Source: an uncultured Halothiobacillus sp.
GTDB lineage: Bacteria > Pseudomonadota > Gammaproteobacteria > Halothiobacillales > Halothiobacillaceae
DNA length: 64,000 nt
Direction: 5' to 3'
Assembly (NCBI GenBank): GCA_964655215.1
Contig: CAZZMW010000011.1
Location: 13,417-77,416, forward strand
The notes beneath the pieces are model-generated. The model saw nothing but the letters and a program-made list of their open reading frames with translations. It was not told the origin of the DNA and did no database searches. Both the position numbers and the translations under genes were made by a program. Shown here piece after piece: positions 1 to 64,000 of this stretch. Positions within the stretch are counted from its first letter, which is position 1; the number at the start of each line of letters is the position of its first letter.

Positions 1-2
1 CT

Positions 3-380
3 TCAGGTCGCCGTTCGCATATTCATGTGTTCGGTACAGATTACGAAACCCCGGATGGTAGTTGCCTGCGGGACTATATCCATGTACAGGATCTCTGTTC
101 TGCTCATCAGTTGGCATTGGAGTGGTTGCAAAAGCATGATCAAAGCCAGCAATTCAACCTGGGTAATGGCGATGGCTATTCGGTACTTGAGGTCATCACG
201 ACAGCCCGCGAAGTGACCGGCAAGGAAATCCCTGTCCTGATCGGCGATCGCCGGGTCGGAGACCCCGCTCGTTTGATTGCCGATGCTACTCTGGCGCACC
301 AACAGCTTGGTTGGAAACCCGATTATCCCGCCCTGGCGGATATGATTGCTCATGCATGGCACTGGGAACAATCTATCTAA
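3..380 (+). CDS. galE: UDP-glucose 4-epimerase, C-terminal part (5' end outside window)
   Basis: Frame is open to the window edge. FGTDYETPDGSCLRDYIHVQDL ... GDPARLIAD ... HAWHWEQ matches the conserved C-terminal half of GalE-type epimerases. Confidence 0.85.
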   Translation, partial: SGRRSHIHVFGTDYETPDGSCLRDYIHVQDLCSAHQLALEWLQKHDQSQQFNLGNGDGYSVLEVITTAREVTGKEIPVLIGDRRVGDPARLIADATLAHQQLGWKPDYPALADMIAHAWHWEQSI

Positions 381-556
381 AACCGGTTATATCGGGTTAT
401 TGCCCTGTTGCGTAAACCTGTCGACTTATTAATCCCGCCCAAAAATCCTTGAGATGACATCTTCCTGTCACAAGGTAGTATGGCTAGATGTCCGCCAATT
501 CTTCATAAGAAAGAAAGTGCTGGGTTCAAACGAGAAATCAAACGGGGTAATGCAGG

Positions 557-1951
557 ATGCAGATGTCAAAACACGTTTTTCGTGCCTTGGCCTGGGGTAT
601 GGTGACAATGGGCGTGGTTATGGGGGCTGCGTTCCCCGTGTTCGTGATGGGTTTCGGTGTTCCAAAATCAACCGCCTTTTCACCTACTTTCGTCATTGCC
701 ACACTCGTGGCAGGGCTTGTCGTCGGTGGGCTGAACTTCGCCCTTGCCAGCCGTATCGTCCGACCGCGCTTGCGGCAACTGAGCGCAAGAATGCAGCAAG
801 TACGTGCGGCCATGCAGTTGGCAACCTTCAGTGGAGACTGGACGGCTTGCAACCCGGCCGTTTGCCGTCTGCATGAACAGGACGAAGATGAACTCGGGGC
901 TGTTGCTCAAAGTTACAATGCTTTACTTCATGCTTTGCATGAAGCGCACATGGTCGAGGCACGGATTCGGGACTTCACCCAGACGCTCTCAAGCAAGCTT
1001 GATTTGCATGAGTTGGGCGATCAGGCGCTGGGGCTGTTGCAGGCTAATGCACATGCTCAGGGTGGAGCGATTGTGCTTGAGCGTCAGGGCGAGTGGACAG
1101 TACTGGCATCAAGAGGCCTCTCCCATCCTGAAAAGCTCGTTGAGAATAAAGTCTTTTTCAACTCGAAGGATGAGGCGGTTCAGATGAGAATCACCTTGCC
1201 GCCTGGCGTGACCGTTGATGCCATCCTTTCCCATTTCGTCCCCAGTGATGTCTTGCTGACGCCGATCGAGAACCACGGTTTTGTGTTGGGGTGGGTGGTC
1301 CTTGCCTCGGCTACCCCTTTTGCCGAGGATGTGCCTAGATTGATGCCTTTATTGATGCAAGGACTTGGTCTGGCGCTCAATAATGCGCTTCTGCATGATG
1401 ATCTTCAGCGTGTTGCCGCCCTTGATCCGCTAACAGGCATTTATAACCGTCGATTCGGCTACAAGCGCTTGGAAGAAGAACTGACGCGCGCCTCCCGTGA
1501 CCATACTTCTTTGTCCGTGTTACTGCTTGATCTGGACTATTTCAAGCGGGTGAACGATACGTATGGACATTTGAGTGGCGATAAAGTGCTCATTCGCACG
1601 GCCAACGTCTGCCGGGAAATCTTGCGAGAGGGTGATGTGCTGATGCGGTATGGGGGGGAGGAGTTCGTCGTGGTCTTGCCCGGTGCGAGTATTCAGGACG
1701 CACGCGAAGTGGCAGAGCGCATTCGCTTCGCCATCAGTCAGTCCCAAATCAATCTGGGCGACCAACTGCTCCAGGTGACATCGAGTATTGGTGTGGCGGC
1801 AACTACAGGGCAAAAGTCCATCGCCGCCGATGAATTGATTGCGCTGGCTGACGAGCGCTTGTACAAGGCAAAAGCGACTGGCCGAAACAAAGTCGTATCA
1901 GATGCCGTGATGGCGGCAAAACCTGTAGTGGCAACTAAAGCGGCACAATGA
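557..1951 (+). CDS. membrane-anchored diguanylate cyclase (TM helices + sensor/GAF-like region + GGDEF)
   Basis: Hydrophobic N-terminus. C-terminal DPLTGIYNRR ... RYGGEEF ... RLYKAKATGRN is the GGDEF domain signature. Confidence 0.85.
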   Translation: MQMSKHVFRALAWGMVTMGVVMGAAFPVFVMGFGVPKSTAFSPTFVIATLVAGLVVGGLNFALASRIVRPRLRQLSARMQQVRAAMQLATFSGDWTACNPAVCRLHEQDEDELGAVAQSYNALLHALHEAHMVEARIRDFTQTLSSKLDLHELGDQALGLLQANAHAQGGAIVLERQGEWTVLASRGLSHPEKLVENKVFFNSKDEAVQMRITLPPGVTVDAILSHFVPSDVLLTPIENHGFVLGWVVLASATPFAEDVPRLMPLLMQGLGLALNNALLHDDLQRVAALDPLTGIYNRRFGYKRLEEELTRASRDHTSLSVLLLDLDYFKRVNDTYGHLSGDKVLIRTANVCREILREGDVLMRYGGEEFVVVLPGASIQDAREVAERIRFAISQSQINLGDQLLQVTSSIGVAATTGQKSIAADELIALADERLYKAKATGRNKVVSDAVMAAKPVVATKAAQ

Positions 1952-1983
1952 CAGTTCCCGCTGCATGGAAATGAAATCAGCCC

Positions 1984-2011
1984 TTGACAACATTTTAGAA
2001 ATCTATAATAT
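1984..2011 (+). promoter_or_regulatory. candidate sigma70 promoter of the tRNA gene
   Basis: TTGACA at 1984-1989. TAATAT at 2006-2011 (16-bp spacer) overlaps TATAAT at 2004-2009 and is followed by a GC-rich discriminator (GCGCC). Lies 15-40 nt upstream of the tRNA 5' end. Confidence 0.4.
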
Positions 2012-2025
2012 GCGCCTCCTACTGA

Positions 2026-2102
<77 letters not shown>

Positions 2103-2108
2103 AACCTA

Positions 2109-2148
2109 AGCCCTTGATCGATAAGAAATTATCATCAGGGGCTTTTTC
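2109..2148 (+). terminator. rho-independent terminator after the tRNA
   Basis: AGCCCTTGATCGATAA / TTATCATCAGGGGCT imperfect hairpin followed by TTTTT. Confidence 0.55.
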
Positions 2149-2311
2149 TATGGCTCAAATCTTGTTCGGTTCACGCTTGGCGACAAACAAGGTTTGGGCA
2201 GCCTTTGTTTTATGTGTGTGCTCTGAATACTTATAAATCGTTCATAATCAAAATGAAGCGACAAGAAACAGACCTGGCACTGTGAATCTGGCCAGATCAA
2301 CAGGAGCGGAT

Positions 2312-3214
2312 ATGCGTAATTACACTACCTTTAGGCAACTTGAAATTTTCGAAGCTATTGCTCGGCTCGGAAGTTTTACCCGTGCCTCTGAAGAGCTTTT
2401 TCTGACGCAGCCAACGGTGTCCATGCAAATGAAGAAGCTATCGGAAATGGTTGGTGTTCCTTTGATCGAACAGTCGGGGAAGAAGATCTACCTGACAGAG
2501 GACGGACAGGAACTGGCGCAGGCAACGCGTGAAATTTTCGGCATCATGGATCGGTTTACAATGTCGGTTGCCGAAAGACAGGGTTTGAAGAAGGGCCAAT
2601 TGCGTCTGATGGCGATTACCACTGCTTCGTATTTTGCACCGCGTTTACTGGGCGAGTTCGCCAAGCTCTATCCGGGAATCGATGTGAGTTTGCGCGTCAC
2701 CAACAAGGAACAGGTATTGGCGAGTATTGCCAATAATCTGGATGATCTTTATCTGCTTGGCCAGCCACCCGAGGATATGGAAATCGAATCCACGCCCATC
2801 ATGGATAACCCAATTATCGTGCTGGCCGCGCCGGATCACCCTTTGGCCAATGAGAAAAACATAAGCCTCAAGCGCCTGGCCCAAGAACCGTGGCTGATGC
2901 GTGAAAAAGGCTCCGGTACCCGCAACGCCATTGAGCGAAGGTTCGCTGAATTGGGCATTACGGTTCGTCCACGACTGGAGTTGGGTAGTAACGAGGCCAT
3001 CAAGCAGGCGATTCTTACCGGACTCGGTATTTCAGCATTGTCGCGCGACACGCTTACACTCAATCAACCCGGTCAGTTCGCAATTCTGGACGTGCAGGGG
3101 TTTCCGATTCTGCGGCATTGGTATGCCATCTATCCTGCCGGTCGGAAACTTTCGGTTGCCGCGCGGGCATTCCTGGATTATTTGTTGGAGCGCCCCGAGC
3201 AAGTCAACACCTGA
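2312..3214 (+). CDS. LysR-family regulator, CbbR-like paralog 1
   Basis: N-terminal wHTH FRQLEIFEAIARLGSFTRASEELFLTQPTVSMQMKKLSE and a LysR substrate-binding domain. AGGAG sits 6 nt upstream of the ATG at 2312. Convergent with cbbO. Confidence 0.85.
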   Translation: MRNYTTFRQLEIFEAIARLGSFTRASEELFLTQPTVSMQMKKLSEMVGVPLIEQSGKKIYLTEDGQELAQATREIFGIMDRFTMSVAERQGLKKGQLRLMAITTASYFAPRLLGEFAKLYPGIDVSLRVTNKEQVLASIANNLDDLYLLGQPPEDMEIESTPIMDNPIIVLAAPDHPLANEKNISLKRLAQEPWLMREKGSGTRNAIERRFAELGITVRPRLELGSNEAIKQAILTGLGISALSRDTLTLNQPGQFAILDVQGFPILRHWYAIYPAGRKLSVAARAFLDYLLERPEQVNT

Positions 3215-3271
3215 GTCGGTGTTTTCTCCAATGCACGCCTGACCTCAGGGTTTGTCATCAGGGTCGATAGA

Positions 3272-5542
3272 CTATTTGGTCAACGCCATAAACAGCTGCG
3301 GTAAGCGTTCGGGCAGGCGCTCGATATGGTCGATGATCGTGTACTGCTGGCCGAATATGTCGCGAACATAATCGTCATCGCCGGTTTTCAAGCTGGCATC
3401 CAAACTTATGCAATAGGGGAAAATCCCCTGTTGATCGAGTTCCTTGACCGCTTGGCGAGCGTCCTCAATCAAAAGACGATCATCTGAAGTGTCCACGTCC
3501 GAAGGCTTGCCGTCGGTAAGGATCAGCATGAGTTTCTTGTCTGCCTTTTGGGCGCTGAGGTAATGGGCTGCGTGGCGCATTGCCGCGCCCATGCGGGTTG
3601 AATAGCCAGCTTCCATTTTCGCCAGACGGGCTTTGACCTCATCGTCCCAGCGTTCGCTGTAGCCTTTGATGTGCTGATAACGTACTTCGTGACGGGTGTT
3701 GGAATGAAAGCCAGCGATGGCGAAGGGGTCGCCGAGCTTGTCGATGGCCCAGGCCAGAAGTGATACGGCCTCCTGGCTGAGTTCAAGAATGGTCTGTTCA
3801 CTACCCGCCGCCTTTTCATTGAGCGATTCCGACAGGTCGAGTAGCAGCATGACGGCAATGCTGCGACCGTTGGTACGGTGACTCATATTGATGCGAGGGT
3901 CGGGGTTTGCGCCACTTTTGTAGTCGATCAGTGAGCGGATGGCCACGTCAAGATCCAGCTCACTGCCTTCTTCCTGATAGCGGATACGAACCTTGTCCTG
4001 CGGCTTGAGTGCGTCGAGCATTTTCTGGAGATGTTTCGCGAGAGCCGCATGTTTTTGCAGTAGACGGTCAATATCGGCGGCATTACCACTGGGGTGTAGT
4101 GCTTCATAGACGCTCACCCAATCCGGACGATAGCTTTGGCTGTTGTAATCCCACTCGGAATAATGGCGCGGTGGAAGGCCCTGAATTTCCTGTGGTTCGA
4201 TCTTGCGTTGTTCGTCGAAGGCTTCTTCCTCGTCGCCCGCTTCGATGAATTTCCACAGTTGACGGTTATCGTCACGGTACTCAATGACGGTATTATCGAA
4301 ATGAACCTTGGCGAACTGATCGCTCTGGCGACGCGTACGGGCCACATAACTCAGTGCCAGAAGGGCAACCTCATTGGTCGTTGTGGTTTCTTGCGCCATG
4401 AGCGTATTGAAACGCGCGACGAATTCATTGAGGTCGGCATCGTGGTAGCCGTGATCCGGGTCGAGCAGAGCCCGTGAGAGCATGGCGAGCCGATGGCGCA
4501 GACAGGAGGTGGTCTCCGGGTCGCAGGCATTCTCTTCCGGTTTGGGATGCAGTGCGAGAAAGAGTTTCCGCATACCGGGATATTCGCGAATCAGTAGCGT
4601 GTCGATGCGACAGTCTTCAAAGAACTCGACCGCCATGCGCTGGAATGGACTCCAGTTGTCAGCGATCTGCGCTTCGGACCAGCGACGGTGCCCAACGATG
4701 TGCGCGAGCATGGCACGGTAGCGATCAATGCCTCGGATACCATTACTGTCGTCGCATACATCCGGCAGTCGAATGCCGAGTTTGTCGTAATAAGGAATGG
4801 GCTTTCGTATTTCATCAAACGCGGTGGAGTAGGGCACCAATTGCTCGCTGTCCTGCCACAAAGCGCGCAGATACATATCAAGATTTCGCTCGTTGTCGAC
4901 CAGTAGCGTGCCATGCCGTTCGCGTTGTAGCACGGCGCGGCTGTCCGCTGATTGCAGGCTGAAGTAATCCTTCTGGCGTTCGGGATGGTTGTTGTAGTTG
5001 CGGATTCCATAATCCACCCAATTCTTCATGCCGGAGAGCGTGAGCAAGCTGAGCAGGTTCGGTGCCTGAGTCAGAAAGTCAGGTAATCCGGGACTGGGGA
5101 ATGTGGTGTGATGCCCATGGATCGAACCAGTGGTTTTCTCCATCAGATCCAGTGTGATATCCAGATATCCCTGAAGTTGTTCTGCCGATTGCAGCCGACG
5201 CGCTACTGGTGCCAGTGTGCGGATAAACGGATCAATGGCTCGGCCATTGGGCGATTTTTGCATGACACGGATGGTGCCCATAACGGCCGGAAGTGCGTAT
5301 TCACCTACTGCTCTTGCCGTTGCGGGCCATTCCTCCAAGAACGCCAGCAGTGGCTCCACCCCGCGCCCGAGTTTGCCAATCACGCGAGCGGCTTCGAGAT
5401 AGGCATCGATCCCTTCGGTTCCGAGAGATGCGAGTGCTTCGGTTATGCAGTCTTCGAAGATGGCTTCAGCCTGGGGAAACCGGGTGTCGAGCTTTGTCCA
5501 ATATGCCTGGAGCTGGGGATCCTGGGAAAGCGTGTTATCCAT
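3272..5542 (-). CDS. cbbO: RuBisCO activase subunit CbbO (vWA-domain protein)
   Basis: Directly downstream of cbbQ. C-terminal vWA with MIDAS-like LLLDLSES. Start placed at MDNTLSQDPQLQAYW; the upstream extension of the ORF overlaps the Cys-rich ORF. Confidence 0.85.
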   Translation of the reverse strand: MDNTLSQDPQLQAYWTKLDTRFPQAEAIFEDCITEALASLGTEGIDAYLEAARVIGKLGRGVEPLLAFLEEWPATARAVGEYALPAVMGTIRVMQKSPNGRAIDPFIRTLAPVARRLQSAEQLQGYLDITLDLMEKTTGSIHGHHTTFPSPGLPDFLTQAPNLLSLLTLSGMKNWVDYGIRNYNNHPERQKDYFSLQSADSRAVLQRERHGTLLVDNERNLDMYLRALWQDSEQLVPYSTAFDEIRKPIPYYDKLGIRLPDVCDDSNGIRGIDRYRAMLAHIVGHRRWSEAQIADNWSPFQRMAVEFFEDCRIDTLLIREYPGMRKLFLALHPKPEENACDPETTSCLRHRLAMLSRALLDPDHGYHDADLNEFVARFNTLMAQETTTTNEVALLALSYVARTRRQSDQFAKVHFDNTVIEYRDDNRQLWKFIEAGDEEEAFDEQRKIEPQEIQGLPPRHYSEWDYNSQSYRPDWVSVYEALHPSGNAADIDRLLQKHAALAKHLQKMLDALKPQDKVRIRYQEEGSELDLDVAIRSLIDYKSGANPDPRINMSHRTNGRSIAVMLLLDLSESLNEKAAGSEQTILELSQEAVSLLAWAIDKLGDPFAIAGFHSNTRHEVRYQHIKGYSERWDDEVKARLAKMEAGYSTRMGAAMRHAAHYLSAQKADKKLMLILTDGKPSDVDTSDDRLLIEDARQAVKELDQQGIFPYCISLDASLKTGDDDYVRDIFGQQYTIIDHIERLPERLPQLFMALTK

Positions 5543-5762
5543 GGCAGCCGCAGCTTCCTTTGCCGGAAATTTGGATGGGGGGGCACGGAACGCTGCCATA
5601 GGAGCAGAAGACACAGCAATCACCCGGCTTAGGGCGTAGCAACTCGTGACATTGCGTGCATTCATAAAACCATTGGCAAGCGTCGGTAGGCATGGTTTCT
5701 TGTTGCGCAAAGCCGCAATGCGGACAGGTGAGAACGGAGGTTGTGATGATTGATTGCTCCAT
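5535..5762 (-). CDS. small Cys-rich protein with GDCCVxC motif (75 aa)
   Basis: MEQSIITTSVLTCPHCGF...CQWFYECTQCHELLRPKPGDCCVFCSYGSVPCPP...CGCHG (12 Cys). GAGGTGG SD lies 3 nt upstream of the ATG. The start is 16 nt after the cbbQ stop, and the stop overlaps the cbbO ATG by 8 nt (ATGGATAA). Confidence 0.6.
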   Translation of the reverse strand: MEQSIITTSVLTCPHCGFAQQETMPTDACQWFYECTQCHELLRPKPGDCCVFCSYGSVPCPPIQISGKGSCGCHG

Positions 5763-5778
5763 TTCCACCTCGAGTAGG

Positions 5779-6582
5779 TTAGGCAAAGGTTGTGTCGATC
5801 GCATGATCCAGTGTTTCACGGATGTCGACATCATCGGTGATTGGGCAAACCAGCGCCATGCGGCAAGCATCTTGTGGCGACACACCATCCTTGATCAGGG
5901 TTGCTGCATAGACAAGCAGACGGGTTGAAATACCTTCGTCGAGTCCGTGTCCTTTCAGATTGCGGGCCACGTTGCCGATTTTCACCAACTTGGCGACCGT
6001 ATCGGACGCCATGCCGGTTTCCTTGGCCACAATCTCGGTTTCAAGTGCTGCATCCGGATAATCGAAATCGAAGGCGGTAAAACGCTGCTTGGTGGATTGC
6101 TTCAAATCCTTCATCAAGGTCTGATAGCCGGGATTATAGGAAATCACCAACTGGAAATCAGGATGTGCGTGGATCAGTTCGCCCTTTTTGTCCAGTGGCA
6201 GGGTGCGGCGATGATCGGTCAGAGGATGAATAACCACCGTGGTGTCCTGTCGAGCTTCAACTACTTCATCGAGATAGCAGATGGCACCGATACGAGCGGC
6301 GGTAGTCAACGGGCCATCAAGCCAGCGCGTGCCACCTTCGTCAAGCAGGTAGCGACCCACGAGGTCTGAGGCCGTCATGTCTTCATTACACGCCACCGTG
6401 ATCAGCGGTTTGCCCAGCTTCCACGCCATGTATTCGACAAAACGGGATTTGCCACAGCCGGTCGGACCTTTAACCATAACAGGCAGATGATTGCGGTAGG
6501 CCGACTCATACAGCGCCACTTCGTTTTTCTGCTGTTGATAGAAAGGTTCATGCTGGATTTTGTATTGTTCTGTATCGGTCAT
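5779..6582 (-). CDS. cbbQ: RuBisCO activase AAA+ ATPase CbbQ (MoxR class)
   Basis: Walker A GPTGCGKS, 267 aa, typical CbbQ/NorQ sequence. Located between cbbM and cbbO. Confidence 0.9.
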   Translation of the reverse strand: MTDTEQYKIQHEPFYQQQKNEVALYESAYRNHLPVMVKGPTGCGKSRFVEYMAWKLGKPLITVACNEDMTASDLVGRYLLDEGGTRWLDGPLTTAARIGAICYLDEVVEARQDTTVVIHPLTDHRRTLPLDKKGELIHAHPDFQLVISYNPGYQTLMKDLKQSTKQRFTAFDFDYPDAALETEIVAKETGMASDTVAKLVKIGNVARNLKGHGLDEGISTRLLVYAATLIKDGVSPQDACRMALVCPITDDVDIRETLDHAIDTTFA

Positions 6583-6727
6583 GGCGTTGTTCCCTATCGA
6601 TTTGGCTCGGAAGATTGCCCCTGTATGGTCGTCCTGAGAGGGCGGTCAAGGGCGGTGGGACTGAAGAAGCAAGCTGGGCGATGCACACATCTCGGCATGT
6701 GCATGGCTCAGATGGCCATAAGTCAGG

Positions 6728-6757
6728 CGTAAAACACCCCCGGCGAACCGAGGGTGT
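6728..6757 (-). terminator. hairpin + U-tract just after cbbM (terminator or attenuator before cbbQ)
   Basis: On the minus strand, ACACCCTCGG-TTCG-CCGGGGGTGT (10-bp stem with one G-U and a tetraloop) is followed by TTTTAC. It lies about 20 nt after the cbbM stop. Confidence 0.6.
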
Positions 6758-6778
6758 GTGTCTTACGCTAGGCGTCGA

Positions 6779-8158
6779 TTACTTGTGGACGCCCAGTTTT
6801 TCGCGCCAGCCCGGATAGAGCTTGTCGGCGTCTTTCGGGAAGGATTCGAATGCACGCGCAAATTCTTTGTGCTCTTTAGCGTATTCGATCGGATCGGCAC
6901 CGGCTTTCCAGCACTCGTAGGATTGACGCAGAGAGATCGCGCCAGCCGCCGGGCTGTCGATGTGGCCGTAAGAACCACCACCTGCGGTGTTGATGACGTT
7001 GCCGTGGCCCAGGTTCTCGAAGAAGCCGGGCAGACGCAGTGCGTTCATGCCGCCGGAGATGATTGGCGTGGTGGGCTTCATGCCGTACCACTTTTGGAAG
7101 TACACCGGACCTTGCGCTTCGTCACGCTCAATCATGTACGCGATGTTGCGGTCGTCGCCTTCGCCTTCCATCTTGCCGTAGCCCATGGTGCCCACGTGGA
7201 TACCGGAAGCACCTTGCAGACGGGAGATCTTCGCCAGAACGAACGCGGTGTAACCACGCTTGGATGATGGAGAAGTGATCATGCCGTGACCGGCACGGTG
7301 GTAGTGCAGATACTGACTTGGGTATTGACGACGGGCCGTGGTGATCATGCCTGGGCCGCCAACGAAACCGTCGACGAGGAAGGCGAGTTTGTCGGCATCG
7401 GGACCGAATACTTCCAGTGCGTAATCGGCACGGGCCAGCATTTCATAATGGTCGTCAGCGGTGATGTTCATGGAGAACAACTTGGCTTGACCGGTTTCGT
7501 CTTGGGCACGTTTCATTGAGTCGTACACGAGCGGCAGAACTTTCTTCAGCGGGCAGAATACCTGGTTGCCTTGTGGTTCATCGTTCTTGATGAAGTCGCC
7601 ACCCAGCCAGAACTGGTATGCAGCAGCGGCAAATGGCTCAGGGCGCAGGCCCAGTTTCGGCTTGATGATGGTACCGGCAATGTAACCGCCGTTTTCGATC
7701 GGACGACCGAGGATGCGCCACAGGTTGGAGATGTCGGTGGCTGGGCCGTCGAACATCTGGATGCAACGCTCTGGAACATAGAAATCGATCATCTGACCGT
7801 ATTCGATGTCGCCCATGCCTTGGTTGTTACCGATAACCAGGGTCAGGAACGACACGATCATGAAGCGACCGTCAGTGACGTTGCGGTCGAACAGTTCGAT
7901 CGGATATGCAATGCGCATGTCTTCGGTGGCTTCATCGATGTGATAAACCAGCGCGTCAACACCTTTGGTGAAGTCGTCAGTGGTTGAAACTTCTACGTTG
8001 GTACCGGTTGAAGATTCAGCCGCGAAGTGAGCGGCGGCTTCGAGGTAACCGTGGCCTGCTTTTGGCTTCATTTTGTAGGCGACAAGAATGTGCTTGCCAC
8101 CGGCAATCAGATCTTCTTCTTTCAGGCTGAGGTCGGCGTAACGCGCGGATTGATCCAT
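6779..8158 (-). CDS. cbbM: RuBisCO form II large subunit
   Basis: 459 aa, collinear with Rhodospirillum rubrum CbbM as recalled ([54 protein letters not shown]-like). No small-subunit gene follows. Confidence 0.95.
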
Positions 8159-8184
8159 GATGTAACTCCTCTGTTTATAAAAAA

Positions 8185-8202
8185 TTCAGGACGAACCCTG
8201 AA
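8185..8202. promoter_or_regulatory. perfect inverted repeat in the cbbM leader / cbbR-cbbM control region
   Basis: TTCAGG-N6-CCTGAA, 27-44 nt upstream of the cbbM ATG. Confidence 0.3.
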
Positions 8203-8283
8203 CACGCCGCTGCACTTTAAAACCCGCCTGATATAATTAATAATCAATAATCTTTAGATAAAGCATAAGGCTGAACTTATACA

Positions 8284-9186
8284 ATGCGCCGACTAACTTT
8301 GCGTCAATTGGTGGTCTTTGAGGCCGTGGCAAGACATCTGTCCTTCTCCAAGGCAGCGGCAGAACTTCACTTGAGCCAGCCCGGTGTTTCCATGCAGGTA
8401 CGTAAGATTGAATCATTCGTTGGGTTGCCACTCACGGAACAGGTCGGAAAACAAATCTTTCTGACCGAAGCGGGGCGAAATGTTCAGCATGCAGCCGGAA
8501 ACATATCAGCTCAGCTGACTGATCTTGGCAATGCCCTGGCGCGACTCAAAGGCGTTGAAGAGGGGCAATTGAATATTGCGGTGACCTCTACGGTGAATGC
8601 GGTGGCAACGGGAATCCTAGCCGGATTCCGTGGACGTTACCCTAAAGTGTCGATCCACCTTGAAGTATCCAACCGGGCCGAAGTGTTGAGTTTGTTGTCA
8701 GAAAACCGGATTGACCTAGCTATCATGGGGCAGGTTCCCGATGGTTTGGGTCTTGAGGCGACACAATTCATGGATAACCCGCTGGTTGTGATCGCACCGG
8801 TCGATCACCCCTGGGTCGGCCGGTCTGATATTCCGATCGCCGAACTTGCGAACGAATCCTTTCTCGTGCGAGAGGATGGCTCGGGTACACAGGGCGCTAT
8901 GGAGCGGTTCTTTTCAGCCAGAGAGTTGAAAATCCACAAAAGCATGCAAATGAACAGTAACGAGGCGATCAAAATGGCCGTTCAGGCCGGATTGGGCTTG
9001 GGGATCATCTCGAAACAGACATTGGAAATGGAGTTGATGCTCAAGCGTCTGGCCGTACTTTCTGTAGAAGGATTCCCGATCATGCGTCATTGGTTCATCG
9101 TTCACCGCAGTGACAAACTCCTCTCACCAGTTGCCTCGGCTTTCAAGACCTACCTATTGGCTGAGTCGGCCACCCTTGTGCAGTGA
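8284..9186 (+). CDS. cbbR: LysR-family regulator CbbR (divergent from cbbM)
   Basis: wHTH LRQLVVFEAVARHLSFSKAAAELHLSQPGVSMQVRKIES. Classical divergent arrangement with a 125-bp shared control region. Confidence 0.85.
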   Translation: MRRLTLRQLVVFEAVARHLSFSKAAAELHLSQPGVSMQVRKIESFVGLPLTEQVGKQIFLTEAGRNVQHAAGNISAQLTDLGNALARLKGVEEGQLNIAVTSTVNAVATGILAGFRGRYPKVSIHLEVSNRAEVLSLLSENRIDLAIMGQVPDGLGLEATQFMDNPLVVIAPVDHPWVGRSDIPIAELANESFLVREDGSGTQGAMERFFSARELKIHKSMQMNSNEAIKMAVQAGLGLGIISKQTLEMELMLKRLAVLSVEGFPIMRHWFIVHRSDKLLSPVASAFKTYLLAESATLVQ

Positions 9187-9394
9187 TTTTTCTTCCGGCG
9201 AATTTTCTGGATGGGTCTAAAAGACTGCCAACCTTTTGGGGAAAGCCTCTGTTCTGAATTCAGTCGCCAAGCTGTAATCAATAACGGTTACGGTGGTTTT
9301 TTTATCAGCTGCAAAGTATGGGTTCGAATGCGCGTTAATTGACGATAAGAGATACAGTGGAAGAAATGTGATCTGTATCCGATTCGGGGGCGTT

Positions 9395-12100
9395 ATGAGC
9401 AGTCATCAAACGGTAGCCGATCAGCATCGTATTCCTCTTGAAGATCTGACGCGGCGATTGAACTGCGATCTCGAGGGGCTTGCCAGCCGCGATGCGGAAA
9501 AGCGGCTTTCTGAATTTGGCAGCAACGAACTGCATGTTCAGAAAGATACGCCTGAAATAATCAAATTCTTACGTCAATTCAGCAACTTCTTTGCTCTCCT
9601 GCTGATTGCAGGTTCCATTCTGGCCTTCCTTGCGGATTATCTGCAGCCGGGTGAAGGCAACTTTTATATTGGGGTCGCGCTGCTGGTAGTGGTATTCCTG
9701 AATGCGCTGTTTTCTTACATACAGCAGCATCAAGTCGACCGCATCATGGAAAGTTTCCGCCACATGCTCCCGTCCATGGTCTCCGTATGGCGTGATGGGG
9801 CAATGGTTCGTATTGATGCTCGATTCGTCGTGCCGGGCGATGTGATTGTGGTGGAGGAGGGCGATCGCATACCGGCTGATGGTCGCCTGATTGAGGTGAG
9901 CCAACTCAAGGTCGATCACTCATCCTTGACCGGTGAGAGCGAGCCACAGCTTCGCACGCTGGAATGTACCAGTGACGATCTGCTGGAAAGTCGAAATATG
10001 GTGTTTTCCGGCACACTGGTTCATAGCGGTAATGGCAAGGTGCTGGTTTACGGCACGGGTATGAACACGCAAATAGGGCAGATCGTTCAACTCACAAAAG
10101 AAACCGGATCGGTTGAAACGCCGATACGAAAGGAGTTGAGTTATTTCATCCATATCATTTCCGGCATTGCCATTACGCTCGGTCTGTTGTTTTTTGTCCT
10201 CAGTATTCTTCTGGGTAAACCACTTATCGGTAGCCTGATTTTCGCGATCGGAATCATTGTCGCCAACGTGCCGGAAGGTCTGTTGCCTACGGTGACACTG
10301 GCACTCACCATGGCGTCCAAACGCATGGCCAAAAAGAATGCGCTGATCAAGAATCTGGAAGCGGTTGAAACTTTGGGCTCCACCACCGTGGTGTGTACCG
10401 ACAAAACCGGGACGATAACCCAGAACCGAATGAAGGTAACGACACTGGTATTGGGTGAACACGAGTGGTCAGCCTATCAGGATGGTCTGGCCGAAGCGGA
10501 CGGTTTCGACGAGGCCTGGGCAACTATCGTTCATTGCAATAACGCACGTTTGAATGAGGACGGTTATCTCGGTGACCCGACTGAAGGATCCATGTTGGTT
10601 TTCGCGAAACGGGTGAAGCCTGAAAGGGGTTTTACGAACCTCTTGCCACGCATCCACGAAAGTCCATTCGACTCTTCAACCAAACGAATGATTACCACCC
10701 ATCGTGGTGAGCATGGGGTGCCCAATCTTGCGTACATGAAGGGCGCTCCTGAAATTGTTTTCGAAAAATGCTCGCATATGCTGCGTTATGGCGAGCTTGC
10801 CGAGTTTGATGTCGGTGCTCGTCAAAAGGCGCTGGAACTTTATGAAGTCCTGGCTGCACGTGGGGAGCGTGTCCTTGCTTTGGCATACAAGACGACCTTG
10901 GCGGAAGAGTCCGATGAGCATGGATTCATCTATATCGGTTTGCTTGGTATGCTTGATCCGCCACGTACCGAAATTCCGGACGCAATCGAAAAGTGCCGCA
11001 ACGCGGGCATTCGCGTATTCATGATCACAGGCGATTACCACACCACCGCCGAGTCCATTGCCCGCCAGGTTGGACTTTATACCGGTGATGGTCAGGTGAT
11101 CGTCGGCGATAAATTGCTTGAAATGAATGACGACGAGCTATCTCACCTGCTGGATAGTCGTGAGCTTGTTTTTGCCCGTACCACGCCATTGCAAAAACTC
11201 ATGATTGTTCAGGCTCTACAAAAGAAAGGTGAAATTGTTACGGTCACCGGCGATGGTGTGAATGATGCGCCGGCGTTGAAGAATGCCGACATGGGCGTGG
11301 CCATGGGCGTGTCGGGAACGGAGGTCGCAAAGGAGGCGGCCGACATGGTATTGATGGACGACAATTTCGCCACCATCGTCAATGCTATTGAAGAAGGGCG
11401 CACCATCTTCTCAAACATCAAAAAGTTCATCGCCTACATTCTGACCAGCAACATTCCAGAGATATTGCCCTTCATTGCCTTTGTCGCACTCGGTGCACCA
11501 TTGGCGCTCACCGTCGTACTGATACTGTCGATCGACCTCGGAACCGATCTCTTGCCGGCACTTGGGTTGGGGCGGGAACGGCCTGAAAGCGATGTGATGA
11601 AACAACCGCCTAGAAAACGTGATGAACGGTTGCTCACCTGGCCGTTGCTGGGCATGAGTTATGGCGTAATCGGTGTCATTCAGGCAGCCGCCGGTTTCTT
11701 TGCCTTTTTTGTCGTACTGCATCGGGGCGGATGGACCTGGGGAGCTCCATTGCCTGAAACTGACCTGCTCTACAGAACCGCGGTCACCGCATTTTTCGCA
11801 GCCGTCGTCATTTGCCAGGTCGCTGATGTGCTGATTTGCCGAACGCGTAGACAAAGTATTCTTTCAGCCGGTATTTTCAGCAACAAGCTGATCTGGTTCG
11901 GGATTTTTGTTGAATTGGCTTTAGTGGCCGCAATCTCTCACCTTTCTTTCCTGCAACCGTTCTTCGGGACGGCGCCGATTGGCTGGTTTGAAGTTTCACT
12001 CGCATTACCTTTCGCTGCGGCTATTTTGCTTGGTGATGAATTCCGACGCTGGATGATTCGGCGCGGAAATGGTTTTGTACAGCGTTGGTTTTCCTGGTGA
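9395..12100 (+). CDS. P-type ATPase, type II (Na+/K+-ATPase alpha-like / cation pump)
   Basis: [46 protein letters not shown] and AYILTSNIPEI motifs resemble eukaryotic Na,K-ATPase alpha chains. Ten predicted TM segments. Start taken at MSSHQTV. Confidence 0.85.
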   Translation: MSSHQTVADQHRIPLEDLTRRLNCDLEGLASRDAEKRLSEFGSNELHVQKDTPEIIKFLRQFSNFFALLLIAGSILAFLADYLQPGEGNFYIGVALLVVVFLNALFSYIQQHQVDRIMESFRHMLPSMVSVWRDGAMVRIDARFVVPGDVIVVEEGDRIPADGRLIEVSQLKVDHSSLTGESEPQLRTLECTSDDLLESRNMVFSGTLVHSGNGKVLVYGTGMNTQIGQIVQLTKETGSVETPIRKELSYFIHIISGIAITLGLLFFVLSILLGKPLIGSLIFAIGIIVANVPEGLLPTVTLALTMASKRMAKKNALIKNLEAVETLGSTTVVCTDKTGTITQNRMKVTTLVLGEHEWSAYQDGLAEADGFDEAWATIVHCNNARLNEDGYLGDPTEGSMLVFAKRVKPERGFTNLLPRIHESPFDSSTKRMITTHRGEHGVPNLAYMKGAPEIVFEKCSHMLRYGELAEFDVGARQKALELYEVLAARGERVLALAYKTTLAEESDEHGFIYIGLLGMLDPPRTEIPDAIEKCRNAGIRVFMITGDYHTTAESIARQVGLYTGDGQVIVGDKLLEMNDDELSHLLDSRELVFARTTPLQKLMIVQALQKKGEIVTVTGDGVNDAPALKNADMGVAMGVSGTEVAKEAADMVLMDDNFATIVNAIEEGRTIFSNIKKFIAYILTSNIPEILPFIAFVALGAPLALTVVLILSIDLGTDLLPALGLGRERPESDVMKQPPRKRDERLLTWPLLGMSYGVIGVIQAAAGFFAFFVVLHRGGWTWGAPLPETDLLYRTAVTAFFAAVVICQVADVLICRTRRQSILSAGIFSNKLIWFGIFVELALVAAISHLSFLQPFFGTAPIGWFEVSLALPFAAAILLGDEFRRWMIRRGNGFVQRWFSW

Positions 12101-12297
12101 GTGTGGGCTATCTGCAATAGACGCTCTTTTGTCTCCCAGATCCAGAAAGCATTCCGCGAATGACGCTAGCTTATTTCTTGACTTTCAATAGCTTGTCTAT
12201 GCATACGAATGCCCGCGATCGCCTGAATATCCTATAGATTTACTCTGATTTTATCTGCACAATTGCGCAATTAATTTGAATCGAATGGAGTTGATTT

Positions 12298-15200
12298 GTG
12301 CCCGATACGCTCGAAAGGCTGAAAAAGGAACTTCATAGCGCCCAGCGAGCCCTGTCTGAGGCAGAGCAGCGTTGCGCCCGGGACTTTGCAAAGCAACAAT
12401 CCAAAACCAAAGAATTACTGGAGACTTGCTCCAAGGTTGAGCATGCCTATCAGGAATGGCTGGCAGCCCTGGATGTCGTTGACGACCCAATCTTCCTGTA
12501 TGACTCAGATTTTCGGATTCTTCGCTGCAATCAGGCTTACAAGCTCCGCGCGGGTTTGCCCATAGATAAAATCAGCGGTCAGATTTACTTCGATATTTAC
12601 CCCAAAAATGACGGCCCGATCAGATTTGGTGCTTCGTCCGGCAAAGTGCCCAGCAAGAAGGAATCCGGGATATTTGTGGTGGATGACACCATCTACCGCT
12701 CGCGCGCATTCCCGGTGAAGAGCCAATCCGGCTCGCATTCATACATCATCCATACCCTCGTAGACATCACTGAGCAAAGACAGGCCCAGTCACGTTTGAG
12801 CGCGTCTCACGATCTGATGAAGTCGATTGTCGAGAATGTCCCGCTTCGTATCTATTGGAAAGATAAGGATCTTCGTTATCTTGGCGGGAATACCGCATTT
12901 GCTCATGAAATGGGTGTAGAAACCTCGGCAGAACTATTAGGGTTGAGTGATGCTGAGCTGAAGAATGGCGCACAGAGTCCATGCACTGTAGAACGTGAAT
13001 TGCGGGTAATTGATTCGGGTGCGCCTGAAGTCGGTTATGAAGTAGCGCATACCACACTGGACGGACGTGAGGTCTGGCTGCGTTGTTCAACCGTGCCCTT
13101 GTGTTCTGCTGAAAGAGACATTTTCGGTGTGCTCAACTTGTATGAGGACATCACCGAGCGAAGAGCGAACCTTGAACGGCTAAAGCTTTTCCGCACCCTG
13201 CTGGATCATTCCCGCGACGCGATTGAGGTGATCGATCCGGTCACCACGAGATTCTATGACGTGAATGACACTGAGTGCCGAGCGCTCGGCTACAGCAGGG
13301 AAGAAATGCTTTCCATGCGCGTTTCAGATATTGATCCTTCATTCACCCCTGAGATGTTTCAGGAACTCAATACAAAGATCAATCAAACAGGAAGTGCCCG
13401 ATTCGAGGGGGTGCATCGACGAAAGGATGGAACGACTTTCCCGGTTGAAATCAGTGCCCAGATTGTCCATCTCGACAAGCCCTATTCGGTAAATATCGTT
13501 CGTGACATCACCGAGCGGAGACTGGCTGAGGAGAAAACGCGTCTGGCAGCCCGCGTATTCACACATGCACGGGAAGGGATAATGATTACTGGTGCCGACG
13601 GGGCGATCGTTGATGTCAATGAATCGTTTACCCGCATTACCGGTTATGAGCGTGATGAGGTGATCGGGCAGAACCCACGGCTGCTGAGCTCTGGCCGTCA
13701 GGGAGCGTCCTTCTACAAGGCGCTTTGGCGGGAGCTTCTGGATCAGGGTTACTGGTTTGGCGAGATATGGAATCGCCGCAAGAACGGTGAAGTCTATGCC
13801 GAGATGCTGACAATCAGTGTCGTCCGAGACGATGAAGGTCAACCCAGAAACTTTATCGCCTTGTTCTCAGATATCACAGCGACAAAGAAGTACGAGCAGC
13901 AATTGGAGCACGTCGCTCACTACGACGCGCTTACGAATCTGCCCAATCGAGTGTTGCTTGCTGATCGTCTGCACCAGGGCATGGTTCATGCCCAGCGGCA
14001 CGGGCAGTCACTGGCTGTCGTCTATCTGGATCTTGATGGGTTCAAATCTGTTAACGACAATCATGGTCACAATGTGGGCGATCAACTGTTGATGGCCGTT
14101 GCTCAGAATATGAAGCTGACCCTTCGCGAAGAAGACACCCTGGCTCGAATCGGTGGGGACGAGTTCATCGTTATTCTTCAGGACCTTTCAGACGTGAACT
14201 CCTGTGTTCCTTCGCTCAATCGATTGTTAGCCGCTGCGTCGCAAGAGGTTCTGGTTGGGACGAATCCACTAAAGGTCTCGGCAAGCCTTGGTATTACGTT
14301 TTATCCGCAATCATTTTCAGAAGATGTGGATGCTGATCAACTGATTCGCCAGGCTGATCAGGCGATGTATCTGGCTAAACAAGCAGGCAAGAACCGATAT
14401 CACGTATTCGACGAAGTTCTGGATCGCAGAGTCCGAAGTCATTACGAAAATGTGGAACGCCTGCGTCAGGCCCTCAATCAGAGGGAGTTCGTCCTCTATT
14501 ATCAGCCCAAGGTGAATATGCGCAGCGGGGAGATTGTCGGTGCCGAGGCCCTGATCCGCTGGCAGCATCCGGAACGGGGTGTCCTTCCACCTTCTGAATT
14601 TCTGCCCGACATCGAAGAGCAGCCTCTGAGTGTCGAATTGGGTGAATGGGTGATTAATACCGCATTGGAGCAGGTCACGAACTGGAAGGCACAGGGTTTG
14701 GTTGTCCCGGTGAGTGTCAACGTGGGCGCCCGCCAGTTGCTGCAAGGGGATTTCGTGAACCGTCTACGGCTGATTCTCGACAATCACCCTGACTTTAACC
14801 CGCAAGATCTGACGCTCGAAATTCTTGAAACCAGCGCATTGGAAGATCTAACCCGTGCGTCGCAGGTGCTTGAGAGTTGTCATGCGTTCGGAGTTCATTT
14901 CGCCTTGGACGATTTCGGTACCGGCTATTCATCTCTTTCTTACCTTAAGAAATTGCCAGTCGCCGAGATCAAGATCGATCAAACTTTCGTTTGTGACATG
15001 CTGGACGATCCCGATGATCTATCCATCCTGGAAGGTGTGATGGGATTGTCGCGGGCTTTTCGTCGCTCAGTGATTGCAGAGGGCGTTGAAACAGTTGCTC
15101 ATGGTGAAATGCTGTTGAGACTGGGATGTGATTTGGGGCAGGGCTATGGGATAGCCCGTCCGATGAAGAGAGAAGACTTTCCGGCATGGGTTGCATCGTG

Positions 15201-15588
15201 GAAGCCTGAGCCCAGTTGGATTAATTTGCCCACGATCAGGCGGGTCGATGAGCCTTTACTGTTCGCAGGGGTTGATCACCGTGCCTGGATTACGGCCCTT
15301 GCCCGGTTCCTGAAGGAAGAGGAACTGGCGCTGCCTCCCTTGGATCATCGCCATTGCAAGTTCGGGATGTGGTTAGGGTCTGAAGGACGCTCTCGTTACG
15401 GAAATAGCTCGGTATTTCAGAGCATCGTCGAATTGCATCACAAAGTTCATTCATTGGCGGAAGAATTATTGGCGCTGAGTGCCGAATGCGGTAAGACAGT
15501 GGCTTTGAACCGACTCGGAGAGTTGTTTACCTTACGAGATACATTGCTGAATAAATTGAGCCAGTTGCTACGGGAAATATCTTCCTGA
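12298..15588 (+). CDS. multi-PAS GGDEF-EAL protein with C-terminal CZB-like domain
   Basis: Several PAS/PAC blocks (DITERR repeats), GGDEF (RIGGDEF), EAL (EALIRWQHP ... DDFGTGYSSL). The C-terminal H..W...(x)..HCKFGMW...HHKVH pattern fits a chemoreceptor zinc-binding domain. GTG start. Confidence 0.85.
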   Translation: MPDTLERLKKELHSAQRALSEAEQRCARDFAKQQSKTKELLETCSKVEHAYQEWLAALDVVDDPIFLYDSDFRILRCNQAYKLRAGLPIDKISGQIYFDIYPKNDGPIRFGASSGKVPSKKESGIFVVDDTIYRSRAFPVKSQSGSHSYIIHTLVDITEQRQAQSRLSASHDLMKSIVENVPLRIYWKDKDLRYLGGNTAFAHEMGVETSAELLGLSDAELKNGAQSPCTVERELRVIDSGAPEVGYEVAHTTLDGREVWLRCSTVPLCSAERDIFGVLNLYEDITERRANLERLKLFRTLLDHSRDAIEVIDPVTTRFYDVNDTECRALGYSREEMLSMRVSDIDPSFTPEMFQELNTKINQTGSARFEGVHRRKDGTTFPVEISAQIVHLDKPYSVNIVRDITERRLAEEKTRLAARVFTHAREGIMITGADGAIVDVNESFTRITGYERDEVIGQNPRLLSSGRQGASFYKALWRELLDQGYWFGEIWNRRKNGEVYAEMLTISVVRDDEGQPRNFIALFSDITATKKYEQQLEHVAHYDALTNLPNRVLLADRLHQGMVHAQRHGQSLAVVYLDLDGFKSVNDNHGHNVGDQLLMAVAQNMKLTLREEDTLARIGGDEFIVILQDLSDVNSCVPSLNRLLAAASQEVLVGTNPLKVSASLGITFYPQSFSEDVDADQLIRQADQAMYLAKQAGKNRYHVFDEVLDRRVRSHYENVERLRQALNQREFVLYYQPKVNMRSGEIVGAEALIRWQHPERGVLPPSEFLPDIEEQPLSVELGEWVINTALEQVTNWKAQGLVVPVSVNVGARQLLQGDFVNRLRLILDNHPDFNPQDLTLEILETSALEDLTRASQVLESCHAFGVHFALDDFGTGYSSLSYLKKLPVAEIKIDQTFVCDMLDDPDDLSILEGVMGLSRAFRRSVIAEGVETVAHGEMLLRLGCDLGQGYGIARPMKREDFPAWVASWKPEPSWINLPTIRRVDEPLLFAGVDHRAWITALARFLKEEELALPPLDHRHCKFGMWLGSEGRSRYGNSSVFQSIVELHHKVHSLAEELLALSAECGKTVALNRLGELFTLRDTLLNKLSQLLREISS

Positions 15589-15689
15589 TCGGATTCAGTT
15601 GGTGGCAGATGCAGTCTTCACTCGTTGTCTCCCGCGTGAACCCGTGATCTTTACCGTGATGGAGTGATGAGTCCATCTTTCGCTTTTTT

Positions 15690-15725
15690 TCGAGTAAAGA
15701 AAAAGAAGCCCCGCGAACGGGGCTT
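15690..15725 (-). terminator. rho-independent terminator of the minus-strand cluster
   Basis: AAGCCCCG-CGAA-CGGGGCTT perfect 8-bp stem. The minus strand then reads CTTTTTCTTT. Lies 50 nt after the stop at 15776. Confidence 0.65.
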
Positions 15726-15775
15726 ATCATCAAGTTAGAACCGAAGAATTCGCCTTCAGATTGTTGCTTCAGGTA

Positions 15776-16567
15776 TTACTGTTGCCAGTAGCCCTGTAGC
15801 CTTTCTTTCTGCTCTTTTGTCAGCACTTCATCCATTTTCTGGTGAGCATCTACGGCATTCTGATACATCTGCTGCTGCAATTTTGAAATGTCCTTTTCGG
15901 CCTTCTCAATGGCTGCATTATCTGGAGATGGCGCTTCACTCAGTTCACCGATTTTAGCTTGTTGATCCTGAATTTGACCCATTAACGCCCAGTTGGATTT
16001 GCGGGTCTGATTCTGAATGGCGTTAATTTTCGTTCTCTGGTCATTGCTCAGAGCCAGCGGATTTCGCGCTACGCCACCTCTTGCTCCTGGGCCGAAACCT
16101 GGGCCATATCCATTCATCATGCCTGGGCCATAACCAGGACCGTAGCCACCCATCATGCCGGGGCCGAAACCTGGGCCATATCCATACATCATGCTGCGGC
16201 CATAGCCTGGGCCGTAACCACCACCCATCATGCCTGGTCCATAACCGGGTCCGTAGCCGTTCATCATTCCCGCTCCATAACCCGGACCGTAACCGCCCAT
16301 CATGCCTGGGCCATAGCCTTGGCCGTACCCACCCATCATCCAAGGGCCATAGCTCGGACCGTATCCATTCATCATGCCCGGGCCATAGCCTTGGCCGTAC
16401 CCGCCCATCATTCCGGGGCCATATCCTGGGCCATATCCGCCGTTGTATGTGCTTGTGTTGGGGGCAGGTGTATCCGTCTGTTCTGCCAGAGCACTCGTTG
16501 CTGTTCCAGCCAAAACTGCTGCAAAAGCCAAGGTTACGAGCTTATTAGGATGTCGAAAGCGTTTCAT
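15776..16567 (-). CDS. periplasmic LTXXQ (Spy/CpxP/ZraP-like) protein with N-terminal Gly/Tyr/Met-rich repeat domain
   Basis: Signal peptide MKRFRHPNKLVTLAFAAVLAGTATSALA, about 10 x 12-aa repeats, then a helical domain with LSNDQ and LTKEQ (LTXXQ) motifs. GGAGAAGGA SD precedes the ATG at 16567. Confidence 0.75.
   Translation of the reverse strand: MKRFRHPNKLVTLAFAAVLAGTATSALAEQTDTPAPNTSTYNGGYGPGYGPGMMGGYGQGYGPGMMNGYGPSYGPWMMGGYGQGYGPGMMGGYGPGYGAGMMNGYGPGYGPGMMGGGYGPGYGRSMMYGYGPGFGPGMMGGYGPGYGPGMMNGYGPGFGPGARGGVARNPLALSNDQRTKINAIQNQTRKSNWALMGQIQDQQAKIGELSEAPSPDNAAIEKAEKDISKLQQQMYQNAVDAHQKMDEVLTKEQKERLQGYWQQ
16085..16441 (-). repeat. coding tandem repeat, about 10 copies of a 36-nt / 12-aa unit xGYGPGYGPGMM
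   Basis: GGYGPGYGPGMM GGYGQGYGPGMM NGYGPSYGPWMM ... read directly from the translation. There are nine MM pairs. Confidence 0.9.
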
Positions 16568-16701
16568 GATTATTCCTTCTCCTACGTTGACGATATGGGG
16601 CATGCATTCTGCTCCCACTTTGTACGTGCTGGGCGAGGTCGACCAGTACTCCCTGACAAACACCCAAAGGTTCAATCCTAAAGGTATTTATTTCTGATTT
16701 A

Positions 16702-18003
16702 TTAAAAGATCGTTTGAAAATACAAGTACGTTGCATTGTTGTCTGATGCTGAGTTCTTGTCACCGGCAAATTTCGTATAAAAGGTGTACTGAAGGCCGAG
16801 TCTCAGGTTGATGTATGGCTGATTCCAGCTCGTATTCTTGCCAAAAGGTACCCAACTGATTTCTGCAACGCCCCCCTCTGTATTCGGTGATCCGCCATAG
16901 AGCAAAGCATCAGAGCTGCCATCATTGGCTATCGCTGCCAGCGTAGCGCCGTACGTATTTTCATACCAGTAGGACGCATTTACATTCGTCGCATTAAGAT
17001 GATTGTGCAGGTTTGATGCGGCGCCCTCAGCGAATGTGTTGTTCAACGTTTGTTTTTCATACACATACAGACCCTGCAGCGTGATGCTGTGCTTGAGGTC
17101 ACTGCTGGACCACTGATAATTGGCATCAACACCATAATCCTTGTAATCGTCGGTACCGACCCCCAGCCCCATCGGTTGAATTTGTGGGGAAAAGTACATG
17201 CCGCCAACTTCCAGATTGCTCTGTGAACTCAGGTTGGTCTGATATGCCAGTCGCAGATAAGGCGCGGTCTGATAGAGTCGACCAATGTAATCTGCATTGA
17301 CCTTATTCAGGAAAGATTGTGACAGTGTCCGATAGCCACCAGCTTCCAGGTACCACTTGTCATCGATTTGAGTGTAGGCGGTTAGGCCTAGAGAGGCGTT
17401 TGCAAAGGCATCCATGATAATGGGGGTGGCCGGTGCTCCCGGGGCGAGATCGCCGCTGGAATAGGGGTATTGCCATGCAGGCGCCGTATTGTATATGTCC
17501 GTGATTGTGGGGGCGTTGTTCAGTGAAATCCCCCATATGGCTGAATGTGTGCCCAGTTCGCTTGTTCGTGCATACCGCAGATCAGTCATGTCCCAACCAA
17601 CTTTATGTCCATTCTGTGAATAGGAGGCGAGGGTAAACAGACCCATGTGGTCGCTAATGGGACCTGCAAGGTACAAATCGACGGTTTGCAGTTCCCAATT
17701 GTTATTGGTGTTGAAACCGGGGGCAGGTGGTGTTGCCTGATCTTTTTGTGTGTGAAGGAACGATTCAAGAACTTGTGCTGAAATTTTCGGGTTGAATCCT
17801 CCTCCCGATTTCAGCATATAGCCCTTGAGTTTGAACTCGCGACCCAATGGGGTCAGTTGCGGACCAAAAGCGCCGACATGGCATGCAGCGCAGGATAATC
17901 CCGTTTGTCTTGAAAAGGCAGGGATAGCTTGTACTTCAGGGATTGACCCCAGTAGCAATAGAATCAGTAGAGACCAAGTGGGCCATGTTTTTTGCGAGAT
18001 CAT
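16702..18003 (-). CDS. fused monoheme cytochrome c / outer-membrane beta-barrel protein (Cyc2-like architecture)
   Basis: Signal peptide ...GSIPEVQA. A single CAACH (17878-17892) sits 12 residues into the mature protein, within FSRQTGLSCAACH...LTPLGREFKLKGY. About 390 aa of amphipathic beta-strand-like sequence then ends in YLYFQTIF (terminal Phe). AGGAGG SD. Confidence 0.6.
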   Translation of the reverse strand: MISQKTWPTWSLLILLLLGSIPEVQAIPAFSRQTGLSCAACHVGAFGPQLTPLGREFKLKGYMLKSGGGFNPKISAQVLESFLHTQKDQATPPAPGFNTNNNWELQTVDLYLAGPISDHMGLFTLASYSQNGHKVGWDMTDLRYARTSELGTHSAIWGISLNNAPTITDIYNTAPAWQYPYSSGDLAPGAPATPIIMDAFANASLGLTAYTQIDDKWYLEAGGYRTLSQSFLNKVNADYIGRLYQTAPYLRLAYQTNLSSQSNLEVGGMYFSPQIQPMGLGVGTDDYKDYGVDANYQWSSSDLKHSITLQGLYVYEKQTLNNTFAEGAASNLHNHLNATNVNASYWYENTYGATLAAIANDGSSDALLYGGSPNTEGGVAEISWVPFGKNTSWNQPYINLRLGLQYTFYTKFAGDKNSASDNNATYLYFQTIF

Positions 18004-18124
18004 AAAACTGCCTCCTGCCGATAGTTGTTAAATTTGCACAACCATCTCTGAATGTTCTCGACCGCATCAAAAAGCGATGTTAATAACCAGTGGACAACGT
18101 TCTACAAAATTCCAAATCGCAATT

Positions 18125-18544
18125 CTAGTAGGGCGCATACTTAGCCAAGTATCTAATGATTTCATCAGTTTGCTGAGCGTCCGGCTCAGGCATGCGACGA
18201 TAGTGCATATAGTTGTTCATTCGAGCCACGACATATGGCCATTGCTGGGCAGTATGTTGCCGTGGATCCGGCATCGCGTGGCATTGGATGCAGAACTCCT
18301 GCTCGAGTCGCTCTCCATGAGAGATGCTTTCGTTCTGGGTAATGTGCTGGTGATCCGCATCGCGGTTAGCTCCATTAGAGTTGCCCATCATCATGCCCGT
18401 GCCGTTCCCGTCCATCATGCCTTGACCATTACCATATTCGCCACCCTGGACGGGGGCTTCTGGTTGATCGGCAGCGGCGACCGAACTCCCCCCTGCTACT
18501 ACAGTAGCGAGGACAAAAGCTCTTAAAAATTGAATTTTCCTCAC
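18125..18544 (-). CDS. secreted monoheme cytochrome c with Gly/Met-rich N-terminal region
   Basis: Signal peptide, then GGEYGNGQGMMDGNGTGMMMGNSNG, then a single CIQCH with downstream W..VV.RM pattern. GTG start with AGAGGGGG SD. Confidence 0.65.
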   Translation of the reverse strand: MRKIQFLRAFVLATVVAGGSSVAAADQPEAPVQGGEYGNGQGMMDGNGTGMMMGNSNGANRDADHQHITQNESISHGERLEQEFCIQCHAMPDPRQHTAQQWPYVVARMNNYMHYRRMPEPDAQQTDEIIRYLAKYAPY

Positions 18545-18616
18545 AATAGACCCCCTCTATCGAATGATCTATCTTGGATAGTGAATTACCGGGGATGTAC
18601 CCGAGCGCCGGGATGA

Positions 18617-18910
18617 TTACCGGCCGTCTTTAAGGATTTGTCTGCGTTTGACGAACTCATCTTCGTCAATCTCCCCATGAGCGAAACGCTTCTCCAATAT
18701 ATGTAACGCTTCATCCAAACGAGCCTGGCGCGTGATTTGAGAATTGTCAGCTGGATTGGTGTGGTGGATGCCTGAACCGGCTAGCCAACGAAGTAATCCA
18801 ACGATGAGTGCGATAAGAATAACCAGACCCAGCAGCATGAATATGAAACCGAAGCCGTTCATTCCCCATCCGCCACCAAACATCGGACCGTAACCATTGT
18901 AATACCCCAT
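18617..18910 (-). CDS. SHOCT-domain membrane protein
   Basis: Gly-rich N-terminus (GYYNGYGPMFGGGWGMNG), one TM helix, and C-terminal LEKRFAHGEIDEDEFVKRRQIL (SHOCT-like). Confidence 0.7.
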   Translation of the reverse strand: MGYYNGYGPMFGGGWGMNGFGFIFMLLGLVILIALIVGLLRWLAGSGIHHTNPADNSQITRQARLDEALHILEKRFAHGEIDEDEFVKRRQILKDGR

Positions 18911-19383
18911 CGATCATTCCCCTCTGAAAGTAGGTGTGTTAAATCCCGTCAAATACGTCCGCGTCACAAATCCATTGTTCAACAAGTTTCTGGCTTGATC
19001 CGATGATTTCAGTATTGAAAGTTGGGTCCAAACGGATATCAGTTTTGTACGGATAATGAGAAAGACCCCTTGGATACATTCCATCACACCAGAAAATCAT
19101 GTCTTACAATTCGTACCATAAGCTTATTATTTTTCTGTGTAAACAATGCATCTATACGGGTTCGTACGTAGATTCACGTGCAGCAAAATTCCCCTGGATT
19201 CATAAATCAGAAATATAACTTCGCCATGTTGATGATTTTATTAGATGTTCTTTTGCGCTGGTTTGATGCAGGGCATGCCGAGTACTTCTTGCGGATTTCT
19301 GCGAAAATATCGATTAATAATCATGGAGCCTATGTTGGCTGGATACATTTATATCTGAGTATGGCTTGTTACAGGTTAAAGCG

Positions 19384-20241
19384 ATGCGATTGAAAATCTT
19401 TAAAACCTTCTGGGGTTTCACAAGTGACCATGAGGCCCTGGTTGCCTGTGCGGTGGAGCAGGGATATGACGGCGTCGAAGCGCCTGCGCCAGAGGATGAT
19501 CGTCAAAGGGAACGTTTTGCCCAGGCATTGAAGCAAAGTGGCTTGTCCTACATTGCCGAGATCTGTACCGCGGGAAGCTTCGTTCCGGATCGACGAGCCA
19601 CGCCGCAAATGCATTTGGATTCATTGGCTCAGAAGCTTGAATCCAGCGTTGAGTTTTCACCCTTGTTCGTCACCAGTTTGGCTGGGTGTGACGCCTGGCC
19701 TGAAGAGCAAAGCATGCGTTTTTTTGAACAGGCGATGGCGTTGGCCGATGACCATCATATCGACATAAATTTCGAAACTCACCGCAGCAGATCTTTTTTC
19801 AATCCGTGGGTTACGGCTCGTATCGCTAGTGCTTTGCCACAATTGCGATTAACTGCGGATTTTAGCCACTGGTGCGTGGTGTGTGAGCGGCTTATGGATA
19901 CCGAGATTGATGTGATCCGGACGTTGGCGCCGCGAGTCCGACACATACATGCGCGCGTCGGCTATGACCAGGGTGCGCAAGTCCCGCATCCTGCTGCACC
20001 TGAGTATTCAGCTGCTTTAAAAGCGCATCAGTGCTGGTGGCAGATGATATGGCAGAGCCAGAAAGATGCCGGAGTAAGCGTCACGACCATGACACCGGAG
20101 TTCGGTCCAGACGGTTACCTTCATCAATTACCGTTTACCGGCGCACCGGTGGCCGATCTGGAAGAAATAAACCTCTGGATGGCTGGCACTGAACGTCAAC
20201 AATTTTCAGCCTTCCTGAATAAAAACGCTGTAGAGGACTAA
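19384..20241 (+). CDS. sugar-phosphate isomerase/epimerase-like (xylose isomerase-type TIM barrel) protein
   Basis: Size and sequence pattern (GYDGVE ... ETH ... H.H.R.G) suggest AP-endonuclease-2 / xylose-isomerase-like TIM-barrel proteins. Function unknown. Confidence 0.55.
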   Translation: MRLKIFKTFWGFTSDHEALVACAVEQGYDGVEAPAPEDDRQRERFAQALKQSGLSYIAEICTAGSFVPDRRATPQMHLDSLAQKLESSVEFSPLFVTSLAGCDAWPEEQSMRFFEQAMALADDHHIDINFETHRSRSFFNPWVTARIASALPQLRLTADFSHWCVVCERLMDTEIDVIRTLAPRVRHIHARVGYDQGAQVPHPAAPEYSAALKAHQCWWQMIWQSQKDAGVSVTTMTPEFGPDGYLHQLPFTGAPVADLEEINLWMAGTERQQFSAFLNKNAVED

Positions 20242-20511
20242 GTATTCGGCATCTTTTTGAATCGTTGTTGGAGAATGTTCGCTCGTTGAAATTTGCCGAA
20301 TGGTCTTGCGCAGTTTGGCAAGTCATCCACGATGAATGCCATAGAGAAACCTCACCATGACCTTCACACCACCATCAAACGCATCGTAGATCTCAACCGC
20401 GCGGGCAAAACGACAAAACGACATTGGCTAGCACACAATTGCTCCAGGTTGATCGATGTTCCGACGAGGTAGTCTTCAATTGGAGAAATTGAAATCAGCG
20501 GTCTCATTTAC

Positions 20512-21963
20512 CTACCGAACAGATTTCGATTTGACTGCGAGAATTGCCTGGTTGCGCAGTGTGCGTAAGCTATTGGCGTTACCTTCGTGAAAGACGTTAT
20601 TTTTGCCTTCCAGGTAGATAAGTCCGAATGGTGCCCGATTGATGTAAAGCGGCAAGACTTCTGCCATATCCGATTTCCCCGAAAATTGCCAATCTGCGAT
20701 GTCATCACTAGGCATGGCGGGGCGGGGTAGGGCTCGATCCTCGGCCGACTGGAACGTTTGAGCAATCCGGGAATTTCCCTTCAACGATATAGGCATTTGT
20801 GTACGAAGCCGTGCGTACAGGGGGCCTTCACCCATTTTCGGTACTAGTTGCCAGTTATTCCGATCAAGCATGTAGAGCGCAGCCAAGTCCAGATTGAGTC
20901 CCTCGGCCATTGCTTTCAGAATCAGACCGAATATATCGCCCAGTTTGTAATCGCTCATCAATTTGACGGTGACATCTTCAATGCAGCGAGTCAGTACTTC
21001 CGAGCGCTGTTCGTTTGAGGCGGCTGTCGGCATGGTGTCTATGGGCAGTTGATCATCATTTTCCATGCTCATGCGTTGTAAAAACGCCGGCTTCGCCTGG
21101 GTTTGAACCAGCATGGACTCGTATTCTTGGATGTGCGCACGGGCATCGTTTACTGCTTCTTGATACAGCATTGGATCGATCCCCGCGGCTTTGGCCAGCT
21201 CAGCCATTCCCTGCTGCATTTGCGCAAAGGTGGCCGCATTGGCCATGATCGATGCCGTCTCGTTAGCCAAGCGACCGATTGCCTGAGCTTTTGCCGTGGG
21301 GTTGAGACCCATAAGCTTGCCGGGCGTAGCGCGTGTGGTCAGAAAACGTCGTGCAGATTCGGGCAATCCCCATTGCTGACAGACATCCCGGGCAAGCGCC
21401 GCTGGTAGAACACCGGTCACGGCATGTATCGCGCTCGATTCATCCAAACCATCAACATTCTGGGCGCGCTCAATTTCCGAAAGCACCTCTGGCGCATGGC
21501 GGTAGATCAGTAAGGCGCCAAAGTCCTGGAATAGTGCACTTAGAAACATCTCCTCTACAGTGAAACCCCCTATATGACTGGCTAGGTTCTTGGCAAGGAA
21601 GGCCTGAAAGAGGGCTTGCAAGAAACGGCTTTGAAGCAATTTACCGTGTTGCTTGCACTCGATTTGCTCGAAAAGCGACATGGCCAGTGCCGCCATGCGG
21701 ATTTCTTCGAACCCCATCAGAGTAACTGCGCGGGAGATTGTCGTTACCTGACCACCAAGATGTCGATATTCAACGGCGTTGGCCAGGCGCAAAATCCGAT
21801 GCGTAAGTGCCGGATCCTTGAGGATGAGCTTGACGAGTTCGTCCGACGAGGCGAGATCATTTTCTATGACGCGATAGGCCTCCTGAACAGTACGCGCAAA
21901 GGCGGGAAAATCAGGACTGGCAGCAATGCGTTTGAGTAAAATTTGGTGGAAATCGTCTTTCAA
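20512..21963 (-). CDS. HDOD-domain signalling protein with C-terminal GAF-like region
   Basis: LILKDPALTHRILRLANAVEYRHLGGQVTTISRAVTLMGFEEIRMAALAMSLF is a typical HDOD core. Confidence 0.75.
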   Translation of the reverse strand: MKDDFHQILLKRIAASPDFPAFARTVQEAYRVIENDLASSDELVKLILKDPALTHRILRLANAVEYRHLGGQVTTISRAVTLMGFEEIRMAALAMSLFEQIECKQHGKLLQSRFLQALFQAFLAKNLASHIGGFTVEEMFLSALFQDFGALLIYRHAPEVLSEIERAQNVDGLDESSAIHAVTGVLPAALARDVCQQWGLPESARRFLTTRATPGKLMGLNPTAKAQAIGRLANETASIMANAATFAQMQQGMAELAKAAGIDPMLYQEAVNDARAHIQEYESMLVQTQAKPAFLQRMSMENDDQLPIDTMPTAASNEQRSEVLTRCIEDVTVKLMSDYKLGDIFGLILKAMAEGLNLDLAALYMLDRNNWQLVPKMGEGPLYARLRTQMPISLKGNSRIAQTFQSAEDRALPRPAMPSDDIADWQFSGKSDMAEVLPLYINRAPFGLIYLEGKNNVFHEGNANSLRTLRNQAILAVKSKSVR

Positions 21964-22288
21964 GGGATAGGCTTACTGAAATGGGTACTTAACGCGCCGT
22001 AATCTACCATGTTTTGAGCTGGAATTAGCTGATCCACCGTGTCAAAGCTGCATAGTGCCAAGAAAATTCAGGTTACCATGACTACAGCACTCAGTTTGAT
22101 AACCTAATGTGTAGTATAACAATGTAAATAGGCATTCCCTGTGGCTGCGTGCTCTGAACTGGCTTGCGCTTGATTCTGAAGAGTTTCTTATGTTCAGGTG
22201 CGTTCATAACTTGGAAGCCGGATTCTCTATTGGCAATGGTTTACTCTTTAATCATGAATTTATTACTACCATGTGAGCGTCGATTGCT

Positions 22289-24775
22289 GTGACAAAATTC
22301 AGTGAACTGGATATTGGTGTAGATGGCATGACTTGCGCGTCGTGTAGCTCGCGAGTGGAGCGTGGTCTTGCCAGCCTTCCAGGTGTGGCTTCCGCCAGTG
22401 TGAATCTCGCCACTGAACAGGCAACGATCCAATTCGACCCACAACAGGTAAGTCCTGCCGAGGTAGTCGAAGTCATCAGGGATGTTGGATATACACCTGT
22501 TGTTGCCGAGATAGATCTCGCTATCGAAGGGATGACGTGCGCTTCTTGCGTCGGGCGAGTTGAGCGTGCACTGAAACATTTGCCTGCTGTACTGGATGCC
22601 GAGGTGAATCTAGCGACCGAACGCGCCCATGTTCGCTATATTCCAGCGATGGTTGGTCCGGATGAGTTGATTGTCGCGGTAACTGGGGCTGGCTATGGTG
22701 CCAGCCTTGCCGAAGGTGTTGAGTCGGGTGATAACCGTCAGCATGAGAACCTCATCGCCATGAAGCGTGATGTGATTCTGGCTGTTAGCTTCTCCCTGAT
22801 GATCATGTTGTTGTCCATGGGCGTCATGTTCATACCGGCATTGGGACGAATGTTGGTTGGAATCAGCCCGTTCCAGGATTTTTGGGATTGGGTCCAACTG
22901 CTCCTTGCCTCAGTTGTACTGTTCGGCCCCGGTCGCCGTTTTTTCAAACCGGGGCTCATCGCCTATCGCCACCTATCGCCTGACATGAACTCACTTGTCG
23001 CGACCGGTACTGGCGCGGCCTACGCTTATAGTGTGTTGGTTCTCGTTCTGCCTGCCTTGTTTCCGACCGAGGCCAGGCATGTTTATTTTGACTCGTCTGC
23101 GGTGGTCATCGCGGCCGTATTGGCAGGCAAATATCTTGAGGCACTTGCCAAAGGCAGAACGTCCGCTGCTATTCGCAAACTCATCGATTTACAGGCGAAA
23201 ATGGCACACATCCTGGATGAGTCCGATGTCGAGCGAGACGTGCCTTTGGCTCAGTTGCACAAAGGTGATCGATTTGTCGTGCGCCCTGGAGAGCGAATTC
23301 CGACGGATGGGCGAGTAATTGAGGGACGCGCCCATATCGACCAATCGATGCTGACGGGAGAACCATTGCCTGTCGCCAAAGGGCAGGGCGATGAGGTCGT
23401 CGGGGGTACGGTCGATCAGGATGGACGGTTGGTGATTGAGGCGACTTCAGTTGGTCGTGATACCGTTCTGGCTCAGATCATCAAGCTGGTTGAAAGTGCT
23501 CAGACAGGTAAGCTGCCGATACAGGGTCTGGCCGATCGCGTTGTTCGCGTGTTTACGCCCGTTGTGCTGGCCATAGCGCTTATTACATTCATCACCTGGA
23601 TTGTACTGACCGGCAATGTGAGTGTGGCGCTTGTCGCCGCAGTCGCCGTGCTGGTGGTTGCCTGTCCCTGTGCCATGGGATTGGCAACGCCCGCCGCCAT
23701 TATGGTGGGCACGGGGCGTGCAGCAGAGTTGGGTGTGCTTTTTCGCAAAGGTGAAGCATTGGAAGCACTTTCCCGAGTGGATACGGTTCTGTTCGATAAG
23801 ACGGGGACATTGACTGAAGGTCGTCCGACTTTATCGGATATCGGTGGCCCATCACCCGATGAAGCGCTACGTATGGCGGCGGCTCTTGAAGGTGCATCCG
23901 AGCATCCTCTGGGGCGTGCTATTGTGACTGCTGCAGCACAGCGCGGTGTCGTTACGCTTGTTGCCGAGGACTTTCGTTCAGTCGTCGGTGATGGGATTGA
24001 AGGCATGATTGAAGGACGCAAGGTGCGTGTCGGTTCCCGCCATTTTCTCGAGCGTGAAGGTGTGGAGCTTGGCTCAAATCTAACTGAAGCCGCACGGTTT
24101 GAAGAAGCTGGCCAAACGGCAGTATTTGTCTCTGCAGATAGCACGTTTCTCGGCTGGCTGGCGATTGCTGATCGAGTCAAACCCGAAGCAAAAAGCGTGG
24201 TTGATGCCTTGCGCCAGCGTGGTATCAACATCGCCATGGTGACCGGCGATGCCCAGCGGACCGCTCGAACGGTTGCCGCATCGCTGGGTATTGATGAAGT
24301 GCACGCAGAAATTCGACCACAGGATAAGGCCAAGGTGGTCATCGAATTTCAATCTAAAGGACGTCGCATTGCATTCGTTGGCGACGGTATCAATGATGCG
24401 CCTGCTTTGGCTCAAGCTGATGTCGGCATTGCGCTGGCTTCGGGAACAGATATCGCCATCGAGGCAGCCGATGTCACCCTTACTCGTGGCCAATTGCGCG
24501 AGGTGGTTACGGCAATAACGGTCGCTCGACACACCTTATCCAATATTCGAGGCAATCTGTTTTGGGCCTTCTTTTACAATATTCTTTTGATCCCCATTGC
24601 TGCGGGCGTAGCCGTTTCAATCGGCATTCATCTGAATCCGATGGTGGCCGGTGTGGCAATGGGCTTATCCTCCGTGTTTGTACTGGGGAACAGTCTTCGT
24701 CTCAAAGGGCTCAAAGCGTTTCAACCAGACCAGATCACCCAATCAACCGATATTTCGTCTCACCCTAAAACCTAG
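22289..24775 (+). CDS. copA: Cu(I)-exporting P1B-type ATPase
   Basis: Two N-terminal HMA domains (GMTCASC x2), CPC motif ([11 protein letters not shown]), [20 protein letters not shown] start. Confidence 0.92.
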
Positions 24776-24786
24776 AGGTATTACCC

Positions 24787-25182
24787 ATGAGTTCTTATGT
24801 TTTCTCCGTCACCAGCCCTAAAGATTACGAATCAACCATACCAATGGTTACCGAGGCGTTGAAGCAGGAGGGTTTTGGTGTGCTGACTACGATCGATGTG
24901 GCTGCCACACTCAAAGCAAAATTAGGTATCGAACGAAAGCCTTACATTATCCTGGGTGCCTGTAACCCGAACTTTGCCCATCAGGCATTGGAAGCCGAAC
25001 CGGATATCGGTGCTCTGTTGCCCTGTAACGTTGTCGTGCGAACCGAACCGGATGACACGGTAAGTGTCGTATTTATGGATCCGGTATCCGTTCTGGGGAT
25101 GGTCAGCCGCCCCGGGGTGGACAAACTCGGTCACGAGGTTCGTGAAAGGCTCATGCGTGTTGCTGAATCAGTACGCGGTTAG
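24787..25182 (+). CDS. DUF302-domain protein
   Basis: GFGVLTTIDVAATLKAKLG...YIILGACNP..A..AL...DIGALLPCNVVV pattern. Confidence 0.7.
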   Translation: MSSYVFSVTSPKDYESTIPMVTEALKQEGFGVLTTIDVAATLKAKLGIERKPYIILGACNPNFAHQALEAEPDIGALLPCNVVVRTEPDDTVSVVFMDPVSVLGMVSRPGVDKLGHEVRERLMRVAESVRG

Positions 25183-25212
25183 TGGAAGCACTTCGAATCA
25201 GGGGGATCAACA

Positions 25213-25419
25213 ATGAGTGAAATCAAGTTGAAGATTACCGGCATGACCTGCGAACACTGCGTTCGCGCGGTTACCAAAGTACTAAAAGGTGTGCCGGGTG
25301 TAACCGATGCTGAAGTTACCTTGCAGCCGGGTTCCGCAGTCGTTCATGGCGAGATGGCCCCGGCGGATCTTATTTCAGCAGTGACCAGTGAAGGTTATGC
25401 AGCAGAGGTTCAGTCTTGA
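25213..25419 (+). CDS. copZ: copper chaperone, HMA domain
   Basis: 68 aa with the GMTCEHC metal-binding loop. Confidence 0.85.
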   Translation: MSEIKLKITGMTCEHCVRAVTKVLKGVPGVTDAEVTLQPGSAVVHGEMAPADLISAVTSEGYAAEVQS

Positions 25420-25691
25420 GTACCGCACCTCAGATCACGAGCGCCTCTGTATTGCTTTACACCAGTCCCGGTTGTCCTGATTGTGCAGCCATCCGCAGCT
25501 ATCTCAATGCACATCAGATTGATTTCGAAGAGCGCAGCGTGGCAACCCCTGGTGTGGCCGATGAGGCCAAATCCCGTTATGGCGTGCGTGTCGCACCGAT
25601 TACTGTTATTGCAGGCAATGCAATATGGGGGACCTTCACTGAACAGAAGCCGAGGCTTGATGCCATGTTCGGGAAAACTGTAACGCGATAG
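25416..25691 (+). CDS. glutaredoxin-like thioredoxin-fold protein
   Basis: LYTSPGCPDCAAIRSYL (CPxC). TTG start overlaps the copZ stop. Confidence 0.6.
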   Translation: MSTAPQITSASVLLYTSPGCPDCAAIRSYLNAHQIDFEERSVATPGVADEAKSRYGVRVAPITVIAGNAIWGTFTEQKPRLDAMFGKTVTR

Positions 25692-25775
25692 ACATTGCTC
25701 CTGGTTCCCCACCTTAACCTAAAGGCAATCTGAACATTGATTGGGACGTGCCACAAACCGGTGACAAAACCTGCT

Positions 25776-27083
25776 CTATGGTGTGATTTTTCGGTATTCG
25801 TGGTTGTCCGTGTCGCCAACGTAGACATTGCCCAACGCATCAGTTGCCACGCCAACGGGGTTGTTGAACGAAGCACTCGCGGCGGGGCCATCTGTCGATC
25901 CTGGTGTTGTTGAACCCGCCAGCGTGGTGACCATACGTGTTGCCAGATCTATTTTTCTAATCTCATTATTGCCGTCTGCGACATAGAGGACGGTGTCATC
26001 GGTGCTAAGTGCCACGCCCTTGGGTGCCGAGAATGAGGCAGCCGTACCAATACCATCCGAGGAACCAGCCGTGGTTGAACCTGCCAATGTCGTCGCAACA
26101 CCAGCCGGCGTGATTTTTCGAATTTCGTTGTTGTCGACATCACCGACATACACATTGCCATTGGTATCGACAGCAATCCCCTTGGGATGATTGAACGATG
26201 CGGCAGAACCTACACCATCCGCGGAGCCAGCTGTGACAGAACCCGCCAATGTCGTCACAACACCAGCCGGTGTTATTTTGCGGATGGCGTTGTTATTGAA
26301 ATCGGCAATGTAGAAGTTGCCGTTTCTGTCCAGCTTAACGCCTTTGGGATAGTGAAAGGAGGCGGCCGTACCGGTGCCATCAACAAAACCTGGAGTCGTT
26401 GACCCGGCAAAAGTGCTGACTGCACCGGTCGCTAAATCGATTTTGCGAATTTCGTTGTTATACGAATCGGCAACATAGAGGGTTGCTCCATCGTTGGACA
26501 AGGCCACATCGGTTGGATAGTTGAATCCTGCGGCACCGCCGATGCCGTCAGCACTTCCAGAGGTTGTTGAACCCGCCAGGGTGCTTACCATGCCGATCGG
26601 AGAGATTTTTCGAATTTCGAAATTGTTGGTGTCGGCGACGTACAGATTGCCACTGGTATCGACTACAACACCAGTTGGATAGTAAAAGGACGCTGCAGGA
26701 CCGAGTCCATCGGCCGAGCCATAAGTCGTGGAGCCTGCCAATGTCGATACCGTCGGTGGGGAGCAAACAACGCTGATATTCGTGACATTGGTTGCATTGA
26801 TGATGCCGCTGCCATTCGTTATGTTGCAGGTTTCACCATTAGGTTGCGTACCAACCGTTACGGTGTAGGCCGTCCCATTTCCGAACATTCTAGCGAACGA
26901 AAAGTCACCATTGGCTGTTAGGACCAGTGTTTCTCCCCCACCTTCCACTAGCGTAAGCGAAGCGGCGCTATCAAGCCCGGATACTGACCCTCCCAAGGTG
27001 TAAAAGGTCGCGTTACAGGCGGCCAAACCGAGGGAAAGCGCAACTACGGTTACTTTAGGAATAAGACATTTGAGGGGCGTCAT
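25776..27083 (-). CDS. NHL-repeat beta-propeller lipoprotein
   Basis: Lipobox LGLAAC. An Ig-like N-terminal region is followed by about 7 repeats of YP.GV..D..GN.YVAD..NN.IRKI. Confidence 0.8.
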   Translation of the reverse strand: MTPLKCLIPKVTVVALSLGLAACNATFYTLGGSVSGLDSAASLTLVEGGGETLVLTANGDFSFARMFGNGTAYTVTVGTQPNGETCNITNGSGIINATNVTNISVVCSPPTVSTLAGSTTYGSADGLGPAASFYYPTGVVVDTSGNLYVADTNNFEIRKISPIGMVSTLAGSTTSGSADGIGGAAGFNYPTDVALSNDGATLYVADSYNNEIRKIDLATGAVSTFAGSTTPGFVDGTGTAASFHYPKGVKLDRNGNFYIADFNNNAIRKITPAGVVTTLAGSVTAGSADGVGSAASFNHPKGIAVDTNGNVYVGDVDNNEIRKITPAGVATTLAGSTTAGSSDGIGTAASFSAPKGVALSTDDTVLYVADGNNEIRKIDLATRMVTTLAGSTTPGSTDGPAASASFNNPVGVATDALGNVYVGDTDNHEYRKITP

Positions 27084-27277
27084 TCAACGGGTTCCTTACC
27101 TTTTTTAGTGCGAGCAATCCGACTGTAGGCCTTGGAAGCGAAAAGCTCATTGTTTTAGAACGCTGAATTTACCACGGGATTTTGAAATATCGTCAGGATA
27201 CTTTTTACGTCAAAGTTATTGAGTGGTTGCCAGAATGCATTCCTGCGCGGGTTATTGTTTTCCTATGGAAGGTTTAA

Positions 27278-27355
27278 TCAAACGCCCATAGTTAGCCAAC
27301 ATTCGGCCTCTCGCAGGAAGCCAGTGATCTGTTCTTCACTAAAATGCTTCTTCAT
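27278..27355 (-). pseudogene. remnant of an IS3-family transposase OrfA (first ~20 codons only)
   Basis: AAAGGAG SD followed by MKKHFSEEQITGFLREAE matches the conserved N-terminus of IS3/IS407-type OrfA proteins. The frame stops after 25 codons and no further IS sequence is recognisable. Confidence 0.5.
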
Positions 27356-27399
27356 GTCTAATCTCCTTTGTTAATGGGATTGGACTCTAATTCCGGTTG

Positions 27400-28368
27400 C
27401 TACTCAATTTGGGGGAGACGTGGCTCACGATCAGACCTAGTCCGCATCAACAACAGGAACGCTTGTACGGTAAAAAGCATCGATGCGATCAGCAGGTGTA
27501 GAGGCTGGGCGATTATGGGCAGATCCTTCACGATCAGGATAATGCCCAAGAGAATCTGGGTGAGCACGATCAAGGTAAGGGCAACAAGAGTGCGTTTCAC
27601 CAGTGGCCCGCCTCCAACCAGCCGTGTGATCAGCCAAAGATTGACCAGGAACACAACCACTGCCCCAGCGATGTGGATGTTCAGCACCGGGCCAATTTTG
27701 TCCAGCCAATGCGCCCCGACATGGAGATCGCCCGAGTTCGCTCCGATCTGATCGACACGTTCGCGAACCTGCGCACCGAGACCGGTCTGCACCAGGGTGA
27801 CCAGGGTCGCAAGCGGCAAGGCGGGGAACCAGCGGTGCTTTATATCTGCTGCGACACCGCAGGATTCCGGCAAGGTCAGCGAAACCACGGCCACCAACAG
27901 CAGAATGACACCATAGGAAAGCATCATATGGGTGGTGACCACCGCCGCATGTAGATTCGTCTCGATGACGACTGCGCCCAGCCAGCCATTCAGGGTGACG
28001 AGAAAAAAGGCACCGCCAGCCAGCCAGGGCAGCCGAGCGTCATGGCGACGCGTCAAGAAAGAAAGCGCGAATGTCAGGATCGATAGAAGCCCGATGAGCG
28101 TTCCAGTCAAGCGATTGAGGTATTCTGTCCAGGTCTTTATCGGATCGAATTTCATCTTGTCATAGCCAAGCCGCGCATAAGTGTGCCTGTAGTCGGGCGG
28201 CAGATCGGCCTCGCTGAATGGCGGGACAATGCGGCCGAAGCAGGTCGGCCAATCCGGACAGCCCATGCCGGCACCCGTAGCCCGTACGGTGCTACCCACC
28301 CATATCAGGAATAGCACGGCCAGTACCGTCACGATGGCCATGATGCGCAGTTGTTTCAGTCGTTTCAT
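27400..28368 (-). CDS. ctaA: heme A synthase (COX15/CtaA)
   Basis: VRATGAGMGCPDWPTCFG motif and multi-TM protein, in an oxidase assembly cluster. Confidence 0.85.
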   Translation of the reverse strand: MKRLKQLRIMAIVTVLAVLFLIWVGSTVRATGAGMGCPDWPTCFGRIVPPFSEADLPPDYRHTYARLGYDKMKFDPIKTWTEYLNRLTGTLIGLLSILTFALSFLTRRHDARLPWLAGGAFFLVTLNGWLGAVVIETNLHAAVVTTHMMLSYGVILLLVAVVSLTLPESCGVAADIKHRWFPALPLATLVTLVQTGLGAQVRERVDQIGANSGDLHVGAHWLDKIGPVLNIHIAGAVVVFLVNLWLITRLVGGGPLVKRTLVALTLIVLTQILLGIILIVKDLPIIAQPLHLLIASMLFTVQAFLLLMRTRSDREPRLPQIE

Positions 28369-28555
28369 GCCTTGGCATCCCTCGTATCAATCCAAATATC
28401 TTCCCGGCATCCTGTACGGTGCCGTACTTACCCACTGCGTTCGCGACCGTGCTGTACCCATGCAGTCCAACGTGCCTTGAAAAAACGTCACTGCAAAATC
28501 CGAGTGCAAGGAACCATCTCATGGGGGTCCGAGCCCGACAGGATGTTAATTCTGC

Positions 28556-29545
28556 CTATTCAGGTTGCGGGTTAATGTTCGGGTTTCGCGCCCGCTTTTG
28601 CCAGGCTAGCAGGCCGGACAGCATGGCAATCGGTAGGATGAGTACACCCCAGAACCAGAGTACCCGCCCACCAATACCCAGTATTCCTCCGGTGTGCAGT
28701 GCGGCCAGCCAATCGCCCATCGAAAGGCTTGTCGGCTCTCGTGCACCGTTGCGATAGCTCTGGCCAAATGGTCCAACACTACCGGGTGCGGTGCATCGAG
28801 CCAAAGTAGTGCCGTCCGCACGCCACCAGATCATGTTGATCCGTTGCCCGGAACAGATACCCGTTAGATCCTGAGAAGCCTGGAATAGCGCCTTGTTCGG
28901 CGGTTGTAACGTGTCAAAGGAAACCCCGTCGAATACGGCCACCACGCCCGTGGTCGCGCAGACTAGCCAGACCCAGGCCGCGATTGCCACCATTCGAAAA
29001 TGTAACGTCACGGAGCGTCTTCCATTTCGACGTCGCCGACTCAACCACCCGAAAAGGAACAGAACGATCACGCCCATCGACGAAATGACCACAAGCACCT
29101 GGCCTGGTAGACCGGTGCTCAGTGATCTATGAAACCGCCCGAGCCAGTACAGGGAGTCATCGTCGGCAAGACGTTGGTCGACGATGTGTTGCCGGTATGG
29201 ATCGATGAAGATCTCCCTGGTTAGCCCTTGGGGGGCACGCACGGTTGCGACAATGGTGTCCTGGGGACGATCGGGCATTTCAAGGCTCAGCAGACGGTCT
29301 TTCGTCTGCCACTGGTGAATGAAATGCACCACTTCCGCTGGGGACATGACTTGCCCTTCGCCGACGGCCGAGACAGTCCAACGGTCGGGGGTAATCACGC
29401 GCTCGAATTCGCGGGCGAAAGCCAAACCCACACCCGAAAGTGCGACCAGCGTCACCGGAATCAATAGCACCACCCCAAGCCAGGTGTGCAGGCGAAAGGC
29501 CCAGGGCTTGCGGACACTTGGAGCCGGATTAGGCTGGAAACTCAT
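28556..29545 (-). CDS. PepSY-associated TM-helix protein
   Basis: N-terminal RLHTWLGVVLLIPVTLVALSGVGLAF pattern, four TM helices and a periplasmic PepSY-like segment. Confidence 0.65.
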   Translation of the reverse strand: MSFQPNPAPSVRKPWAFRLHTWLGVVLLIPVTLVALSGVGLAFAREFERVITPDRWTVSAVGEGQVMSPAEVVHFIHQWQTKDRLLSLEMPDRPQDTIVATVRAPQGLTREIFIDPYRQHIVDQRLADDDSLYWLGRFHRSLSTGLPGQVLVVISSMGVIVLFLFGWLSRRRRNGRRSVTLHFRMVAIAAWVWLVCATTGVVAVFDGVSFDTLQPPNKALFQASQDLTGICSGQRINMIWWRADGTTLARCTAPGSVGPFGQSYRNGAREPTSLSMGDWLAALHTGGILGIGGRVLWFWGVLILPIAMLSGLLAWQKRARNPNINPQPE

Positions 29546-29653
29546 GCCGTTAGATGCCGAAATGATAGGTGGTCACGTTGGGTGCCTCGATAAGCCAACC
29601 GCTGGCAAGTCTACGCCAACTCAACGCGAAGAGGGTGTCAGCATGCTGGCGGA

Positions 29654-30298
29654 TCACTGTTCAGGCCAGGATTGGGCAATCAGTTGCTTAAGGTCGGCGG
29701 TGATCTGTGCGCTGGTTTCCTGTTGGTCTACCAGCAGTCGCGCATTACCCTTGGGATCGAATATGTAGATCGAAGCGCTGTGATTGACCTCGTAGAACGT
29801 CTTCTTGTCTGGATAACCCTTGCCATAGCTGTAGGCAACACGATAACGCTTGGTCACGTCTTTCAATTGGGATTGAGTGCCGGTCAGCCCGAGCATCCGG
29901 GGCGAGAAATACTTGACGTATTCGCGTAATACTTTGGGCGTGTCCCGGTTGGGATCGACCGAGACGAAAAGCACCTGGACCTTCTCTGCCTGTTTACCCA
30001 GGGCCAGAAGGGAAGCCGCAAGCCGAGTCAGGGTTTGCGGGCATACATCCGGGCAAAAGGTATAACCGAAGTACAGCATGACCACCTTGCCACGATAATC
30101 CTTGCCAGTGACGGACTTGCCGTGGTCATCTGTGAGGTTGAATGTCAGCGGTTCCATCACCCCCGAAATGTCGGTTGCGTTCCACTTGACCGGCTCCTTG
30201 CCGCTACACCCCGCCAAAATCACTGAAAGAATCAGGGTGGCCAGTGCAGGCGCAATAAACCGTGCGCTCACTCTGGTGCGAACTCCATGCAATTGCAT
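29654..30298 (-). CDS. SCO1/SenC copper chaperone (lipoprotein)
   Basis: Lipobox LAGC. FGYTFCPDVCP (CxxxC) and downstream H..SIYIFDPKG. Confidence 0.85.
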   Translation of the reverse strand: MQLHGVRTRVSARFIAPALATLILSVILAGCSGKEPVKWNATDISGVMEPLTFNLTDDHGKSVTGKDYRGKVVMLYFGYTFCPDVCPQTLTRLAASLLALGKQAEKVQVLFVSVDPNRDTPKVLREYVKYFSPRMLGLTGTQSQLKDVTKRYRVAYSYGKGYPDKKTFYEVNHSASIYIFDPKGNARLLVDQQETSAQITADLKQLIAQSWPEQ

Positions 30299-30307
30299 AC
30301 GTTTACC

Positions 30308-31219
30308 TCAGGTTGCTCTGCACGAATCCCCGAGTGGATTCGCGTCGTTCCGACTGTCGTGAAATGAATTGATGTCCTCCACCGGACTTTCCTGTGTTAC
30401 GCGTGACCAACGACCCAGGAGTACCAGTGCACTCAGTACACTCATCATGGCGGCTGGAATCCAGGTCACTAGGCCACCCAACTCCTGCTCTTGGAGCGCA
30501 TTCATTGGCAATACACGCCCGCACAAGGCATAAATGCTATACAAATCCGTTGGGCTGAGCGCAATGAATGCGCCAAGCACGATCTGAGGAAACATGACCA
30601 GGAACAAGACCAGCATCCGCACCCCATAGTGACGCACATCCGGCTCACCCGGTCGACGCAGGTTGAAGATCATCCACCAGAACAGCAGCCCATCGATGGC
30701 CATACCCCAGTTCATGGCGTTGTAGAGCGGGATGCTGAGCATGGCGTAGAAATGAATGCTCGGTATCAGCCAAAAGTAGATGATGGCGACAAACAGAAAT
30801 CCAGCGACAAAAGGCTGCTGAATCACCCGAAATGGCCCACGGATCAACGGACTGCGCACGATTGGGTCGACCAGGTAGCGCCGGATGGCGTTTGGCAGAC
30901 CGGCTTCGATCACCGGCGCTGGTGCTGACACCGCGATTAGGAATGGTCCGAGATGATGCAGCACCAGATGCTGAGTCCGATGGATGAAGAAACTGAAGTG
31001 GCCGTAGTAATCCACTTGGGTTTGCAGAACGACGTAGATACTGATAAGCCCGATCCAGAAAAGCAGGACGCCCCAGCCGAAACGGCGCTCTAGACGTCGT
31101 TGGCCGCGATAGTAAAGGTAGCCACTCAGTAGGCAGACGACCAGGATGGTCGGGGAAAACTCATACGGCAGCAAAAAATCCGCGATAGGGAGCAGGTTTT
31201 GATAAAGAAATTCTACCAC
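30308..31219 (-). CDS. ctaG: cytochrome c oxidase assembly factor CtaG (Caa3_CtaG type)
   Basis: Polytopic membrane protein of the Bacillus-type CtaG pattern, located between SCO1 and ctaB. Confidence 0.7.
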   Translation of the reverse strand: MVEFLYQNLLPIADFLLPYEFSPTILVVCLLSGYLYYRGQRRLERRFGWGVLLFWIGLISIYVVLQTQVDYYGHFSFFIHRTQHLVLHHLGPFLIAVSAPAPVIEAGLPNAIRRYLVDPIVRSPLIRGPFRVIQQPFVAGFLFVAIIYFWLIPSIHFYAMLSIPLYNAMNWGMAIDGLLFWWMIFNLRRPGEPDVRHYGVRMLVLFLVMFPQIVLGAFIALSPTDLYSIYALCGRVLPMNALQEQELGGLVTWIPAAMMSVLSALVLLGRWSRVTQESPVEDINSFHDSRNDANPLGDSCRAT

Positions 31220-31309
31220 CGCCCAGTCACCGTGCGTATAGCATCGGGCACAGAGACAAGAGCATGATGGTCGATTTTGCCCTGGTTCATCATGACCGTT
31301 CCGTTTGGG

Positions 31310-32230
31310 TTACCAAGATGACCAGCCACTCACGGGCAGGTAGTGATCGACCAGTAACAAGGCAAATAGTACAGTCAGGTAGGTGATTGAAAAACCAAAC
31401 AACCGCATCGCTAGGCGGTCGCTGTCGACGTACATGAGGTGATAGGCACGTACGGCAAATATGCCGCCGAGAATGGTTGCACCTATCAGATAGAAGGGAC
31501 CGCTCAGCCCCACCGTTACCGGCAGATAGCTCACCGGAATAAGGACCATGGCATAGGCGAAGATGCTTCGTTTGGTATAAGCAACACCATGTATCACCGG
31601 CATCATGGGCACCCCGGCTTTTGCATACTCCTCGCGGCGCGCTATTGCCAGGGCCCAGAAATGTGGCGGGGTCCAGACAAAAATGATCAGGAACAGGGCT
31701 AGGGCCTCCCAGCCAATCGTCCCTGTGATGGCACACCAGCCCAGCATCGCAGGCGCCGCACCGGAAGCGCCACCGAGAACGATATTCTGGGGCCCGATCC
31801 ATTTGAGGTAGCGGGTGTAAATCACGGCATAGCCAATCAGCGTCAACAATGTGAGTACGGCGGTTAGCGGATTAACAAGAGTCCACAGAATCAAAAGGGC
31901 CACCGTACCAAGCATGGTGGCGAATAGGGTGGCCGAGCTGCGGGTGATATTGCCCGTCGGCAATGGTCTATTTTGTGTGCGCCCCATGACCGTGTCGATT
32001 TCACGATCGGCAATGTGGTTGAAAGCAGCGGCGGACGCGCCTGCGAGAGCGATACCAATCGTTGCGGCCAACACGGTTGCCCAGGGCAGACTGCCCGGTG
32101 GTGACGCAAGCACCATGGACACCAGGGCAGTAAATACAACGAGCGAGACGACTTTTATCTTGCACAGTTTCAAATAACTGCGCCAAGAAGCTGTCGGTAC
32201 AAGGGGGAGAGATTGGGTACGGATCGTCAT
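31310..32230 (-). CDS. ctaB: heme O synthase (protoheme IX farnesyltransferase)
   Basis: NHIADREID..M.RT..RPL motif of the UbiA family. 306 aa. Confidence 0.9.
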   Translation of the reverse strand: MTIRTQSLPLVPTASWRSYLKLCKIKVVSLVVFTALVSMVLASPPGSLPWATVLAATIGIALAGASAAAFNHIADREIDTVMGRTQNRPLPTGNITRSSATLFATMLGTVALLILWTLVNPLTAVLTLLTLIGYAVIYTRYLKWIGPQNIVLGGASGAAPAMLGWCAITGTIGWEALALFLIIFVWTPPHFWALAIARREEYAKAGVPMMPVIHGVAYTKRSIFAYAMVLIPVSYLPVTVGLSGPFYLIGATILGGIFAVRAYHLMYVDSDRLAMRLFGFSITYLTVLFALLLVDHYLPVSGWSSW

Positions 32231-32307
32231 TGGATAGCTCCACTTCGATATGTTCTTCTGCCGTTGGTCGGCAAATTTTTGTAATCGTGTGTCATGCGAT
32301 TCATGGT

Positions 32308-32907
32308 TTAGTTGCCAGCGAGCTTGAGTAGGAGTTTCAGGTCCTTGAGCAACCCGTTCGGGATGAATCCCGGGGGGTAACGCATCACCAGAAATCCCTG
32401 TGGATCAATGAGATAAACTGACCCTGCGTGCAGCGGCCAGTCATCTGCTGTGACGACGTGCAAGCCTTTGTCGAACTGATCCGCGAGGCCTGGAACCTGC
32501 TCCGCGTACTGCGGTAGAACCAGCACAAGTCGAACTTCACGCATCGAACGATCCTGTGCAATGCGAATTCGGCGCAGGGTATCCATCAGCGCTAGACAAT
32601 CCTTGTCACAAGGATTGGCAAGCCCGTTAGAGGTTCCGGCTTTACGGTCCGGGATGTGGTAGACCAGAGTCCACTTGCCGCGAAATAAATCGGGGGAAAC
32701 GGCATTGCCCTGAAGGTCGTGTATCAGGGGCGGGGCAAGTTTTTGGCCAGAGGGCAGGAGTTCGCCGTGCTCCAAGCCACCCTTAAAAATACCGGCGTAG
32801 TAATGGAAGACTAGCCACGCCAGCACCAGTGGTATACCGAAGATCAATAGCAAGCTGCCGACGACGGGACCTTTGCGCTGAGGCAATATGCTGCTTACGC
32901 CTTCCAT
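32308..32907 (-). CDS. membrane-anchored SCO-like thioredoxin-fold protein (second SCO paralog)
   Basis: One TM helix, CDKDC (CxxxC), and H..SVYLIDPQG resembling the SCO1 His/Asp-Pro region. Start taken at MEGVSS. Confidence 0.5.
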   Translation of the reverse strand: MEGVSSILPQRKGPVVGSLLLIFGIPLVLAWLVFHYYAGIFKGGLEHGELLPSGQKLAPPLIHDLQGNAVSPDLFRGKWTLVYHIPDRKAGTSNGLANPCDKDCLALMDTLRRIRIAQDRSMREVRLVLVLPQYAEQVPGLADQFDKGLHVVTADDWPLHAGSVYLIDPQGFLVMRYPPGFIPNGLLKDLKLLLKLAGN

Positions 32908-33626
32908 TGTTTTTCTCCTTGGTTTCTGGCCCGCTTGAATCCATGCCAGAGGTAAATGCCGACCAGAATTGTTGCAAAGCCGAACCACTGCGCGGCATAG
33001 CCATAGTGACGAGTCGGCCCAAAGGCGTGCATGGATTTCTCGCGTTCCTGCAACACCTCCGATCCATCGGGGTAAATCACGACAGGTAGTAGCGAATACC
33101 CCAGTGTCTTTGCCATCTGTTCCGGTTGTACGTTTTGCACGACCTTGGGCCAGCCCGATGAAAATTCCTCGCGATTCGTCAAATGGAATGGCGGAGAGTC
33201 CGAGGGCAATGCGAGCCCAGCCACTGTCACAGGTAGATCTGGCACAGTTACCTTGGGTAGTTGCTGACGGCTCTCGCCTTGGGGTATCCAGCCAAGGTTG
33301 ACCAACACGGATTTGGTATCCGTACCGGAAGACGCCAGTCGCAACGGTGCCAGCAGGAAATAACCTACCTGGCCATCACGCACCCGGTTATCCAGAAGGA
33401 AAAGATGGTGCTTGTCGTACTGGCCGTGCGCCTGAACATGCAAAGAAAGTTTGTTAGAACTCGACGAATCAAGCACTTGTGGTATCGCTTTCTCAGCTGT
33501 GGCTTCAGATGCGAACAAGAGTTTTTTCTCGACCGCACGATGCATCTGCCACACACCGAGTGCAATAAAGCCCGGCAAAAGAAGGATCGTCACAATGGTC
33601 TGCACTCGTGCGGGACGAAAACGCAT
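32895..33626 (-). CDS. SURF1 family oxidase assembly protein
   Basis: ALGVWQMHRAVEK motif and N- and C-terminal TM helices. GAGAGGA SD precedes the ATG at 33626. Confidence 0.8.
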   Translation of the reverse strand: MRFRPARVQTIVTILLLPGFIALGVWQMHRAVEKKLLFASEATAEKAIPQVLDSSSSNKLSLHVQAHGQYDKHHLFLLDNRVRDGQVGYFLLAPLRLASSGTDTKSVLVNLGWIPQGESRQQLPKVTVPDLPVTVAGLALPSDSPPFHLTNREEFSSGWPKVVQNVQPEQMAKTLGYSLLPVVIYPDGSEVLQEREKSMHAFGPTRHYGYAAQWFGFATILVGIYLWHGFKRARNQGEKQWKA

Positions 33627-33782
33627 GACGTCCTCTCTAGTCGGTTTCTGTACTTCGGAGAAATCAGTTTTCAATTTGGCTAACTCACTTCAAGCGTTTG
33701 AAGGGGGGGTGTTGCAATAACCAGGTTTTTGCGGGACACCCCTGCCAGGACAACCCAACCTTATAAAAGGGGGTGCCCCGGG

Positions 33783-35450
33783 TTAGTGACTTTCATAAGC
33801 CTTTGGACCTTCATCATGGAGCTGCTTCTCCGTCGGTGGGGTGGTAAAGGTATGGTAGGGCACCGGTGAGGGGAGAACCCATTCCAGACCCTTCGCTCCA
33901 TCCCAGGGACGAACCCCCGCTGGTTGCCCGCTGCGTAATGTCTTGATCAACAGCACGATAAACAGCAACTGGGAAAAGCCGAAAATGAAGGCACCCACGG
34001 TAGAGATCATATTGAAATCCGTGAACTGAACCGCGTAGTCCGGAATTCGGCGCGGCATTCCCGCCAACCCGGCAAAATGCATCGGGAAGAAGGTGATATT
34101 CATGGAGATAGCGGACAACCAGAAATGCCATTGCGCCAGCCGTTCGTTATACATACGGCCAGTCCACTTTGGCAGCCAGTAGTACACGCCCGCGAAGATG
34201 CCAAACAGGGAGCCGCTCACCAGTACATAGTGGAAGTGTGCAACCACGAAGTAGGTGTCTTGATACTGGTAGTCAGCAGCCACGTTGGCCAGCATCAACC
34301 CGGAAAATCCGCCGATGGTGAACAGGATGATGAACGCAAGCGCCCAAAGCATCGGTGTTTCGAAGGTAAGTGAACCGCGCCACATGGTCGCGACCCAGTT
34401 GAATATCTTGATGCCGGTAGGAATCGAGATCAGCATGGTTGAGTACATGAAGAACAACTGCCCCCAGACCGGCAGACCTACGGTGAACATGTGGTGCGCC
34501 CAGACAATGGTTGCCAAGAAGGTGATCGCAGCTGTCGCATAGAACATAGACTTGCGACCAAAGATCGGCTTGCGGGAGAATGCCGGTACCACCTCGGAGA
34601 TAATGCCGAAGGCTGGCAGAATCATGATGTACACCTCGGGATGGCCGAAGAACCAGAAAATGTGCTGGAACAACACTGGATTTCCACTAGCTTCGAAGAA
34701 GTGCGTCCCCCAGTGACGATCCGATAGCACCATGGTCGCGGCAATGGCCAAGGTGGGCATCGCCAGCAAGAACAGGAACCCGGTGATCAGCCAAGACCAA
34801 CTGAACAAGGGCATATCCATCAGCTTCATGCCCGGAGCACGCATCTTGAGGATGGTCAAGATGATGTTCAAAGCCCCGAAGAACGAGGAAATCCCCATGA
34901 TGTGGATGGCTATGATCATCCAGTCGACCGACTCCGGCCCATAAGTGGTCGATAACGGCGGGTAGAAGGTCCAGCCACCACTCGGAGCGCCCCCATGAAT
35001 GAAGAAGGTGCTCCAAAGGATGATGGCGGCAGGCGGCATAGCCCAAAAAGCCCAGTTGTTGACCCGTGGCCAGTACATGTCAGCGGCACCGATCTGAAGC
35101 GGTACCATCCAGTTCGCCAGGCCGGTCAAACCAGGCATGATCGCCAGGAAGATCATGGTCAAGCCGTGCATGGTGGTCAGTGAGTTGAAAAACTGAGGTT
35201 GCATCAGCTGCATGCCCGGCTCGAATAACTCTGAGCGGATCATCAACGCCATGACGCCGCCAACCATCAGCCCCACCAAGCTGAGCACCAAGTACATGGT
35301 ACCCACATCCTTGTGATTGACTGTCAACAGCCAACGCATCAAGCCCTTGCGCGGTCCATGTTGAGCATGATCAGCGTGCGCGTGACTGATCTGATCGATT
35401 GACGCTCCAGCAGCCGTGTTCTGCATGATATTTTCAGATGTATGATTCAT
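33783..35450 (-). CDS. ctaD: heme-copper (A-type) cytochrome c oxidase subunit I
   Basis: NHKDVGTMY, FWFFGHPEVYI and the HH pair motifs. 555 aa. Confidence 0.95.
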   Translation of the reverse strand: MNHTSENIMQNTAAGASIDQISHAHADHAQHGPRKGLMRWLLTVNHKDVGTMYLVLSLVGLMVGGVMALMIRSELFEPGMQLMQPQFFNSLTTMHGLTMIFLAIMPGLTGLANWMVPLQIGAADMYWPRVNNWAFWAMPPAAIILWSTFFIHGGAPSGGWTFYPPLSTTYGPESVDWMIIAIHIMGISSFFGALNIILTILKMRAPGMKLMDMPLFSWSWLITGFLFLLAMPTLAIAATMVLSDRHWGTHFFEASGNPVLFQHIFWFFGHPEVYIMILPAFGIISEVVPAFSRKPIFGRKSMFYATAAITFLATIVWAHHMFTVGLPVWGQLFFMYSTMLISIPTGIKIFNWVATMWRGSLTFETPMLWALAFIILFTIGGFSGLMLANVAADYQYQDTYFVVAHFHYVLVSGSLFGIFAGVYYWLPKWTGRMYNERLAQWHFWLSAISMNITFFPMHFAGLAGMPRRIPDYAVQFTDFNMISTVGAFIFGFSQLLFIVLLIKTLRSGQPAGVRPWDGAKGLEWVLPSPVPYHTFTTPPTEKQLHDEGPKAYESH

Positions 35451-36580
35451 CGTGCTGCCTCTACTTCTTTGGGAGTAATGAGATCCCCGGTGTGATTACT
35501 CCAGGAGTTGCGTTCATAAGTTATGACGGCGGCAATATCGCGATCGCTCAACTGCTTGCCATAGGCCTGCATGACGGGGTTCTTTTTGCTGCCGTGAACC
35601 ACGATATTTATATGATCCTTGACCGATAGCGTCATGCCGTCGAGGGGTGGGAATGCCCCCTTGATCCCCTTACCGTTAGCTTGGTGACAGGCGATACAAA
35701 TCGAGCCATAGACGTTCTTGCCCTGCGCCATTGCGGTTTTCATGTCCCAAGGGCCAGTTGCTTCGGCTTTCGTGGCTGCTGCAACCGCGTGTTCCTTATT
35801 AACCCATTCGGCAAACTCGGCGGGCATAACCGCCTTGACCGAGATCGGCATGAAGGCGTGTCCGGCACCACACAGTTCTGCGCACTGTCCACGGTATGTA
35901 CCTGGCTTATCGATGACAAAAGTCATTTTGTTGATCTTTCCTGGGATAGCGTCTGTCTTGAAACCAAGCTGTGGTACCCACCAGGAATGGATGACATCGT
36001 CGCTGGTCACCTGAACCTGAATGGTTTTGCCCACCGGCACGACCATCGGGTTATCGACGTTCAGGAGGTAGTAGGGAACATTTGCGGGGGATTCTTTGGC
36101 GCCAAGCTGGCTGGCATCGCGGCTGGAAGAGGCTAGGTTGCTAAAGAACGATATATCCTGATCGGGATACGTGTAATGCCACTTCCACTGCGAGCCGTGG
36201 ACATCGACAATCACATCGGGCTTGGCGGGCTGCGCATTTGCCGCAATGATTGCCTTGGTGGCAGGAATGGCAATGGCGATCAGAATCAGGGCCGGAACCA
36301 GTGTCCAGATAATTTCGATCGCAGTGTTTTCATGGAATTTGGCCGCCACAGCACCGCGCGAACGACGATGGCGCACGAGCGACCAAGCCATGACACTAAA
36401 AACACCCACCCCGATAAACACACAAATCCAGAACACCAGCATATGCAGGTCGTATGCCGTCTTACTGGTTGCTGTCACACCATAGGGCATGTTGAAACTG
36501 AACGGATCCTCTTTCGCGGCCATGGCCGGCGCAAAAGGGGTTAATAACCCCAATGCCAGCGGAATTAATCGCTTTACCAT
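35447..36580 (-). CDS. ctaC: cytochrome c oxidase subunit II with fused C-terminal cytochrome c domain (caa3-like)
   Basis: CuA site CAELCGAGHAFM, C-terminal CIACH, and an ATGA overlap with subunit I. Confidence 0.9.
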   Translation of the reverse strand: MVKRLIPLALGLLTPFAPAMAAKEDPFSFNMPYGVTATSKTAYDLHMLVFWICVFIGVGVFSVMAWSLVRHRRSRGAVAAKFHENTAIEIIWTLVPALILIAIAIPATKAIIAANAQPAKPDVIVDVHGSQWKWHYTYPDQDISFFSNLASSSRDASQLGAKESPANVPYYLLNVDNPMVVPVGKTIQVQVTSDDVIHSWWVPQLGFKTDAIPGKINKMTFVIDKPGTYRGQCAELCGAGHAFMPISVKAVMPAEFAEWVNKEHAVAAATKAEATGPWDMKTAMAQGKNVYGSICIACHQANGKGIKGAFPPLDGMTLSVKDHINIVVHGSKKNPVMQAYGKQLSDRDIAAVITYERNSWSNHTGDLITPKEVEAAR

Positions 36581-36635
36581 CCTGACTCCTTTTCGAATTT
36601 TTCGAATTTTTAAGCAACGTCAAAATCTGTTTTTA

Positions 36636-36649
36636 ATGATTTGAATCAT
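36636..36649. promoter_or_regulatory. FNR/CRP-family-like palindrome upstream of the oxidase operon
   Basis: ATGATTTGAATCAT (TGAT-N4-ATCA core, 8/10 to TTGAT-N4-ATCAA). Centre lies about 62 nt upstream of the subunit II ATG. Confidence 0.3.
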
Positions 36650-37231
36650 GCCAACCAACTGCACGATGAAACCAAAACATTCTACATGCGCAGATGATTC
36701 ATTTGTCAATCTAAATATTGAGCATTGCTATTTTATTGGGTATAAATAATGTCATTAAAATCAGAATTGCACTTAATTATAAATTAATGAAATACTAATG
36801 AAGCATGCTTTCTCCTGCTCTGGATTGGTGTTTAATCGACGCTTTTTCCATAAATTTGATAATGTTTTTATAGTTAATTACCTTGTATTTTATAATGTTT
36901 TGTACCCTATGCTGCCAGGTTTTGGTGGACTCAATTTGCAAGGACGAGATCGGCTTGTCTGCAACACTCCGCGCAGTGGGTCGTAGTGTAAATGCGCGGC
37001 TGTGCATGATTTAGCCTGGTACCAACACATTGCTTTTAAAGGATTCATCCTTGGGATCATGGTGTATCTTTGGCCAATCCCAAGTCCGAGCGCAGGCTTA
37101 AACATGCCTTGACCTCGGCGTGTTCAGGCCGCAGGCGGCTTGAAAGTTTTTTTCAGGAGTGATTGTTCAACCCCCTTTTTATAAATTAAATAGCCAGTAG
37201 AATTGATATATTTAATAGGCAATTATTTACG

Positions 37232-37250
37232 GTTTGCATAATATGCAAAC
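37232..37250. promoter_or_regulatory. perfect 9-1-9 palindrome, candidate operator of the roadblock-like gene trio
   Basis: GTTTGCATA-A-TATGCAAAC, 32 nt upstream of the ATG at 37282. Confidence 0.35.
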
Positions 37251-37281
37251 GTGATAACCCTCACGCACTGGAGATAAGGAT

Positions 37282-37656
37282 ATGCACTACATTGGCAAGC
37301 TTATGAAAATGCCAGGAGTCATCGCTACAGGATATTTCACCTATAAGGGGGAGGTAAGGGAATATATAGGCCAACTGACAGAGGGCGAAGCACAAAAACT
37401 GTCGTCTATGTGTTACGCCAACCTTAGAATGGTTCGCATGCAAGGTAATATGCTGCAAGCACTCACTTCCTACAAGCCGAATAATGAACTCTGTGGTTTA
37501 CATTCTGCTAAAGGGTGGGTTGTACGTGGAGCACAAAGAACCGTGTGCGTCATTTCGAATTCTTTTTGCATCCTCAGCAATGCCGATGGATCCCTGAACG
37601 ATGTTTTGCACTTCATGCTCAACGAGACAAAGGAATCTCAAGACCATTTAATTTGA
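37282..37656 (+). CDS. small roadblock/LC7-like (DUF2173-like) protein, paralog 1
   Basis: GGAGATAAGGA SD. L.KMPGVIATGYF..KG, ...CYANL... and ...KGWVVRG... blocks are shared with the next two ORFs. Confidence 0.5.
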   Translation: MHYIGKLMKMPGVIATGYFTYKGEVREYIGQLTEGEAQKLSSMCYANLRMVRMQGNMLQALTSYKPNNELCGLHSAKGWVVRGAQRTVCVISNSFCILSNADGSLNDVLHFMLNETKESQDHLI

Positions 37657-37738
37657 CCCATACAAAAAGGCCTGACCACTTTGTTGGCACATGGGCCGAA
37701 AACCTACCTGCAGAGTGTACCCATCACGGAGGACCATC

Positions 37739-38080
37739 ATGGCCACAATCAATGAATTGACCCAAGTTCCCGGCGCAGTTGCTGGCTTCAAGTTTTCACC
37801 TTCCGGAGCGCTCATTGAGTCCGGTATCAAACCAGGCAAGCATGAACTCGATGAGTCAACCCTGGAAATGCTCGCGCATATCTGCGTTGCCAATCTGGCG
37901 ATCAGCAACATGCAGGCGACAGGCTGGGAAAAAACCAGCGACCTCAAGGGCTTTTATCCAGTCGAAGGATTCACCTTTGTCTGTCTCGATATGTCGGTCG
38001 TTGCGCGTGGAAATCAGGCAGTCGTCCTTATCAACAAAAGCGCCGATTATGACAAGGCCTTTCAAGCCCTTGCCGGTTAA
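37739..38080 (+). CDS. small roadblock/LC7-like (DUF2173-like) protein, paralog 2
   Basis: GGAGGA SD. MATINELTQVPGAVAGFKFSPSGALIES...LAHICVANLAISNMQATGWE...GFYPVEGF resembles DUF2173/COG4831 proteins as I recall them. Confidence 0.6.
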   Translation: MATINELTQVPGAVAGFKFSPSGALIESGIKPGKHELDESTLEMLAHICVANLAISNMQATGWEKTSDLKGFYPVEGFTFVCLDMSVVARGNQAVVLINKSADYDKAFQALAG

Positions 38081-38089
38081 GGAGAGAGC

Positions 38090-38428
38090 ATGATCAATCA
38101 ACTGAAGAAAATCGATGGCGTCAAGGCTGTGGTCATTTTCAGTGAAGGACTGAATCCTGAGCCTATGACCATCCACGGCGAATTGCCACTTGATGAGGTC
38201 AAGCGCTTGTCACGCTTTGCCAACGACTATATGCGATTGTTGCAAGGTCTGATCGACCAATTTGCCCAATTCACGCCGTCAAGGCAATGGGCGCTCGTGA
38301 ACGGCTGGGCCGTGCATGGCCCCGCGTTCTCAGTTTATGGTTGGGGGAATCTAGTCTGCGTTGTGGACAACAGTAAGGTTAATCACAACATCATCAACGA
38401 GGTCAAAGAAGCCTTTGTGAACATGTAA
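38090..38428 (+). CDS. small roadblock/LC7-like (DUF2173-like) protein, paralog 3
   Basis: AAGGAG SD. LKKIDGVKAVVIFSEG ... VNGWAVHGPAFSV blocks align with paralogs 1 and 2. Confidence 0.5.
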   Translation: MINQLKKIDGVKAVVIFSEGLNPEPMTIHGELPLDEVKRLSRFANDYMRLLQGLIDQFAQFTPSRQWALVNGWAVHGPAFSVYGWGNLVCVVDNSKVNHNIINEVKEAFVNM

Positions 38429-38443
38429 ATGTTCAGTTGGGTT

Positions 38444-39262
38444 TTACCCCGTTTCCACGGACGGTGGAAATTTTCCAGGTTTTAAAGTTTGCTGACGATA
38501 AAACTGTAGAAGTTGACGATACACGTCCGGGTAGTGATTAACGAGTATTTGCGGCGCTGTGAAAAAATATTCGCTGACGACCGCAAAGAATTCAGCCGGA
38601 TTGGTTGCTGCATAAGCATCAATGTATGGGTGGTGGCCCGAAGTCAATTGATGATGCAAGTTCTGATAGGCCGTTGAGAGGCTTTGTGTCCAGTTCTTAC
38701 GAATCATCAAGCGATGCAGCGGCGGCATGCCGTTCATCGCGCCATTAAGCCCATCAAGTTTGTGGGCGATTTCATGAATGACTACATTGTGCCCCGATAG
38801 GGGTTTGAATGCGTTTTGCTCAACATCTTCCCACGATAGGATGAGAGGGCCGTGCAACCAGGCTTGACCACTTAACGCATTGGTTTCTTCATGCACAAGT
38901 CCCGTCTCATCCATCAGGACGTGGTTTGCACGAAACGCCCCAGGATAAAGGATAACCTCAGACCATCCGTCGAGATAGGATGTACCCAGCTTTAATACGG
39001 GCAGACAGGCCAGAACCGAGACTGTGATCTTCATCTCGGTTGTAATTTCGAGCCCATGAGCACCGGATATTGTCTTATGAAATAGAAACCAGGCAACCAA
39101 TGCACGTAATTGAGACCGTTCTACCGAATCGAGATGTTGAAGCGCCTGAATGCGTTGCGTTACGGCATTCCAGATGTGATGTGGAATAGGGTGCTTTTTA
39201 ATCAAATGGTGCAGGCGCCATCGCTGAACAAAAGTAGAAATGGGGTGTCGTGCTGTGAACAT
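38444..39262 (-). CDS. mtfA: MtfA-like zinc peptidase (M90 family)
   Basis: HEIAHKLDGLNGAMNGMPPL and the surrounding sequence are typical of MtfA/DUF980 proteins. Confidence 0.8.
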   Translation of the reverse strand: MFTARHPISTFVQRWRLHHLIKKHPIPHHIWNAVTQRIQALQHLDSVERSQLRALVAWFLFHKTISGAHGLEITTEMKITVSVLACLPVLKLGTSYLDGWSEVILYPGAFRANHVLMDETGLVHEETNALSGQAWLHGPLILSWEDVEQNAFKPLSGHNVVIHEIAHKLDGLNGAMNGMPPLHRLMIRKNWTQSLSTAYQNLHHQLTSGHHPYIDAYAATNPAEFFAVVSEYFFTAPQILVNHYPDVYRQLLQFYRQQTLKPGKFPPSVETG

Positions 39263-39390
39263 CGGTGGCCCTGCAGGAGGCGTTAATGCCTTGGAAATGG
39301 ATGCCGGCGTGAATAGTGGTTAAGCAGTACGGTTTCTATACATGCTTGAGTGGAAGAAATGACTCATCAACAAATAGTGACCGATCATAT

Positions 39391-39819
39391 TTAATAGATC
39401 CCCCCCCTCCTTAGTGGAATGTCAGCCAGCGTGCATTGGTCGAGCTCTTCCAGAAATGCATTTAGTGCCCGCTGAAACACATGTTTTAGTTGGCAACTCG
39501 GCAGGATCTGGCAATTTTGTCTTTCAGGGGAGAAGCATTCCACTAAATTCCAGTGATTTTCCAGTGCGCGTACAACATCGCCTATACGAATCTCATTGCT
39601 TGGGCGGCTAAGCCTTAACCCGCCATTCTTCCCTCGTTTTGCTTCGACAAAATTTTGTTCTACCAGTGTGTTGATGACCTTCATCATATGGTTGCGCGAA
39701 ATACGATGAAATTCTGAGATCTCTCGAATTGTGAGGAGGCGCGGCGGGGTGCTCTTTTCCTCTTCCGCTAACAGGATGAGCGCACGCAGAGCGAAGTCGG
39801 TCTGTTGGTTGAGTTGCAT
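39391..39819 (-). CDS. nsrR: Rrf2-family NO-responsive repressor NsrR
   Basis: MQLNQQTDFALRALILLA... wHTH. Three C-terminal Cys (CFSPERQNCQILPSC). Palindromic boxes in the divergent promoter region, with nnrS nearby. Confidence 0.8.
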   Translation of the reverse strand: MQLNQQTDFALRALILLAEEEKSTPPRLLTIREISEFHRISRNHMMKVINTLVEQNFVEAKRGKNGGLRLSRPSNEIRIGDVVRALENHWNLVECFSPERQNCQILPSCQLKHVFQRALNAFLEELDQCTLADIPLRRGGIY

Positions 39820-39838
39820 ACAAAATTCCTGATCAAAC

Positions 39839-39861
39839 ATGATGCATTTTTCTTGCATCAT
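39839..39861. promoter_or_regulatory. inverted repeat, NsrR-type box A
   Basis: ATGATGCA-N7-TGCATCAT, perfect 8-bp arms, 20 nt upstream of the nsrR ATG. Confidence 0.5.
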
Positions 39862-39908
39862 AGCTGTGCCATGTGAAAACAACCAGTATTCTGCTTGCAA
39901 TGTTAAAT

Positions 39909-39927
39909 GATGCATATAATATGCATC
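39909..39927. promoter_or_regulatory. inverted repeat, NsrR-type box B
   Basis: GATGCATAT-A-ATATGCATC, perfect 9-1-9 palindrome containing the GATGCAT half-site typical of NsrR operators. Lies 41 nt upstream of the hemerythrin-like gene. Confidence 0.6.
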
Positions 39928-39967
39928 TATAAATGCAGATTTATGGCTCCAGCCGCAGGAGACGACG

Positions 39968-40372
39968 ATGAGAAGACATGCACAACTTCAGCCACTTTCT
40001 CGCTCACACCACCAGACTTTGCGTCTGGCCCGCCAGCTGAAGCAAGGGCAGTGGGATCTGACCGACCTGCGTGCGAAAAAAACAGATCTATCACGCCACT
40101 TCACCGAGGAAGAAGATTCATTTTCGAGCATGGTATATGGATTACCTGATACACATCCGATTATGGCGCAACTATCCCGCATGATCTTTGACCATATTGT
40201 GATTATGGCGATGATTTCGTGTATTGAGCACAGCAAGTCCATGAGAAATCCAGAACAGCTAGCCACCTTGGGGGCGTTGCTTTCCGAGCATATTGCCTTC
40301 GAAGAACGAGAGCTATTTCCTAGCCTTGAACAGTGTTGCTTGACTAATTCAGCATCTCACGGACTCATCTGA
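39968..40372 (+). CDS. hemerythrin-like (HHE cation-binding) domain protein
   Basis: SHHQTLRLAR and LSEHIAFEERELFPSLE resemble H/E metal-ligand helices of hemerythrin-like domains. The stop overlaps the nnrS start. Confidence 0.5.
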   Translation: MRRHAQLQPLSRSHHQTLRLARQLKQGQWDLTDLRAKKTDLSRHFTEEEDSFSSMVYGLPDTHPIMAQLSRMIFDHIVIMAMISCIEHSKSMRNPEQLATLGALLSEHIAFEERELFPSLEQCCLTNSASHGLI

Positions 40373-41565
40373 TGAAATCGCCCGTTTTGTTCAGTGTTGG
40401 ATTTCGGCCATGGTTCTTACTGTTCCTGGCCGGTGGCGGTCTGATGTTTACAGCTTGGGGATTATCTTGGCTGATTGCACCGATGAGCTTACACATTAAC
40501 CTTGAGTTACTGCCAGTGCTAATGGATTGGCGATGGCATGCCCATGAAATGATTTACGGGTTGGGGGTTGCTCTTCTTGCAGGCTTCCTGTTGACTGCGG
40601 TGCAAAACTGGACAGGTATAAAGCCTCTGCCGCCGATTGGGCTGCTTGCAACAAGTGTCGTATGGCTGTGCGCCCGTGGCGCTTTCATGATCTTTGGAAT
40701 GCATAGCGTATGGGCTTACCTGCTATCAATAACCCCAGAGGTGATTGTTGGTTCGGCCATTTTGACTGTCATTCTTCGTGCCAGACAATGGCACAACCTC
40801 TTATTTCCATTTTCTTTACTGCTTATGGCTTTATTGGATGGCTATTTTGGTGTCCATATCAATGAACCTGATTTACATGGGCAAGTCGCGATTATGGGGC
40901 TCTGGCCACTACTTGCCATCCTGTTATTTGTTTCGCAACGCATAATCCCGGCGTTTACTACCGGCCGTGCAGGCATACGTTCCAAGTCATTGGGAAAGTA
41001 TGCAGCCGTTATTTTTGGCGCAGGGCCCCTGGTGTTATTGCTTTTGAGCCTTATTCCGACATTTGTGGGTCATGAACTTCTATGGAGTATGGTTTCGACA
41101 GTGCTCATCCTGTTTGGCTGGTGGGGAATTTTTCGTTGGTGGCATGCAGTAGTACTTCGTGAACCGATGTTACTGGTGCTGTATGCGGGATTCGCACTGA
41201 CACTGACAGGCTTGATGATCATGACGCTGGATGTGTTGATTATTAAGCAGACAAACATGGCCGCAGCCTGGTGGGATGCAGGAATTCACGGTATGAGTCT
41301 CGGAATATTAGGTGTCCTGGGACCCGGAATGTTGTTGCGCGTGAGTGCGGGGCATAGCGGTCGTGTAATAGCCATGCCCACTTGGCTACGGGTTATTTTT
41401 ATCGCTACCCCGCTTATTTGGTTAGTACGCGTATTTGCACCAGCTTGGGGATTTAACCCCCTTATGCTCGGGGTGTCTGCTTGGGGTATGGCTGCTGTTT
41501 ATTTTTCGTTGTTAGTTGCTGTGGGGCCCTGGCTAGTACTACCGCGGGCCGATGGACGACCTTAG
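40372..41565 (+). CDS. nnrS: NnrS family heme/copper membrane protein
   Basis: FSVGFRPWFLL N-terminus, 12 TM segments and conserved His positions. Sits in NsrR context. Confidence 0.85.
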   Translation: MKSPVLFSVGFRPWFLLFLAGGGLMFTAWGLSWLIAPMSLHINLELLPVLMDWRWHAHEMIYGLGVALLAGFLLTAVQNWTGIKPLPPIGLLATSVVWLCARGAFMIFGMHSVWAYLLSITPEVIVGSAILTVILRARQWHNLLFPFSLLLMALLDGYFGVHINEPDLHGQVAIMGLWPLLAILLFVSQRIIPAFTTGRAGIRSKSLGKYAAVIFGAGPLVLLLLSLIPTFVGHELLWSMVSTVLILFGWWGIFRWWHAVVLREPMLLVLYAGFALTLTGLMIMTLDVLIIKQTNMAAAWWDAGIHGMSLGILGVLGPGMLLRVSAGHSGRVIAMPTWLRVIFIATPLIWLVRVFAPAWGFNPLMLGVSAWGMAAVYFSLLVAVGPWLVLPRADGRP

Positions 41566-41612
41566 CATTTTCAAAAAGTGGTTGATTGCCAAATTACAGA
41601 GAGGTTTATATC

Positions 41613-42035
41613 GTGAACGAATTTGATAATGAAAATAAAGATGATCAAAAAATTGCCAGTGCAGATTCGTCTCGCCGTGCGGCGAAATGGTTTAATTATG
41701 GAACTATAGTTGCGGCATTGATCCCCGTGCCATTATTTATTTTTTGGACCGGACTCTCGATGCTGATCTATGCACTAAACAAACATCACCCGAACCCAAT
41801 GGTTGGAAACTACACTCAAAAGGCGGCATACCGATTCTACGGCGTTGCGGGCGCTTCTGTCGCCGTTGCGGTCTTCTTCCCTCCACACATTGTTTACTAC
41901 CTCGTGGTTTGGGTGATTGCTGCCTTGATTCTCATTCCTACTTCGCTGAGGGATATTTACCTTATAAACCATGATTCATGGCACGATGTAACAATTGAGC
42001 CGCACAAACCATTTGCTGATTTTGAGCGTATTTGA
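41613..42035 (+). CDS. hypothetical membrane protein (3-4 TM)
   Basis: Hydrophobic segments. GTG start with GAGAGG SD. No family recognised. Confidence 0.4.
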   Translation: MNEFDNENKDDQKIASADSSRRAAKWFNYGTIVAALIPVPLFIFWTGLSMLIYALNKHHPNPMVGNYTQKAAYRFYGVAGASVAVAVFFPPHIVYYLVVWVIAALILIPTSLRDIYLINHDSWHDVTIEPHKPFADFERI

Positions 42036-42113
42036 ATTAATATGGAGTCAAATACGCACGCGATACAACTTCTGTAAGATTGAGACTGCTAAAAATTCAA
42101 CTTGAGACTAGCT

Positions 42114-42671
42114 ATGGCTAAACAATACTCTCGGCTTAAGCCGACTCACCTTGAATTTATTGAAAAACAAAAAATATATTTTGTTGCGTCTGCTACAGAG
42201 GAAAGCCGAGTGAATCTATCGCCGAAGGGGCTGGACACCCTCAAGGTTCTGAGCGATAACCGGTTAATTTGGTTGAATTTAACTGGGAGCGGCAATGAAA
42301 CTGCTGCCCATGTGTCATTGAATTCACGAATTACAATTATGTTTTGCGCCTTTGTCGGCAGCCCTCTCATTCTGCGAGTGTATGGAAATGCTCGAGTAGT
42401 CCATCCTTATAATGCGGAATGGGGGGAGTTACTGTCTCATTTTCCAAAGCAGCCAGGTCCTCGGCAAATTTTTGATGTCCAAATTGATCTTGTTCAGACT
42501 TCGTGTGGGTTCGGTGTGCCTTTGTTCGATTTGGTAGCAGACCGGGAAATGATCAACGATTGGGCAGAAGCCAAAGGTCCTGATGGTATCGAGGAATACT
42601 GGGTCAAGAAAAACCAGACGAGCATTGATGGCCTGCCGACCCACATTCTGACTAATTCCTCAGATGATTAA
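42114..42671 (+). CDS. pyridoxamine 5'-phosphate oxidase-family (FMN-binding split-barrel) protein
   Basis: HLEFIEKQKIYFVASATEESRVNLSPKG pattern. Confidence 0.7.
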   Translation: MAKQYSRLKPTHLEFIEKQKIYFVASATEESRVNLSPKGLDTLKVLSDNRLIWLNLTGSGNETAAHVSLNSRITIMFCAFVGSPLILRVYGNARVVHPYNAEWGELLSHFPKQPGPRQIFDVQIDLVQTSCGFGVPLFDLVADREMINDWAEAKGPDGIEEYWVKKNQTSIDGLPTHILTNSSDD

Positions 42672-42753
42672 CATGCATTGTGTGGCATTGGGCTTGTATC
42701 ACAAACAGAATGAGACTCCAGGGAAGTACTGCCTAGGTAACCCATCGGTTTTC

Positions 42754-43275
42754 TCATTTGCTTCGTACAGACAATGCATCCAGCCGGGCCTTAAGATCCG
42801 ATGGTGTGCAAACAGGGGTCAGAGACACTACGTTGCCTGATTGCAACCGTATCCAGTTCAGACAGCCTTTCTCCGGTTTAGTCAGCACCGGGGATTCCGG
42901 TGCTTCGCGTATCAAGGCCACAGAATATGGACGTTTCCGCAGTGCGGGCAGCGCAATCATTTTGCTAATCAGCCACGGCATACGATGAATATCTGAAAGG
43001 TAGACCAGATGATCTGCTTGCATCTGCTGCTTTCCAAATGCGGTCAACACAGGATCGGCCCATTCATCAACTTCCTTGGTATCTGTAAACACAATCACCG
43101 ATGCGGTGCCCGGCAAGGTAATGGGCATGTCATGCTGATCACGAATGTGCAGGCTAGGGAAAGAAGCACCCACTATCGCAGATGTTGATGGATTCACCGT
43201 TGTGGATGATTCCGCGAAAACCGGTGAACCCCCTAAGCTTATCAAGGCAATAAGTCCTATCAACAAATTCTGCAT
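42754..43275 (-). CDS. secreted hypothetical protein
   Basis: Signal peptide LIGLIALISLGGSPVFA. GAGGAA SD. No family recognised. Confidence 0.4.
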   Translation of the reverse strand: MQNLLIGLIALISLGGSPVFAESSTTVNPSTSAIVGASFPSLHIRDQHDMPITLPGTASVIVFTDTKEVDEWADPVLTAFGKQQMQADHLVYLSDIHRMPWLISKMIALPALRKRPYSVALIREAPESPVLTKPEKGCLNWIRLQSGNVVSLTPVCTPSDLKARLDALSVRSK

Positions 43276-43443
43276 ACACATTCCTCTGCGGTAGTTATGA
43301 AGTTAACTGATACCTGGCCCTCGGTAGCAGCTTCAGGTGGAAGAAGTGGGAAAGAGGGTGATCGCTCGGTTTCGTTCGTTTTCCTGATTTTATATTTTGG
43401 TTTGACCCGAACGAGCACACGTTTGAAATTTGCACAGTAAAAG

Positions 43444-44382
43444 TTATTTCAGATCTTCTTCATATCTTAAGATTTCAGCCGGTTTTGGCAAAATTGACTT
43501 GGCTGAATTGAGTACGAAATCGTGAAATGCTTGTGCAATGGGCGACATCCGCTTGCCCGTGCGATAAACCAGATACCATTTCTTCATGACCGGGAAGCCT
43601 TCGACATCGAGGATGGCAATCCGGTTCAGCGCCAGTTCCAATTCAAGCGCGTGCAGCGAGATGATCCCCAATCCCAACCCCGCCATGACGGAATGTTTGA
43701 CCGCTTCGTTTCGGCTCATTTCCATCGACGTGTTGAGTTGCATGTTGCGTTGTTCGAAGAAGTCTTCCACCGCGTTGCGCGTGCCTGAACCGCGCTCCCG
43801 AAGAATGAAGTTTTCTTCCATTAATCGACTGATGGGAATGTTCTTTTCCTTAGCCAAGGGGTGATCCGGGCGAGAAAAGACGACCAAAGGGTTGTTCATG
43901 AATTCCTGCGAACTCAATTCCAACGTATTGGGTGGTCGTCCCATGATCGCCATGTTTGGAATGTTTTCTTGCAACTCAACGAGAATCTCTTCGCGGTTCG
44001 TGACCTCAAGGTGGACTTTCGTGCCCGGGTGAAGCTTTACGAACTCAGCAAGGAGATACGGCGCAAAATATTTGCCTGTACTGGTGACGGAGAGTGACAA
44101 GTTGCCGCGTTTCACACCCTTCAAGTCATCAAAGACCGATTCAATGTCGCGAACCTGCTGCGCGATGCCGCGACTGAATTCGTACATTTCCTTTCCTGCT
44201 TCAGTCAGGTAGATCTTTTTTCCCAGTTGCTCGAAGAGCGGCAGGCCGACTTCTTGCTCCAGCTGTTTTATTTGAGTCGATACCGCGGGCTGAGTTAAGT
44301 GAAGCTCTTCAGATGCGCGTGTATAGCTGGCATTCCGGGCAACTGACTCCAATAAGCGCAGCTGGCGAAAGGTTATTTTCAT
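43444..44382 (-). CDS. LysR-family regulator, CbbR-like paralog 3 (divergent from csoS2)
   Basis: wHTH FRQLRLLESVARNASYTRASEELHLTQPAVSTQIKQLEQ. Shares a 148-bp control region with the carboxysome operon. Confidence 0.85.
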   Translation of the reverse strand: MKITFRQLRLLESVARNASYTRASEELHLTQPAVSTQIKQLEQEVGLPLFEQLGKKIYLTEAGKEMYEFSRGIAQQVRDIESVFDDLKGVKRGNLSLSVTSTGKYFAPYLLAEFVKLHPGTKVHLEVTNREEILVELQENIPNMAIMGRPPNTLELSSQEFMNNPLVVFSRPDHPLAKEKNIPISRLMEENFILRERGSGTRNAVEDFFEQRNMQLNTSMEMSRNEAVKHSVMAGLGLGIISLHALELELALNRIAILDVEGFPVMKKWYLVYRTGKRMSPIAQAFHDFVLNSAKSILPKPAEILRYEEDLK

Positions 44383-44530
44383 TGGCTTTTTCTTTGGTTG
44401 TTTAAGAATTCGTTCATTAGGTTTTCTGGATGATTACGGTAATTATTATTAATTATCAATATTGGTTCAGCCTCCGTATATTCCAAATCAAGGGCGGGTT
44501 CTGTGGACGCCCAATCCTAATGATTAACAG

Positions 44531-46399
44531 ATGAGCATAAGGAATCAATCCATGAACCAAGATAGTACAAGCACGAACTCAGAGAAACTCTCTAACCGTG
44601 ATGCCGCGTTGGCCCGGAGAAGAGCCCTGTCTCTTTACGGTAAAAAAGGCCTGCCAGCAGGCGAAGCAACGCGTAAACCCACCCCAAGCGCCAAGCCGAC
44701 CAGTGCCAGCAAGGTAGCAGAAACGTCTTCTGCTCCGGCACCCACGCCGGTTGCGACTCAGAACACCAGCACAGCTCCTGCTGGTGCCGAACCGCATGTT
44801 TGCAATTGCGGGACTCAAGCGACACACGAAGTCAAAACGACCGTGCTCGTATCCAATCCTGCCCCGATTTCCGCAGCACAGCAACGCCGGATCAATCAAT
44901 CGCTGCGTGGACGTGGGAACAATCCCCCGGCACGTCCTTGCGGCCGTGTCCCGCAGAAGGTCAATTTCGGCACAACGCTATCAGGCGCCCAGGTCAGCGG
45001 TAGTCAGCTTGAGCGGTCTGCTGTCACTACAGGCAACGAGTCCGGCAGCTGCCGCACGATCACCGGCACCGAGTACATCGGGGCGGAGCAATATAACGAG
45101 TTTTGCGGCACGAAACCATCACCATCTCCAGCGAAGGTCAGTTCGAGCAGCACAAGCCGCGGTGGCCGTGTAACGGGCACCGAGATTGGTCGCAGCCAGA
45201 AGGTTTCAGGTGACGAAACGGGCACTTGCTCACGCGTTACCGGGACCGAATATCTGGCCGCCGAACAAACCCGTACATTCTGTGGCACATCACCCGAGCC
45301 GCATCATGAAAAATCCGGCTTCGGCATGACTGCTCTGAAGAACAAGGTAAGCGGCACTGATTTGAATCGTGGCGTCGAGGTAACTGGCGGGGAAACCGGT
45401 GCGAACCGTGTCATCACCGGTAGCGATTACACCGATACCACCGCGTTGCGCCGTAAAACCGACGCTGCGCCGAAGAAAGTTGAAATCACCCACACCAGTG
45501 CGGGTGGCACAGTCAGCGGAACCGTCGTCGGTCGCTCTGCGAAAGTATCCGGTTCTGAGAAAGGTGCGTGCGAACGCATTACCGGCTCCGATTATTTGAG
45601 TAGCGAGGAATTCTCTTCCTTTTGCCGTGAGCAGCCGTATCAGCCGCCTGCGAAAGTAGGTGTATCACCCACACTCAACGGCCAAAACGTATCAGGTACG
45701 CAGCTGGGCCGCTCATACAGCGTGACTGGCGATGAATACGGCGCATGCAAACCCGTAACCGGCTCGTCCTATATCGGCGCGGATCAATACGCCGAGTTTT
45801 GCGCAGACCGAGAAGTCACTGAAGCGAGTAACCGTATGCAGCGTGCTCAGTACGTGATTCCGGCGAGTCGCCAATCGACGAACTCCACCGATGCGTCTAC
45901 GGATTCTGTTCGTAAAACTCAGTGTGGCGGCTTTTCAATCGTCTCACCTGCGCACTCGTCTCAAGACGCTGCCCAGCGGATTACCGGCAGTGCCTATGGT
46001 GGTACCGATCGAATCACCGGGTCACTCGCACGGGCCACCGGCAAGGTTTCCGGTACGCCTGAATTTCGTTACCGCGATGGCGTTCAATCCTCTGGTGAAG
46101 CCATGACAGAGGAGGCAAAGGAACGCGGCCCGGAGCGCATTACCGGTGACGGTCGCGAACGCAACGTCACAGGCGATGCCTGGGATCGTGGCGACCGAGT
46201 CACCGGTACTGAAGGTTTGTCGGCTGCACGTCGCAACCCGACCTGGCGTGGCGAGATGCGCCCTAGCGGTCCATCACGCAGTGCACGGGAATTCCGCAAG
46301 GCTGAACAGCCGGAAGCCAAGCCAAGTCGTGTCACGGGTTGCAGCGGCAGCAGCATGACGGGTGCCGCTGTCACGATGTCTGGCGGCGCGCGCGGCTAA
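44531..46399 (+). CDS. csoS2: carboxysome scaffold protein CsoS2 (start 44531 or 44552)
   Basis: N-terminal basic R..ALARRRALS..GKKG peptide. Repeated VSG....GR...V(T/S)G.E.G.C..(I/V)TG(T/S)(E/D)Y...E...FC middle repeats. C-terminal (R)ITG/VTG repeats. Followed by csoSCA. Confidence 0.9.
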   Translation: MSIRNQSMNQDSTSTNSEKLSNRDAALARRRALSLYGKKGLPAGEATRKPTPSAKPTSASKVAETSSAPAPTPVATQNTSTAPAGAEPHVCNCGTQATHEVKTTVLVSNPAPISAAQQRRINQSLRGRGNNPPARPCGRVPQKVNFGTTLSGAQVSGSQLERSAVTTGNESGSCRTITGTEYIGAEQYNEFCGTKPSPSPAKVSSSSTSRGGRVTGTEIGRSQKVSGDETGTCSRVTGTEYLAAEQTRTFCGTSPEPHHEKSGFGMTALKNKVSGTDLNRGVEVTGGETGANRVITGSDYTDTTALRRKTDAAPKKVEITHTSAGGTVSGTVVGRSAKVSGSEKGACERITGSDYLSSEEFSSFCREQPYQPPAKVGVSPTLNGQNVSGTQLGRSYSVTGDEYGACKPVTGSSYIGADQYAEFCADREVTEASNRMQRAQYVIPASRQSTNSTDASTDSVRKTQCGGFSIVSPAHSSQDAAQRITGSAYGGTDRITGSLARATGKVSGTPEFRYRDGVQSSGEAMTEEAKERGPERITGDGRERNVTGDAWDRGDRVTGTEGLSAARRNPTWRGEMRPSGPSRSAREFRKAEQPEAKPSRVTGCSGSSMTGAAVTMSGGARG

Positions 46400-46423
46400 C
46401 CAATTGATATTACGGAGCCCATT

Positions 46424-48010
46424 ATGGATACCCGCCATCGCCTGAAATGTCAGCCTAAGCCGAGAGCCCCGATCGGGTTGGCGACAACCGTTCGAGCAGA
46501 GACTGTCCAGCACAGTAGCATCCCGAGCTGGCCTCAGCGAGTCAGTTTCTGCCCGCCGGGTTTCGCCCAAGATCGAGACGGTGAGTGTGTCAGCACGCAG
46601 TGTGCTCCAGGCGCTCATCCTCTGGCTGACTTGAAGCAGAACGAGCGTCTTGCTGAGTATGAATGCCTTGTGAAAGCAAGCTTTTCAGACATCGTGCCGA
46701 CACTGAAGCAGATTGCTGCACTGCGGCAAGAGGCTGATTTCGAAACCCGCGCGCAGGAAATTGCACGTGTGCGTCTGGGCATCGATCTGGATGGGTCGGT
46801 TCTGGCCAATGCCTGGATCGCTCCGCTTGATATGAAAAAGCTCTACGGCAGCAGTGTGCTGAAGACGTTCTGCAAGCTGGCACAGGAAGATGTCCTGCAA
46901 CAAGACGGTTGCACCGAGGCCGAGGAAGTTATCCGCTTCTTCATCGAATGCGGCTTCCATGAAGTGAATGTCAGTGCCTGCGCTGATGGTCGGCTCAAAG
47001 GATTCATTAATTACATCCTGCGCCTGCCTCAGGAAGCGGTACCCCGGCATCAGTTCTACGCGGGCACGTCGTTCGATGTCGAGGTGAACGTCAAGCAGTG
47101 GACGGCGACGGAGTTGCGTCGTTTCCGAGAAGGTTTGCCGACGACCACTGATTCGGGAACCCGGTATCTCAAGATCGCTGCGTACCACTTCAGCGGTTCA
47201 GATCCTGACCATGAAGGGTGTGCCGCTCACGGGAGTTCGGATGCCAAGGCCATGCAGGCAGCGCTTGATCGGTTGCGTGCATTCAGCACAGCGATTCAAA
47301 ACGGGTTCTGCTGCGGGGCTTCGGTCGCCACGCTGTTGATTGGTGTAGACACTGACAACGATGCCATTCGTATTCATGTGCCTGATGCCAATGGCGACAT
47401 CAGTCTGGATTGCTACATCGACAACATGGCCTTGTATCAAGAGACGGCTCAACTGACCAAGCTCGAAGCACAGTGGAAACTGAATGCCATTGTTGAGGAA
47501 ACCGCGCGTCGGTTCCAACGGAGTGCGCCTGAAACAGGCATGCGTCGTCTGATCAAGCAGTTGCTTACCAACAACTTGTCCCAGATCGACTACGTCTGTC
47601 AGTACCACAACGGTCGTTATGAGGATATTGGCCACGCCGAGCGATTCATCAGTGTCGGTGACGGTTTTGAAGAAGTTCATTTACGCAACCTTGCCTACTT
47701 CAGCTTCATGCAGACGTTGGAAGAAGGGGCGGCGGACATGGACGTCGGTATCAAGATCTTCACTCGGTTGAACATCGCCAAGGGTTTGCCCGTACCGGTA
47801 GCCATTCACTACCGATACGACGACCAAGTGCCGGGCGCGAGAGAGCGGGCAGTGGCACGTTGCCATCGGGTCAAGGCAGCCATCGCGGCGCGCTATCCGG
47901 ATCTGATGCACGAGGGGTTGCTGGTTTTCGGCATGAGCGTGCAGGCAGAACAGTCCGGTAGCGCACTGGAAACCGTGTCAGATAACGACCAAAACAACCA
48001 GGCGCATTGA
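46424..48010 (+). CDS. csoSCA: carboxysomal carbonic anhydrase CsoSCA (CsoS3)
   Basis: VSACADGRLKG and YHFSGSDPDHEGCAAHGS Zn-ligand blocks. Collinear with the Halothiobacillus CsoSCA sequence as recalled. Confidence 0.92.
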   Translation: MDTRHRLKCQPKPRAPIGLATTVRAETVQHSSIPSWPQRVSFCPPGFAQDRDGECVSTQCAPGAHPLADLKQNERLAEYECLVKASFSDIVPTLKQIAALRQEADFETRAQEIARVRLGIDLDGSVLANAWIAPLDMKKLYGSSVLKTFCKLAQEDVLQQDGCTEAEEVIRFFIECGFHEVNVSACADGRLKGFINYILRLPQEAVPRHQFYAGTSFDVEVNVKQWTATELRRFREGLPTTTDSGTRYLKIAAYHFSGSDPDHEGCAAHGSSDAKAMQAALDRLRAFSTAIQNGFCCGASVATLLIGVDTDNDAIRIHVPDANGDISLDCYIDNMALYQETAQLTKLEAQWKLNAIVEETARRFQRSAPETGMRRLIKQLLTNNLSQIDYVCQYHNGRYEDIGHAERFISVGDGFEEVHLRNLAYFSFMQTLEEGAADMDVGIKIFTRLNIAKGLPVPVAIHYRYDDQVPGARERAVARCHRVKAAIAARYPDLMHEGLLVFGMSVQAEQSGSALETVSDNDQNNQAH

Positions 48011-48020
48011 GGGTTATGAA

Positions 48021-48272
48021 ATGAAAATCATGCGAGTGGAAAAAACGCTTGTTTCGACCAACCGCGTCCGTGAACTGGGTCACCGTCCTTTGCTGGTGGT
48101 TCGCGAAAAGAACGGTGGAACGCCCAGTGTCGCAGTCGACGCCATTGGTTGCATCCCGGGGGATTGGGTCATCTGTGTTGGAAGCTCCGCTGCACGCGAG
48201 GCTGCGGGTAGCAAGGAGTTCCCGAGTGACCTGACGATCGTTGGAATCATTGATCACTGGCAGGAGAGTTGA
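48021..48272 (+). CDS. csoS4A: carboxysome vertex (pentamer) protein CsoS4A
   Basis: 83-aa EutN/CcmL-type sequence in the canonical position. Confidence 0.88.
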   Translation: MKIMRVEKTLVSTNRVRELGHRPLLVVREKNGGTPSVAVDAIGCIPGDWVICVGSSAAREAAGSKEFPSDLTIVGIIDHWQES

Positions 48273-48273
48273 G

Positions 48274-48555
48274 ATGGAAATCATGTGTGTCATTTCCGAT
48301 CTGGTCGCATCACGCCGGATCCCTGGGCTCTCCAGCAGCTCGCTTCGGGTGCTTGCAGATATGAAAGGGAAGATCTCGGTGGCCGTCGATCCTGTCGGTG
48401 TGCCTGCGGGCAAATGGGTTTTTACCGCCGGGGGATCTGCTGCGCGAATCGCCACGGGCGACAAGAGCATCCTCACGGACTTAACCATATGCGGAATTAT
48501 CGATAACTGGAGTGCGGAGGAAACCATCATTAAAGCTTCTGAGAATGTTAATTAA
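48274..48555 (+). CDS. csoS4B: carboxysome vertex (pentamer) protein CsoS4B
   Basis: EutN/CcmL-type paralog. The ATG lies 1 nt after the csoS4A stop. Confidence 0.85.
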   Translation: MEIMCVISDLVASRRIPGLSSSSLRVLADMKGKISVAVDPVGVPAGKWVFTAGGSAARIATGDKSILTDLTICGIIDNWSAEETIIKASENVN

Positions 48556-48566
48556 CACTTTGTTTT

Positions 48567-49194
48567 TTAGGAGAAATAAAATGGCTACAGGTATTACAGG
48601 TATTGCTCTGGGCATGATTGAAACCCGCGGTCTGGTTCCTGCGATTGAAGCAGCGGACGCGATGACCAAAGCGGCAGAAGTTCGTCTGGTCGGTCGTCAG
48701 TTTGTCGGCGGCGGTTACGTCACCGTTCTGGTCCGTGGCGAAACCGGTGCGGTCAATGCGGCGGTTCGTGCCGGTGCCGATGCGTGCGAGCGCGTAGGTG
48801 ACGGTCTGGTTGCGGCGCACATCATTGCGCGCGTGCACAGCGAAGTTGAAAGCATTTTGCAGAACACCACTGCAGCTGCTTGATTTACTGAAATTAATTA
48901 CGTTTAGGTTAGGAGAAAGAAATGGCTACAGGTATTACAGGTATTGCTCTGGGCATGATTGAAACCCGCGGTCTGGTTCCTGCGATTGAAGCAGCGGACG
49001 CGATGACCAAAGCGGCAGAAGTTCGTCTGGTCGGTCGTCAGTTTGTCGGCGGCGGTTACGTCACCGTTCTGGTCCGTGGCGAAACCGGTGCGGTCAATGC
49101 GGCGGTTCGTGCTGGTGCCGATGCGTGCGAGCGCGTAGGTGACGGTCTGGTCGCTGCTCACATCATTGCGCGCGTGCACAGTGAAGTCGAGAGC
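48567..49194 (+). repeat. tandem duplication (341-bp period) comprising SD + csoS1
   Basis: The first 191 nt of the two ORFs are identical by direct comparison. A few synonymous or neighbouring changes follow, and the SD TTAGGAGAAA is shared. Confidence 0.9.
48581..48883 (+). CDS. csoS1: carboxysome shell hexamer protein CsoS1 (BMC-H), copy 1
   Basis: MATGITGIALGMIETRGLVPAIEAADAMTKAAEVRLVG... is the canonical BMC domain. TAGGAG SD. Confidence 0.93.
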   Translation: MATGITGIALGMIETRGLVPAIEAADAMTKAAEVRLVGRQFVGGGYVTVLVRGETGAVNAAVRAGADACERVGDGLVAAHIIARVHSEVESILQNTTAAA

Positions 49195-49254
49195 GTACTG
49201 TCTGCTGAAGGCAACGCCATCAACTGCACTATGATGAATCAAGCCATTCTCTAA
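48922..49254 (+). CDS. csoS1: carboxysome shell hexamer protein CsoS1 (BMC-H), copy 2, with C-terminal extension
   Basis: Same BMC domain with about 12 extra C-terminal residues (CsoS1B-like). Confidence 0.93.
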   Translation: MATGITGIALGMIETRGLVPAIEAADAMTKAAEVRLVGRQFVGGGYVTVLVRGETGAVNAAVRAGADACERVGDGLVAAHIIARVHSEVESVLSAEGNAINCTMMNQAIL

Positions 49255-49288
49255 GAATTACTGATTGTCGTTCTAGGGGTAGTGGTGG

Positions 49289-49345
49289 CAGGACATTGGA
49301 TACCGGGCTGACTGAAAGGTCGCGGTATCTGATCGATATGTCCTG
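49289..49345 (+). promoter_or_regulatory. nested hairpin between shell genes and accessory genes
   Basis: Outer arms CAGGACAT/ATGTCCTG and inner arms GATACCG/CGGTATC. No U-tract follows. Confidence 0.3.
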
Positions 49346-49394
49346 AATGATATGTAAGTACTGTCCGTATCACGAGGCACCGAGGAGCACAATT

Positions 49395-49667
49395 ATGCAG
49401 GAACATGACAATCCGATCCCCGATTGGACCAGGCAAGATTTGCCACCGATGTTGAGTCGACGATTCGAATTCGAAAGCTATTCCGCGACTCGCGCTTTTC
49501 TGGATAACGTCGCGAAAATTGCCGAAGAGGCAAAGAATTATCCGAATCTGAGCTTTGGCAAGACTTATGTCAGCGTCACATTGGACGAGGGCGGAAGCAA
49601 AATTGGCCCCGAATCGGTGGCGTTGGCTCAGAAGATCGACGCACTCGTCTCGAATGAAGGCAAGTAG
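49395..49667 (+). CDS. pterin-4a-carbinolamine dehydratase-like protein (acRAF-type RuBisCO assembly factor candidate)
   Basis: PCD fold pattern (F.F.S...A..F...VA..AE...H.P.L...Y..V.V.L) in the position this gene occupies in alpha-carboxysome loci. Confidence 0.7.
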   Translation: MQEHDNPIPDWTRQDLPPMLSRRFEFESYSATRAFLDNVAKIAEEAKNYPNLSFGKTYVSVTLDEGGSKIGPESVALAQKIDALVSNEGK

Positions 49668-49671
49668 TGCC

Positions 49672-50313
49672 ATGAGTAGTAGCTTGCGCGTTGCCATTGT
49701 GAACCAGAAGGGCGGGACGGGGAAAACGACCTTATCCGTCAACCTAGGCGCCGGATTCAGTCAACGCGGCACCACCGTGTTGCTGGATGCTGATCCACAA
49801 GAATCAGCCGGTCACTGGGCAAGAGTCAGCGGCAACGACGGCGACCTGCCACACATCGAAGGCGTTGTGGCGGGCGAGGTGCGTGAACGCATCCAGCATC
49901 TATCCGCTACACACCGGTATGTGCTCATCGACTGCCCGCCGCATCTGGATTCGGACATCCTGCGTCGTGTTCTGTCTTTCGTGGATATGGTCTTGATTCC
50001 AATACAGCCTTCCCCTCTGGATGTGTGGGCAAGTATTGGCATGGCGGGCGCCGTGCAGGATGCGCGTGTTAGCAATCCTGATCTGCGTGCGTACATGGTT
50101 CTCAATCAACAGGATCACCGCAACGCACTTTCGCGATCCATGCATGAGGCACTGGCTGATTTCGAAATCCCGGTGCTCAAAAACGGCCTGGCGCGTCGTG
50201 CCGCTTTCCGAAGTGCTGCACTGGAAGGCTGTAGTGTTTACCGACTTGGCAAACGCGGTTCCAGTGCCGTGAACGACATAGAAGCAATTATTGAAGAGGT
50301 TTTAGACTTATGA
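49672..50313 (+). CDS. mcdA: ParA-type ATPase, carboxysome positioning McdA-like
   Basis: Walker A NQKGGTGKTT, 213 aa. Carboxysome-locus context, followed by an overlapping small disordered ORF. Confidence 0.8.
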   Translation: MSSSLRVAIVNQKGGTGKTTLSVNLGAGFSQRGTTVLLDADPQESAGHWARVSGNDGDLPHIEGVVAGEVRERIQHLSATHRYVLIDCPPHLDSDILRRVLSFVDMVLIPIQPSPLDVWASIGMAGAVQDARVSNPDLRAYMVLNQQDHRNALSRSMHEALADFEIPVLKNGLARRAAFRSAALEGCSVYRLGKRGSSAVNDIEAIIEEVLDL

Positions 50314-50513
50314 CGACAGTAAGCAACAAACTGACGGCCGGACTCGACAAGGTTCGCGACACCAAACCAACCGAGGCGCCGGCAATTGAAAAAAACACTC
50401 AACCAAAGTCCCCGGTACGTCGCAAACCGGAGCAACCCAAATCGAGTGGAACCCAGACCGCGGATGTCGTGCAGAAGCAAATCATCCCAGCCGCTCGCGT
50501 TTGGCCGGATTGA
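50310..50513 (+). CDS. mcdB: small disordered protein, McdB-like
   Basis: ATGA overlap with mcdA. 67 aa, rich in K/P/T/Q/E with no hydrophobic core. The only Trp is in the C-terminal ...RVWPD. Confidence 0.55.
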   Translation: MTTVSNKLTAGLDKVRDTKPTEAPAIEKNTQPKSPVRRKPEQPKSSGTQTADVVQKQIIPAARVWPD

Positions 50514-50838
50514 TTGATTTGGCGTGTTGCAGCTATCGAAACACATTGGTTTATCGGCCGGTTTTTAAAAATCACTGCCATGAGTTTTAAATGGGCAGGA
50601 GTTTCTGAAGCAGCATGCAAAGCGCATTACCTTCAACGTTCGAATGGACACTCTTGCTCATCACCTTTGGCCGGCGGTTTACCAATGACTTCGATATTCA
50701 GGGTGTGCTGAGAAACCAGTGACTGCCCCAGCTTGCCGCTCGCAGCGGATTTTGATTCCCGCTCGAAGTCGACAAAAGTCCCACGGTTTCAAACGCATCC
50801 CTTGAGCCTGGTACACGCACGATAGAGGATTCCTCCAG

Positions 50839-51786
50839 ATGACACAGGAACTTGCCACGCTATCTAGGAAACTCCTAAGACATGCTTCGTTGCGGCAAAT
50901 AGAGGTTTTCGAATCGGTAGCACGACTCGAAAGCTTTACCCGTGCCGCGGCTGAATTGAACTTGACCCAACCGAGTGTATCGGCGCAAGTCAAAAGCCTC
51001 TCGGAGGTCGTAGGGCTGGATTTGTATGAACAGATCGGCCGTCGCATCTATCTGACCGAGGCTGGGCAAATCGTGTTACGCGGCTGCCGCGAGGCAATGG
51101 ATGCGCTAGCTAATATCGAAATGTCGCTGAATGACTTGAAAGGGTTACGCAAGGGGAGGTTGCGGCTTTCGGTCATTACCACCGCCAAATATTTCGCCCC
51201 GGTCGCCCTGGGTTATTTTGCGGAACAATATCCGGACATCGAACTGGAACTGATCATTTCCAACCGGGATACCCTGATGAGCCGGATCGAGGCAAATGCC
51301 TCGGATCTCTACATCATGGGGCAGGTGCCGCAAAGCCGGATTGATCTTGAGGTGATACCCTTTGCGCCCAACCCCTTGCTGGTAATCGCCCACCGCAGCC
51401 ATCCACTTGCAAATGCACGGAACATTCCGCTCAGTAGGATCGCAGAAGAATCCTTCATCATGCGAGAACCCGGTTCCGGGATTCGGCATAAGACGGAAGA
51501 GCTGTTTGCGCGCCACGGGTTGTCGATCAAGACTCGCCTCGTGCTCGATGGCAATGAAGCGATCAAGCATGCGGTAGTCGGGAAGTTGGGTCTGGCTGTG
51601 GTCTCCGAGCACGCTCTTAATATTGAAGGCGTCGGTGGACCGCTGGTGAAACTTGATGTTCAAGGATTTCCGTTGGAAAGTTGCTGGAACATCGTGTACC
51701 CAAAAGGCAAGGCACTTTCCGTGCTGGCGCGCAAATTTCTGTCCTTTTTGAAAATACACGGCGGCGATTATCTTAAAATTGGTTGA
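50839..51786 (+). CDS. LysR-family regulator, CbbR-like paralog 4 (upstream of dabBA)
   Basis: wHTH LRQIEVFESVARLESFTRAAAELNLTQPSVSAQVKSLSE. Confidence 0.85.
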   Translation: MTQELATLSRKLLRHASLRQIEVFESVARLESFTRAAAELNLTQPSVSAQVKSLSEVVGLDLYEQIGRRIYLTEAGQIVLRGCREAMDALANIEMSLNDLKGLRKGRLRLSVITTAKYFAPVALGYFAEQYPDIELELIISNRDTLMSRIEANASDLYIMGQVPQSRIDLEVIPFAPNPLLVIAHRSHPLANARNIPLSRIAEESFIMREPGSGIRHKTEELFARHGLSIKTRLVLDGNEAIKHAVVGKLGLAVVSEHALNIEGVGGPLVKLDVQGFPLESCWNIVYPKGKALSVLARKFLSFLKIHGGDYLKIG

Positions 51787-51822
51787 AAACCATTATTTGG
51801 ATAACGCGCTCAAAACCAATCG

Positions 51823-51854
51823 ATTTGCCCGACGTTATGTCGGGCAAATTTTTT
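51823..51854 (+). terminator. strong rho-independent terminator after LysR paralog 4
   Basis: ATTTGCCCGAC-GTTAT-GTCGGGCAAAT (11-bp perfect stem) followed by TTTTT. Confidence 0.8.
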
Positions 51855-52260
51855 ATACTCAATGAAAGCTTGCCGAGGTGTATGAAGACGTTATTCAATC
51901 GGTTGTTTCGAGGCATTTCAACCAACAGATAAAGGATGAATCTTTGAAGTCTGGCCAAGAAAAAACACTCGATTTCCATTGAGTGTAGTCTTTTATCGTA
52001 TAGAGATCAGTCTATGAGAAACAATCCAAATAATTTCCCATATCATTGATTTGTTCTCAGATGTATCGGAATAATTGCTTTGATAAACAAGGGGCTGTGT
52101 CGGTTCATTTGACAATGAATAGCTAGTTGGCGTTCAGTTTGATCCAATTATAGATTTAATCCTATGCCAGATTGGCTAAAATCGAATTATACATAGGGTG
52201 AATTGGCGCTTATCGTCTCACATATAGGGTAAATGAAATAAGAGACGTGAGGATAAGACG

Positions 52261-53934
52261 ATGACCGCAGAACTGTTGGCCAAGGCTACTGGGCTGATGT
52301 TACTGGCCATGCCGGTGACAATGCTCGCTTTCTCGCTTCCGAGTGCCCGCACGGGTGTGGATGCCGCCCTGATTTATCGTCGGCGTGTGGCATCAGCAAC
52401 CTTAATCGCGTTTGTACTCGCCCTAGTGTCTGTGCTGATGTATGCCTTCGGGTCGCGCAGTGATGTATTCATGCCGACGATACCTTTGCCCGGCTTAGAT
52501 AGAAGCATCGATCTGCATGTCTCCATTGCCGTCAATGGTATGACCCTATTGTTGGCTTCGCTGGTCAGTTTTGTATTGATGATCATCGCGCGATTCAGCA
52601 TTCAGTATCTCGATGGTGATCCGCACCAGGCGCGTTTTTTCCGTTTGTTAGGGTTCACCGGCGGCTGGTTTCTGTTGGTTGTTATTGCCGGGAACATGGC
52701 ATTGTTTACATTCGCGATCCTGATCACCGGTTTTACTCTACATCGGTTGCTGGGGTTTTATTCTGAGCGGCCCCGCGCCATCATGGTCACGCACAAGAAA
52801 TCGATTTTCAGCCGCACGGCAGATGCGCTGTTGATGATCGCCACGGTGCTAATCGGCCTGCAAGTCGGCAGTCTGGAGTTCTCGGCGATTACCGCCTTTG
52901 TGCATACCCACGACCAGTTGCCTCTGGCAATGCATGTGGCCGCCTGGATGATCGTTCTGGCCGCCATTCTCAAGAGCGCCCAGTTTCCCTTTCATGGTTG
53001 GCTGATCCAGGTCATGGAAGCGCCGACACCGGTTTCGGCACTGATGCATGCCGGCATCGTCTATAGCGGGGCGATCATCGTACTTCGTACCAGCAACCTC
53101 TTGGTTGCTGACGGGTATGCCCACGTTCTGTTGGCCGTCGTGGGCCTGACCACGCTGATCATCGCCTCGCTTGTCATGTTGACCCAGTCAGCCATCAAGT
53201 CGTCACTGGCCTGGTCCACGGCTGCGCAGCTGGGTTTTATGTTGCTGGAACTCGGCCTTGGCCTGTTCGCTCTCGGGTTGCTGCACCTCGTGGGCCACTC
53301 GTTATACAAGGCACATGCATTTCTGTCTTCGGGTGGAATTGCCGATCAACTGCGCCAGCCCAAGATTTTCAAATATCGCCCTGTTTCCCTTGCGGCGTGG
53401 ATGGTCACCTTCCTGGGTAGCCTGGTAATCGTTCTAGGCTTGGTCATCGGCATGGGGTTGAGCTTGCGAGATGAACCCACGCTGCTGGCCTTGGTCGTCA
53501 TCATCGCGCTGGCTACCGCGCAACTGGTGCTCAAGGTACTAAGCTACGGCACCGGCGGGGAGGTGGTGACGGCTATTGTGACTGCGACGGCCATGTCTGC
53601 GATCTACTTTGTCTTGCATGCGTTGTTCATGCACGGTTTTGCCCAGGAATTGGCACCGCTGCCCACCAAGGTATCACCCCTGAACTTGGGCCTGATCGTG
53701 TTGACTATAGCCGGATTCGTCGCCGTGGCCTGGTTGCAGGGGCCGGGCCGTGAACGGATGGCGCGCAGCAGTCAGACGGCCTTGTTCATCCACTTGTATA
53801 ACGGGTTATACGTCGATCGTTGGGTAGAGCGTTTGTCCTATCGTTTGTGGCCGGAAAAAGTAGGGCGCATGACCCGGATGCCGGATGCTGAATTATCTCG
53901 AAAGTCCCGTTGTACCAACGATACCCAAGTCTGA
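52261..53934 (+). CDS. dabB: DabB, NuoL/MnhA-like proton-conducting membrane subunit of the DAB inorganic-carbon pump
   Basis: 557-aa polytopic protein with the NuoL/Mrp antiporter core (FPFHGWL..AMEAPTPVSALMHAG). Immediately followed by the DUF2309 gene. Confidence 0.85.
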   Translation: MTAELLAKATGLMLLAMPVTMLAFSLPSARTGVDAALIYRRRVASATLIAFVLALVSVLMYAFGSRSDVFMPTIPLPGLDRSIDLHVSIAVNGMTLLLASLVSFVLMIIARFSIQYLDGDPHQARFFRLLGFTGGWFLLVVIAGNMALFTFAILITGFTLHRLLGFYSERPRAIMVTHKKSIFSRTADALLMIATVLIGLQVGSLEFSAITAFVHTHDQLPLAMHVAAWMIVLAAILKSAQFPFHGWLIQVMEAPTPVSALMHAGIVYSGAIIVLRTSNLLVADGYAHVLLAVVGLTTLIIASLVMLTQSAIKSSLAWSTAAQLGFMLLELGLGLFALGLLHLVGHSLYKAHAFLSSGGIADQLRQPKIFKYRPVSLAAWMVTFLGSLVIVLGLVIGMGLSLRDEPTLLALVVIIALATAQLVLKVLSYGTGGEVVTAIVTATAMSAIYFVLHALFMHGFAQELAPLPTKVSPLNLGLIVLTIAGFVAVAWLQGPGRERMARSSQTALFIHLYNGLYVDRWVERLSYRLWPEKVGRMTRMPDAELSRKSRCTNDTQV

Positions 53935-53965
53935 GCCCAGCTCGTGAATCGCTAAGGAATCCATA

Positions 53966-56401
53966 ATGAGTACCTCAACGCACACATCTTCACGTCAAAA
54001 CCCGCAGGCTCTTTTGTCACTGATCGAGGAAACCTGTCGTAAAATCGCGCCGGTCTGGCCGCTGGATTCCTTCGTGGCCGTCAATCCCTATCTTGGACTG
54101 ATCGATCGGCCTTTCACGGAAGTCGGAAACTATCTGGCCGAAACCACTGGCGAATACCTGTACATGGACCGTGCGTGGTTCGCCAAGAAAATCATCACGG
54201 GTGCGATCAAGGCTTCGGATCTGACCGAGGCCGCCAATCAGCTCAAGTGTGATATCAGTGTCAACACCATCAAGCAGGCGGCACAGGTCGAACCGACCCC
54301 GAAGAAGCCGCTTCCGCTGCTGGCCCTGGAACTTAACCGTCGTGATGCACCGCCGTTTCTTGCTTTCGTCATTGATCAGATCAGCGGATATCTGGCAGCG
54401 CATTATGACCGTGGGCAGGCGCTCTGGCACATGCCTTCAGAGGCGGAAAAGAGACTGTATTCGTCATGGCGGCAATACACCCTGATCGACCGTTCGTCCG
54501 GCGCGGCCGGTCTCAAAGGGGTGCGAAAGAACCTGCTTACCGTTCCAGAACATTCGGAAGATGCCCTGAGTTGGGCGCTGGCTCAAATCGATTTACCCGA
54601 AGAACAGTTGGCCGATTACTTGTTTGCCACGCTTAAATCAATTGGTGGCTGGGCGAGCTACTGCCGTTATCTGCTCTGGCAGGCTGAGCTTCAGGGCGAG
54701 AAAAATCACGACTTGCGTGATCTGATGGTCATTCGACTGGTTTGGGATGCCCTGATCCTGATGGAGATGGACGAGCCGACACGTCAACGGTGGCGGCTGA
54801 AAATGGCTGAATGGCAGCGCCAGCGCCATGCCGATACAACCGCCGAAGATGCGCCTATCGACGATATCCTCCTGACGGCAGCTGAAATCGCCTTTCGTCG
54901 TCAGGTGGTTAGCGGTCTGAAGTCTGACCGCGCGGATGTACCCGCCAAACTACCGGAGGTACAGGCGGCTTTTTGCATTGATGTGCGCTCAGAAGTCTTC
55001 CGACGGCATCTGGAAGCCTGTATGCCCAATCTGGAAACCATCGGCTTTGCCGGGTTCTTCGGAGTGCCGGTTGAATATTGCCGCCTCGACGAGTCCTACA
55101 CCCGATCCCACACGCCGGTTCTGCTCAAGCCGGTTCTTCGCGCCCAACAAGTGTGCGACGAGGCCATTGCTGAACGGCAACACGCGCGCTTGAGCCGGTC
55201 TGCCACCTGGAAGCAGTTCAAACTCTCGGCGGCATCCTGTTTCACCTTTGTTGAGTCAGCAGGGCTGAGTTATGTGCCACGATTGCTTGCCGATACCTTG
55301 GGCTGGCACCGGCCATCCTTGCCACCTGATGAGGCAGGTCTGACGGCCAAGGAGCGCTCCCAGCTTCATCCGGTGTTGATTGGTGCCAATGGCGGCGCGC
55401 TTTGCGAACAGGAAAAAATCAAACTGGCAGAAGGCATGCTGCGCGGACTCGGATTGATTGATCGGTTCGCCCCCATCGTCCTGCTGGCAGGGCATGGCAC
55501 TTCTACCACTAACAACCCGCATCGTGCGGGTCTGGATTGCGGTGCCTGCGCTGGGCAGACAGGGGAAGTCAGTGCGCGGGTGGCCGCGTCGCTGCTCAAC
55601 GAACCCGCTGTACGGCTCGGACTGGCCGCCACGGGTATTCACATTCCGCGGGATACCCGATTTATCGCTGCGCTTCACGATACCACCACGGATCAGGTGT
55701 CCCTACTTGATGTGCCGACAACAAATGTTGATCCGGCAATTCTGAAAGCGGTCACGCAAGCGATGGAACAGGCCGGTGAACTGACTCGACTTGAACGGCT
55801 GGTCTCACTGGACAAGCAGATTGATCGACAGTCGGCGGCGCGCCATGTCATTCATCGTGGCCGTGATTGGTCGCAGGTGCGGCCAGAATGGGGTCTGGCC
55901 GGCAATGGCGCATTCATAGCGGCGCCACGATGGCGTACCAGAGGTCTCGATTTGCGCGGACGTGCATTCCTGCATGATTATGATTGGCGCAAAGATCACG
56001 ATTTTGGTGTTTTGACCCTGATCATGACCGCGCCGCTCGTGGTTGCCAGTTGGATCAACCTGCAGTATTACGGTTCCACCGTCGATAATGAACGGCTGGG
56101 CTGTGGCAACAAAGTCTTGCACAACGTTGTGGGCGGGCTGGTCGGTGTACTCGAAGGCAATAGTGGCGATCTGCGGATCGGCCTGTCGTTGCAATCCCTG
56201 CATAACGGCGAAACCTGGAGACATGAGCCACTGCGGTTGAACGCGTTCATCGAAGCCCCCACCGATGCGCTGGATCGAACCATTCAAGATCACCCCATGC
56301 TGCGCCAACTGGTGGACAATCACTGGTTGAACCTATGTCAGATTGACGAGAGAGGAGGGGTCAAACGTCGGTTTGCCAATGGTAATTGGCGCGAAGAATA
56401 A
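53966..56401 (+). CDS. dabA: DabA (DUF2309), beta-carbonic-anhydrase-like subunit of the DAB pump
   Basis: 811 aa. FCIDVRSE (C337, D339) and GHGTSTTNNPHRAGLDCGAC (H510, C525). Confidence 0.9.
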   Translation: MSTSTHTSSRQNPQALLSLIEETCRKIAPVWPLDSFVAVNPYLGLIDRPFTEVGNYLAETTGEYLYMDRAWFAKKIITGAIKASDLTEAANQLKCDISVNTIKQAAQVEPTPKKPLPLLALELNRRDAPPFLAFVIDQISGYLAAHYDRGQALWHMPSEAEKRLYSSWRQYTLIDRSSGAAGLKGVRKNLLTVPEHSEDALSWALAQIDLPEEQLADYLFATLKSIGGWASYCRYLLWQAELQGEKNHDLRDLMVIRLVWDALILMEMDEPTRQRWRLKMAEWQRQRHADTTAEDAPIDDILLTAAEIAFRRQVVSGLKSDRADVPAKLPEVQAAFCIDVRSEVFRRHLEACMPNLETIGFAGFFGVPVEYCRLDESYTRSHTPVLLKPVLRAQQVCDEAIAERQHARLSRSATWKQFKLSAASCFTFVESAGLSYVPRLLADTLGWHRPSLPPDEAGLTAKERSQLHPVLIGANGGALCEQEKIKLAEGMLRGLGLIDRFAPIVLLAGHGTSTTNNPHRAGLDCGACAGQTGEVSARVAASLLNEPAVRLGLAATGIHIPRDTRFIAALHDTTTDQVSLLDVPTTNVDPAILKAVTQAMEQAGELTRLERLVSLDKQIDRQSAARHVIHRGRDWSQVRPEWGLAGNGAFIAAPRWRTRGLDLRGRAFLHDYDWRKDHDFGVLTLIMTAPLVVASWINLQYYGSTVDNERLGCGNKVLHNVVGGLVGVLEGNSGDLRIGLSLQSLHNGETWRHEPLRLNAFIEAPTDALDRTIQDHPMLRQLVDNHWLNLCQIDERGGVKRRFANGNWREE

Positions 56402-56896
56402 GTATTCGCGCCACTTCATCCTGCGCGTGCAGCCGCAGTTAGGAACCTCCTATCAACTCCCACGTGGCCGAAACGGACTTCTGAGGGATGAGCCGCAAGG
56501 CGTGGTGCGAAACGGGCTTGCGCCAGCTTCGCGTTATATGGTCATTCCATTCGTGGGTATCGCAACACAGCGGTTCGCCCTCAAAAGCCCGTTCCATGGG
56601 GGTTGCCGCCCCTTATCCATCCTGTAAGGGGTGCAACACTTCATTATCGGCCCTGGCATAGTAGAGTAACCACGACCGGCGGCTTCTGTCTCGTTTTGCG
56701 GCTTTTGGATCAGCAACTCGTATCACGACAGAGTTGATCTGAGGCTTCTTAGTGCGCCCCGCTCAGACGCTGAGCAAAAACTTAAATTACTGTCCGGTTT
56801 GTGTTGACCACTACATAATCTTCTTTATTTCCATCCTTGAAAATAGGCTGGAACCCGCTCATGTACAATAGTCAGCAAAGAATATGGGAGGACATC

Positions 56897-57091
56897 ATGA
56901 ATGACCATGATCTAACCGAGCACGAAATTGCTGATGGTCTCCTCAGTGAGTTGCACCGGTTATGGAATGAATCGTTAGCTTTGGTTGGCCCAGACAAAGA
57001 AGAAGAACGTGCGCTGAATCTGCATGAGAGAAAGGTCATTGCATCAATGTTGACGACCATGGGGCTCACGCCGCCTCCATTGTATGACTGA
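56897..57091 (+). CDS. hypothetical small acidic protein (64 aa)
   Basis: GGGAGG SD 6 nt upstream. No family recognised. Confidence 0.35.
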   Translation: MNDHDLTEHEIADGLLSELHRLWNESLALVGPDKEEERALNLHERKVIASMLTTMGLTPPPLYD

Positions 57092-57194
57092 CTATCACCG
57101 ATTGATGCAAACGTCATGTTTCACAAAAAATTCAGTACGCGTCTTGTGACTTTCGTTCTTAATGGCCCAGTAAAAGAGCGAGCAAATTCCGTCC

Positions 57195-59678
57195 ATGCAT
57201 AACAACCGCCCCTCCTTTATACGGCCCCGCCCACTGCAACTTGTTGTCACTTATGCCACTTTTGCAGGGCTTTGGATCTTGCTCTCCGATTCAATCATAA
57301 CCTTCTTATTCAAGGATCCATCTTCGGTACATCTGGCCAACACGATCAAAGGTTGGATTTTCGTCGTCGTAACTTCCCTGTTGTTGTATAGATTAGTCGA
57401 CCGCCTGATCAAAAAATCCACGGCAATGTCGCAGTGCGAGAATGAAACTCTTCATAAACAGGTGCAAACCCAGAAACTTCTTTTTGAAATTGCAGAAAAC
57501 TCAACCGACGCGATTTATGCCAAAGACCTTGAAGGTAGGTACTTGTTTGTGAATCGTGAAACCTTGCGCATCACAGACAAACGTGAGGGAGAGTTATTGG
57601 GTTATCACGATCTGGAATTGTTTCCTCAGGATCAGGCCGAGAGTTTCATCGCAAATGACCAGTCCGTGCTCAGAGACAATCAAACCAAAACCTTCGAAGA
57701 AATGGTTTCTACACCGCTTGGGGATGTTACTTTTCTTGCAACCAAAGGGCCGATGGTGGACGAGAAAGGGCGAACTTATGGTCTGTTCGGCATATCCCGC
57801 AACATCACTGAGCGCAAGACGATGGAGATGGCGCTGCGGAAAAGTATTCTGCACTCACAACGGCTTAGCGATTTCAATGCACTTCTATCCGAAGCCAATG
57901 AAACCATCGCTCGTGCCAGGAATGAAAAAACCCTATTAGAGGATTTATGCGAACTGGCCATACGGCGGGCTAATTTACGATTGGCCTGGATAGCGGCACC
58001 CGATGCCGAAGGTTGGTTCCGACCCTTGGCTGCCGCAGGCGCTGTGGGTTACCTGGATGGTATCCGCATTTCCATCTCAGAGAAATTGCCTGAGGGCCGA
58101 GGTTCAGCGGGTCAATGTTGGCGAAGCCAAAAATCTGTTTTCAATGTTTCATTTCTCAATGCGCCCCATCGAAAGCCATGGGAAGATCGCACCCGAGCCT
58201 ATGGCTTCGCATCCAGCGCGTCACTTCCCATTTTACGTGGCGGCAAGCTATGGGCCATTTTGGGCACCTATCTGGGTGAAGAAAATATCCAGGACACCGA
58301 GGTTCAGAAAATCTTGACAGATTTGGCGCAGGACATCGGCTATGGCCTTGATCGCTTGGACAGCGAAAACAAAGAGAAGGAAGTCAATGCATTAAATATG
58401 GCTCTGCTTGATAGCTTGACCGCAGGCATCAATGTAACGCGTTACCCGGATCGTGTGATCGAACGCGTCAATAAACGTATGCTGGACATTATCGGAGCAT
58501 CATCGATGTCCGAACTGGTCGGGCATCACGGGAGAGAATTTTACCCAGATGATGAAACCTACGCTCGGGTGGAGGCTCTTGCCAATCATGTCTTGCAGGT
58601 GGGCTCGGGCACTTTGAGAGATGTTCCCCACCGACGACAGGATGGCAGCCTTGTCTACATTGATCTTTCCGGACAACTTCTCGGTGGCGTGGGTGAGTTA
58701 GCGCATATAGTCTGGACCCATGTTGATGTCTCGGAACGCCATGCCAGAGAACAAACAATCCGTGAACTCAACTCGGCACGCGCAGCACTTTTATCAAACA
58801 CGGCGGCCGGCATCCTTCTCATGGGGTATCCGGATGAGGTCCTGGTTGAAGTCAATCAAGGTTTCCTCAATATCATGGGTTACCGGAGCTCCGATGAAAT
58901 TGTGGGCCGAACCGCAAGCGAAATTTCCCCAGATATTAGCCAAAACAGCGACATGATCGTTTTGGCTCAAAAGGTCCTTGATGATGGTCGAGGGAATATG
59001 CGTGACCTGAAATTTCAACGCAAGGATGGTCAAATCATCTATCTGGATGTTTCAGGTCAGCGAATCAACGGTGGTGATTCAGCGCAACCAATCATTGTAT
59101 GGACATGCATCGATGTTACCGAGCGGCGATATTTGACTGAGGAGCTGTCACGACAAGCGTTGACCGACAATCTCACCGGTTTACCCAATCGCCGGGCACT
59201 GGATGTGGAGTTGTCAAAGGCGATGGCACGAGCGCGTCGCTATAAGCGGATGTTGGCTTTGGTCATGATGGATATGGATGGCTTTAAACCCATCAATGAT
59301 ACCTATGGCCACGAGAGTGGCGATAGGGTACTGAAGGTCATCGGTAAGCGATTGCAAGAGGCACTTCGCTATACTGATTTTGTAGCCCGTCTGGGTGGTG
59401 ACGAATTTGTGCTGCTCATTGAGGATTGCAACAATTTCGATGAAATCAAAAAAGTGATGGACAAGATCGGGCAGGCGATTTGTGCTCCAATAACACTCGT
59501 TGGAAACGTTAATGTATATGTCGAATTTAGCGCGGGGATTTCCTTATATCCCCAAATTGACACTGACAACCCCGATGCTCTGATGCGGTTCGCCGACCAT
59601 GCGCTCTATGAGAGCAAGGCCCACAAGACGGATCGTCTCCATTTATGGACGGTTTATGGCGAACAAGGCGCAAAATGA
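57195..59678 (+). CDS. membrane-anchored PAS/GAF/PAS diguanylate cyclase
   Basis: N-terminal TM helices, PAS blocks (NITERK, DVSERH, DVTERR), a GAF-like middle region, and C-terminal GGDEF (RLGGDEF). Confidence 0.85.
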   Translation: MHNNRPSFIRPRPLQLVVTYATFAGLWILLSDSIITFLFKDPSSVHLANTIKGWIFVVVTSLLLYRLVDRLIKKSTAMSQCENETLHKQVQTQKLLFEIAENSTDAIYAKDLEGRYLFVNRETLRITDKREGELLGYHDLELFPQDQAESFIANDQSVLRDNQTKTFEEMVSTPLGDVTFLATKGPMVDEKGRTYGLFGISRNITERKTMEMALRKSILHSQRLSDFNALLSEANETIARARNEKTLLEDLCELAIRRANLRLAWIAAPDAEGWFRPLAAAGAVGYLDGIRISISEKLPEGRGSAGQCWRSQKSVFNVSFLNAPHRKPWEDRTRAYGFASSASLPILRGGKLWAILGTYLGEENIQDTEVQKILTDLAQDIGYGLDRLDSENKEKEVNALNMALLDSLTAGINVTRYPDRVIERVNKRMLDIIGASSMSELVGHHGREFYPDDETYARVEALANHVLQVGSGTLRDVPHRRQDGSLVYIDLSGQLLGGVGELAHIVWTHVDVSERHAREQTIRELNSARAALLSNTAAGILLMGYPDEVLVEVNQGFLNIMGYRSSDEIVGRTASEISPDISQNSDMIVLAQKVLDDGRGNMRDLKFQRKDGQIIYLDVSGQRINGGDSAQPIIVWTCIDVTERRYLTEELSRQALTDNLTGLPNRRALDVELSKAMARARRYKRMLALVMMDMDGFKPINDTYGHESGDRVLKVIGKRLQEALRYTDFVARLGGDEFVLLIEDCNNFDEIKKVMDKIGQAICAPITLVGNVNVYVEFSAGISLYPQIDTDNPDALMRFADHALYESKAHKTDRLHLWTVYGEQGAK

Positions 59679-59998
59679 GTAACTGAAGGTCGCCAAGCTT
59701 CGTTTGAGAACACCTGAATTGATTCAATCGGTCAATCACTGTTGAATGGCGAGAAAATCGTCCAGATGTTGCATGAAAAGCTCGATCAATTTTGGTTTAA
59801 AGCTGTGGTTGACAAGCTTTGTGCACTTTTTAAGTGTGCTGTCGGCGATCTTTTTGAGCACGTGGAAACAGAGCCCACTGAAAGAGGGTAGGGGTCGGAG
59901 TTTTTAGAATGACGTTAATTGCCAGTAAATGCTTGGCACAGATTCGTCACAGATTTGTCACAGGAAATTTAACAAGAAGCCAAGAATGGCGTCAGAAT

Positions 59999-60035
59999 TG
60001 GTGCGCCCGACTGGATTCGAACCAGTGACCCCCTT
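59999..60035 (-). other. 3' fragment of a tRNA gene (T-arm + acceptor 3' strand + CCA), probable att repeat
   Basis: Minus strand reads GGGGGTC-ACTGG-TTCGAAT-CCAGT-CGGGCGC-A-CCA. No matching 5' half (GCGCCCG...) lies upstream. The acceptor sequence is Arg-tRNA-like. Confidence 0.7.
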
Positions 60036-60398
60036 CGGAGTGCAACCCCCTACAATCAACCTTTTGGGTGGTTAAAGATCATCTTGTTGTTCTAATTGAC
60101 ATTATATGTTCATGGGGGAGGCCACCCAGAACTGGATTGTGGTGAATTTAATGCACGTTGCCTCCGACCTGAGTCACAGTTTGGCAATTCGGGTTTGGAC
60201 AAAATATCAGGTAGATGACACTTGTCCTCAGCGTTGCAACAGTTGATTCGGCACGTTGCGATAGGGTGTTATCAAGTTGCTACCGAAATTTAGTGGCACG
60301 TATAAGGTTGCCGGACGGTATTGGTCAAATGACTCCTGGGCGCTTCGCTGTCAGGAGCCGTTATACTCTACAAACGCTAATTAGCTGTGATCGGGCTT

Positions 60399-60794
60399 TC
60401 ACATGCCTGGTTCGATAGGCTGATCGATCTCGCCACCACTCTCGGCCCAGTCCTTGAACGCACCGAGGTTGAAGACGTGAAGGTATCCCATTTCCTTCAG
60501 CACCTTTCCAGCGAGCGCCGAGCGTCCACCAGAGGCGCAATAGACAATGACCGGGCGATCCTTACGAAAGTTCTCGTCGTGATACGGCGAGTCGGGGTCG
60601 GCGCGGAACTCGAGCATGCCGCGCGACACGTGGAGTGCGCCTGCTACTCGACCGGTCTTCGCGACCTCTGGCGCATCACGGACATCGACTACCAACGCAT
60701 GGTCCGATGCCATCTTCGCGCGGGCGGTCGTCATATCGATTTTCGGCACCATAGCGTTGGCGGCTTCTATCATCTGCTTTACGGTCAGCGACAT
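60399..60794 (-). CDS. single-domain rhodanese (sulfurtransferase)
   Basis: Active-site loop CASGGRS. GGAGAA SD precedes the ATG at 60794. Confidence 0.8.
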   Translation of the reverse strand: MSLTVKQMIEAANAMVPKIDMTTARAKMASDHALVVDVRDAPEVAKTGRVAGALHVSRGMLEFRADPDSPYHDENFRKDRPVIVYCASGGRSALAGKVLKEMGYLHVFNLGAFKDWAESGGEIDQPIEPGM

Positions 60795-60818
60795 ATAGGT
60801 TCTCCAAGTTTTAGATGT

Positions 60819-60935
60819 GAGGTACACGCGCAAATCTAGCACAAGCGATTTAGTAGGGGCCTGAACTGCATAAACCAGCCGACGCTCTTCGCCTACGCGC
60901 ATGAACCAAAAGCCGTTCGGGCTGGTTTCAGTGGC
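60819..60935 (-). pseudogene. 5'-truncated YoeB/Txe-type toxin remnant
   Basis: Directly after the antitoxin stop the frame reads ...NGFWFMRVGEERRLVYAV...LVLDLRVYL. Compare the E. coli YoeB C-terminus LSGFWSRRITEEHRLVYAV...LLIAACRYHY. The N-terminal ~50 codons and the start codon are absent. Confidence 0.55.
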
Positions 60936-61172
60936 TCAGAATTTGCCTCCGTTTGAAGCAAGCTGCTCGATTGACTCCATGAGCCGCTTAGCGTTTTTCG
61001 GGCTGCGCATCAGATATGCGGTCTCTTCAAGCGCGTTGAAGTCTTGCAATGACATCATTACGACCGGCTGGCCATCTTGGCGAGTGATCAAAACCGGAGC
61101 GCGATCATCTGTAACCCTGTTCATCGTCTCTGCTAAATGCTGGCGAGCGTAACTATAAGTTATGGCTTCCAC
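60936..61172 (-). CDS. Phd/YefM-family antitoxin
   Basis: EAITYSYARQHLAETMNRVTDDRAPVLITRQ...VVMMSLQDFNALEETAYL is the typical YefM pattern. GTG start with AAGGAGG SD. Confidence 0.8.
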   Translation of the reverse strand: MEAITYSYARQHLAETMNRVTDDRAPVLITRQDGQPVVMMSLQDFNALEETAYLMRSPKNAKRLMESIEQLASNGGKF

Positions 61173-61262
61173 ACCACCCTCCTTTGTTGTACAAGTATTG
61201 ATACAACGTACCCATAATTTCAAGTGAAGCATACTGTTGCTTCTAACCGGGTAATGCTTTGC

Positions 61263-63308
61263 TCAATCGTCCTGTTTCGCCATCTTTGAGCCAGAATCCC
61301 GGGAAATGCTGAGCAATCGAGCGTTAATGGCGACAATCACGGTGCTTGCTGCCATTAGGGCCGCACCCAGTGCGGGAGAAAGAATCACACCCCAGGCGTA
61401 CAGTGCGCCGCCCGCCAGTGGGATGGCGAATGCGTTATAACCGGTCGCCCAGACCAGATTCTGGATCATCTTGCTGTAGGTGGCTTTGGACAACTTGAGG
61501 AGCGCCACGACATCCAATGGGTTGCTGCGTACCAGAATGATATCTGCGGTTTCGACCGCTACATCCGACCCTGCACCGATGGCAATGCCCAAATCCGCCT
61601 GCGCCAGTGCGGGTGCATCGTTCACGCCATCACCGGTCATGGCAACCAATATGCCCCGAGACTGGACTTCCTTGACCTTGGCGGCCTTGTCCAGAGGCAG
61701 GACTTCGGCGAAATACTCATCCAGCCCAACCTGATCAGAAACCCATTGGGCAACCTGTTTGTTATCCCCGGTGAGCATCATGCACTTGATGCCCATCGCC
61801 TTGAGCGCGGCAATCGACTGCTTCGACTCGGGGCGGATGATATCGGCCAGAGCAATCGCACCCATTAACTGCCCATCGATCAGCACAAAGACGACCGTTT
61901 TCCCTTGTTCTTTGAGTTCGTCCACGCGCTCGTCGGTCATGTCGATGTTTTGTTCGAGCAAGAATCCAGGACTCACTACCTTGACCTCTTTTCCCTCGAC
62001 CCGGGCCTCGGCACCTTTTCCTGCAATGCCTTTGAAATTTTCAATGGATAGTTTGTGTTCGGTAGAGTCGGCAATGGCCTTGGCGATGGGGTGTTCGGAA
62101 TTGGCTTCAACCGAGGCCGCATACTGATGCAGCGTGTCTTCGTTGATGTCCTGTGAGAACAGCAGCGTATCGGTCACGCCAAAGCGGCCTTCGGTGAGGG
62201 TGCCCGTCTTGTCGAAAATAATTGCCTGTATTTTCCGGGCTCGCTCGAACGCGGGACGATTGCGAATCAGCAATCCATTGCTTGCGGCCAGAGCCGTGGA
62301 GACAGCCACCACTAAGGGCACGGCCAGCCCCAGGGCATGCGGACAGGTGATGACCATGACCGTTACGGCGCGCTCGATGGCAAAGGACAAATCTTTGCCC
62401 AAGACGCCAAGCCAGATAAAGAAAGTAATTGCACCGCCGTTCAGGGCAATGATGGTGAGCCACATTGCCGCGGTGTTGGCCAGATCCTGGGTTTTCGATT
62501 TGCTTTCTTGGGCCTGTTTGACCAGGTCGATGACCTGCGATAGAAATGAATCCTTGCCGGTTCCTTTGACCGCTATGGTTAGCGATCCTTCGCCGTTGAT
62601 AGCGCCGCCGATGACCTTGTCATTCGTTTTTTTGGTAACCGGCGTTGATTCCCCGGTGAGCATGGCTTCATTGACCGCGCTTTCGCCTTCGGTGATGACC
62701 CCGTCGGCGGGAATCTTTTCGCCTGGTTTGATAAGGACCTTGTCATCCACTGCCAGTTCACTGAGTGGCACGTCCTTCACGCTGCCATCAGGCATGAGTT
62801 TGTGGGCGTCGGAGGGCATGAGTTTTGCCAATTCCTCCAAGGCTTTGGATGCACCCATCACTGACCTCATCTCGATCCAGTGCCCAAGCAGCATCACGTC
62901 GACGAGGGTGGCCAGCTCCCAGAAGAATACTTTCCCGGTCAAACCGAACACCACGGCGCTGCTGTAGGCATATGCAGTGGTGATAGCGACCGCGACCAAA
63001 GTCATCATCCCGGGCTGCTTTGATTTAATCTCCTTGAACAGTCCTTTTAAAAATGGCCAGCCGCCGTAGAAAAACACTGCGGTAGACAGGACGAACAAAA
63101 CATAGATATCGCCAGAAAAATGGATGACTTCACGTACACCCACCATCTTCTGGAGCAACGGGGAGAGAATCAAAATGGGCAGGGTCAGAATCAGGGAAAC
63201 CCAGAATCGGTCCCGAAAATCTGCGGCCATGTGCGCGTGATGATTTTTGTGGTCGTGATGGATCGGGTTTTCGTCCACCGTCCTAGATTTATCTGAATGA
63301 GGTTCCAT
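61263..63308 (-). CDS. copB: P1B-type copper ATPase with CPH motif and His-rich N-terminus (CopB-type)
   Basis: N-terminal [13 protein letters not shown] motif [37 protein letters not shown] precedes the ATG at 63308. Confidence 0.9.
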
Positions 63309-63434
63309 TGTGGTGCTCCTTTGTATCCCTGTGTTGGGGATACATGGTGATAGGTGCGATCCCGAAGAAAATATTTCCTTGAAACCCACCTCTAGGCTGT
63401 CTCAGCAGCAACGGTTTCATCTCAAATACACCCT

Positions 63435-63698
63435 CTAGCCGTTTTTCTCCAATATGCTGCGCCGTTCGTTATATTCCACTTCGTCGATTTCACCGTGCGC
63501 GAAACGCTCTTCCAGGATACGCAGCGCCTTGTCTTGCTCTTGGTCGTGCCTTGTGGGCGCGGGTGGCTCATTCGCACCTCGCACTGCGCGTACAACAGCC
63601 AGAAAAATCACCACCATCAATGCTACGCCGATCAGCATAAAAACCAGGCCGAAACCGCCAAAAAATCCGCCCATGCTGCCATGATTGAAAAATGCCAT
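63435..63698 (-). CDS. SHOCT-domain membrane protein (paralog of 18617-18910)
   Basis: Gly-rich N-terminus, one TM helix, and LEERFAHGEIDEVEYNERRSIL. Confidence 0.7.
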   Translation of the reverse strand: MAFFNHGSMGGFFGGFGLVFMLIGVALMVVIFLAVVRAVRGANEPPAPTRHDQEQDKALRILEERFAHGEIDEVEYNERRSILEKNG

Positions 63699-63788
63699 CT
63701 TGAAATCCTCCATTTGGATTTGTTTTCAAATTAACTAAGTCATTTGATCGGGACGCAGCAGAACTGCGCCCGATCAGTCAGAGGTTAC

Positions 63789-64000
63789 CTACCACCAAAG
63801 ACGTATGCCTGTGATGAACTGCATATCGCTGGTGGCTTCACCGTCGGCACGGGCATAGCTTGCGGTCTGGCCATATTTATTCGTCCATTGAATCCCGATG
63901 TAGGGAGCGACCTCGCGGCGGATTTCATATCGCAAGCGCAGGGCTACGCGCGAGTCAGACAGGCCTTTGCCTATGCTGCGTTCAGGATCATTTTTGCCAT
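63789..64000 (-). CDS. pcoB: copper-resistance outer-membrane protein PcoB/CopB, C-terminal part (5' end outside window)
   Basis: ...GLSDSRVALRLRYEIRREVAPYIGIQWTNKYGQTASYARADGE...ITGIRLWW* matches the conserved PcoB/CopB C-terminus. Confidence 0.8.
   Translation of the reverse strand, partial: GKNDPERSIGKGLSDSRVALRLRYEIRREVAPYIGIQWTNKYGQTASYARADGEATSDMQFITGIRLWW

Follow-up and report, generated by a model that had tools for sequence, protein, structure and literature searches.

The CbbQO-type RuBisCO activase of Acidithiobacillus ferrooxidans (Q2O2; Tsai et al. 2015) has a CbbQ6:CbbO1 composition and is active from two pure proteins (PMC4660213). The genes flanking the small open reading frame (ORF) described here are orthologous to the cbbQ and cbbO genes linked to form II RuBisCO, for which the usual order is cbbM-cbbQ-cbbO. 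Whereas the A. ferrooxidans activase is made of two proteins only, here a third small gene fills the gap between cbbQ and cbbO, one that is missing from most syntenic loci, and no third small gene at this position is described in the CbbQO literature searched. The other close reference is the NCBIfam family NF041374 (GDCCVxC domain-containing (seleno)protein), which includes both cysteine and selenocysteine forms, and whose name, along with expression or metal-binding data for any of its members, was not found in the literature searched. The present ORF has no mer or ars genes beside it and is wedged between cbbQ and cbbO.

Within the 64,000-nt window, i.e., the whole stretch of DNA that was analysed, the ORF is part of a minus-strand unit which opens with the form II RuBisCO gene cbbM (6779..8158), continues with cbbQ (5779..6582), encoding a 267-aa AAA+ MoxR-type activase motor with AAA_5 and CbbQ_C domains, and ends, after the ORF itself (5535..5762), with cbbO (3272..5542), encoding a 756-aa VWA-domain adaptor. 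A CbbR-like regulator, assigned to the LysR type from a domain match, is encoded divergently on the plus strand (8284..9186) and, given its position, presumably controls the ORF-carrying operon. The first-pass annotation had located the ORF correctly, with a translation of 75 aa plus stop, and the motifs that it listed (CPHCG, C..FYEC.QC, GDCCVFC, PCPP, and CGCHG) are all present, although the cysteines number 11 rather than the 12 it had counted.

The junctions on both sides of the ORF are tight. Between the cbbQ stop (TAA, 5781-5779) and the ORF start (ATG, 5762-5760), the minus strand carries only a 16-nt spacer, CCTACTCGAGGTGGAA (5763..5778), with a Shine-Dalgarno sequence GAGGTGG at 5771-5765. 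This spacer is too short for a promoter or terminator to fit, and no promoter- or terminator-like site was found on the minus strand of the cbbQ-ORF gap. At the other end, the ORF stop (TAA, 5537-5535) and the cbbO start (ATG, 5542-5540) share an 8-nt minus-strand overlap, ATGGATAA (5535..5542), and the Shine-Dalgarno-like run serving cbbO, AAGGAAG, falls within the 3' end of the ORF. Both the dedicated Shine-Dalgarno sequence and the 8-nt overlap had been noted in the first pass and hold. Together they suggest that the ORF is co-transcribed with the cbb genes and probably translationally coupled with cbbO. The earlier expectation of a stoichiometric output of its product relative to the activase subunits is loosely worded, as these subunits are themselves present at 6:1 (PMC4660213). 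An upstream cbbO start at 5710, which had been raised as a potential problem, does not exist as an ATG, the codon there being TTG; the start at 5542 stands, since orthologous CbbO proteins begin at the equivalent position and in one congener (G005) a TAA interrupts the cbbO frame 5' of the ATG equivalent to that at 5542. Dual coding of the ORF by an N-terminally extended CbbO was accordingly rejected.

The family membership which the first pass had proposed from the GDCCVxC motif is borne out by a profile score of 111.4 bits against NF041374 (E 1.7e-32; curated cut-off, 40 bits), with residues 9-64 of the ORF protein covering profile positions 1-56 of 58, and the ORF is the single match in a scan of the whole genome. 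All 17 invariant columns of an 89-sequence family alignment are retained, including C13, C16, C29, C35, C38, C49, C50, C53, and C60, with the GDCCVFC motif at residues 47-53, and the invariant proline, methionine, serine, and glutamine positions are likewise those of the family. Given this match and these columns, the ORF is not a chance reading frame. It represents the cysteine form, as no in-frame stop (TGA) occupies a cysteine position, which leaves its membership unaffected. The size and a cysteine-bearing C-terminal tail are also shared with the family. This tail usually ends in CC, whereas that of the ORF (ISGKGSCGCHG) is family-like as far as CGC and ends in CGCHG, its last two codons being borrowed from the start of cbbO, with which the stop also overlaps. 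One position conserved in more than 90% of the family, G17, is replaced by D or N in G005 and G002. Searches of the ORF protein against Pfam and against anti-phage defence families returned no match. The protein contains no long hydrophobic stretch and is therefore probably soluble.

The distribution of the ORF across genomes does not follow that of the activase. Within the genus, it is found in the cbbQ-cbbO gap of G000, G013, and G005, and beside remnants of cbbQ and cbbO in G002 (4 of 14 genomes). In 11 relatives whose cbbM-cbbQ-cbbO genes are syntenic, this gap contains no such ORF; these are seven congeners and four genomes from two other genera of the family (G003, G012, G009, G010, G006, G008, G001, G014, G023, G019, and G016). 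None of the 160 nearest family loci has a cbb gene next to the family member, and a sample of 400 genomes from the class, 172 of them with a CbbO-like gene and 69 with a GDCCVxC gene, yielded no other GDCCVxC-cbbO adjacency. Across the lineages sampled, the ORF thus does not accompany cbbQ and cbbO as an activase component would be expected to. Because otherwise syntenic gaps lack the ORF, the accessory role in CbbQO function that had been suggested for its product is not supported; instead, confinement to a few closely related species gives it the appearance of a captured passenger rather than a general part of the activase, and the "unrelated passenger" that had been offered as the alternative fits best.

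Phylogenies provide a consistent picture of how this distribution arose. In the locus tree, the ORF-less G003 is nested within the ORF-bearing clade as sister of G005 (100% bootstrap), and its genome retains GCGGCTGC, matching the 3' end of the ORF, directly before the cbbO ATG. This combination points to one gain and one later loss, the latter leaving cbbMQO intact. In a FastTree phylogeny of the family alignment, the four cbb-linked copies form one clade (support 0.987) that does not group as sister with the other copies from the same bacterial family. An origin by duplication of the other copy in the genus was rejected, as the merC-linked copy of G013 is only ~70% identical and not sister to the cbb-linked ones. 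A foreign base composition was also looked for and not seen, the GC3 of the ORF (0.59) lying within the range of neighbouring genes (0.58-0.67).

Elsewhere, the family gene often comes after merT-merP, merC, or arsR-type genes. Of the 80 nearest genome loci, about 20 have it directly 3' of a MerT gene and an HMA (MerP-type) gene, a few others adjoin ArsR-type regulators, and the second GDCCVxC copy of G013 sits after merC; among the nearest loci, this mer association is seen in only about one case in four, and the remaining contexts are heterogeneous. The ORF itself is not in a mer-type operon, its neighbours being cbbQ and cbbO, and searches of this genome detected neither MerT nor MerC, and no true MerA or Hg-type MerR above cut-off. 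By analogy with these contexts, and from its cysteine pattern, the ORF protein presumably binds a thiophilic metal.

We favour, with moderate confidence, a reading in which the ORF is a horizontally acquired gene for a soft-metal-binding mini-protein that was taken up into the cbb operon and is expressed along with it as a passenger. A GDCCVxC gene would have entered the lineage from outside by horizontal transfer, and a single insertion into the short cbbQ-cbbO spacer, in a recent ancestor shared by a few of the species in the genus, would have fused its last codons onto the start of cbbO. Lacking a promoter of its own, it would share a transcript with cbbM-cbbQ-cbbO, presumably controlled by the CbbR-like regulator, and have its translation directed by its own Shine-Dalgarno sequence, with cbbO translation probably restarting at the overlapping ORF stop. 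In the protein, an N-terminal pair of zinc-ribbon-like knuckles (CPxC ... CxxC) may pack against a second cluster composed of C29, the vicinal C49-C50, C53, C60, and the tail cysteines, which most likely binds thiophilic metals such as Hg(II). Selection on this function of its own would then retain the gene as an operon passenger, and we infer that it acts independently of CbbQO.

An unlikely alternative is that the ORF is a young leftover, without function, of a mobile cassette of the mer or ars type, tolerated in the spacer and yet to decay. Its low synonymous divergence does indicate youth, its presence in the genus is patchy, with a deletion in G003, the partner mer genes are missing from this genome, and in G002 its Shine-Dalgarno sequence is weakened to GAGGTAA. 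Purifying selection on the four cbb-linked copies argues against this: they have accumulated 9 nonsynonymous and 12 synonymous events where 79% nonsynonymous is expected under neutrality, a significant synonymous excess (P = 3e-4), and every invariant cysteine is kept in the four species. The state of the locus in G002 points the same way, as cbbM is gone, only 33 codons of cbbQ remain, and cbbO carries a frameshift and has lost codons 152-591, yet the ORF is intact, with a dN/dS between G002 and G005 of 0.16 compared with 0.43 for the cbbO remnant. An intact ORF in this one genome could be luck, since the target is only 225 nt.

The synonymous divergence of the ORF is itself anomalous. Its dS values (0.045-0.27) are 2-16 times below those of the flanks (0.49-0.75) and of rpoB (0.27-0.53); the rpoB rate would predict 10 synonymous differences, and 2 are observed (P 0.002). 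G000 and G013 differ at 5 positions in 216 nt of the ORF compared with 8-20% in the flanks. Across the four species, only 4 sites vary in a core of ~150 nt. Low dS as a trait of the family was considered and rejected, as the dS of the family gene in the sister genus (0.45) is close to that of its CMAS neighbour (0.54). Such values are not what a plain old passenger would be expected to show, and could mean that selection at this very site recently carried the ORF from species to species; the cbb locus is visibly mosaic between species.

Two further readings address this anomaly. The first, which we consider distinctly unlikely, is that the ORF was co-opted in the ORF-bearing subclade as an accessory of the form II activase or as a tuner of its expression, either through an action of the mini-protein on CbbO, CbbQ, or CbbM, such as guarding the MIDAS-dependent adaptor in a thiol/metal or redox capacity, or by setting the CbbO dose through the stop/start overlap, and that the resulting benefit spread the insert through several species by recombination. 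The tight packing and overlap with cbbO, the restriction of the low-divergence island to the ORF, the synonymous deficit relative to rpoB, the mosaic locus, and purifying selection on the copies all speak for such a role. Conversely, the gap is without the ORF in 11 relatives and in all other sampled lineages, G003 lost the ORF with cbbMQO intact, G002 keeps it though its form II system is dead, CbbQO has no need of a third factor in vitro (PMC4660213), and some cbbM stretches are as conserved as the ORF in two of the three species pairs. The second reading, to which we attach a similarly slim chance, is that the insert, having landed in one species, swept several already diverged ones by short-patch recombination, a translated cysteine-rich ORF being advantageous at this exact site; the advantage would lie in producing a thiol/metal guard alongside form II RuBisCO and the activase, or in a CbbQ:CbbO ratio reset by stop-start coupling, and such a sweep would account for the dS deficit relative to flanks and rpoB. 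That the low divergence instead stems from a nucleotide-level element over the ORF (an RNA structure, an internal cbbO promoter, or a second frame) is highly improbable: the near-invariant core would fit, but the predicted fold is no more stable than those of shuffled sequences (z = -0.22), there is no Rfam match, the ORF strand carries no promoter-like site, the cbbO-frame extension is interrupted by the TAA in G005, and the protein clearly belongs to the GDCCVxC family.

On the passenger reading, this locus illustrates that a mini-protein gene can be tightly coupled in translation between two activase genes without its product being an activase subunit, and shows that GDCCVxC genes can exist apart from any mer system, under what would be carbon-fixation control. 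It also constitutes a natural experiment for an uncharacterised family, with the gene alongside cbbQO (G000, G013, and G005), the gene without cbbQO (G002), and cbbQO without the gene (G003). The anomalously young or constrained ORF in a recombining cbb locus is, in addition, a small and testable population-genetic puzzle.

Zinc-ribbon modules of the RNA polymerase subunit 9/TFIIS type (PDB 1qyp) carry two CxxC knuckles on beta-hairpins, as predicted for the ORF protein in an AF2 model (pLDDT 82; strands at residues 8-12 and 19-23), although this likeness is not significant by sequence, 1qyp being the best PDB profile match at a weak E of 0.011, nor by Foldseek, which returned nothing at E <= 1e-3 and only weak rows corresponding to zinc modules. 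The second half of the protein, with the CC pair and five further cysteines, has no solved structural counterpart. Reductase-less mer modules (Tn5563-type merRTP) offer a parallel in gene order, as a member of the same small family closes these metal-handling operons, whereas the ORF is not beside mer genes, and its expression would follow the control of CO2 fixation rather than metal sensing.

The 75-codon open reading frame (ORF) at 5535-5762 is the third of four consecutive minus-strand genes, lying between cbbQ (5779-6582) and cbbO (3272-5542) and downstream of the form II RuBisCO gene cbbM (6779-8158), with two LysR genes nearby, a divergent LysR-type regulator at 8284-9186 and another at 2282-3214. 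It is a genuine gene: against NCBIfam NF041374, 'GDCCVxC domain-containing (seleno)protein', its product scores 111.4 bits (cut-off 40), and it keeps all 17 columns (9 of them Cys) that are invariant in an alignment of 89 family members from relatives and public genomes. The family name given in the first-pass annotation is thus correct and every Cys motif it named is present, although we count 11 Cys rather than the 12 it claimed. No Pfam model was found for the protein.

The ORF starts 16 nt after the cbbQ stop, preceded by GAGGTGG, and its TAA stop lies within ATGGATAA, whose ATG is the cbbO start. It had been suggested that cbbO might instead start at an ATG at 5710, so that the frames overlap; that codon is a TTG, up to which the cbbO frame is open. 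A start upstream of 5542 is disfavoured because CbbO orthologues of ORF-less relatives begin at the 5542 ATG position with the same 15-residue N-terminus before a conserved YW, because just 18 nt separate cbbQ from the cbbO ATG in the ORF-less congener G003, and because a TAA interrupts the upstream frame in the ORF-bearing congener G005. Complete frame overlap therefore does not apply as an argument against the ORF.

An AlphaFold2 model based on the family alignment (mean pLDDT 82) places CPHC and CTQC on two predicted beta-hairpins, with two predicted short helices around the CC pair and PCPP. Foldseek of the model against the PDB returned nothing at E <= 1e-3, the weak rows belonging to zinc modules from MCM, RNA polymerase I and ribosomal proteins, and the sole match in a PDB-sequence profile search was a weak one to the 1qyp zinc ribbon (E 0.011). 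A zinc-ribbon-like N-terminal half joined to a Cys cluster without a match is a reasonable reading, and the product would be a small, probably soluble, Cys-rich protein that probably binds soft metals.

The first-pass annotation had proposed a possible accessory of the RuBisCO activase CbbQO. Among 14 genomes of the genus, the order cbbQ-ORF-cbbO occurs in three (this genome, G013 and G005), and in a fourth, G002, the ORF adjoins remnants of both genes. Seven congeners (G003, G012, G009, G010, G006, G008 and G001) and four genomes from two further genera in the family (G014, G023, G019 and G016) carry cbbM-cbbQ-cbbO without it. By match end-points, the distance from cbbQ to the cbbO match in these 11 genomes is about 10-210 nt, or about 780 nt in G008, and no GDCCVxC match falls inside any of these gaps (for G008 as judged by match positions). 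By the first-pass annotation's own measure the accessory reading fails, because the ORF is missing from these otherwise syntenic gaps. A GDCCVxC gene occurs in 18 of the 54 genomes of the bacterial family, far from cbbQ wherever comparable. A 400-genome sample of the class, rather than the whole class, contained a CbbO-like gene in 172 genomes and a GDCCVxC gene in 69; among the matches listed, besides which there are 206 weaker CbbO-like ones, only the genome studied here carries both on one stretch. One weak match in this sample (G351:C745:38210-38389), with one internal TGA and one internal TAA, may be a selenocysteine form or else a broken copy. No conclusion here depends on G348, an unpublished genome of the sample. 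Neither the best 80 of more than 588 family loci in genome contigs nor the best 80 of more than 590 in metagenome contigs had cbbQ, cbbO or cbbM nearby. Over the genomes sampled, the ORF does not look like a general CbbQO component.

Neighbours of the best 80 genome loci instead include MerT (20) and HMA, MerP-type, proteins (21), usually in the order merT-merP-GDCCVxC, along with a few ArsR-type regulators and a miscellaneous remainder. A mer-like module exists within the same genus, where a second, approximately 70% identical copy in G013 directly follows merC (locus L012, G013:C1:89379-92579, 1489-2117); several small unassigned ORFs accompany it. In three sister-genus genomes (G022, G024 and G017; loci L006, L009 and L010), a cyclopropane-fatty-acid-synthase-like methyltransferase gene precedes the GDCCVxC gene by 15-81 nt, an arrangement that is old and vertically inherited because the two genes have equal dS. 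The GDCCVxC gene is single-copy in the genome studied here, in which no MerT or MerC was found and no MerA or Hg-type MerR scored above cut-off. The ORF is therefore an orphan, with the cbb operon as its only visible means of expression. The window also encodes three P-type ATPases (9293-12100, 22289-24775 and 61263-63389), the second of which, roughly 17 kb away from the ORF and with two N-terminal HMA domains, is likely a Cu/heavy-metal exporter.

A single clade (support 0.987) unites the four cbb-linked copies; the other copies in this bacterial family are not its sister, so the gene was acquired from outside. In a cbbQ+cbbO nucleotide tree, the hosts of the cbb-linked copies other than G002 group with G003 against other congeners, and G003 is sister to G005, both with 100% bootstrap. 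The 18-nt spacer of G003 terminates, immediately before the cbbO ATG, in GCGGCTGC, identical to the C-G-C codons of the ORF at the same offset; since CGC or CC tails also end other family members, this spacer end belongs to the insert, and G003 is therefore read as a deletion derivative. The history is best read as a single gain followed by a single loss that left cbbMQO intact. G002 (locus L206, G002:C46, 1480-2830) is the mirror case: cbbM has been lost, cbbQ is reduced by deletion to its last 33 codons with a mutated stop, cbbO has a 1-nt deletion leading to a stop after 14 codons and lacks codons 152-591, and the divergent LysR gene survives as a fragment. No form II-type cbbQ was found elsewhere in that genome, and the ORF persists intact between the remnants, now downstream of a sodium:dicarboxylate symporter gene.

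That the ORF is a neutral young remnant, a reading to which its loss from G003 would be congenial, is unlikely: the events separating the four copies number at least 9 (nonsynonymous) and 12 (synonymous) against a neutral expectation of 79% nonsynonymous (P = 3e-4), with pairwise dN/dS of 0.16-0.39. Between G002 and G005, dN/dS is 0.16 for the ORF vs 0.43 for the dead cbbO remnant, on small numbers. Co-option within this subclade, with which the shared operon position is consistent and against which the opposite fates in G003 and G002 count, is somewhat less probable still.

Synonymous divergence of the ORF is low (dS 0.045-0.27) compared with rpoB for the same pairs (0.27-0.53) and with cbbQ (0.49-0.72) and cbbO (0.62-0.75) for pairs among this genome, G013 and G005, and divergence falls sharply at both ORF borders. 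The ORFs of this genome and G013 differ at 2 synonymous positions, where the rpoB rate predicts about 10 (P 0.002) and the cbbQ rate about 21. Candidate explanations were ruled out by sister-genus copies (a family trait, dS there being like the neighbour's), RNA fold and Rfam checks (RNA structure), a four-species alignment (a second reading frame) and a composition check (odd base composition). A nucleotide element overlapping the ORF is highly improbable. For two of the three pairs, parts of cbbM show comparable conservation, which tempers the anomaly. Comparing 3272-8158 with four relatives' loci (L203, L204, L205 and L206), we found that the downstream LysR gene of G002 is closest to G013 (dS 0.36) and its cbbO remnant to G005 (dS 0.09; rpoB 0.37), and that, relative to G003 and G005, cbbM of this genome has diverged less than its cbbQ. 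The cbb locus is thus a mosaic across the genus, produced by recent recombination between species at carbon-fixation genes, which makes it plausible that recombination recently spread or homogenised the insert; some constraint on the sequence is the alternative.

We favour a captured passenger that would be kept for its own function, share a transcript with cbbM-cbbQ-cbbO and use its own Shine-Dalgarno sequence for translation, ribosomes ending at its TAA being positioned to restart at the cbbO ATG. In the window, form II RuBisCO, carboxysome and inorganic-carbon uptake genes cluster within about 50 kb, including CsoS2 (44531-46399) and the carbonic anhydrase CsoSCA (46424-48010) of an alpha-carboxysome, and a Proton_antipo_M protein (52261-53934) and DabA (53966-56401) of a DAB inorganic-carbon pump. 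The published descriptions of cbb clusters that we examined include no such ORF among their genes. The published activase is a CbbQ6:CbbO1 complex built from two pure proteins (PMC4660213), whereas the locus described here has a third small gene in the gap between the two.

What the first reader, a model, noticed from the sequence alone, without database searches (positions are those of the whole stretch)
15776..18910. Four-gene cluster: SHOCT protein, Gly/Met-rich monoheme cytochrome c, Cyc2-style cytochrome-porin fusion, Gly/Met-repeat LTXXQ chaperone-like protein
Four co-oriented genes sit 72-134 nt apart, each with a strong SD, and end in a clean terminator.

The 433-aa product has a signal peptide and one CAACH 12 residues into the mature chain. 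About 390 aa of beta-strand-like sequence follow, ending in a terminal Phe. This is the architecture described for Cyc2, the candidate outer-membrane Fe(II) oxidase.

Three of the four products carry related G-x-G-x-G-M-M segments:
- GYGPMFGGGWGM in the SHOCT protein
- GNGQGMMDGNGTGMMMG in the cytochrome
- 10 x GYGPGYGPGMM in the LTXXQ protein

These look like soft-metal (Cu(I)-type) Met motifs. The cluster lies 3.4 kb from copA-copZ and about 9 kb from a caa3-like oxidase. I do not recognise this gene combination as a described system. It could be an extracellular or periplasmic metal (Fe(II) or Cu(I)) oxidation or detoxification module.
Basis: partly seen in the sequence, partly recalled or inferred. 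Interest (0 to 1): 0.75.

Follow-up and report, generated by a model that had tools for sequence, protein, structure and literature searches.

The report
Cyc2 porin-cytochrome inside a metal-stress gene trio
A sulfur-oxidising Halothiobacillus carries a four-gene unit that joins a known type of outer-membrane iron-oxidising cytochrome (Cyc2) to three small methionine-rich envelope proteins that, in other bacteria, sit inside copper and heavy-metal efflux islands, which suggests a role in handling toxic reduced metals rather than only in gaining energy from iron.

Summary
Four co-oriented minus-strand genes lie 72, 121 and 134 nt apart, each with a Shine-Dalgarno site, and one terminator follows.

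The 433-aa protein is a real Cyc2-family porin-cytochrome:
- it carries the Cyc2 signature AxPxFAR[QK][TY]..CxxCH..PxL;
- it models as a 16-stranded barrel;
- it has more than 1,200 homologues, and is 61% identical to a Sulfuriferula protein and 42-46% to Thiomonas ones; Cyc2 of both genera is published as Cluster 2.

The new result concerns the other three genes. The Met-arm cytochrome c, the SHOCT membrane protein and the Gly/Met-repeat LTXXQ (CpxP/ZraP-like) protein form a recurrent set without Cyc2:
- in Thiobacillus they lie between a P-type ATPase-DUF302 pair and an RND efflux system;
- in Ca. Tenderia the SHOCT-cytochrome pair ends a cusCBA-cusF cluster.

Fusions exist in other organisms (LTXXQ::cytochrome c and SHOCT::cytochrome c). 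The cytochrome-cyc2 pair recurs in four arrangements among the closest Cyc2 relatives, nearly always beside copA, copZ, cus or multicopper-oxidase genes.

Most likely this is an envelope metal-redox and stress module. Whether the substrate is Fe(II) or Cu(I) is unresolved. I found no description of the trio in the literature. I rate it a new variant of a known kind, of moderate to high interest.

The parts
18617..18910 (-). SHOCT membrane protein, 97 aa. It has a Gly/Met/Tyr-rich N-terminal tail, one TM helix and a C-terminal SHOCT domain.
   Evidence: Pfam SHOCT scores E=6e-6 at 26.2 bits, just under the 27-bit cutoff. Homologues next to the cytochrome in L086, L100/101, L102 and L107 are recorded as PF09851. 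Identity is 57% to the L086 copy and 100% to L099.
18125..18544 (-). Monoheme c-type cytochrome, 139 aa. It has a signal peptide, a disordered Gly/Met arm of about 45 aa (GQGMMDGNGTGMMMG), and a compact haem domain of about 65 aa (CIQCH...QHTAQQWPYVVARM).
   Evidence: Invariant residues are C85, C88, H89, P92, P94, H97, W102, V105, V106, R108, M109. In the AF2 model residues 1-70 are unstructured and 73-139 form three helices at pLDDT 81-95. There are 571 representative clusters of this domain, mostly dihaem and Met-rich. Curated models give only weak SorB, TorC and DHC hits.
16702..18003 (-). Cyc2-family fused monoheme cytochrome-porin, 433 aa.
   Evidence: It carries the motif AIPAFSRQTGLSCAACHVGAFGPQL. 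The AF2 model has pTM 0.75 and 16 long strands. Foldseek matches outer-membrane porins, including OprO 4rjw. There are 1267 homologues. Identity is 61% to a Sulfuriferula 'cytochrome C' and 42-46% to Thiomonas.
15776..16567 (-). Periplasmic LTXXQ / Metal_resist (CpxP-Spy-ZraP-like) protein, 263 aa, with about ten N-terminal GYGPGYGPGMM units.
   Evidence: Pfam Metal_resist scores 32.9 bits and LTXXQ 30.7 bits, both above their cutoffs. The same architecture is found in L084, L090, L091 and L107, for example (GYGMGPGMMG)n in Thiobacillus.
16086..16438 (-). 36-nt tandem repeat array (9.7 copies) that encodes the Gly/Tyr/Pro/Met units.
   Evidence: TRF result. Members of the 90% cluster differ in length (263, 265 and 275-277 aa); the 263 to 275 aa step equals one 12-aa unit.
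15706..15725 (-). Intrinsic-terminator-like hairpin followed by a T-run, closing the four-gene unit.
   Evidence: 8-bp stem with 6 GC pairs, loop TTCG, tail CTTTTTCTTT.
20512..21963 (-). HDOD-domain protein (context; possible signalling partner).
   Evidence: Pfam HDOD scores 1e-30. A 76%-identical HDOD gene lies directly upstream of cyc2 in L085.
22289..25691 (+). copA - DUF302 - copZ - glutaredoxin copper-export cluster (context).
   Evidence: Pfam hits and ORFs. The same cluster lies beside or near cyc2 in L001 and L089, and DUF302-copZ lies beside it in L102-104.
27400..36580 (-). caa3-type cytochrome c oxidase genes with assembly factors (CtaA, PepSY_TM, SCO1, CtaG, haem O synthase, SURF1, CoxA, CoxB-cyt c). 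This is a candidate electron sink (context).
   Evidence: Pfam hits.

Best explanation
This is an accessory operon of a Halothiobacillus. It wires a Cyc2-type outer-membrane porin-cytochrome to a dedicated periplasmic monoheme cytochrome c, and expresses both together with two envelope proteins from a metal-stress gene set.

**Proposed mechanism**
- The haem of Cyc2, plugged into its 16-strand barrel, takes single electrons from reduced metal ions at the cell surface. By homology the substrate is Fe(II).
- The 139-aa cytochrome accepts those electrons in the periplasm.
- Its flexible Gly/Met arm, the matching arms of the SHOCT protein and the repeat array of the LTXXQ protein bind soft ions such as Cu(I). 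This holds them next to the haem for oxidation or hands them to export systems.
- Electrons leave through the respiratory chain; a caa3 oxidase is encoded nearby.
- The LTXXQ protein acts as a periplasmic chaperone or metal buffer. The SHOCT protein acts as a membrane anchor or organiser.

The net function would be envelope protection against reduced, toxic metals (Cu(I), Fe(II)), with energy conservation as a possible bonus, rather than a dedicated lithotrophic pathway.

**Shown:** gene order, protein families, the barrel fold, conserved pairing, fusions, and metal-island context of the partners.

**Inferred:** co-transcription, metal binding by the Met arms, direction of electron flow, substrate identity.
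For: **Cyc2 identity**
- Signature motif, barrel and homologues.
- Sulfuriferula and Thiomonas Cyc2 are published as Cluster 2, and Sulfuriferula isolates grow on Fe(II).

**Functional linkage of the four genes**
- L084 (Cyc2 95% identical) and the fragment L099 have the same gene order.
- The cytochrome-cyc2 pair also occurs in L102-105 (85.6%) and L001 (82%).
- In L086-88 (71%) the cytochrome domain is fused behind an LTXXQ domain directly upstream of cyc2. SHOCT, a CopL-like gene and cusCBA follow.
- P0127 is a SHOCT::dihaem cytochrome fusion. P0231 and P0244 are LTXXQ::cytochrome fusions.

**Metal context of the trio without Cyc2**
- Thiobacillus: arsR, P-type ATPase, DUF302, cytochrome, SHOCT, LTXXQ, then OEP-MFP-RND, with cusRS and a multicopper oxidase (MCO) alongside. 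L090 and L091 have the same ATPase-to-RND core.
- Ca. Tenderia: cusC-cusB-cusA-cusF-SHOCT-cytochrome, with overlapping SHOCT and cytochrome reading frames.
- YHS, PPK2 and CopA-like neighbours in L095-98, and MerR in L092.
- A Variovorax metal-resistance plasmid.

**Metal genes around Cyc2**
- Of 10 distinct Cyc2 contexts at 61% identity or more, 8 have copA, copZ, cus or MCO genes within 10 kb.
- Only about 6 of the 80 more distant loci gave any P-type ATPase or RND hit, and most of those were weak.

**Other support**
- The Met/Gly arm is specific to the three partners in the window and is a family trait: 89 of 150 representatives have at least 5 Met in 20 aa.
- An unrelated c551-like cytochrome beside copA in L089 also carries a Met arm.
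- Hoover et al. state that the function of Cluster 2 Cyc2 depends on supporting context.
Against: - No expression, binding or activity data exist for any of these proteins.
- The only demonstrated activity in the Cyc2 family is Fe(II) oxidation, and Met-rich arms are not needed for that.
- No copper-responsive regulator or recognisable operator sits in the cluster.
- The Thiobacillus island has an ArsR regulator, an HMA-less ATPase and CzcB-type adaptor domains. It may therefore serve Zn or Cd, which are redox-inert.
- One close relative (L003, 62%) and 80 more distant Cyc2 loci show no partner genes.
- The close loci are phylogenetically related, so counts of contexts are not independent.
- Gly/Met/Tyr low-complexity arms could be mere linkers.
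Confidence: 0.45

Rival explanations
1. This is a plain Fe(II)-oxidation respiratory pathway. Cyc2 oxidises extracellular Fe(II), the 139-aa cytochrome is simply its periplasmic shuttle to the caa3 oxidase, and Halothiobacillus gains energy from it. SHOCT and LTXXQ are generic envelope-stress helpers, and the Met-rich arms are linkers inherited from the cytochrome's ancestry.
For: - All tested Cyc2 membership criteria are met.
- Cluster 2 includes the verified A. ferrooxidans oxidase, and Sulfuriferula isolates with cyc2 grow on Fe(II).
- A caa3 oxidase and CO2-fixation genes (RuBisCO, carboxysome, DAB) are in the same window.
- The monoheme cytochrome subfamily is found specifically next to cyc2.
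- An MCO-FTR1 iron-type pair lies beside cyc2 in L103.
Against: - The cytochrome's relatives, and both other partners, are overwhelmingly in metal-efflux islands with no Cyc2.
- Copper genes flank cyc2 in most close relatives.
- No rusticyanin, Cyc1 (c4) or bc1 genes accompany the cluster.
- I found no report of Fe(II) oxidation by Halothiobacillus.
- The function of Cluster 2 homologues is considered context-dependent.
Confidence: 0.3
2. Electron flow runs the other way, as a cupric (or ferric) reductase feeding efflux. The respiratory chain reduces the Met-arm cytochrome. The cytochrome reduces periplasmic Cu(II) to Cu(I) on its arm and passes it to CusF/CusB-type exporters, which accept only Cu(I). 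Cyc2 would let the same electrons reach extracellular acceptors.
For: - The SHOCT-cytochrome pair lies directly after cusCBA-cusF in Tenderia, with overlapping SHOCT and cytochrome reading frames.
- cusCBA follows the module in L086.
- Reviews list no periplasmic cupric reductase in bacteria, so the role is open.
- Porin-cytochromes can conduct electrons in either direction (text on Mto/Mtr).
Against: - This is purely contextual.
- In sulfur oxidisers the periplasm is already reducing, so making Cu(I) seems unnecessary.
- The window has no cus genes within 64 kb.
- The islands also encode MCOs, which are oxidases.
Confidence: 0.12
3. There is no functional unit. cyc2 has landed by rearrangement or horizontal transfer in a variable metal-resistance region, and its neighbours act independently.
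For: - The cluster sits at different genomic positions in related genomes. In L001 it lies between LysR/CsoS2 and peptidase M90. In L085 cyc2 directly follows an HDOD gene, and in the window the cluster lies 1.6 kb from the HDOD gene.
- The intergenic gaps of 72-134 nt are long enough for separate promoters.
- L085 and L003 have cyc2 without the partners.
Against: - The cytochrome-cyc2 adjacency survives four different rearrangements, down to 71% Cyc2 identity.
- Two kinds of domain fusion link the partners.
- There is a single terminator after the fourth gene and none between genes.
Confidence: 0.1

Closest known systems
Cyc2 fused cytochrome-porin Fe(II) oxidase (A. ferrooxidans Cyc2, Mariprofundus Cyc2PV-1; Cluster 2-type homologues of Sulfuriferula and Thiomonas)
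   Same: Signal peptide. Single CXXCH close to the mature N-terminus. AxPxFAR[QK][TY] motif before the haem site and PxL after it. Length of about 430-460 aa. 16-strand porin with C-terminal Phe. 61% identity to a Sulfuriferula homologue.
   Different: It is not in a rus-type operon: there is no Cyc1 (c4), rusticyanin or cox genes adjacent. Instead it is paired with a Met-arm SorB-like monoheme cytochrome, a SHOCT protein and a Met-repeat LTXXQ protein, in a copper-homeostasis neighbourhood. The host genus is known as an obligate sulfur oxidiser. The motif has Ser where the consensus has Ala (FSR rather than FAR).
CpxP / Spy / ZraP periplasmic chaperones (Pfam LTXXQ PF07813, Metal_resist PF13801)
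   Same: A C-terminal helical LTXXQ domain that scores above both Pfam cutoffs. It is periplasmic. ZraP-type members are metal-associated; from memory, E. coli ZraP has a Gly/Met/Tyr-rich tail.
   Different: It carries an N-terminal array of about 120 aa made of ten GYGPGYGPGMM units, encoded by a 36-nt tandem repeat. No ZraSR or CpxAR genes are adjacent. In relatives the domain is fused to a cytochrome c.
Cus copper/silver efflux accessory proteins (CusF) and Met-rich Cu(I) binders (PcoE/SilE, the Met-rich insert of CueO)
   Same: Periplasmic Met-rich segments in copper-resistance loci. In Tenderia the SHOCT-cytochrome pair sits directly after cusF.
   Different: There is no sequence homology to CusF, PcoE or SilE. 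The Met segments are Gly-rich, disordered arms attached to a haem domain, a chaperone domain or a TM anchor. A redox cofactor (haem c) is part of the set.
Small class I c-type cytochromes such as SorB of sulfite dehydrogenase (PDB 2blf_B)
   Same: A compact three-helix monoheme domain with CXXCH and a conserved distal Met. SorB gives the best, though weak, sequence and fold matches.
   Different: The matches are far below family thresholds (20 bits against a 93-bit cutoff; Foldseek E=0.18). The domain has its own conserved signature, LPDPxQHTAxQWPxVVxRM, and an N-terminal Met arm. Most family members are tandem dihaem proteins.

Membership tests
Cyc2 fused cytochrome-porin (criteria of Keffer et al. 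2021, McAllister et al. 2020) | N-terminal signal peptide | tested here: met
   A hydrophobic stretch WSLLILLLLGSIPEVQA precedes the motif. This was judged by inspection only; no SignalP was available.
Cyc2 fused cytochrome-porin | Single CXXCH haem-binding site near the N-terminus | tested here: met
   There is one CAACH at residues 38-42. C38, C41 and H42 are invariant in 28 homologues.
Cyc2 fused cytochrome-porin | AxPxFAR[Q/K][T/Y] motif just upstream of CXXCH (stated to be unique to Cyc2) | tested here: met
   The window has AIPAFSRQT, with one conservative change (A to S). The consensus of its homologues is AVPAFARQT.
Cyc2 fused cytochrome-porin | PxL motif a few residues after CXXCH | tested here: met
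   The sequence reads CAACH-VGAFG-PQL. P48 and L50 are invariant.
Cyc2 fused cytochrome-porin | Length of at least 365 aa, with a 16-strand beta-barrel porin after the cytochrome segment | tested here: met
   The protein is 433 aa. The AF2 model has pLDDT 71.7, pTM 0.75 and 16 long strands. 237 PDB matches at E<=1e-3 are led by porins and include OprO 4rjw.
Cyc2 fused cytochrome-porin | Match to a FeGenie Cyc2 HMM and placement in Cluster 1, 2 or 3 | not testable with these tools
Indirectly, identity is 61% to a Sulfuriferula sp. protein and 42-46% to Thiomonas, and Cyc2 of both genera is published as Cluster 2. An SSN study links AfCyc2 to the Rhodanobacteraceae/Nitrosomonadales cluster.
Cyc2 fused cytochrome-porin | Haem attachment and Fe(II) oxidase activity | not testable with these tools
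   This needs biochemistry.
CpxP/Spy/ZraP (LTXXQ, Metal_resist) | Pfam domain above the gathering score, and LTXXQ motifs | tested here: met
   Metal_resist scores 32.9 bits (cutoff 29.2) and LTXXQ 30.7 bits (cutoff 24.3). LTKEQ and LSNDQ motifs are present in the sequence. NCBIfam Spy and CpxP equivalog scores are far below their cutoffs, so it is not an orthologue of either.
SHOCT domain proteins (PF09851) | C-terminal SHOCT domain above the gathering score | tested here: inconclusive
   It scores 26.2 bits against a 27-bit cutoff, E=6e-6. Homologous neighbours in other loci are recorded as PF09851, and the P0127 fusion scores 30 bits.
Class I c-type cytochrome | CXXCH plus a distal ligand in a three-helix fold, and a match to a curated model | tested here: inconclusive
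   CXXCH and invariant M109 and H97 are present. The three-helix model has pLDDT 81-95. The window protein is below all Pfam and NCBIfam cutoffs. Dihaem relatives reach PF13442 at 47 bits.
Cus copper/silver efflux system | cusCBA/cusF genes in the same cluster | tested here: not met
   No RND, MFP or OEP genes were found among the window ORFs scanned. They are adjacent only in relatives.

The most novel reading that the evidence does not exclude
The Met-arm cytochrome c, SHOCT protein and Met-repeat LTXXQ protein constitute an undescribed, widespread haem-based periplasmic copper-redox module of metal-efflux islands. It would be an alternative to multicopper cuprous oxidases. In Halothiobacillus and its relatives this module has captured a Cyc2 porin-cytochrome. 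If so, at least some Cluster 2 'iron oxidase' homologues actually work in Cu(I)/Fe(II) detoxification or trans-outer-membrane electron venting, not in iron lithotrophy. That would affect the use of cyc2 as a marker gene for iron oxidation.
Probability: 0.25. Interest if true: 0.8.

Novelty: new variant of a known kind. Interest (0 to 1): 0.62.

Why it matters
cyc2 is widely used (for example by FeGenie) as the marker for microbial Fe(II) oxidation, yet the function of Cluster 2 homologues outside known iron oxidisers is openly uncertain. Here a Cyc2 homologue has a conserved, dedicated periplasmic partner whose family otherwise lives in Cu/Ag and heavy-metal efflux islands, and that partner is linked by gene fusions to a CpxP/ZraP-like chaperone and a SHOCT protein.

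This gives three things:
- a concrete, testable hypothesis for what non-canonical Cyc2 homologues do;
- a candidate first function for a common SHOCT membrane-protein type;
- a possible haem-based route for periplasmic copper redox handling, in organisms relevant to mine-waste geochemistry (Halothiobacillus, Thiobacillus, Sulfuriferula).

If the module turns out to be only Fe(II) respiration, it would still add Halothiobacillus to the potential iron oxidisers and identify a new Cyc2 electron acceptor.

Tried and rejected
- **Curated family libraries.** Pfam and NCBIfam gave no hit for the 433-aa protein and no specific model for the cytochrome.
- **PDB sequence searches.** Nothing useful for Cyc2. 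Only generic cytochrome hits for the cytochrome profile.
- **First homologue search with the 73-aa cytochrome fragment.** It returned nothing because of the word index. Searching with an alignment, and the exhaustive HMMER search, worked.
- **Exact look-up of the 433-aa product.** It found no record.
- **Finding the source genome.** The organism was instead identified from 90% clusters of CoxA, CoxB, CopA, CsoSCA and HDOD, all Halothiobacillus.
- **Partners around 83 Cyc2 loci.** tblastn for the three partners found them only in L001. I therefore rejected the idea that the four-gene set is a general Cyc2 feature.
- **Plasmid collection.** One distant hit.
- **Regulatory elements.** Rfam found no RNA element. 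No CueR- or CusR-like operator was evident upstream, only a 16-nt palindrome.
- **Literature.** Searches for SHOCT with copper, cyc2 with copper resistance, Met-rich cytochrome, DUF302 with cytochrome, and Halothiobacillus with cyc2 found no description of the module.
- **Overlapping ORFs.** Antisense or out-of-frame ORFs over the repeat (16041-16343, 16081-16548, 16319-16681) were set aside as by-products of the repeat.
- **Cytochrome fold search.** Foldseek of the cytochrome model gave only weak matches, with SorB at E=0.18.

Full report
**1. Observation**

The region holds four minus-strand genes:
- SHOCT protein, 18910..18617, 97 aa.
- c-type cytochrome, 18544..18125, 139 aa, GTG start.
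- 433-aa protein, 18003..16702.
- LTXXQ protein, 16567..15776, 263 aa.

The gaps are 72, 121 and 134 nt, and each start has a purine-rich Shine-Dalgarno site. The only minus-strand terminator-like hairpin in 15400-19500 lies 50 nt after the last stop, at 15725..15706. The GTG start of the cytochrome and its SD are conserved in two related contigs. The 263-aa LTXXQ product is on record exactly as read here.

The LTXXQ gene contains a 36-nt tandem array of 9.7 copies. It encodes GYGPGYGPGMM-type units.

Among 203 six-frame ORFs of 90 aa or more in the window, only the three small genes contain a 17-aa stretch with at least 3 Met and at least 6 Gly. The shared Gly/Met feature is therefore specific, not compositional.

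**2. The 433-aa protein is a Cyc2-family porin-cytochrome**

Curated libraries give no hit, and no solved relative exists. Keffer et al. 2021 define Cyc2 by these features:
- a signal peptide;
- one CXXCH;
- a Cyc2-unique AxPxFAR[Q/K][T/Y] motif just upstream, and PxL just downstream;
- at least 365 residues;
- a 16-strand porin.

The window protein reads AIPAFSRQT-GLS-CAACH-VGAFG-PQL. The consensus of 28 homologues is AVPAFARQT..C.ACH..GFGPQL, with the haem residues invariant. An AlphaFold2 model has pTM 0.75 and 16 long strands after the N-terminal segment. Foldseek returns 237 outer-membrane barrels at E<=1e-3, led by 16-18-strand barrels and including OprO (4rjw), one of the templates used for Cyc2PV-1.

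The family has more than 1,267 members. The window protein is 61% identical to a Sulfuriferula sp. protein and 42-46% identical to Thiomonas proteins. Cyc2 of Sulfuriferula and Thiomonas is published as Cluster 2, and Sulfuriferula isolates grow on Fe(II). An SSN study connects AfCyc2 to the same Rhodanobacteraceae, Burkholderiales and Nitrosomonadales cluster. I could not run the FeGenie HMMs, so the cluster assignment is indirect.

**3. Host and setting**

CoxA, CoxB, CopA, CsoSCA and the HDOD protein of the window all fall in 90%-identity clusters with Halothiobacillus proteins, including H. neapolitanus.

The window also encodes:
- form II RuBisCO with CbbQ;
- carboxysome CsoS2 and CsoSCA;
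- DabA with an adjacent proton-antiporter-family (DabB-like) gene;
- a caa3 oxidase with assembly factors;
- copA-DUF302-copZ-glutaredoxin, 3.4 kb from the cluster.

The host is thus a sulfur-oxidising chemolithoautotroph. I found no report linking Halothiobacillus with Cyc2.

**4. Are the four genes a unit?**

Around 83 Cyc2 loci (39-82% identity), mostly Rhodanobacter, Dyella and Thiomonas, tblastn finds a partner gene only in L001, where the cytochrome is present. The combination is therefore not a general Cyc2 trait.

The closest relatives tell a different story:

| Locus | Cyc2 identity | Arrangement |
|---|---|---|
| L084 | 95% | SHOCT-cytochrome-cyc2-LTXXQ, same order as the window |
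| L099 | identical fragment | SHOCT-cytochrome-cyc2 |
| L102-105 | 85.6% | SHOCT, then copZ and DUF302 (opposite strand), then cytochrome-cyc2, then an MCO (opposite strand); FTR1 lies beyond it in L103 |
| L001 | 82% | LysR-cytochrome-cyc2, with copA-DUF302-copZ-grx 7 kb away |
| L086-88 | 71% | One 247-aa protein (signal peptide, Met/Gly arm, LTXXQ domain, cytochrome domain), then cyc2; in L086 SHOCT, a CopL-like gene and cusCBA follow |

The cytochrome-cyc2 pair therefore survives four rearrangements, and the LTXXQ and cytochrome domains are fused in one lineage. This argues strongly for functional coupling. Co-transcription in the window itself remains inferred.

**5. The three small genes are a module of their own**

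An exhaustive HMMER search with the haem domain finds 571 representative clusters. Of the best 150, 133 are tandem dihaem proteins of about 200-250 aa, and 89 have at least 5 Met in some 20-aa stretch.

Fusions occur:
- P0127 is SHOCT::dihaem cytochrome. Pfam finds SHOCT at 30 bits and two cytochrome domains.
- P0231 and P0244 are LTXXQ::cytochrome fusions.

Genomic contexts:
- **Thiobacillus sp.** (a protein seen in 93 blocks of the collection): MCO, cusR, cusS, bacA, arsR, P-type ATPase, DUF302, dihaem cytochrome, SHOCT, LTXXQ with (GYGMGPGMMG)n, a 119-aa gene, OEP-MFP-RND, P-II. Two metagenome contigs (L090, L091) share the DUF302-to-RND core, and L090 also holds the arsR and ATPase genes.
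- **Ca. Tenderia electrophaga:** cusC-cusB-cusA-cusF-SHOCT-cytochrome, with the SHOCT and cytochrome reading frames overlapping by 4 nt.
- **Other loci:** DUF302, YHS, PPK2, a CopA-like ATPase or MerR next to the cytochrome.
- **A Variovorax plasmid:** a 283-aa Met-rich version between cadR-FTR1 and an RND/copper-binding cluster.

None of these loci contains cyc2. In L089 (Cyc2 65% identical), a cytochrome of a different subfamily (c551-like) also carries a Met/Gly arm. It sits between cyc2 and grx-copZ-DUF302-copA-merR.

The AF2 model of the window cytochrome shows residues 1-70 unstructured and a confident three-helix haem domain at 73-139. Its best matches are to SorB, and they are weak.

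**6. Metal genes around this Cyc2 clade**

Of ten distinct contexts at 61% identity or more, eight have copA/copZ, cusCBA or an MCO within 10 kb: the window, L084/L099, L102-105, L001, L085, L086-88, L089 and L002. L003 has none, and the short L084 contig cannot be judged beyond the four genes.

Among the 80 more distant loci, only about six gave any P-type ATPase or RND hit, and most of those were weak. These counts are not phylogenetically independent.

**7. Mechanism**

*Shown:*
- a Cyc2-type barrel with an N-terminal haem;
- a conserved, dedicated monoheme partner with a disordered Met arm;
- partner families that are tied together by synteny and fusion and that reside in metal-efflux islands.

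*Inferred:*
- Cyc2 oxidises reduced metal at the surface (Fe(II) by homology);
- the cytochrome relays electrons to the respiratory chain, with a caa3 oxidase nearby;
- the Met arms bind soft ions such as Cu(I), positioning them for oxidation or hand-over;
- LTXXQ buffers or chaperones;
- SHOCT anchors. Its N-tail is predicted to be periplasmic and its SHOCT domain cytoplasmic, which is consistent with the two-TM topology of the P0127 fusion.

I rate this envelope metal-redox and stress model at 0.45. The rivals are:
- plain Fe(II) respiration, 0.30;
- a reversed, cupric-reductase direction feeding Cus, 0.12;
- coincidental juxtaposition, 0.10.

Hoover et al. note that the function of Cluster 2 Cyc2 'depends on supporting context'. 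Here the context points to metal homeostasis.

A metal-induced cytochrome c inside a Cu/Zn efflux cluster has been reported in Nitratiruptor. Its homology to this family was not tested.

**8. Novelty**

The Cyc2 gene itself is a new member of a known family. I found neither of the following described in the searchable literature or in curated model libraries:
- the pairing of Cyc2 with a Met-arm cytochrome, a SHOCT protein and a Met-repeat CpxP/ZraP-like protein;
- the existence of that trio in efflux islands.

I class it as a new variant of a known kind, interest 0.62. The most novel reading not excluded is a haem-based periplasmic copper-redox module that has recruited Cyc2. I give it probability 0.25. 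It would matter for how cyc2 is used as an iron-oxidation marker.

Noticed in passing
window 16086-16438 (LTXXQ gene): Proteins in the same 90%-identity cluster are 263, 265 and 275-277 aa long. The 263 to 275 aa step equals one 12-aa GYGPGYGPGMM unit, so the 36-nt repeat array appears to vary in copy number between strains.
   Followed up: partly
window 19030-19045: A 16-nt palindrome (AAACGGATATCAGTTT on the + strand) lies about 120 nt upstream of the SHOCT start, in the 455-nt region shared with a divergent TIM-barrel gene. It may be an operator. No CueR- or CusR-like box was seen.
   Followed up: no
window 20512-21963 (-) and L085 8109-9560: An HDOD-domain protein lies 1.6 kb upstream of the cluster and divergent from copA. 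Its 76%-identical homologue sits directly upstream of cyc2 in L085, where cyc2 is followed by a trihaem cytochrome and a multicopper oxidase.
   Followed up: partly
L089 4919-5347 (-): A c551-like monoheme cytochrome, unrelated to the window's cytochrome family, also carries a Met/Gly-rich N-terminal arm (GMGSWSLHGMMGMPGGMGRMMG). It lies between cyc2 and grx-copZ-DUF302-copA-merR. This may be a convergent case of a Met arm on a cytochrome in a copper locus.
   Followed up: no
P0127; P0231, P0244; L086 1139-1882: Natural fusions exist: SHOCT::dihaem cytochrome c (297 aa) and Met-arm::LTXXQ::cytochrome c (247-254 aa).
   Followed up: yes
L110 (Variovorax sp. WDL1 plasmid NZ_LR594690.1, record 635208-638836): cadR, a 641-aa FTR1-family protein and a 283-aa Met-rich (12% Met) cytochrome c of this family lie together in a metal-resistance region bounded by an IS1071 transposase. 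In L103 an MCO, an outer-membrane protein and FTR1 lie next to cyc2. FTR1-type transporters recur near this cytochrome family.
   Followed up: no
window 1-64000: The window comes from a Halothiobacillus genome; an 88.5-kb NCBI contig carries the same proteins. It holds two CO2-fixation regions: form II RuBisCO with CbbQ and a VWA protein at 3272-8158, and LysR-CsoS2-CsoSCA at 43444-48010. It also holds a DabA gene and an adjacent proton-antiporter-family (DabB-like) gene at 52261-56401, NnrS, and several PAS-GGDEF(-EAL) proteins.
   Followed up: partly
window 61263-63389 (-) and 9293-12100 (+): There are two further P-type ATPases: a 708-aa heavy-metal-type pump with no HMA domain detected, and a 935-aa P2-type cation pump. 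A P2-type pump also lies near cyc2 in L085.
   Followed up: no
window 16041-16681, both strands: ORFs of 100-155 aa overlap the LTXXQ repeat in other frames and on the + strand. They are rich in Arg, Pro, His and Trp and look like by-products of the GC-rich repeat, not genes.
   Followed up: no
L001 versus window: In L001 the cytochrome-cyc2 pair lies between LysR/CsoS2 and peptidase M90. In the window those flanking genes are at 38444-46399 without cyc2, and the cluster sits near copA/HDOD instead. The module has moved within related genomes.
   Followed up: partly

Follow-up and report, generated by a model that had tools for sequence, protein, structure and literature searches.

Introduction

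Which RuBisCO does a carboxysome enclose when its operon encodes none? In Halothiobacillus neapolitanus the canonical operon reads cbbL-cbbS-csoS2-csoSCA-csoS4AB-csoS1CAB, followed by csoS1D, acRAF, mcdAB, cbbOQ and DAB1. We analyzed a 64 kb stretch of DNA (the window), part of an 88,507 bp contig of an unannotated NCBI MAG, whose nearest genomes are those of Halothiobacillus sp. Its cso operon shares the protein families and the order from csoS2 onward, but has no cbbLS at its head and possesses a dedicated divergent LysR gene. The initial annotation of this DNA had offered two readings: a split locus, the form IA enzyme being encoded elsewhere, or an unusual form II cargo.

Operons of this kind, without RuBisCO genes, have been known since Thiobacillus denitrificans, and a 2022 review treats them as a Thiobacillaceae trait (PMC9164163), so the kind itself is not new. 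What is new is the same island in Halothiobacillus species a few percent from the alpha-carboxysome model organism, H. neapolitanus. We conclude that the window very probably holds a functional Thiobacillus-type cso/CCM island whose cargo is a form IA (IAq) RuBisCO from a separate cassette elsewhere. With the same high confidence we expect the window genome to hold its own cbbLS outside the window.

Gene content of the cso operon

Searches with Pfam and NCBIfam found a full alpha-carboxysome gene set on the + strand: csoS2, csoSCA, csoS4A and csoS4B, two copies of csoS1, acRAF, an mcdA-like gene and a putative mcdB (Table 1). All matches to TIGR02701, TIGR02703, PF03319 and NF053791 were over the curated cut-offs, and 11 of 11 genes of the locus were intact. 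No tandem-BMC csoS1D was seen in the cso locus. A PF03319 gene call at the matching position of an identical Logan contig (L132) agreed with the placement of csoS4B, whose ATG is preceded by GGAG. For csoS1 copy 1, the NF053791 match begins at residue 24 of a long open reading frame, with AGGAG before the ATG. The acRAF-like gene noted by the initial annotation is present; its product scores under the NCBIfam cut-offs for true PCD enzymes, and its position is kept in Halothiobacillus and Thiobacillus loci at 60–92% identity. The last small open reading frame, conserved in L001 and L002 with an omega of about 0.1, is presumably McdB, an assignment made from its C-terminal tryptophan, small size and disorder.

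Table 1. Features of the window discussed in the text, with their positions and the evidence for each.
Feature	Position	Strand	Evidence or remark
tRNA-Met	2026..2102	+	ARAGORN, Rfam; rearrangement junction at the expected cbbL cassette site
Orphan CbbR	2312..3214	+	Orthologue of the regulator divergent from cbbL-cbbS-cbbQ-cbbO elsewhere
cbbM-cbbQ-cbbO, form II RuBisCO and activase	3272..8158	-	Sole RuBisCO in the window
CbbR of form II cluster (LysR_8284)	8284..9186	+	Divergent from cbbM; 96% to H. neapolitanus c2 WP_012823968.1
CbbR-like LysR (LysR_44)	43444..44382	-	PF00126 and PF03466; top NCBIfam match CbbR; divergent from csoS2
Divergent promoter/operator region and csoS2 5' leader	44383..44551	.	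Conserved blocks, Halothiobacillus versus Thiobacillus loci
csoS2, 615 aa	44552..46399	+	PF12288 E 2e-121
csoSCA, carboxysome shell carbonic anhydrase	46424..48010	+	TIGR02701 E 4e-187; three Pfam CsoSCA domains
csoS4A, pentameric vertex protein	48021..48272	+	TIGR02703 E 3e-48
csoS4B, second vertex protein, EutN/CcmL-type	48274..48555	+	tblastn with CsoS4A, 46% identity at 48274-48513
csoS1 copy 1, hexameric shell protein	48581..48883	+	NF053791 E 4e-55
csoS1 copy 2	48922..49254	+	NF053791 E 4e-55
acRAF-like, pterin-4a-carbinolamine-dehydratase-like	49347..49667	+	PF01329 E 5e-9
mcdA-like ParA ATPase, carboxysome positioning	49672..50313	+	NF041546 E 2e-56; after acRAF in relatives too
McdB-like small disordered protein, 67 aa	50310..50513	+	Ends ...ARVWPD; ATG overlaps mcdA stop
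Second CbbR-like LysR (LysR_50), upstream of DAB pump	50839..51786	+	PF00126 and PF03466
dabB-dabA inorganic-carbon pump	52261..56401	+	PF00361/PF00662 (DabB); PF10070 DabA E 1.5e-260

RuBisCO genes within the window

In the operon csoS2 directly follows the divergent promoter, as the initial annotation had described. No form I large or small subunit was found in the 64 kb by tblastn with the CbbM of the window and with Thiobacillus CbbL and CbbS (E≤10), which agrees with the earlier statement that cbbL and cbbS are absent. The same annotation was right that the only RuBisCO is the form II cbbM with its cbbQ and cbbO; cbbM lies at 6779-8158 (NF010002 E 8e-274), 36 kb from the cso operon. CbbM is an ordinary form II protein of 459 aa; its identity is 98.7% with the CbbM of a sister MAG and about 90% with betaproteobacterial proteins. 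It is 90–99% identical to the usual Thiobacillus/Halothiobacillus CbbM and carries no added targeting sequence. The cbbQ of this cluster encodes an AAA+ protein with weak matches to the GvpN/CobS families of NCBIfam and was named from cbbQ homologues in relatives, and cbbO was named by its position and its 79–92% identity to the cbbO of relatives. An Rfam scan of the window returned tRNA only.

CsoS2 and its leader

Comparison with relatives places the start of csoS2 at the ATG at 44552; the ATG at 44531 is not kept in them, and the database gene call is also 615 aa. The spacer to the divergent LysR is therefore 169 bp, not the 148 bp first given. Between Halothiobacillus and Thiobacillus loci, this leader and operator region conserves an A/T-rich block (ACGGTAATTATTATTAATTATCAAT), a TATA(T/G)T box, a GGGCG...CGCCC hairpin at 44492-44512 and an AAGGA ribosome-binding site.

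CsoS2 matched the H. neapolitanus CsoS2B structures (E 4e-107) in an alignment that spans the middle and C-terminal regions. It has four M-repeats by strict regular expression, plus more [VIL][ST]G triads, and a conserved C-terminus. Two basic N-terminal peptides had been reported at the correct positions. The first, RDAALARRRALSLYGK (nt 44597-44644), is an exact RxxxxxRRxxxxxxGK motif, and the second (nt 44873-44917) proved to be only a partial match. This motif binds only the L8S8 form IA enzyme (10.1101/708164; PMC10614612). An exact motif within a two-motif architecture is common to CsoS2 of the T. thioparus type. Because the two-peptide domain is shared with that lineage, it indicates neither adaptation nor decay, and degeneration of the CsoS2 N-terminal domain was rejected. 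Outside H. neapolitanus and strain LS2, the N-terminal RuBisCO-binding motif of CsoSCA has no consensus (PMC10614612), which made it unusable as a cargo test.

Relatives carry form IAq cassette genes at another site

The sister species (L001) is 90.8% identical to the window in nucleotide sequence and 93% in CsoS2. In five of its MAGs, the cso locus and the cbbL/cbbS cassette occur in shared protein accession runs, a linkage which assumes that one run is one MAG and which contamination of MAGs could affect. The pairs are MDD3575389/391 with MDD3576336-338, MDD4967081/083 with MDD4967196-198, MGD9500567/569 with MGD9500169-171, MDY0146958/960 with MDY0147568-570, and MGE4356156 with MGE4356212 and MGE4356216 (cso locus first in each). 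All five related Halothiobacillus lineages with the cso locus have genes of the form IAq cassette at another site. The sister species and the L002 and L003 lineages have cbbL or cbbS there; for L004 and L005 the genes include at least cbbQ1. Beyond the sister species, the pairing of cso locus and cassette genes holds in the four more distant lineages (LH_M7, SMAG_U14078, KUB_Bin10 and 35-54-62 / 24-54-40), again judged from accession runs. The presence of the cassette elsewhere in sister and related genomes strongly supports the split locus of the initial annotation and makes a form II cargo unlikely.

In the sister species, the cassette has been relocated downstream of gap-arsJ (L123), where it keeps the CbbR operator AATAGAAAATATCGACTGTTATTGAT and has no adjacent cbbR. 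The gap-arsJ to cbbL junction is supported by the consecutive accessions MGD9500169-171, in which CbbS, CbbL and ArsJ are adjacent. Four further ArsJ contigs (L128-L131) have no cbbL after arsJ. The relocated CbbL retains five of five CsoS2-contact residues (D26, D69, Y72, F346 and D360). In the relocated CbbS the aromatic residue at position 96 is kept. At a CsoS2 salt-bridge position, the IAq small subunit of Halothiobacillus carries D94N. Aligned to H. neapolitanus CbbS, the cassette CbbS shows a 6-residue gap, which corresponds to the six-residue CbbS insertion of the IAq type (PMC12216891). Among PDB structures it is closest to 9iqo, the IAq enzyme of T. tepidum, and cbbQ/cbbO follow cbbS.

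The packaged RuBisCO could instead be supplied by a canonical H. neapolitanus-type cbbL-cbbS-csoS2 operon elsewhere, with the locus in the window serving as an auxiliary shell operon gained by transfer. H. neapolitanus, which has the canonical operon, is a very close relative of this organism, and the two share a form II CbbR at 96% identity. In addition, the ArsJ of L123 falls in a 90% cluster with H. neapolitanus ArsJ. The scan for CsoS2 relatives used patterns from the window CsoS2 alone, which a divergent copy could escape. However, all form I matches found in related Halothiobacillus genomes are of the IAq type with cbbQ/cbbO, and the clusters gathered for other queries hold no canonical-type CsoS2 or CsoSCA from these MAGs. 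We consider a second operon of this kind improbable.

An orphan CbbR at the probable ancestral cassette site

Beside the form II cluster lies a CbbR gene with 81–83% identity to the LysR divergent from Thiobacillus cbbL. Its orthologues were compared in 80 metagenome loci. Nearly all of those with at least 64% identity and upstream DNA adjoin cbbLS(QO); L099 (61% identity) is beside cbbM, and L030 has the layout of the window. In relatives L044, L057, L058, L060, L111 and L118 the order is cbbO-cbbQ-cbbS-cbbL<->CbbR ... cbbO-cbbQ-cbbM<->CbbR, which is the layout of the window plus the form IA cassette. The L123 cassette, with an operator and no cbbR, is the complement of the orphan CbbR in the window.

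DNA upstream of the orphan CbbR did not align to the conserved cbbL-cbbR operator of relatives. The reciprocal junction was not found upstream of the GGDEF gene in L030, where only an amino-acid decarboxylase fragment and galE are present. The rearrangement was thus not a simple inversion with arsJ|uvrD, and that origin was rejected.

Loss of the form IA enzyme altogether would leave a carboxysome that encloses CbbM by an unknown route, or a RuBisCO-free carbonic-anhydrase compartment. The window encodes no cbbL or cbbS in 64 kb, and both here and in L030 the cassette is missing from its ancestral place beside CbbR. A JGI metagenome (3300000233) contains the exact CbbM of the window strain and was absent from the contigs listed for the nearest CbbS clusters, which is weak negative evidence. 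Against such a loss, the sister species combines this cso locus with a cassette elsewhere. Moreover, the window has kept the orphan CbbR (omega 0.04 versus L030), acRAF (0.28 versus L001) and an exact L8S8-specific motif in CsoS2. The form II cargo of the initial annotation found no support, given this intact, conserved motif and the ordinary CbbM. Form II RuBisCO does not conserve the residues that contact CsoS2 (10.1101/708164), and a search over 8 million papers returned no natural carboxysome with form II cargo and nothing specific on these Halothiobacillus MAGs. The loss is highly improbable. If true, the alpha-carboxysome of the window genome would be the first in nature to lack a form I enzyme, and the deletion beside the orphan CbbR would be the remnant of the cassette.

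Conservation of the island

We found the order LysR<->csoS2-csoSCA-csoS4AB-csoS1(n)-acRAF-parA in five assemblies from Halothiobacillus and in more than 20 from Thiobacillaceae or betaproteobacteria. The comparison with the cso loci of relatives that had been suggested at the outset thus gave the same RuBisCO-less layout in both groups. LysR_44 is 87–96% identical in Halothiobacillus MAGs and 70–77% identical at the same position in Thiobacillaceae loci, with an omega of 0.05–0.07. LysR_50 is 93–97% identical in L001, L002 and L004. Purifying selection acts on every cso, mcd and dab gene, and for most of them omega is 0.01–0.15 over a dS of 0.2–2 between species; the pairs cbbO versus L030 and acRAF versus L002 were left out. 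Higher values, still below 1, were obtained for acRAF and for the CsoS2 N-terminal domain (0.13–0.33).

These values bear on whether the operon is a decaying relic of horizontal transfer that makes no organelle. The GC content is 54–57% in the cso locus and 46–48% in the upstream flank, and carboxysomes have never been observed in T. denitrificans, which has the same locus type (PMC9164163, PMC2570492). Against decay stand eleven intact genes under the constraint described above and a conserved operator and leader, and T. thioparus, with the same locus type, makes polyhedral bodies (PMC9164163). A relic is scarcely credible. Mis-assembly near 44.4 kb, which the initial annotation had raised as a cause for the missing cbbLS, has only the unusual gene order in its favor and can be dismissed: the LysR/csoS2 junction recurs in 27 independent Halothiobacillus and Thiobacillaceae assemblies and in a 100% identical 14-kb Logan contig (run SRR12989705), and the intergenic region shows base-by-base conservation between genera.

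Proposed model and its meaning

In the split locus that we favor, the cso island of this lineage would never have carried RuBisCO genes. Its cargo would be the IAq-type form IA enzyme from a cbbL-cbbS-cbbQ-cbbO cassette elsewhere in the chromosome, recruited by the CsoS2 N-peptide. In the sub-lineage of the window, the cassette appears to have been cut from its regulator, the orphan CbbR staying beside the form II cluster. This CbbR may drive the cassette in trans, and shell and cargo would then be regulated separately. The form II CbbM probably stays cytosolic as the high-CO2 / low-O2 enzyme. A CO2-responsive division of labour among multiple RuBisCOs is the expected logic (PMC9164163, PMC12175532).

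IAq enzymes are normally called non-carboxysomal. Against an IAq cargo, H. neapolitanus carboxysomes did not package the non-carboxysomal (IAq) CbbL of T. crunogena (PMC2570492). The D94N change in the small subunit and the lack of observed carboxysomes in T. denitrificans also count against the model. Taken with the clade, in which IAq is the only form I type found, this rejection of the T. crunogena CbbL defines a natural matched pair for cargo specificity: a two-N-peptide CsoS2 with IAq versus a four-N-peptide CsoS2 with IAc. The system also allows study of how shell and cargo are co-ordinated on separate regulons, with a regulator detached from its target. The island is self-contained, with regulator, scaffold, carbonic anhydrase, shell, acRAF, a putative McdAB, second regulator and DAB pump. 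The case is useful for carboxysome engineering and leaves the picture of what carboxysomes are unchanged.

Comparison with known systems

A cso locus type with cbbLS separate from csoS1-4 has been described for T. denitrificans, T. thioparus and Thiobacillaceae (PMC9164163; PMC2570492), and the window likewise has the complete csoS1, csoS2, csoSCA and csoS4 set without adjacent cbbLS. By sequence, its locus is orthologous to the Thiobacillaceae loci and not only a case of analogous gene loss: it shares with them the divergent LysR and the architecture of the CsoS2 N-terminus, and the intergenic regions are homologous. Both types begin with csoS2 and keep the same order through acRAF and parA. 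The CsoS2 proteins are 50–56% identical, with two basic peptides around a CxC motif, and the operator and leader are homologous. Thiobacillaceae and the Halothiobacillus clade also share form IA cbbLS and form II cbbM, both with cbbQ/cbbO and their own CbbR. The host here is a gammaproteobacterium, and unlike in Thiobacillaceae the cbbLS cassette of the window's sub-lineage is parted from its own CbbR. In Thiobacillaceae cbbLS lies 2.6–21 kb away, whereas here none is present within 44 kb upstream or 14 kb downstream.

Compared with the H. neapolitanus protein of 869 aa and four N-peptides, the CsoS2 of the window has 615 aa, two N-peptides and fewer M-repeats. The N-peptide consensus and the C-terminus align, but the proteins as a whole align only piecewise, and the window CsoS2 is clearly nearer the Thiobacillus type. 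Hydrogenovibrio marinus and H. crunogenus have IAc in the cso operon, IAq-cbbQO and form II-cbbQO, with a CbbR for each. The IAq and form II cassettes with CbbQ/CbbO and divergent CbbR are common to both groups and are adjacent in relatives of the window. In Hydrogenovibrio the dedicated IAc copy is carboxysomal and IAq is cytosolic. In the clade of the window only the IAq type was found, so IAq must be the cargo if the carboxysomes are filled.

The DAB pump and second LysR come after the cso locus in the window and before it in Thiobacillaceae. The chromosomal neighbourhood of the cso island differs from species to species.

Gene content of the locus

A complete alpha-carboxysome operon, running from csoS2 through a McdB-like ORF, lies in the window and is read from the + strand. 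The initial annotation had reported that this operon has neither cbbL nor cbbS and that form II is the only RuBisCO in the window. tblastn confirmed both points, as neither CbbM nor, under a permissive threshold, Thiobacillus CbbL or CbbS hit a form I gene anywhere in these 64 kb. The csoS2 start was revised, since the ATG at 44531 is not conserved; the gene is taken from 44552.

Features of the window and their coordinates
Feature	Position	Strand	Remark
tRNA-Met	2026-2102		upstream of next gene
CbbR-like LysR gene, orphan	2312-3214		adjoins 3' end of cbbO
Form II cbbM-cbbQ-cbbO	3272-8158		sole RuBisCO in window
CbbR of form II cluster	8284-9186		divergent from cluster
DUF2173 genes, three in tandem	about 36600-38430		gene calls on identical contig L132
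CbbR-like LysR gene	43444-44382		divergent from csoS2
Leader hairpin	44492-44512		GGGCG-N11-CGCCC
csoS2	44552-46399	+	615 aa
CxC motif of CsoS2	44801-44812		residues 84-87
csoSCA	46424-48010	+
csoS4A	48021-48272	+
csoS4B	48274-48555	+
csoS1, two copies	48581-48883; 48922-49254	+	tandem
acRAF-like pterin-dehydratase homologue	49347-49667	+
ParA/McdA ATPase	49672-50313	+
McdB-like disordered ORF	50310-50513	+	67 aa
Second CbbR-like LysR gene, then dabB-dabA	50839-51786 (LysR)		3' of cso operon

Four CbbR-like LysR paralogues with a mutual identity of 41-47% lie inside these 64 kb. Each apparently serves a different unit: the form IA cassette (which is absent), the form II cluster, the cso operon or the DAB pump. 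The csoS1 copy number differs among close relatives: 2 in the window and in L002, 5 in the sister-species contig L001 (14026-15731), and 2-4 in Thiobacillus-type loci. H. neapolitanus has a tandem-BMC (CsoS1D-like) shell gene, whereas none was seen in the window's csoS1/acRAF gap (49254-49347) or among the other locus genes. The DUF2173 trio, flanked by a cytochrome c oxidase cluster and an M90 peptidase/Rrf2/hemerythrin/NnrS group, is unrelated to the carboxysome.

Conservation of the LysR/csoS2 junction

Relatives were scanned for the same junction, taking one genome per species. The layout is not peculiar to the window: the junction and gene order recurred in 5 Halothiobacillus MAGs (CsoS2 identity 72-93%) and in more than 20 Thiobacillaceae or other betaproteobacterial assemblies (CsoS2 identity about 50-56%), T. 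thioparus DSM 505 among them. Across the junction, the window matches a Logan contig (run SRR12989705) at 100% identity. The intergenic region, with an A/T-rich operator-like block, a -10-like box, a GC leader hairpin and a ribosome-binding site, is kept in both Halothiobacillus and Thiobacillus. An assembly error at the junction is therefore excluded. For T. denitrificans, a cso locus without adjacent cbbLS has been on record since 2003-2008 (PMC2570492), and this atypical kind of locus is already described (PMC9164163); new here are the host genus and an extra split of the regulator from the cargo genes.

The leader hairpin follows the -10-like box and precedes the ribosome-binding site. Its position is kept in Halothiobacillus, the Thiobacillus counterpart is GGGC...GCCC, and an Rfam search gave no match. 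It might act in attenuation or as a stability element.

Origin of the island

The form II CbbR is 96% identical to that of H. neapolitanus, which makes the host a close relative of this species. The cso genes, the cbbM cluster and the IAq regulator of the window are closest to betaproteobacterial ones. GC content is 54-57% in the island (44-50 kb) versus 46-48% in the upstream flank (36-44 kb). Homology to other Halothiobacillus (L001-L005) spans 13 kb, from the LysR 3' end to after dabA (about 43330-56400), and both flanks of this block are unrelated between all species compared. The GC jump and the limited homology would fit a CCM island that is mobile or repeatedly rearranged and exchanged between Thiobacillaceae and Halothiobacillus.

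The form IA cassette in relatives

A query with CbbS from the nearest contig that bears the cassette retrieved proteins named Halothiobacillus sp. by NCBI. Several Halothiobacillus MAGs have contigs with cbbM-cbbQ-cbbO followed by CbbR divergent from a form IAq cassette, cbbL-cbbS-cbbQ-cbbO. In the variant contig L123, of the sister-species type, the cassette has no adjacent cbbR and follows gap-arsJ, a terminator hairpin and a conserved CbbR operator, AATAGAAAATATCGACTGTTATTGAT (hairpin and operator within 1296-1512). The arsJ-cbbL junction is absent even from L130, whose ArsJ is 95% identical, which argues that the move beside gap-arsJ was recent and lineage-specific.

The closest relative is L001 (90.8% nt). 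Exact-sequence look-ups found its CsoSCA and csoS2-divergent LysR in five MAGs, and cso and cassette proteins were paired by accessions in the same series. The CbbL of L123, with CbbS and CbbQ1, occurs in four of the five series; the fifth (MGE4356...) showed no cassette-side proteins other than CbbO1 and ArsJ. The proteins likewise share accession runs in the more distant lineages L002/LH_M7, L003/SMAG_U14078, L004/KUB_Bin10 and L005/35-54-62.

Accessions of cso and cassette proteins in five MAG series
Series	cso	Cassette	Remark
1	MDD3575389/391	MDD3576336-338
2	MDD4967081/083	MDD4967196-198
3	MGD9500567/569	MGD9500169-171	ArsJ is next accession after CbbL
4	MDY0146958/960	MDY0147568-570
5	MGE4356156	MGE4356212, MGE4356216	CbbO1 and ArsJ only

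Therefore every related lineage with the RuBisCO-less operon has form IA cassette genes elsewhere, and by parsimony the window genome very probably has them too. Of the two readings in the initial annotation, the split locus with a form IA enzyme elsewhere is thus strongly supported.

An orphan CbbR

LysR 2312-3214 shares 81-83% identity with the regulator that is divergent from form I cbbL in Thiobacillus. Used as query in a metagenome scan, this LysR retrieved 80 loci. Among relatives with at least 64% identity and available upstream DNA, nearly all have cbbO-cbbQ-cbbS-cbbL divergent from CbbR. Several of the contigs run on into cbbO-cbbQ-cbbM divergent from CbbR and so show the layout of the window with the form IA cassette added. 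In the more distant L099 (61%) the CbbR orthologue lies beside cbbM instead. The exception is a close relative, L030 (identity 93% for the protein and about 85% for nt), which reads GGDEF gene, tRNA-Met, CbbR, cbbO, as in the window. The tRNA-Met stands where relatives have the cassette, and the DNA upstream of the LysR gene does not align with their conserved cbbL operator; the regulator is thus an orphan whose usual divergent target is gone. This CbbR is under strong purifying selection (dN/dS 0.04 at dS 0.8, versus L030). The L123 layout, an operator without cbbR, complements it.

The likely cargo

Form IAq is defined by a six-residue N-terminal insertion in the small subunit (PMC12216891). 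The cassette CbbS carries this insertion, and cbbQ/cbbO come next. The cassette CbbL aligns without gaps to that of H. neapolitanus and retains all five residues reported to contact the CsoS2 peptide (D26, D69, Y72, F346 and D360; 10.1101/708164), which makes CsoS2 binding to this enzyme plausible. In CbbS, N replaces D94 and F replaces Y96 (H. neapolitanus numbering), the two small-subunit positions in contact with the CsoS2 peptide. All Halothiobacillus IAq CbbS (P0001-P0007, P0554) have N and F, and Thiobacillus L009 has D and F. The N/F pair may reflect co-evolution with a CsoS2 that has two peptides.

Two basic peptides had been recognized in the CsoS2 N-terminus. The first, RDAALARRRALSLYGK, fits the published RuBisCO-binding consensus RxxxxxRRxxxxxxGK exactly (PMC10614612); the second retains only RR...G[RK]. 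All CsoS2 of the Thiobacillus-type lineage, that of T. thioparus too, have the same two peptides around a conserved CxC motif. Having two peptides is therefore a lineage trait and does not indicate that cargo binding was lost or altered. The motif is CNCG here and CGCQH in Thiobacillus, and is missing from the H. neapolitanus N-terminal domain in the alignment. It may be a redox or metal site.

Form II as cargo, the second reading, is unsupported. The window CbbM (459 aa) is an ordinary form II enzyme and shares 98.7% identity with its counterpart in a sister MAG. Form II RuBisCO has no small subunit. It also lacks the CsoS2-contact residues (10.1101/708164). For the proposed system as a whole, caution comes from the T. 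crunogena IAq large subunit, which was rejected by H. neapolitanus carboxysomes (PMC2570492), and from T. denitrificans, in which carboxysomes have not been seen although T. thioparus forms them (PMC9164163).

Proposed working of the system

Beside the observed gene content, conservation and selection, the families involved suggest regulation in trans, packaging of the IAq enzyme and a division of labour. At low CO2, the island's own LysR would switch on csoS2 through mcdB, and the second LysR the DAB pump. The IAq enzyme would be expressed from its separate cassette, whose retained operator is probably bound in trans by the orphan CbbR. With acRAF aiding its assembly, the enzyme would then be condensed by CsoS2 and enclosed, and McdAB would take care of positioning. 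CbbM would work in the cytosol when CO2 is high or O2 is low.
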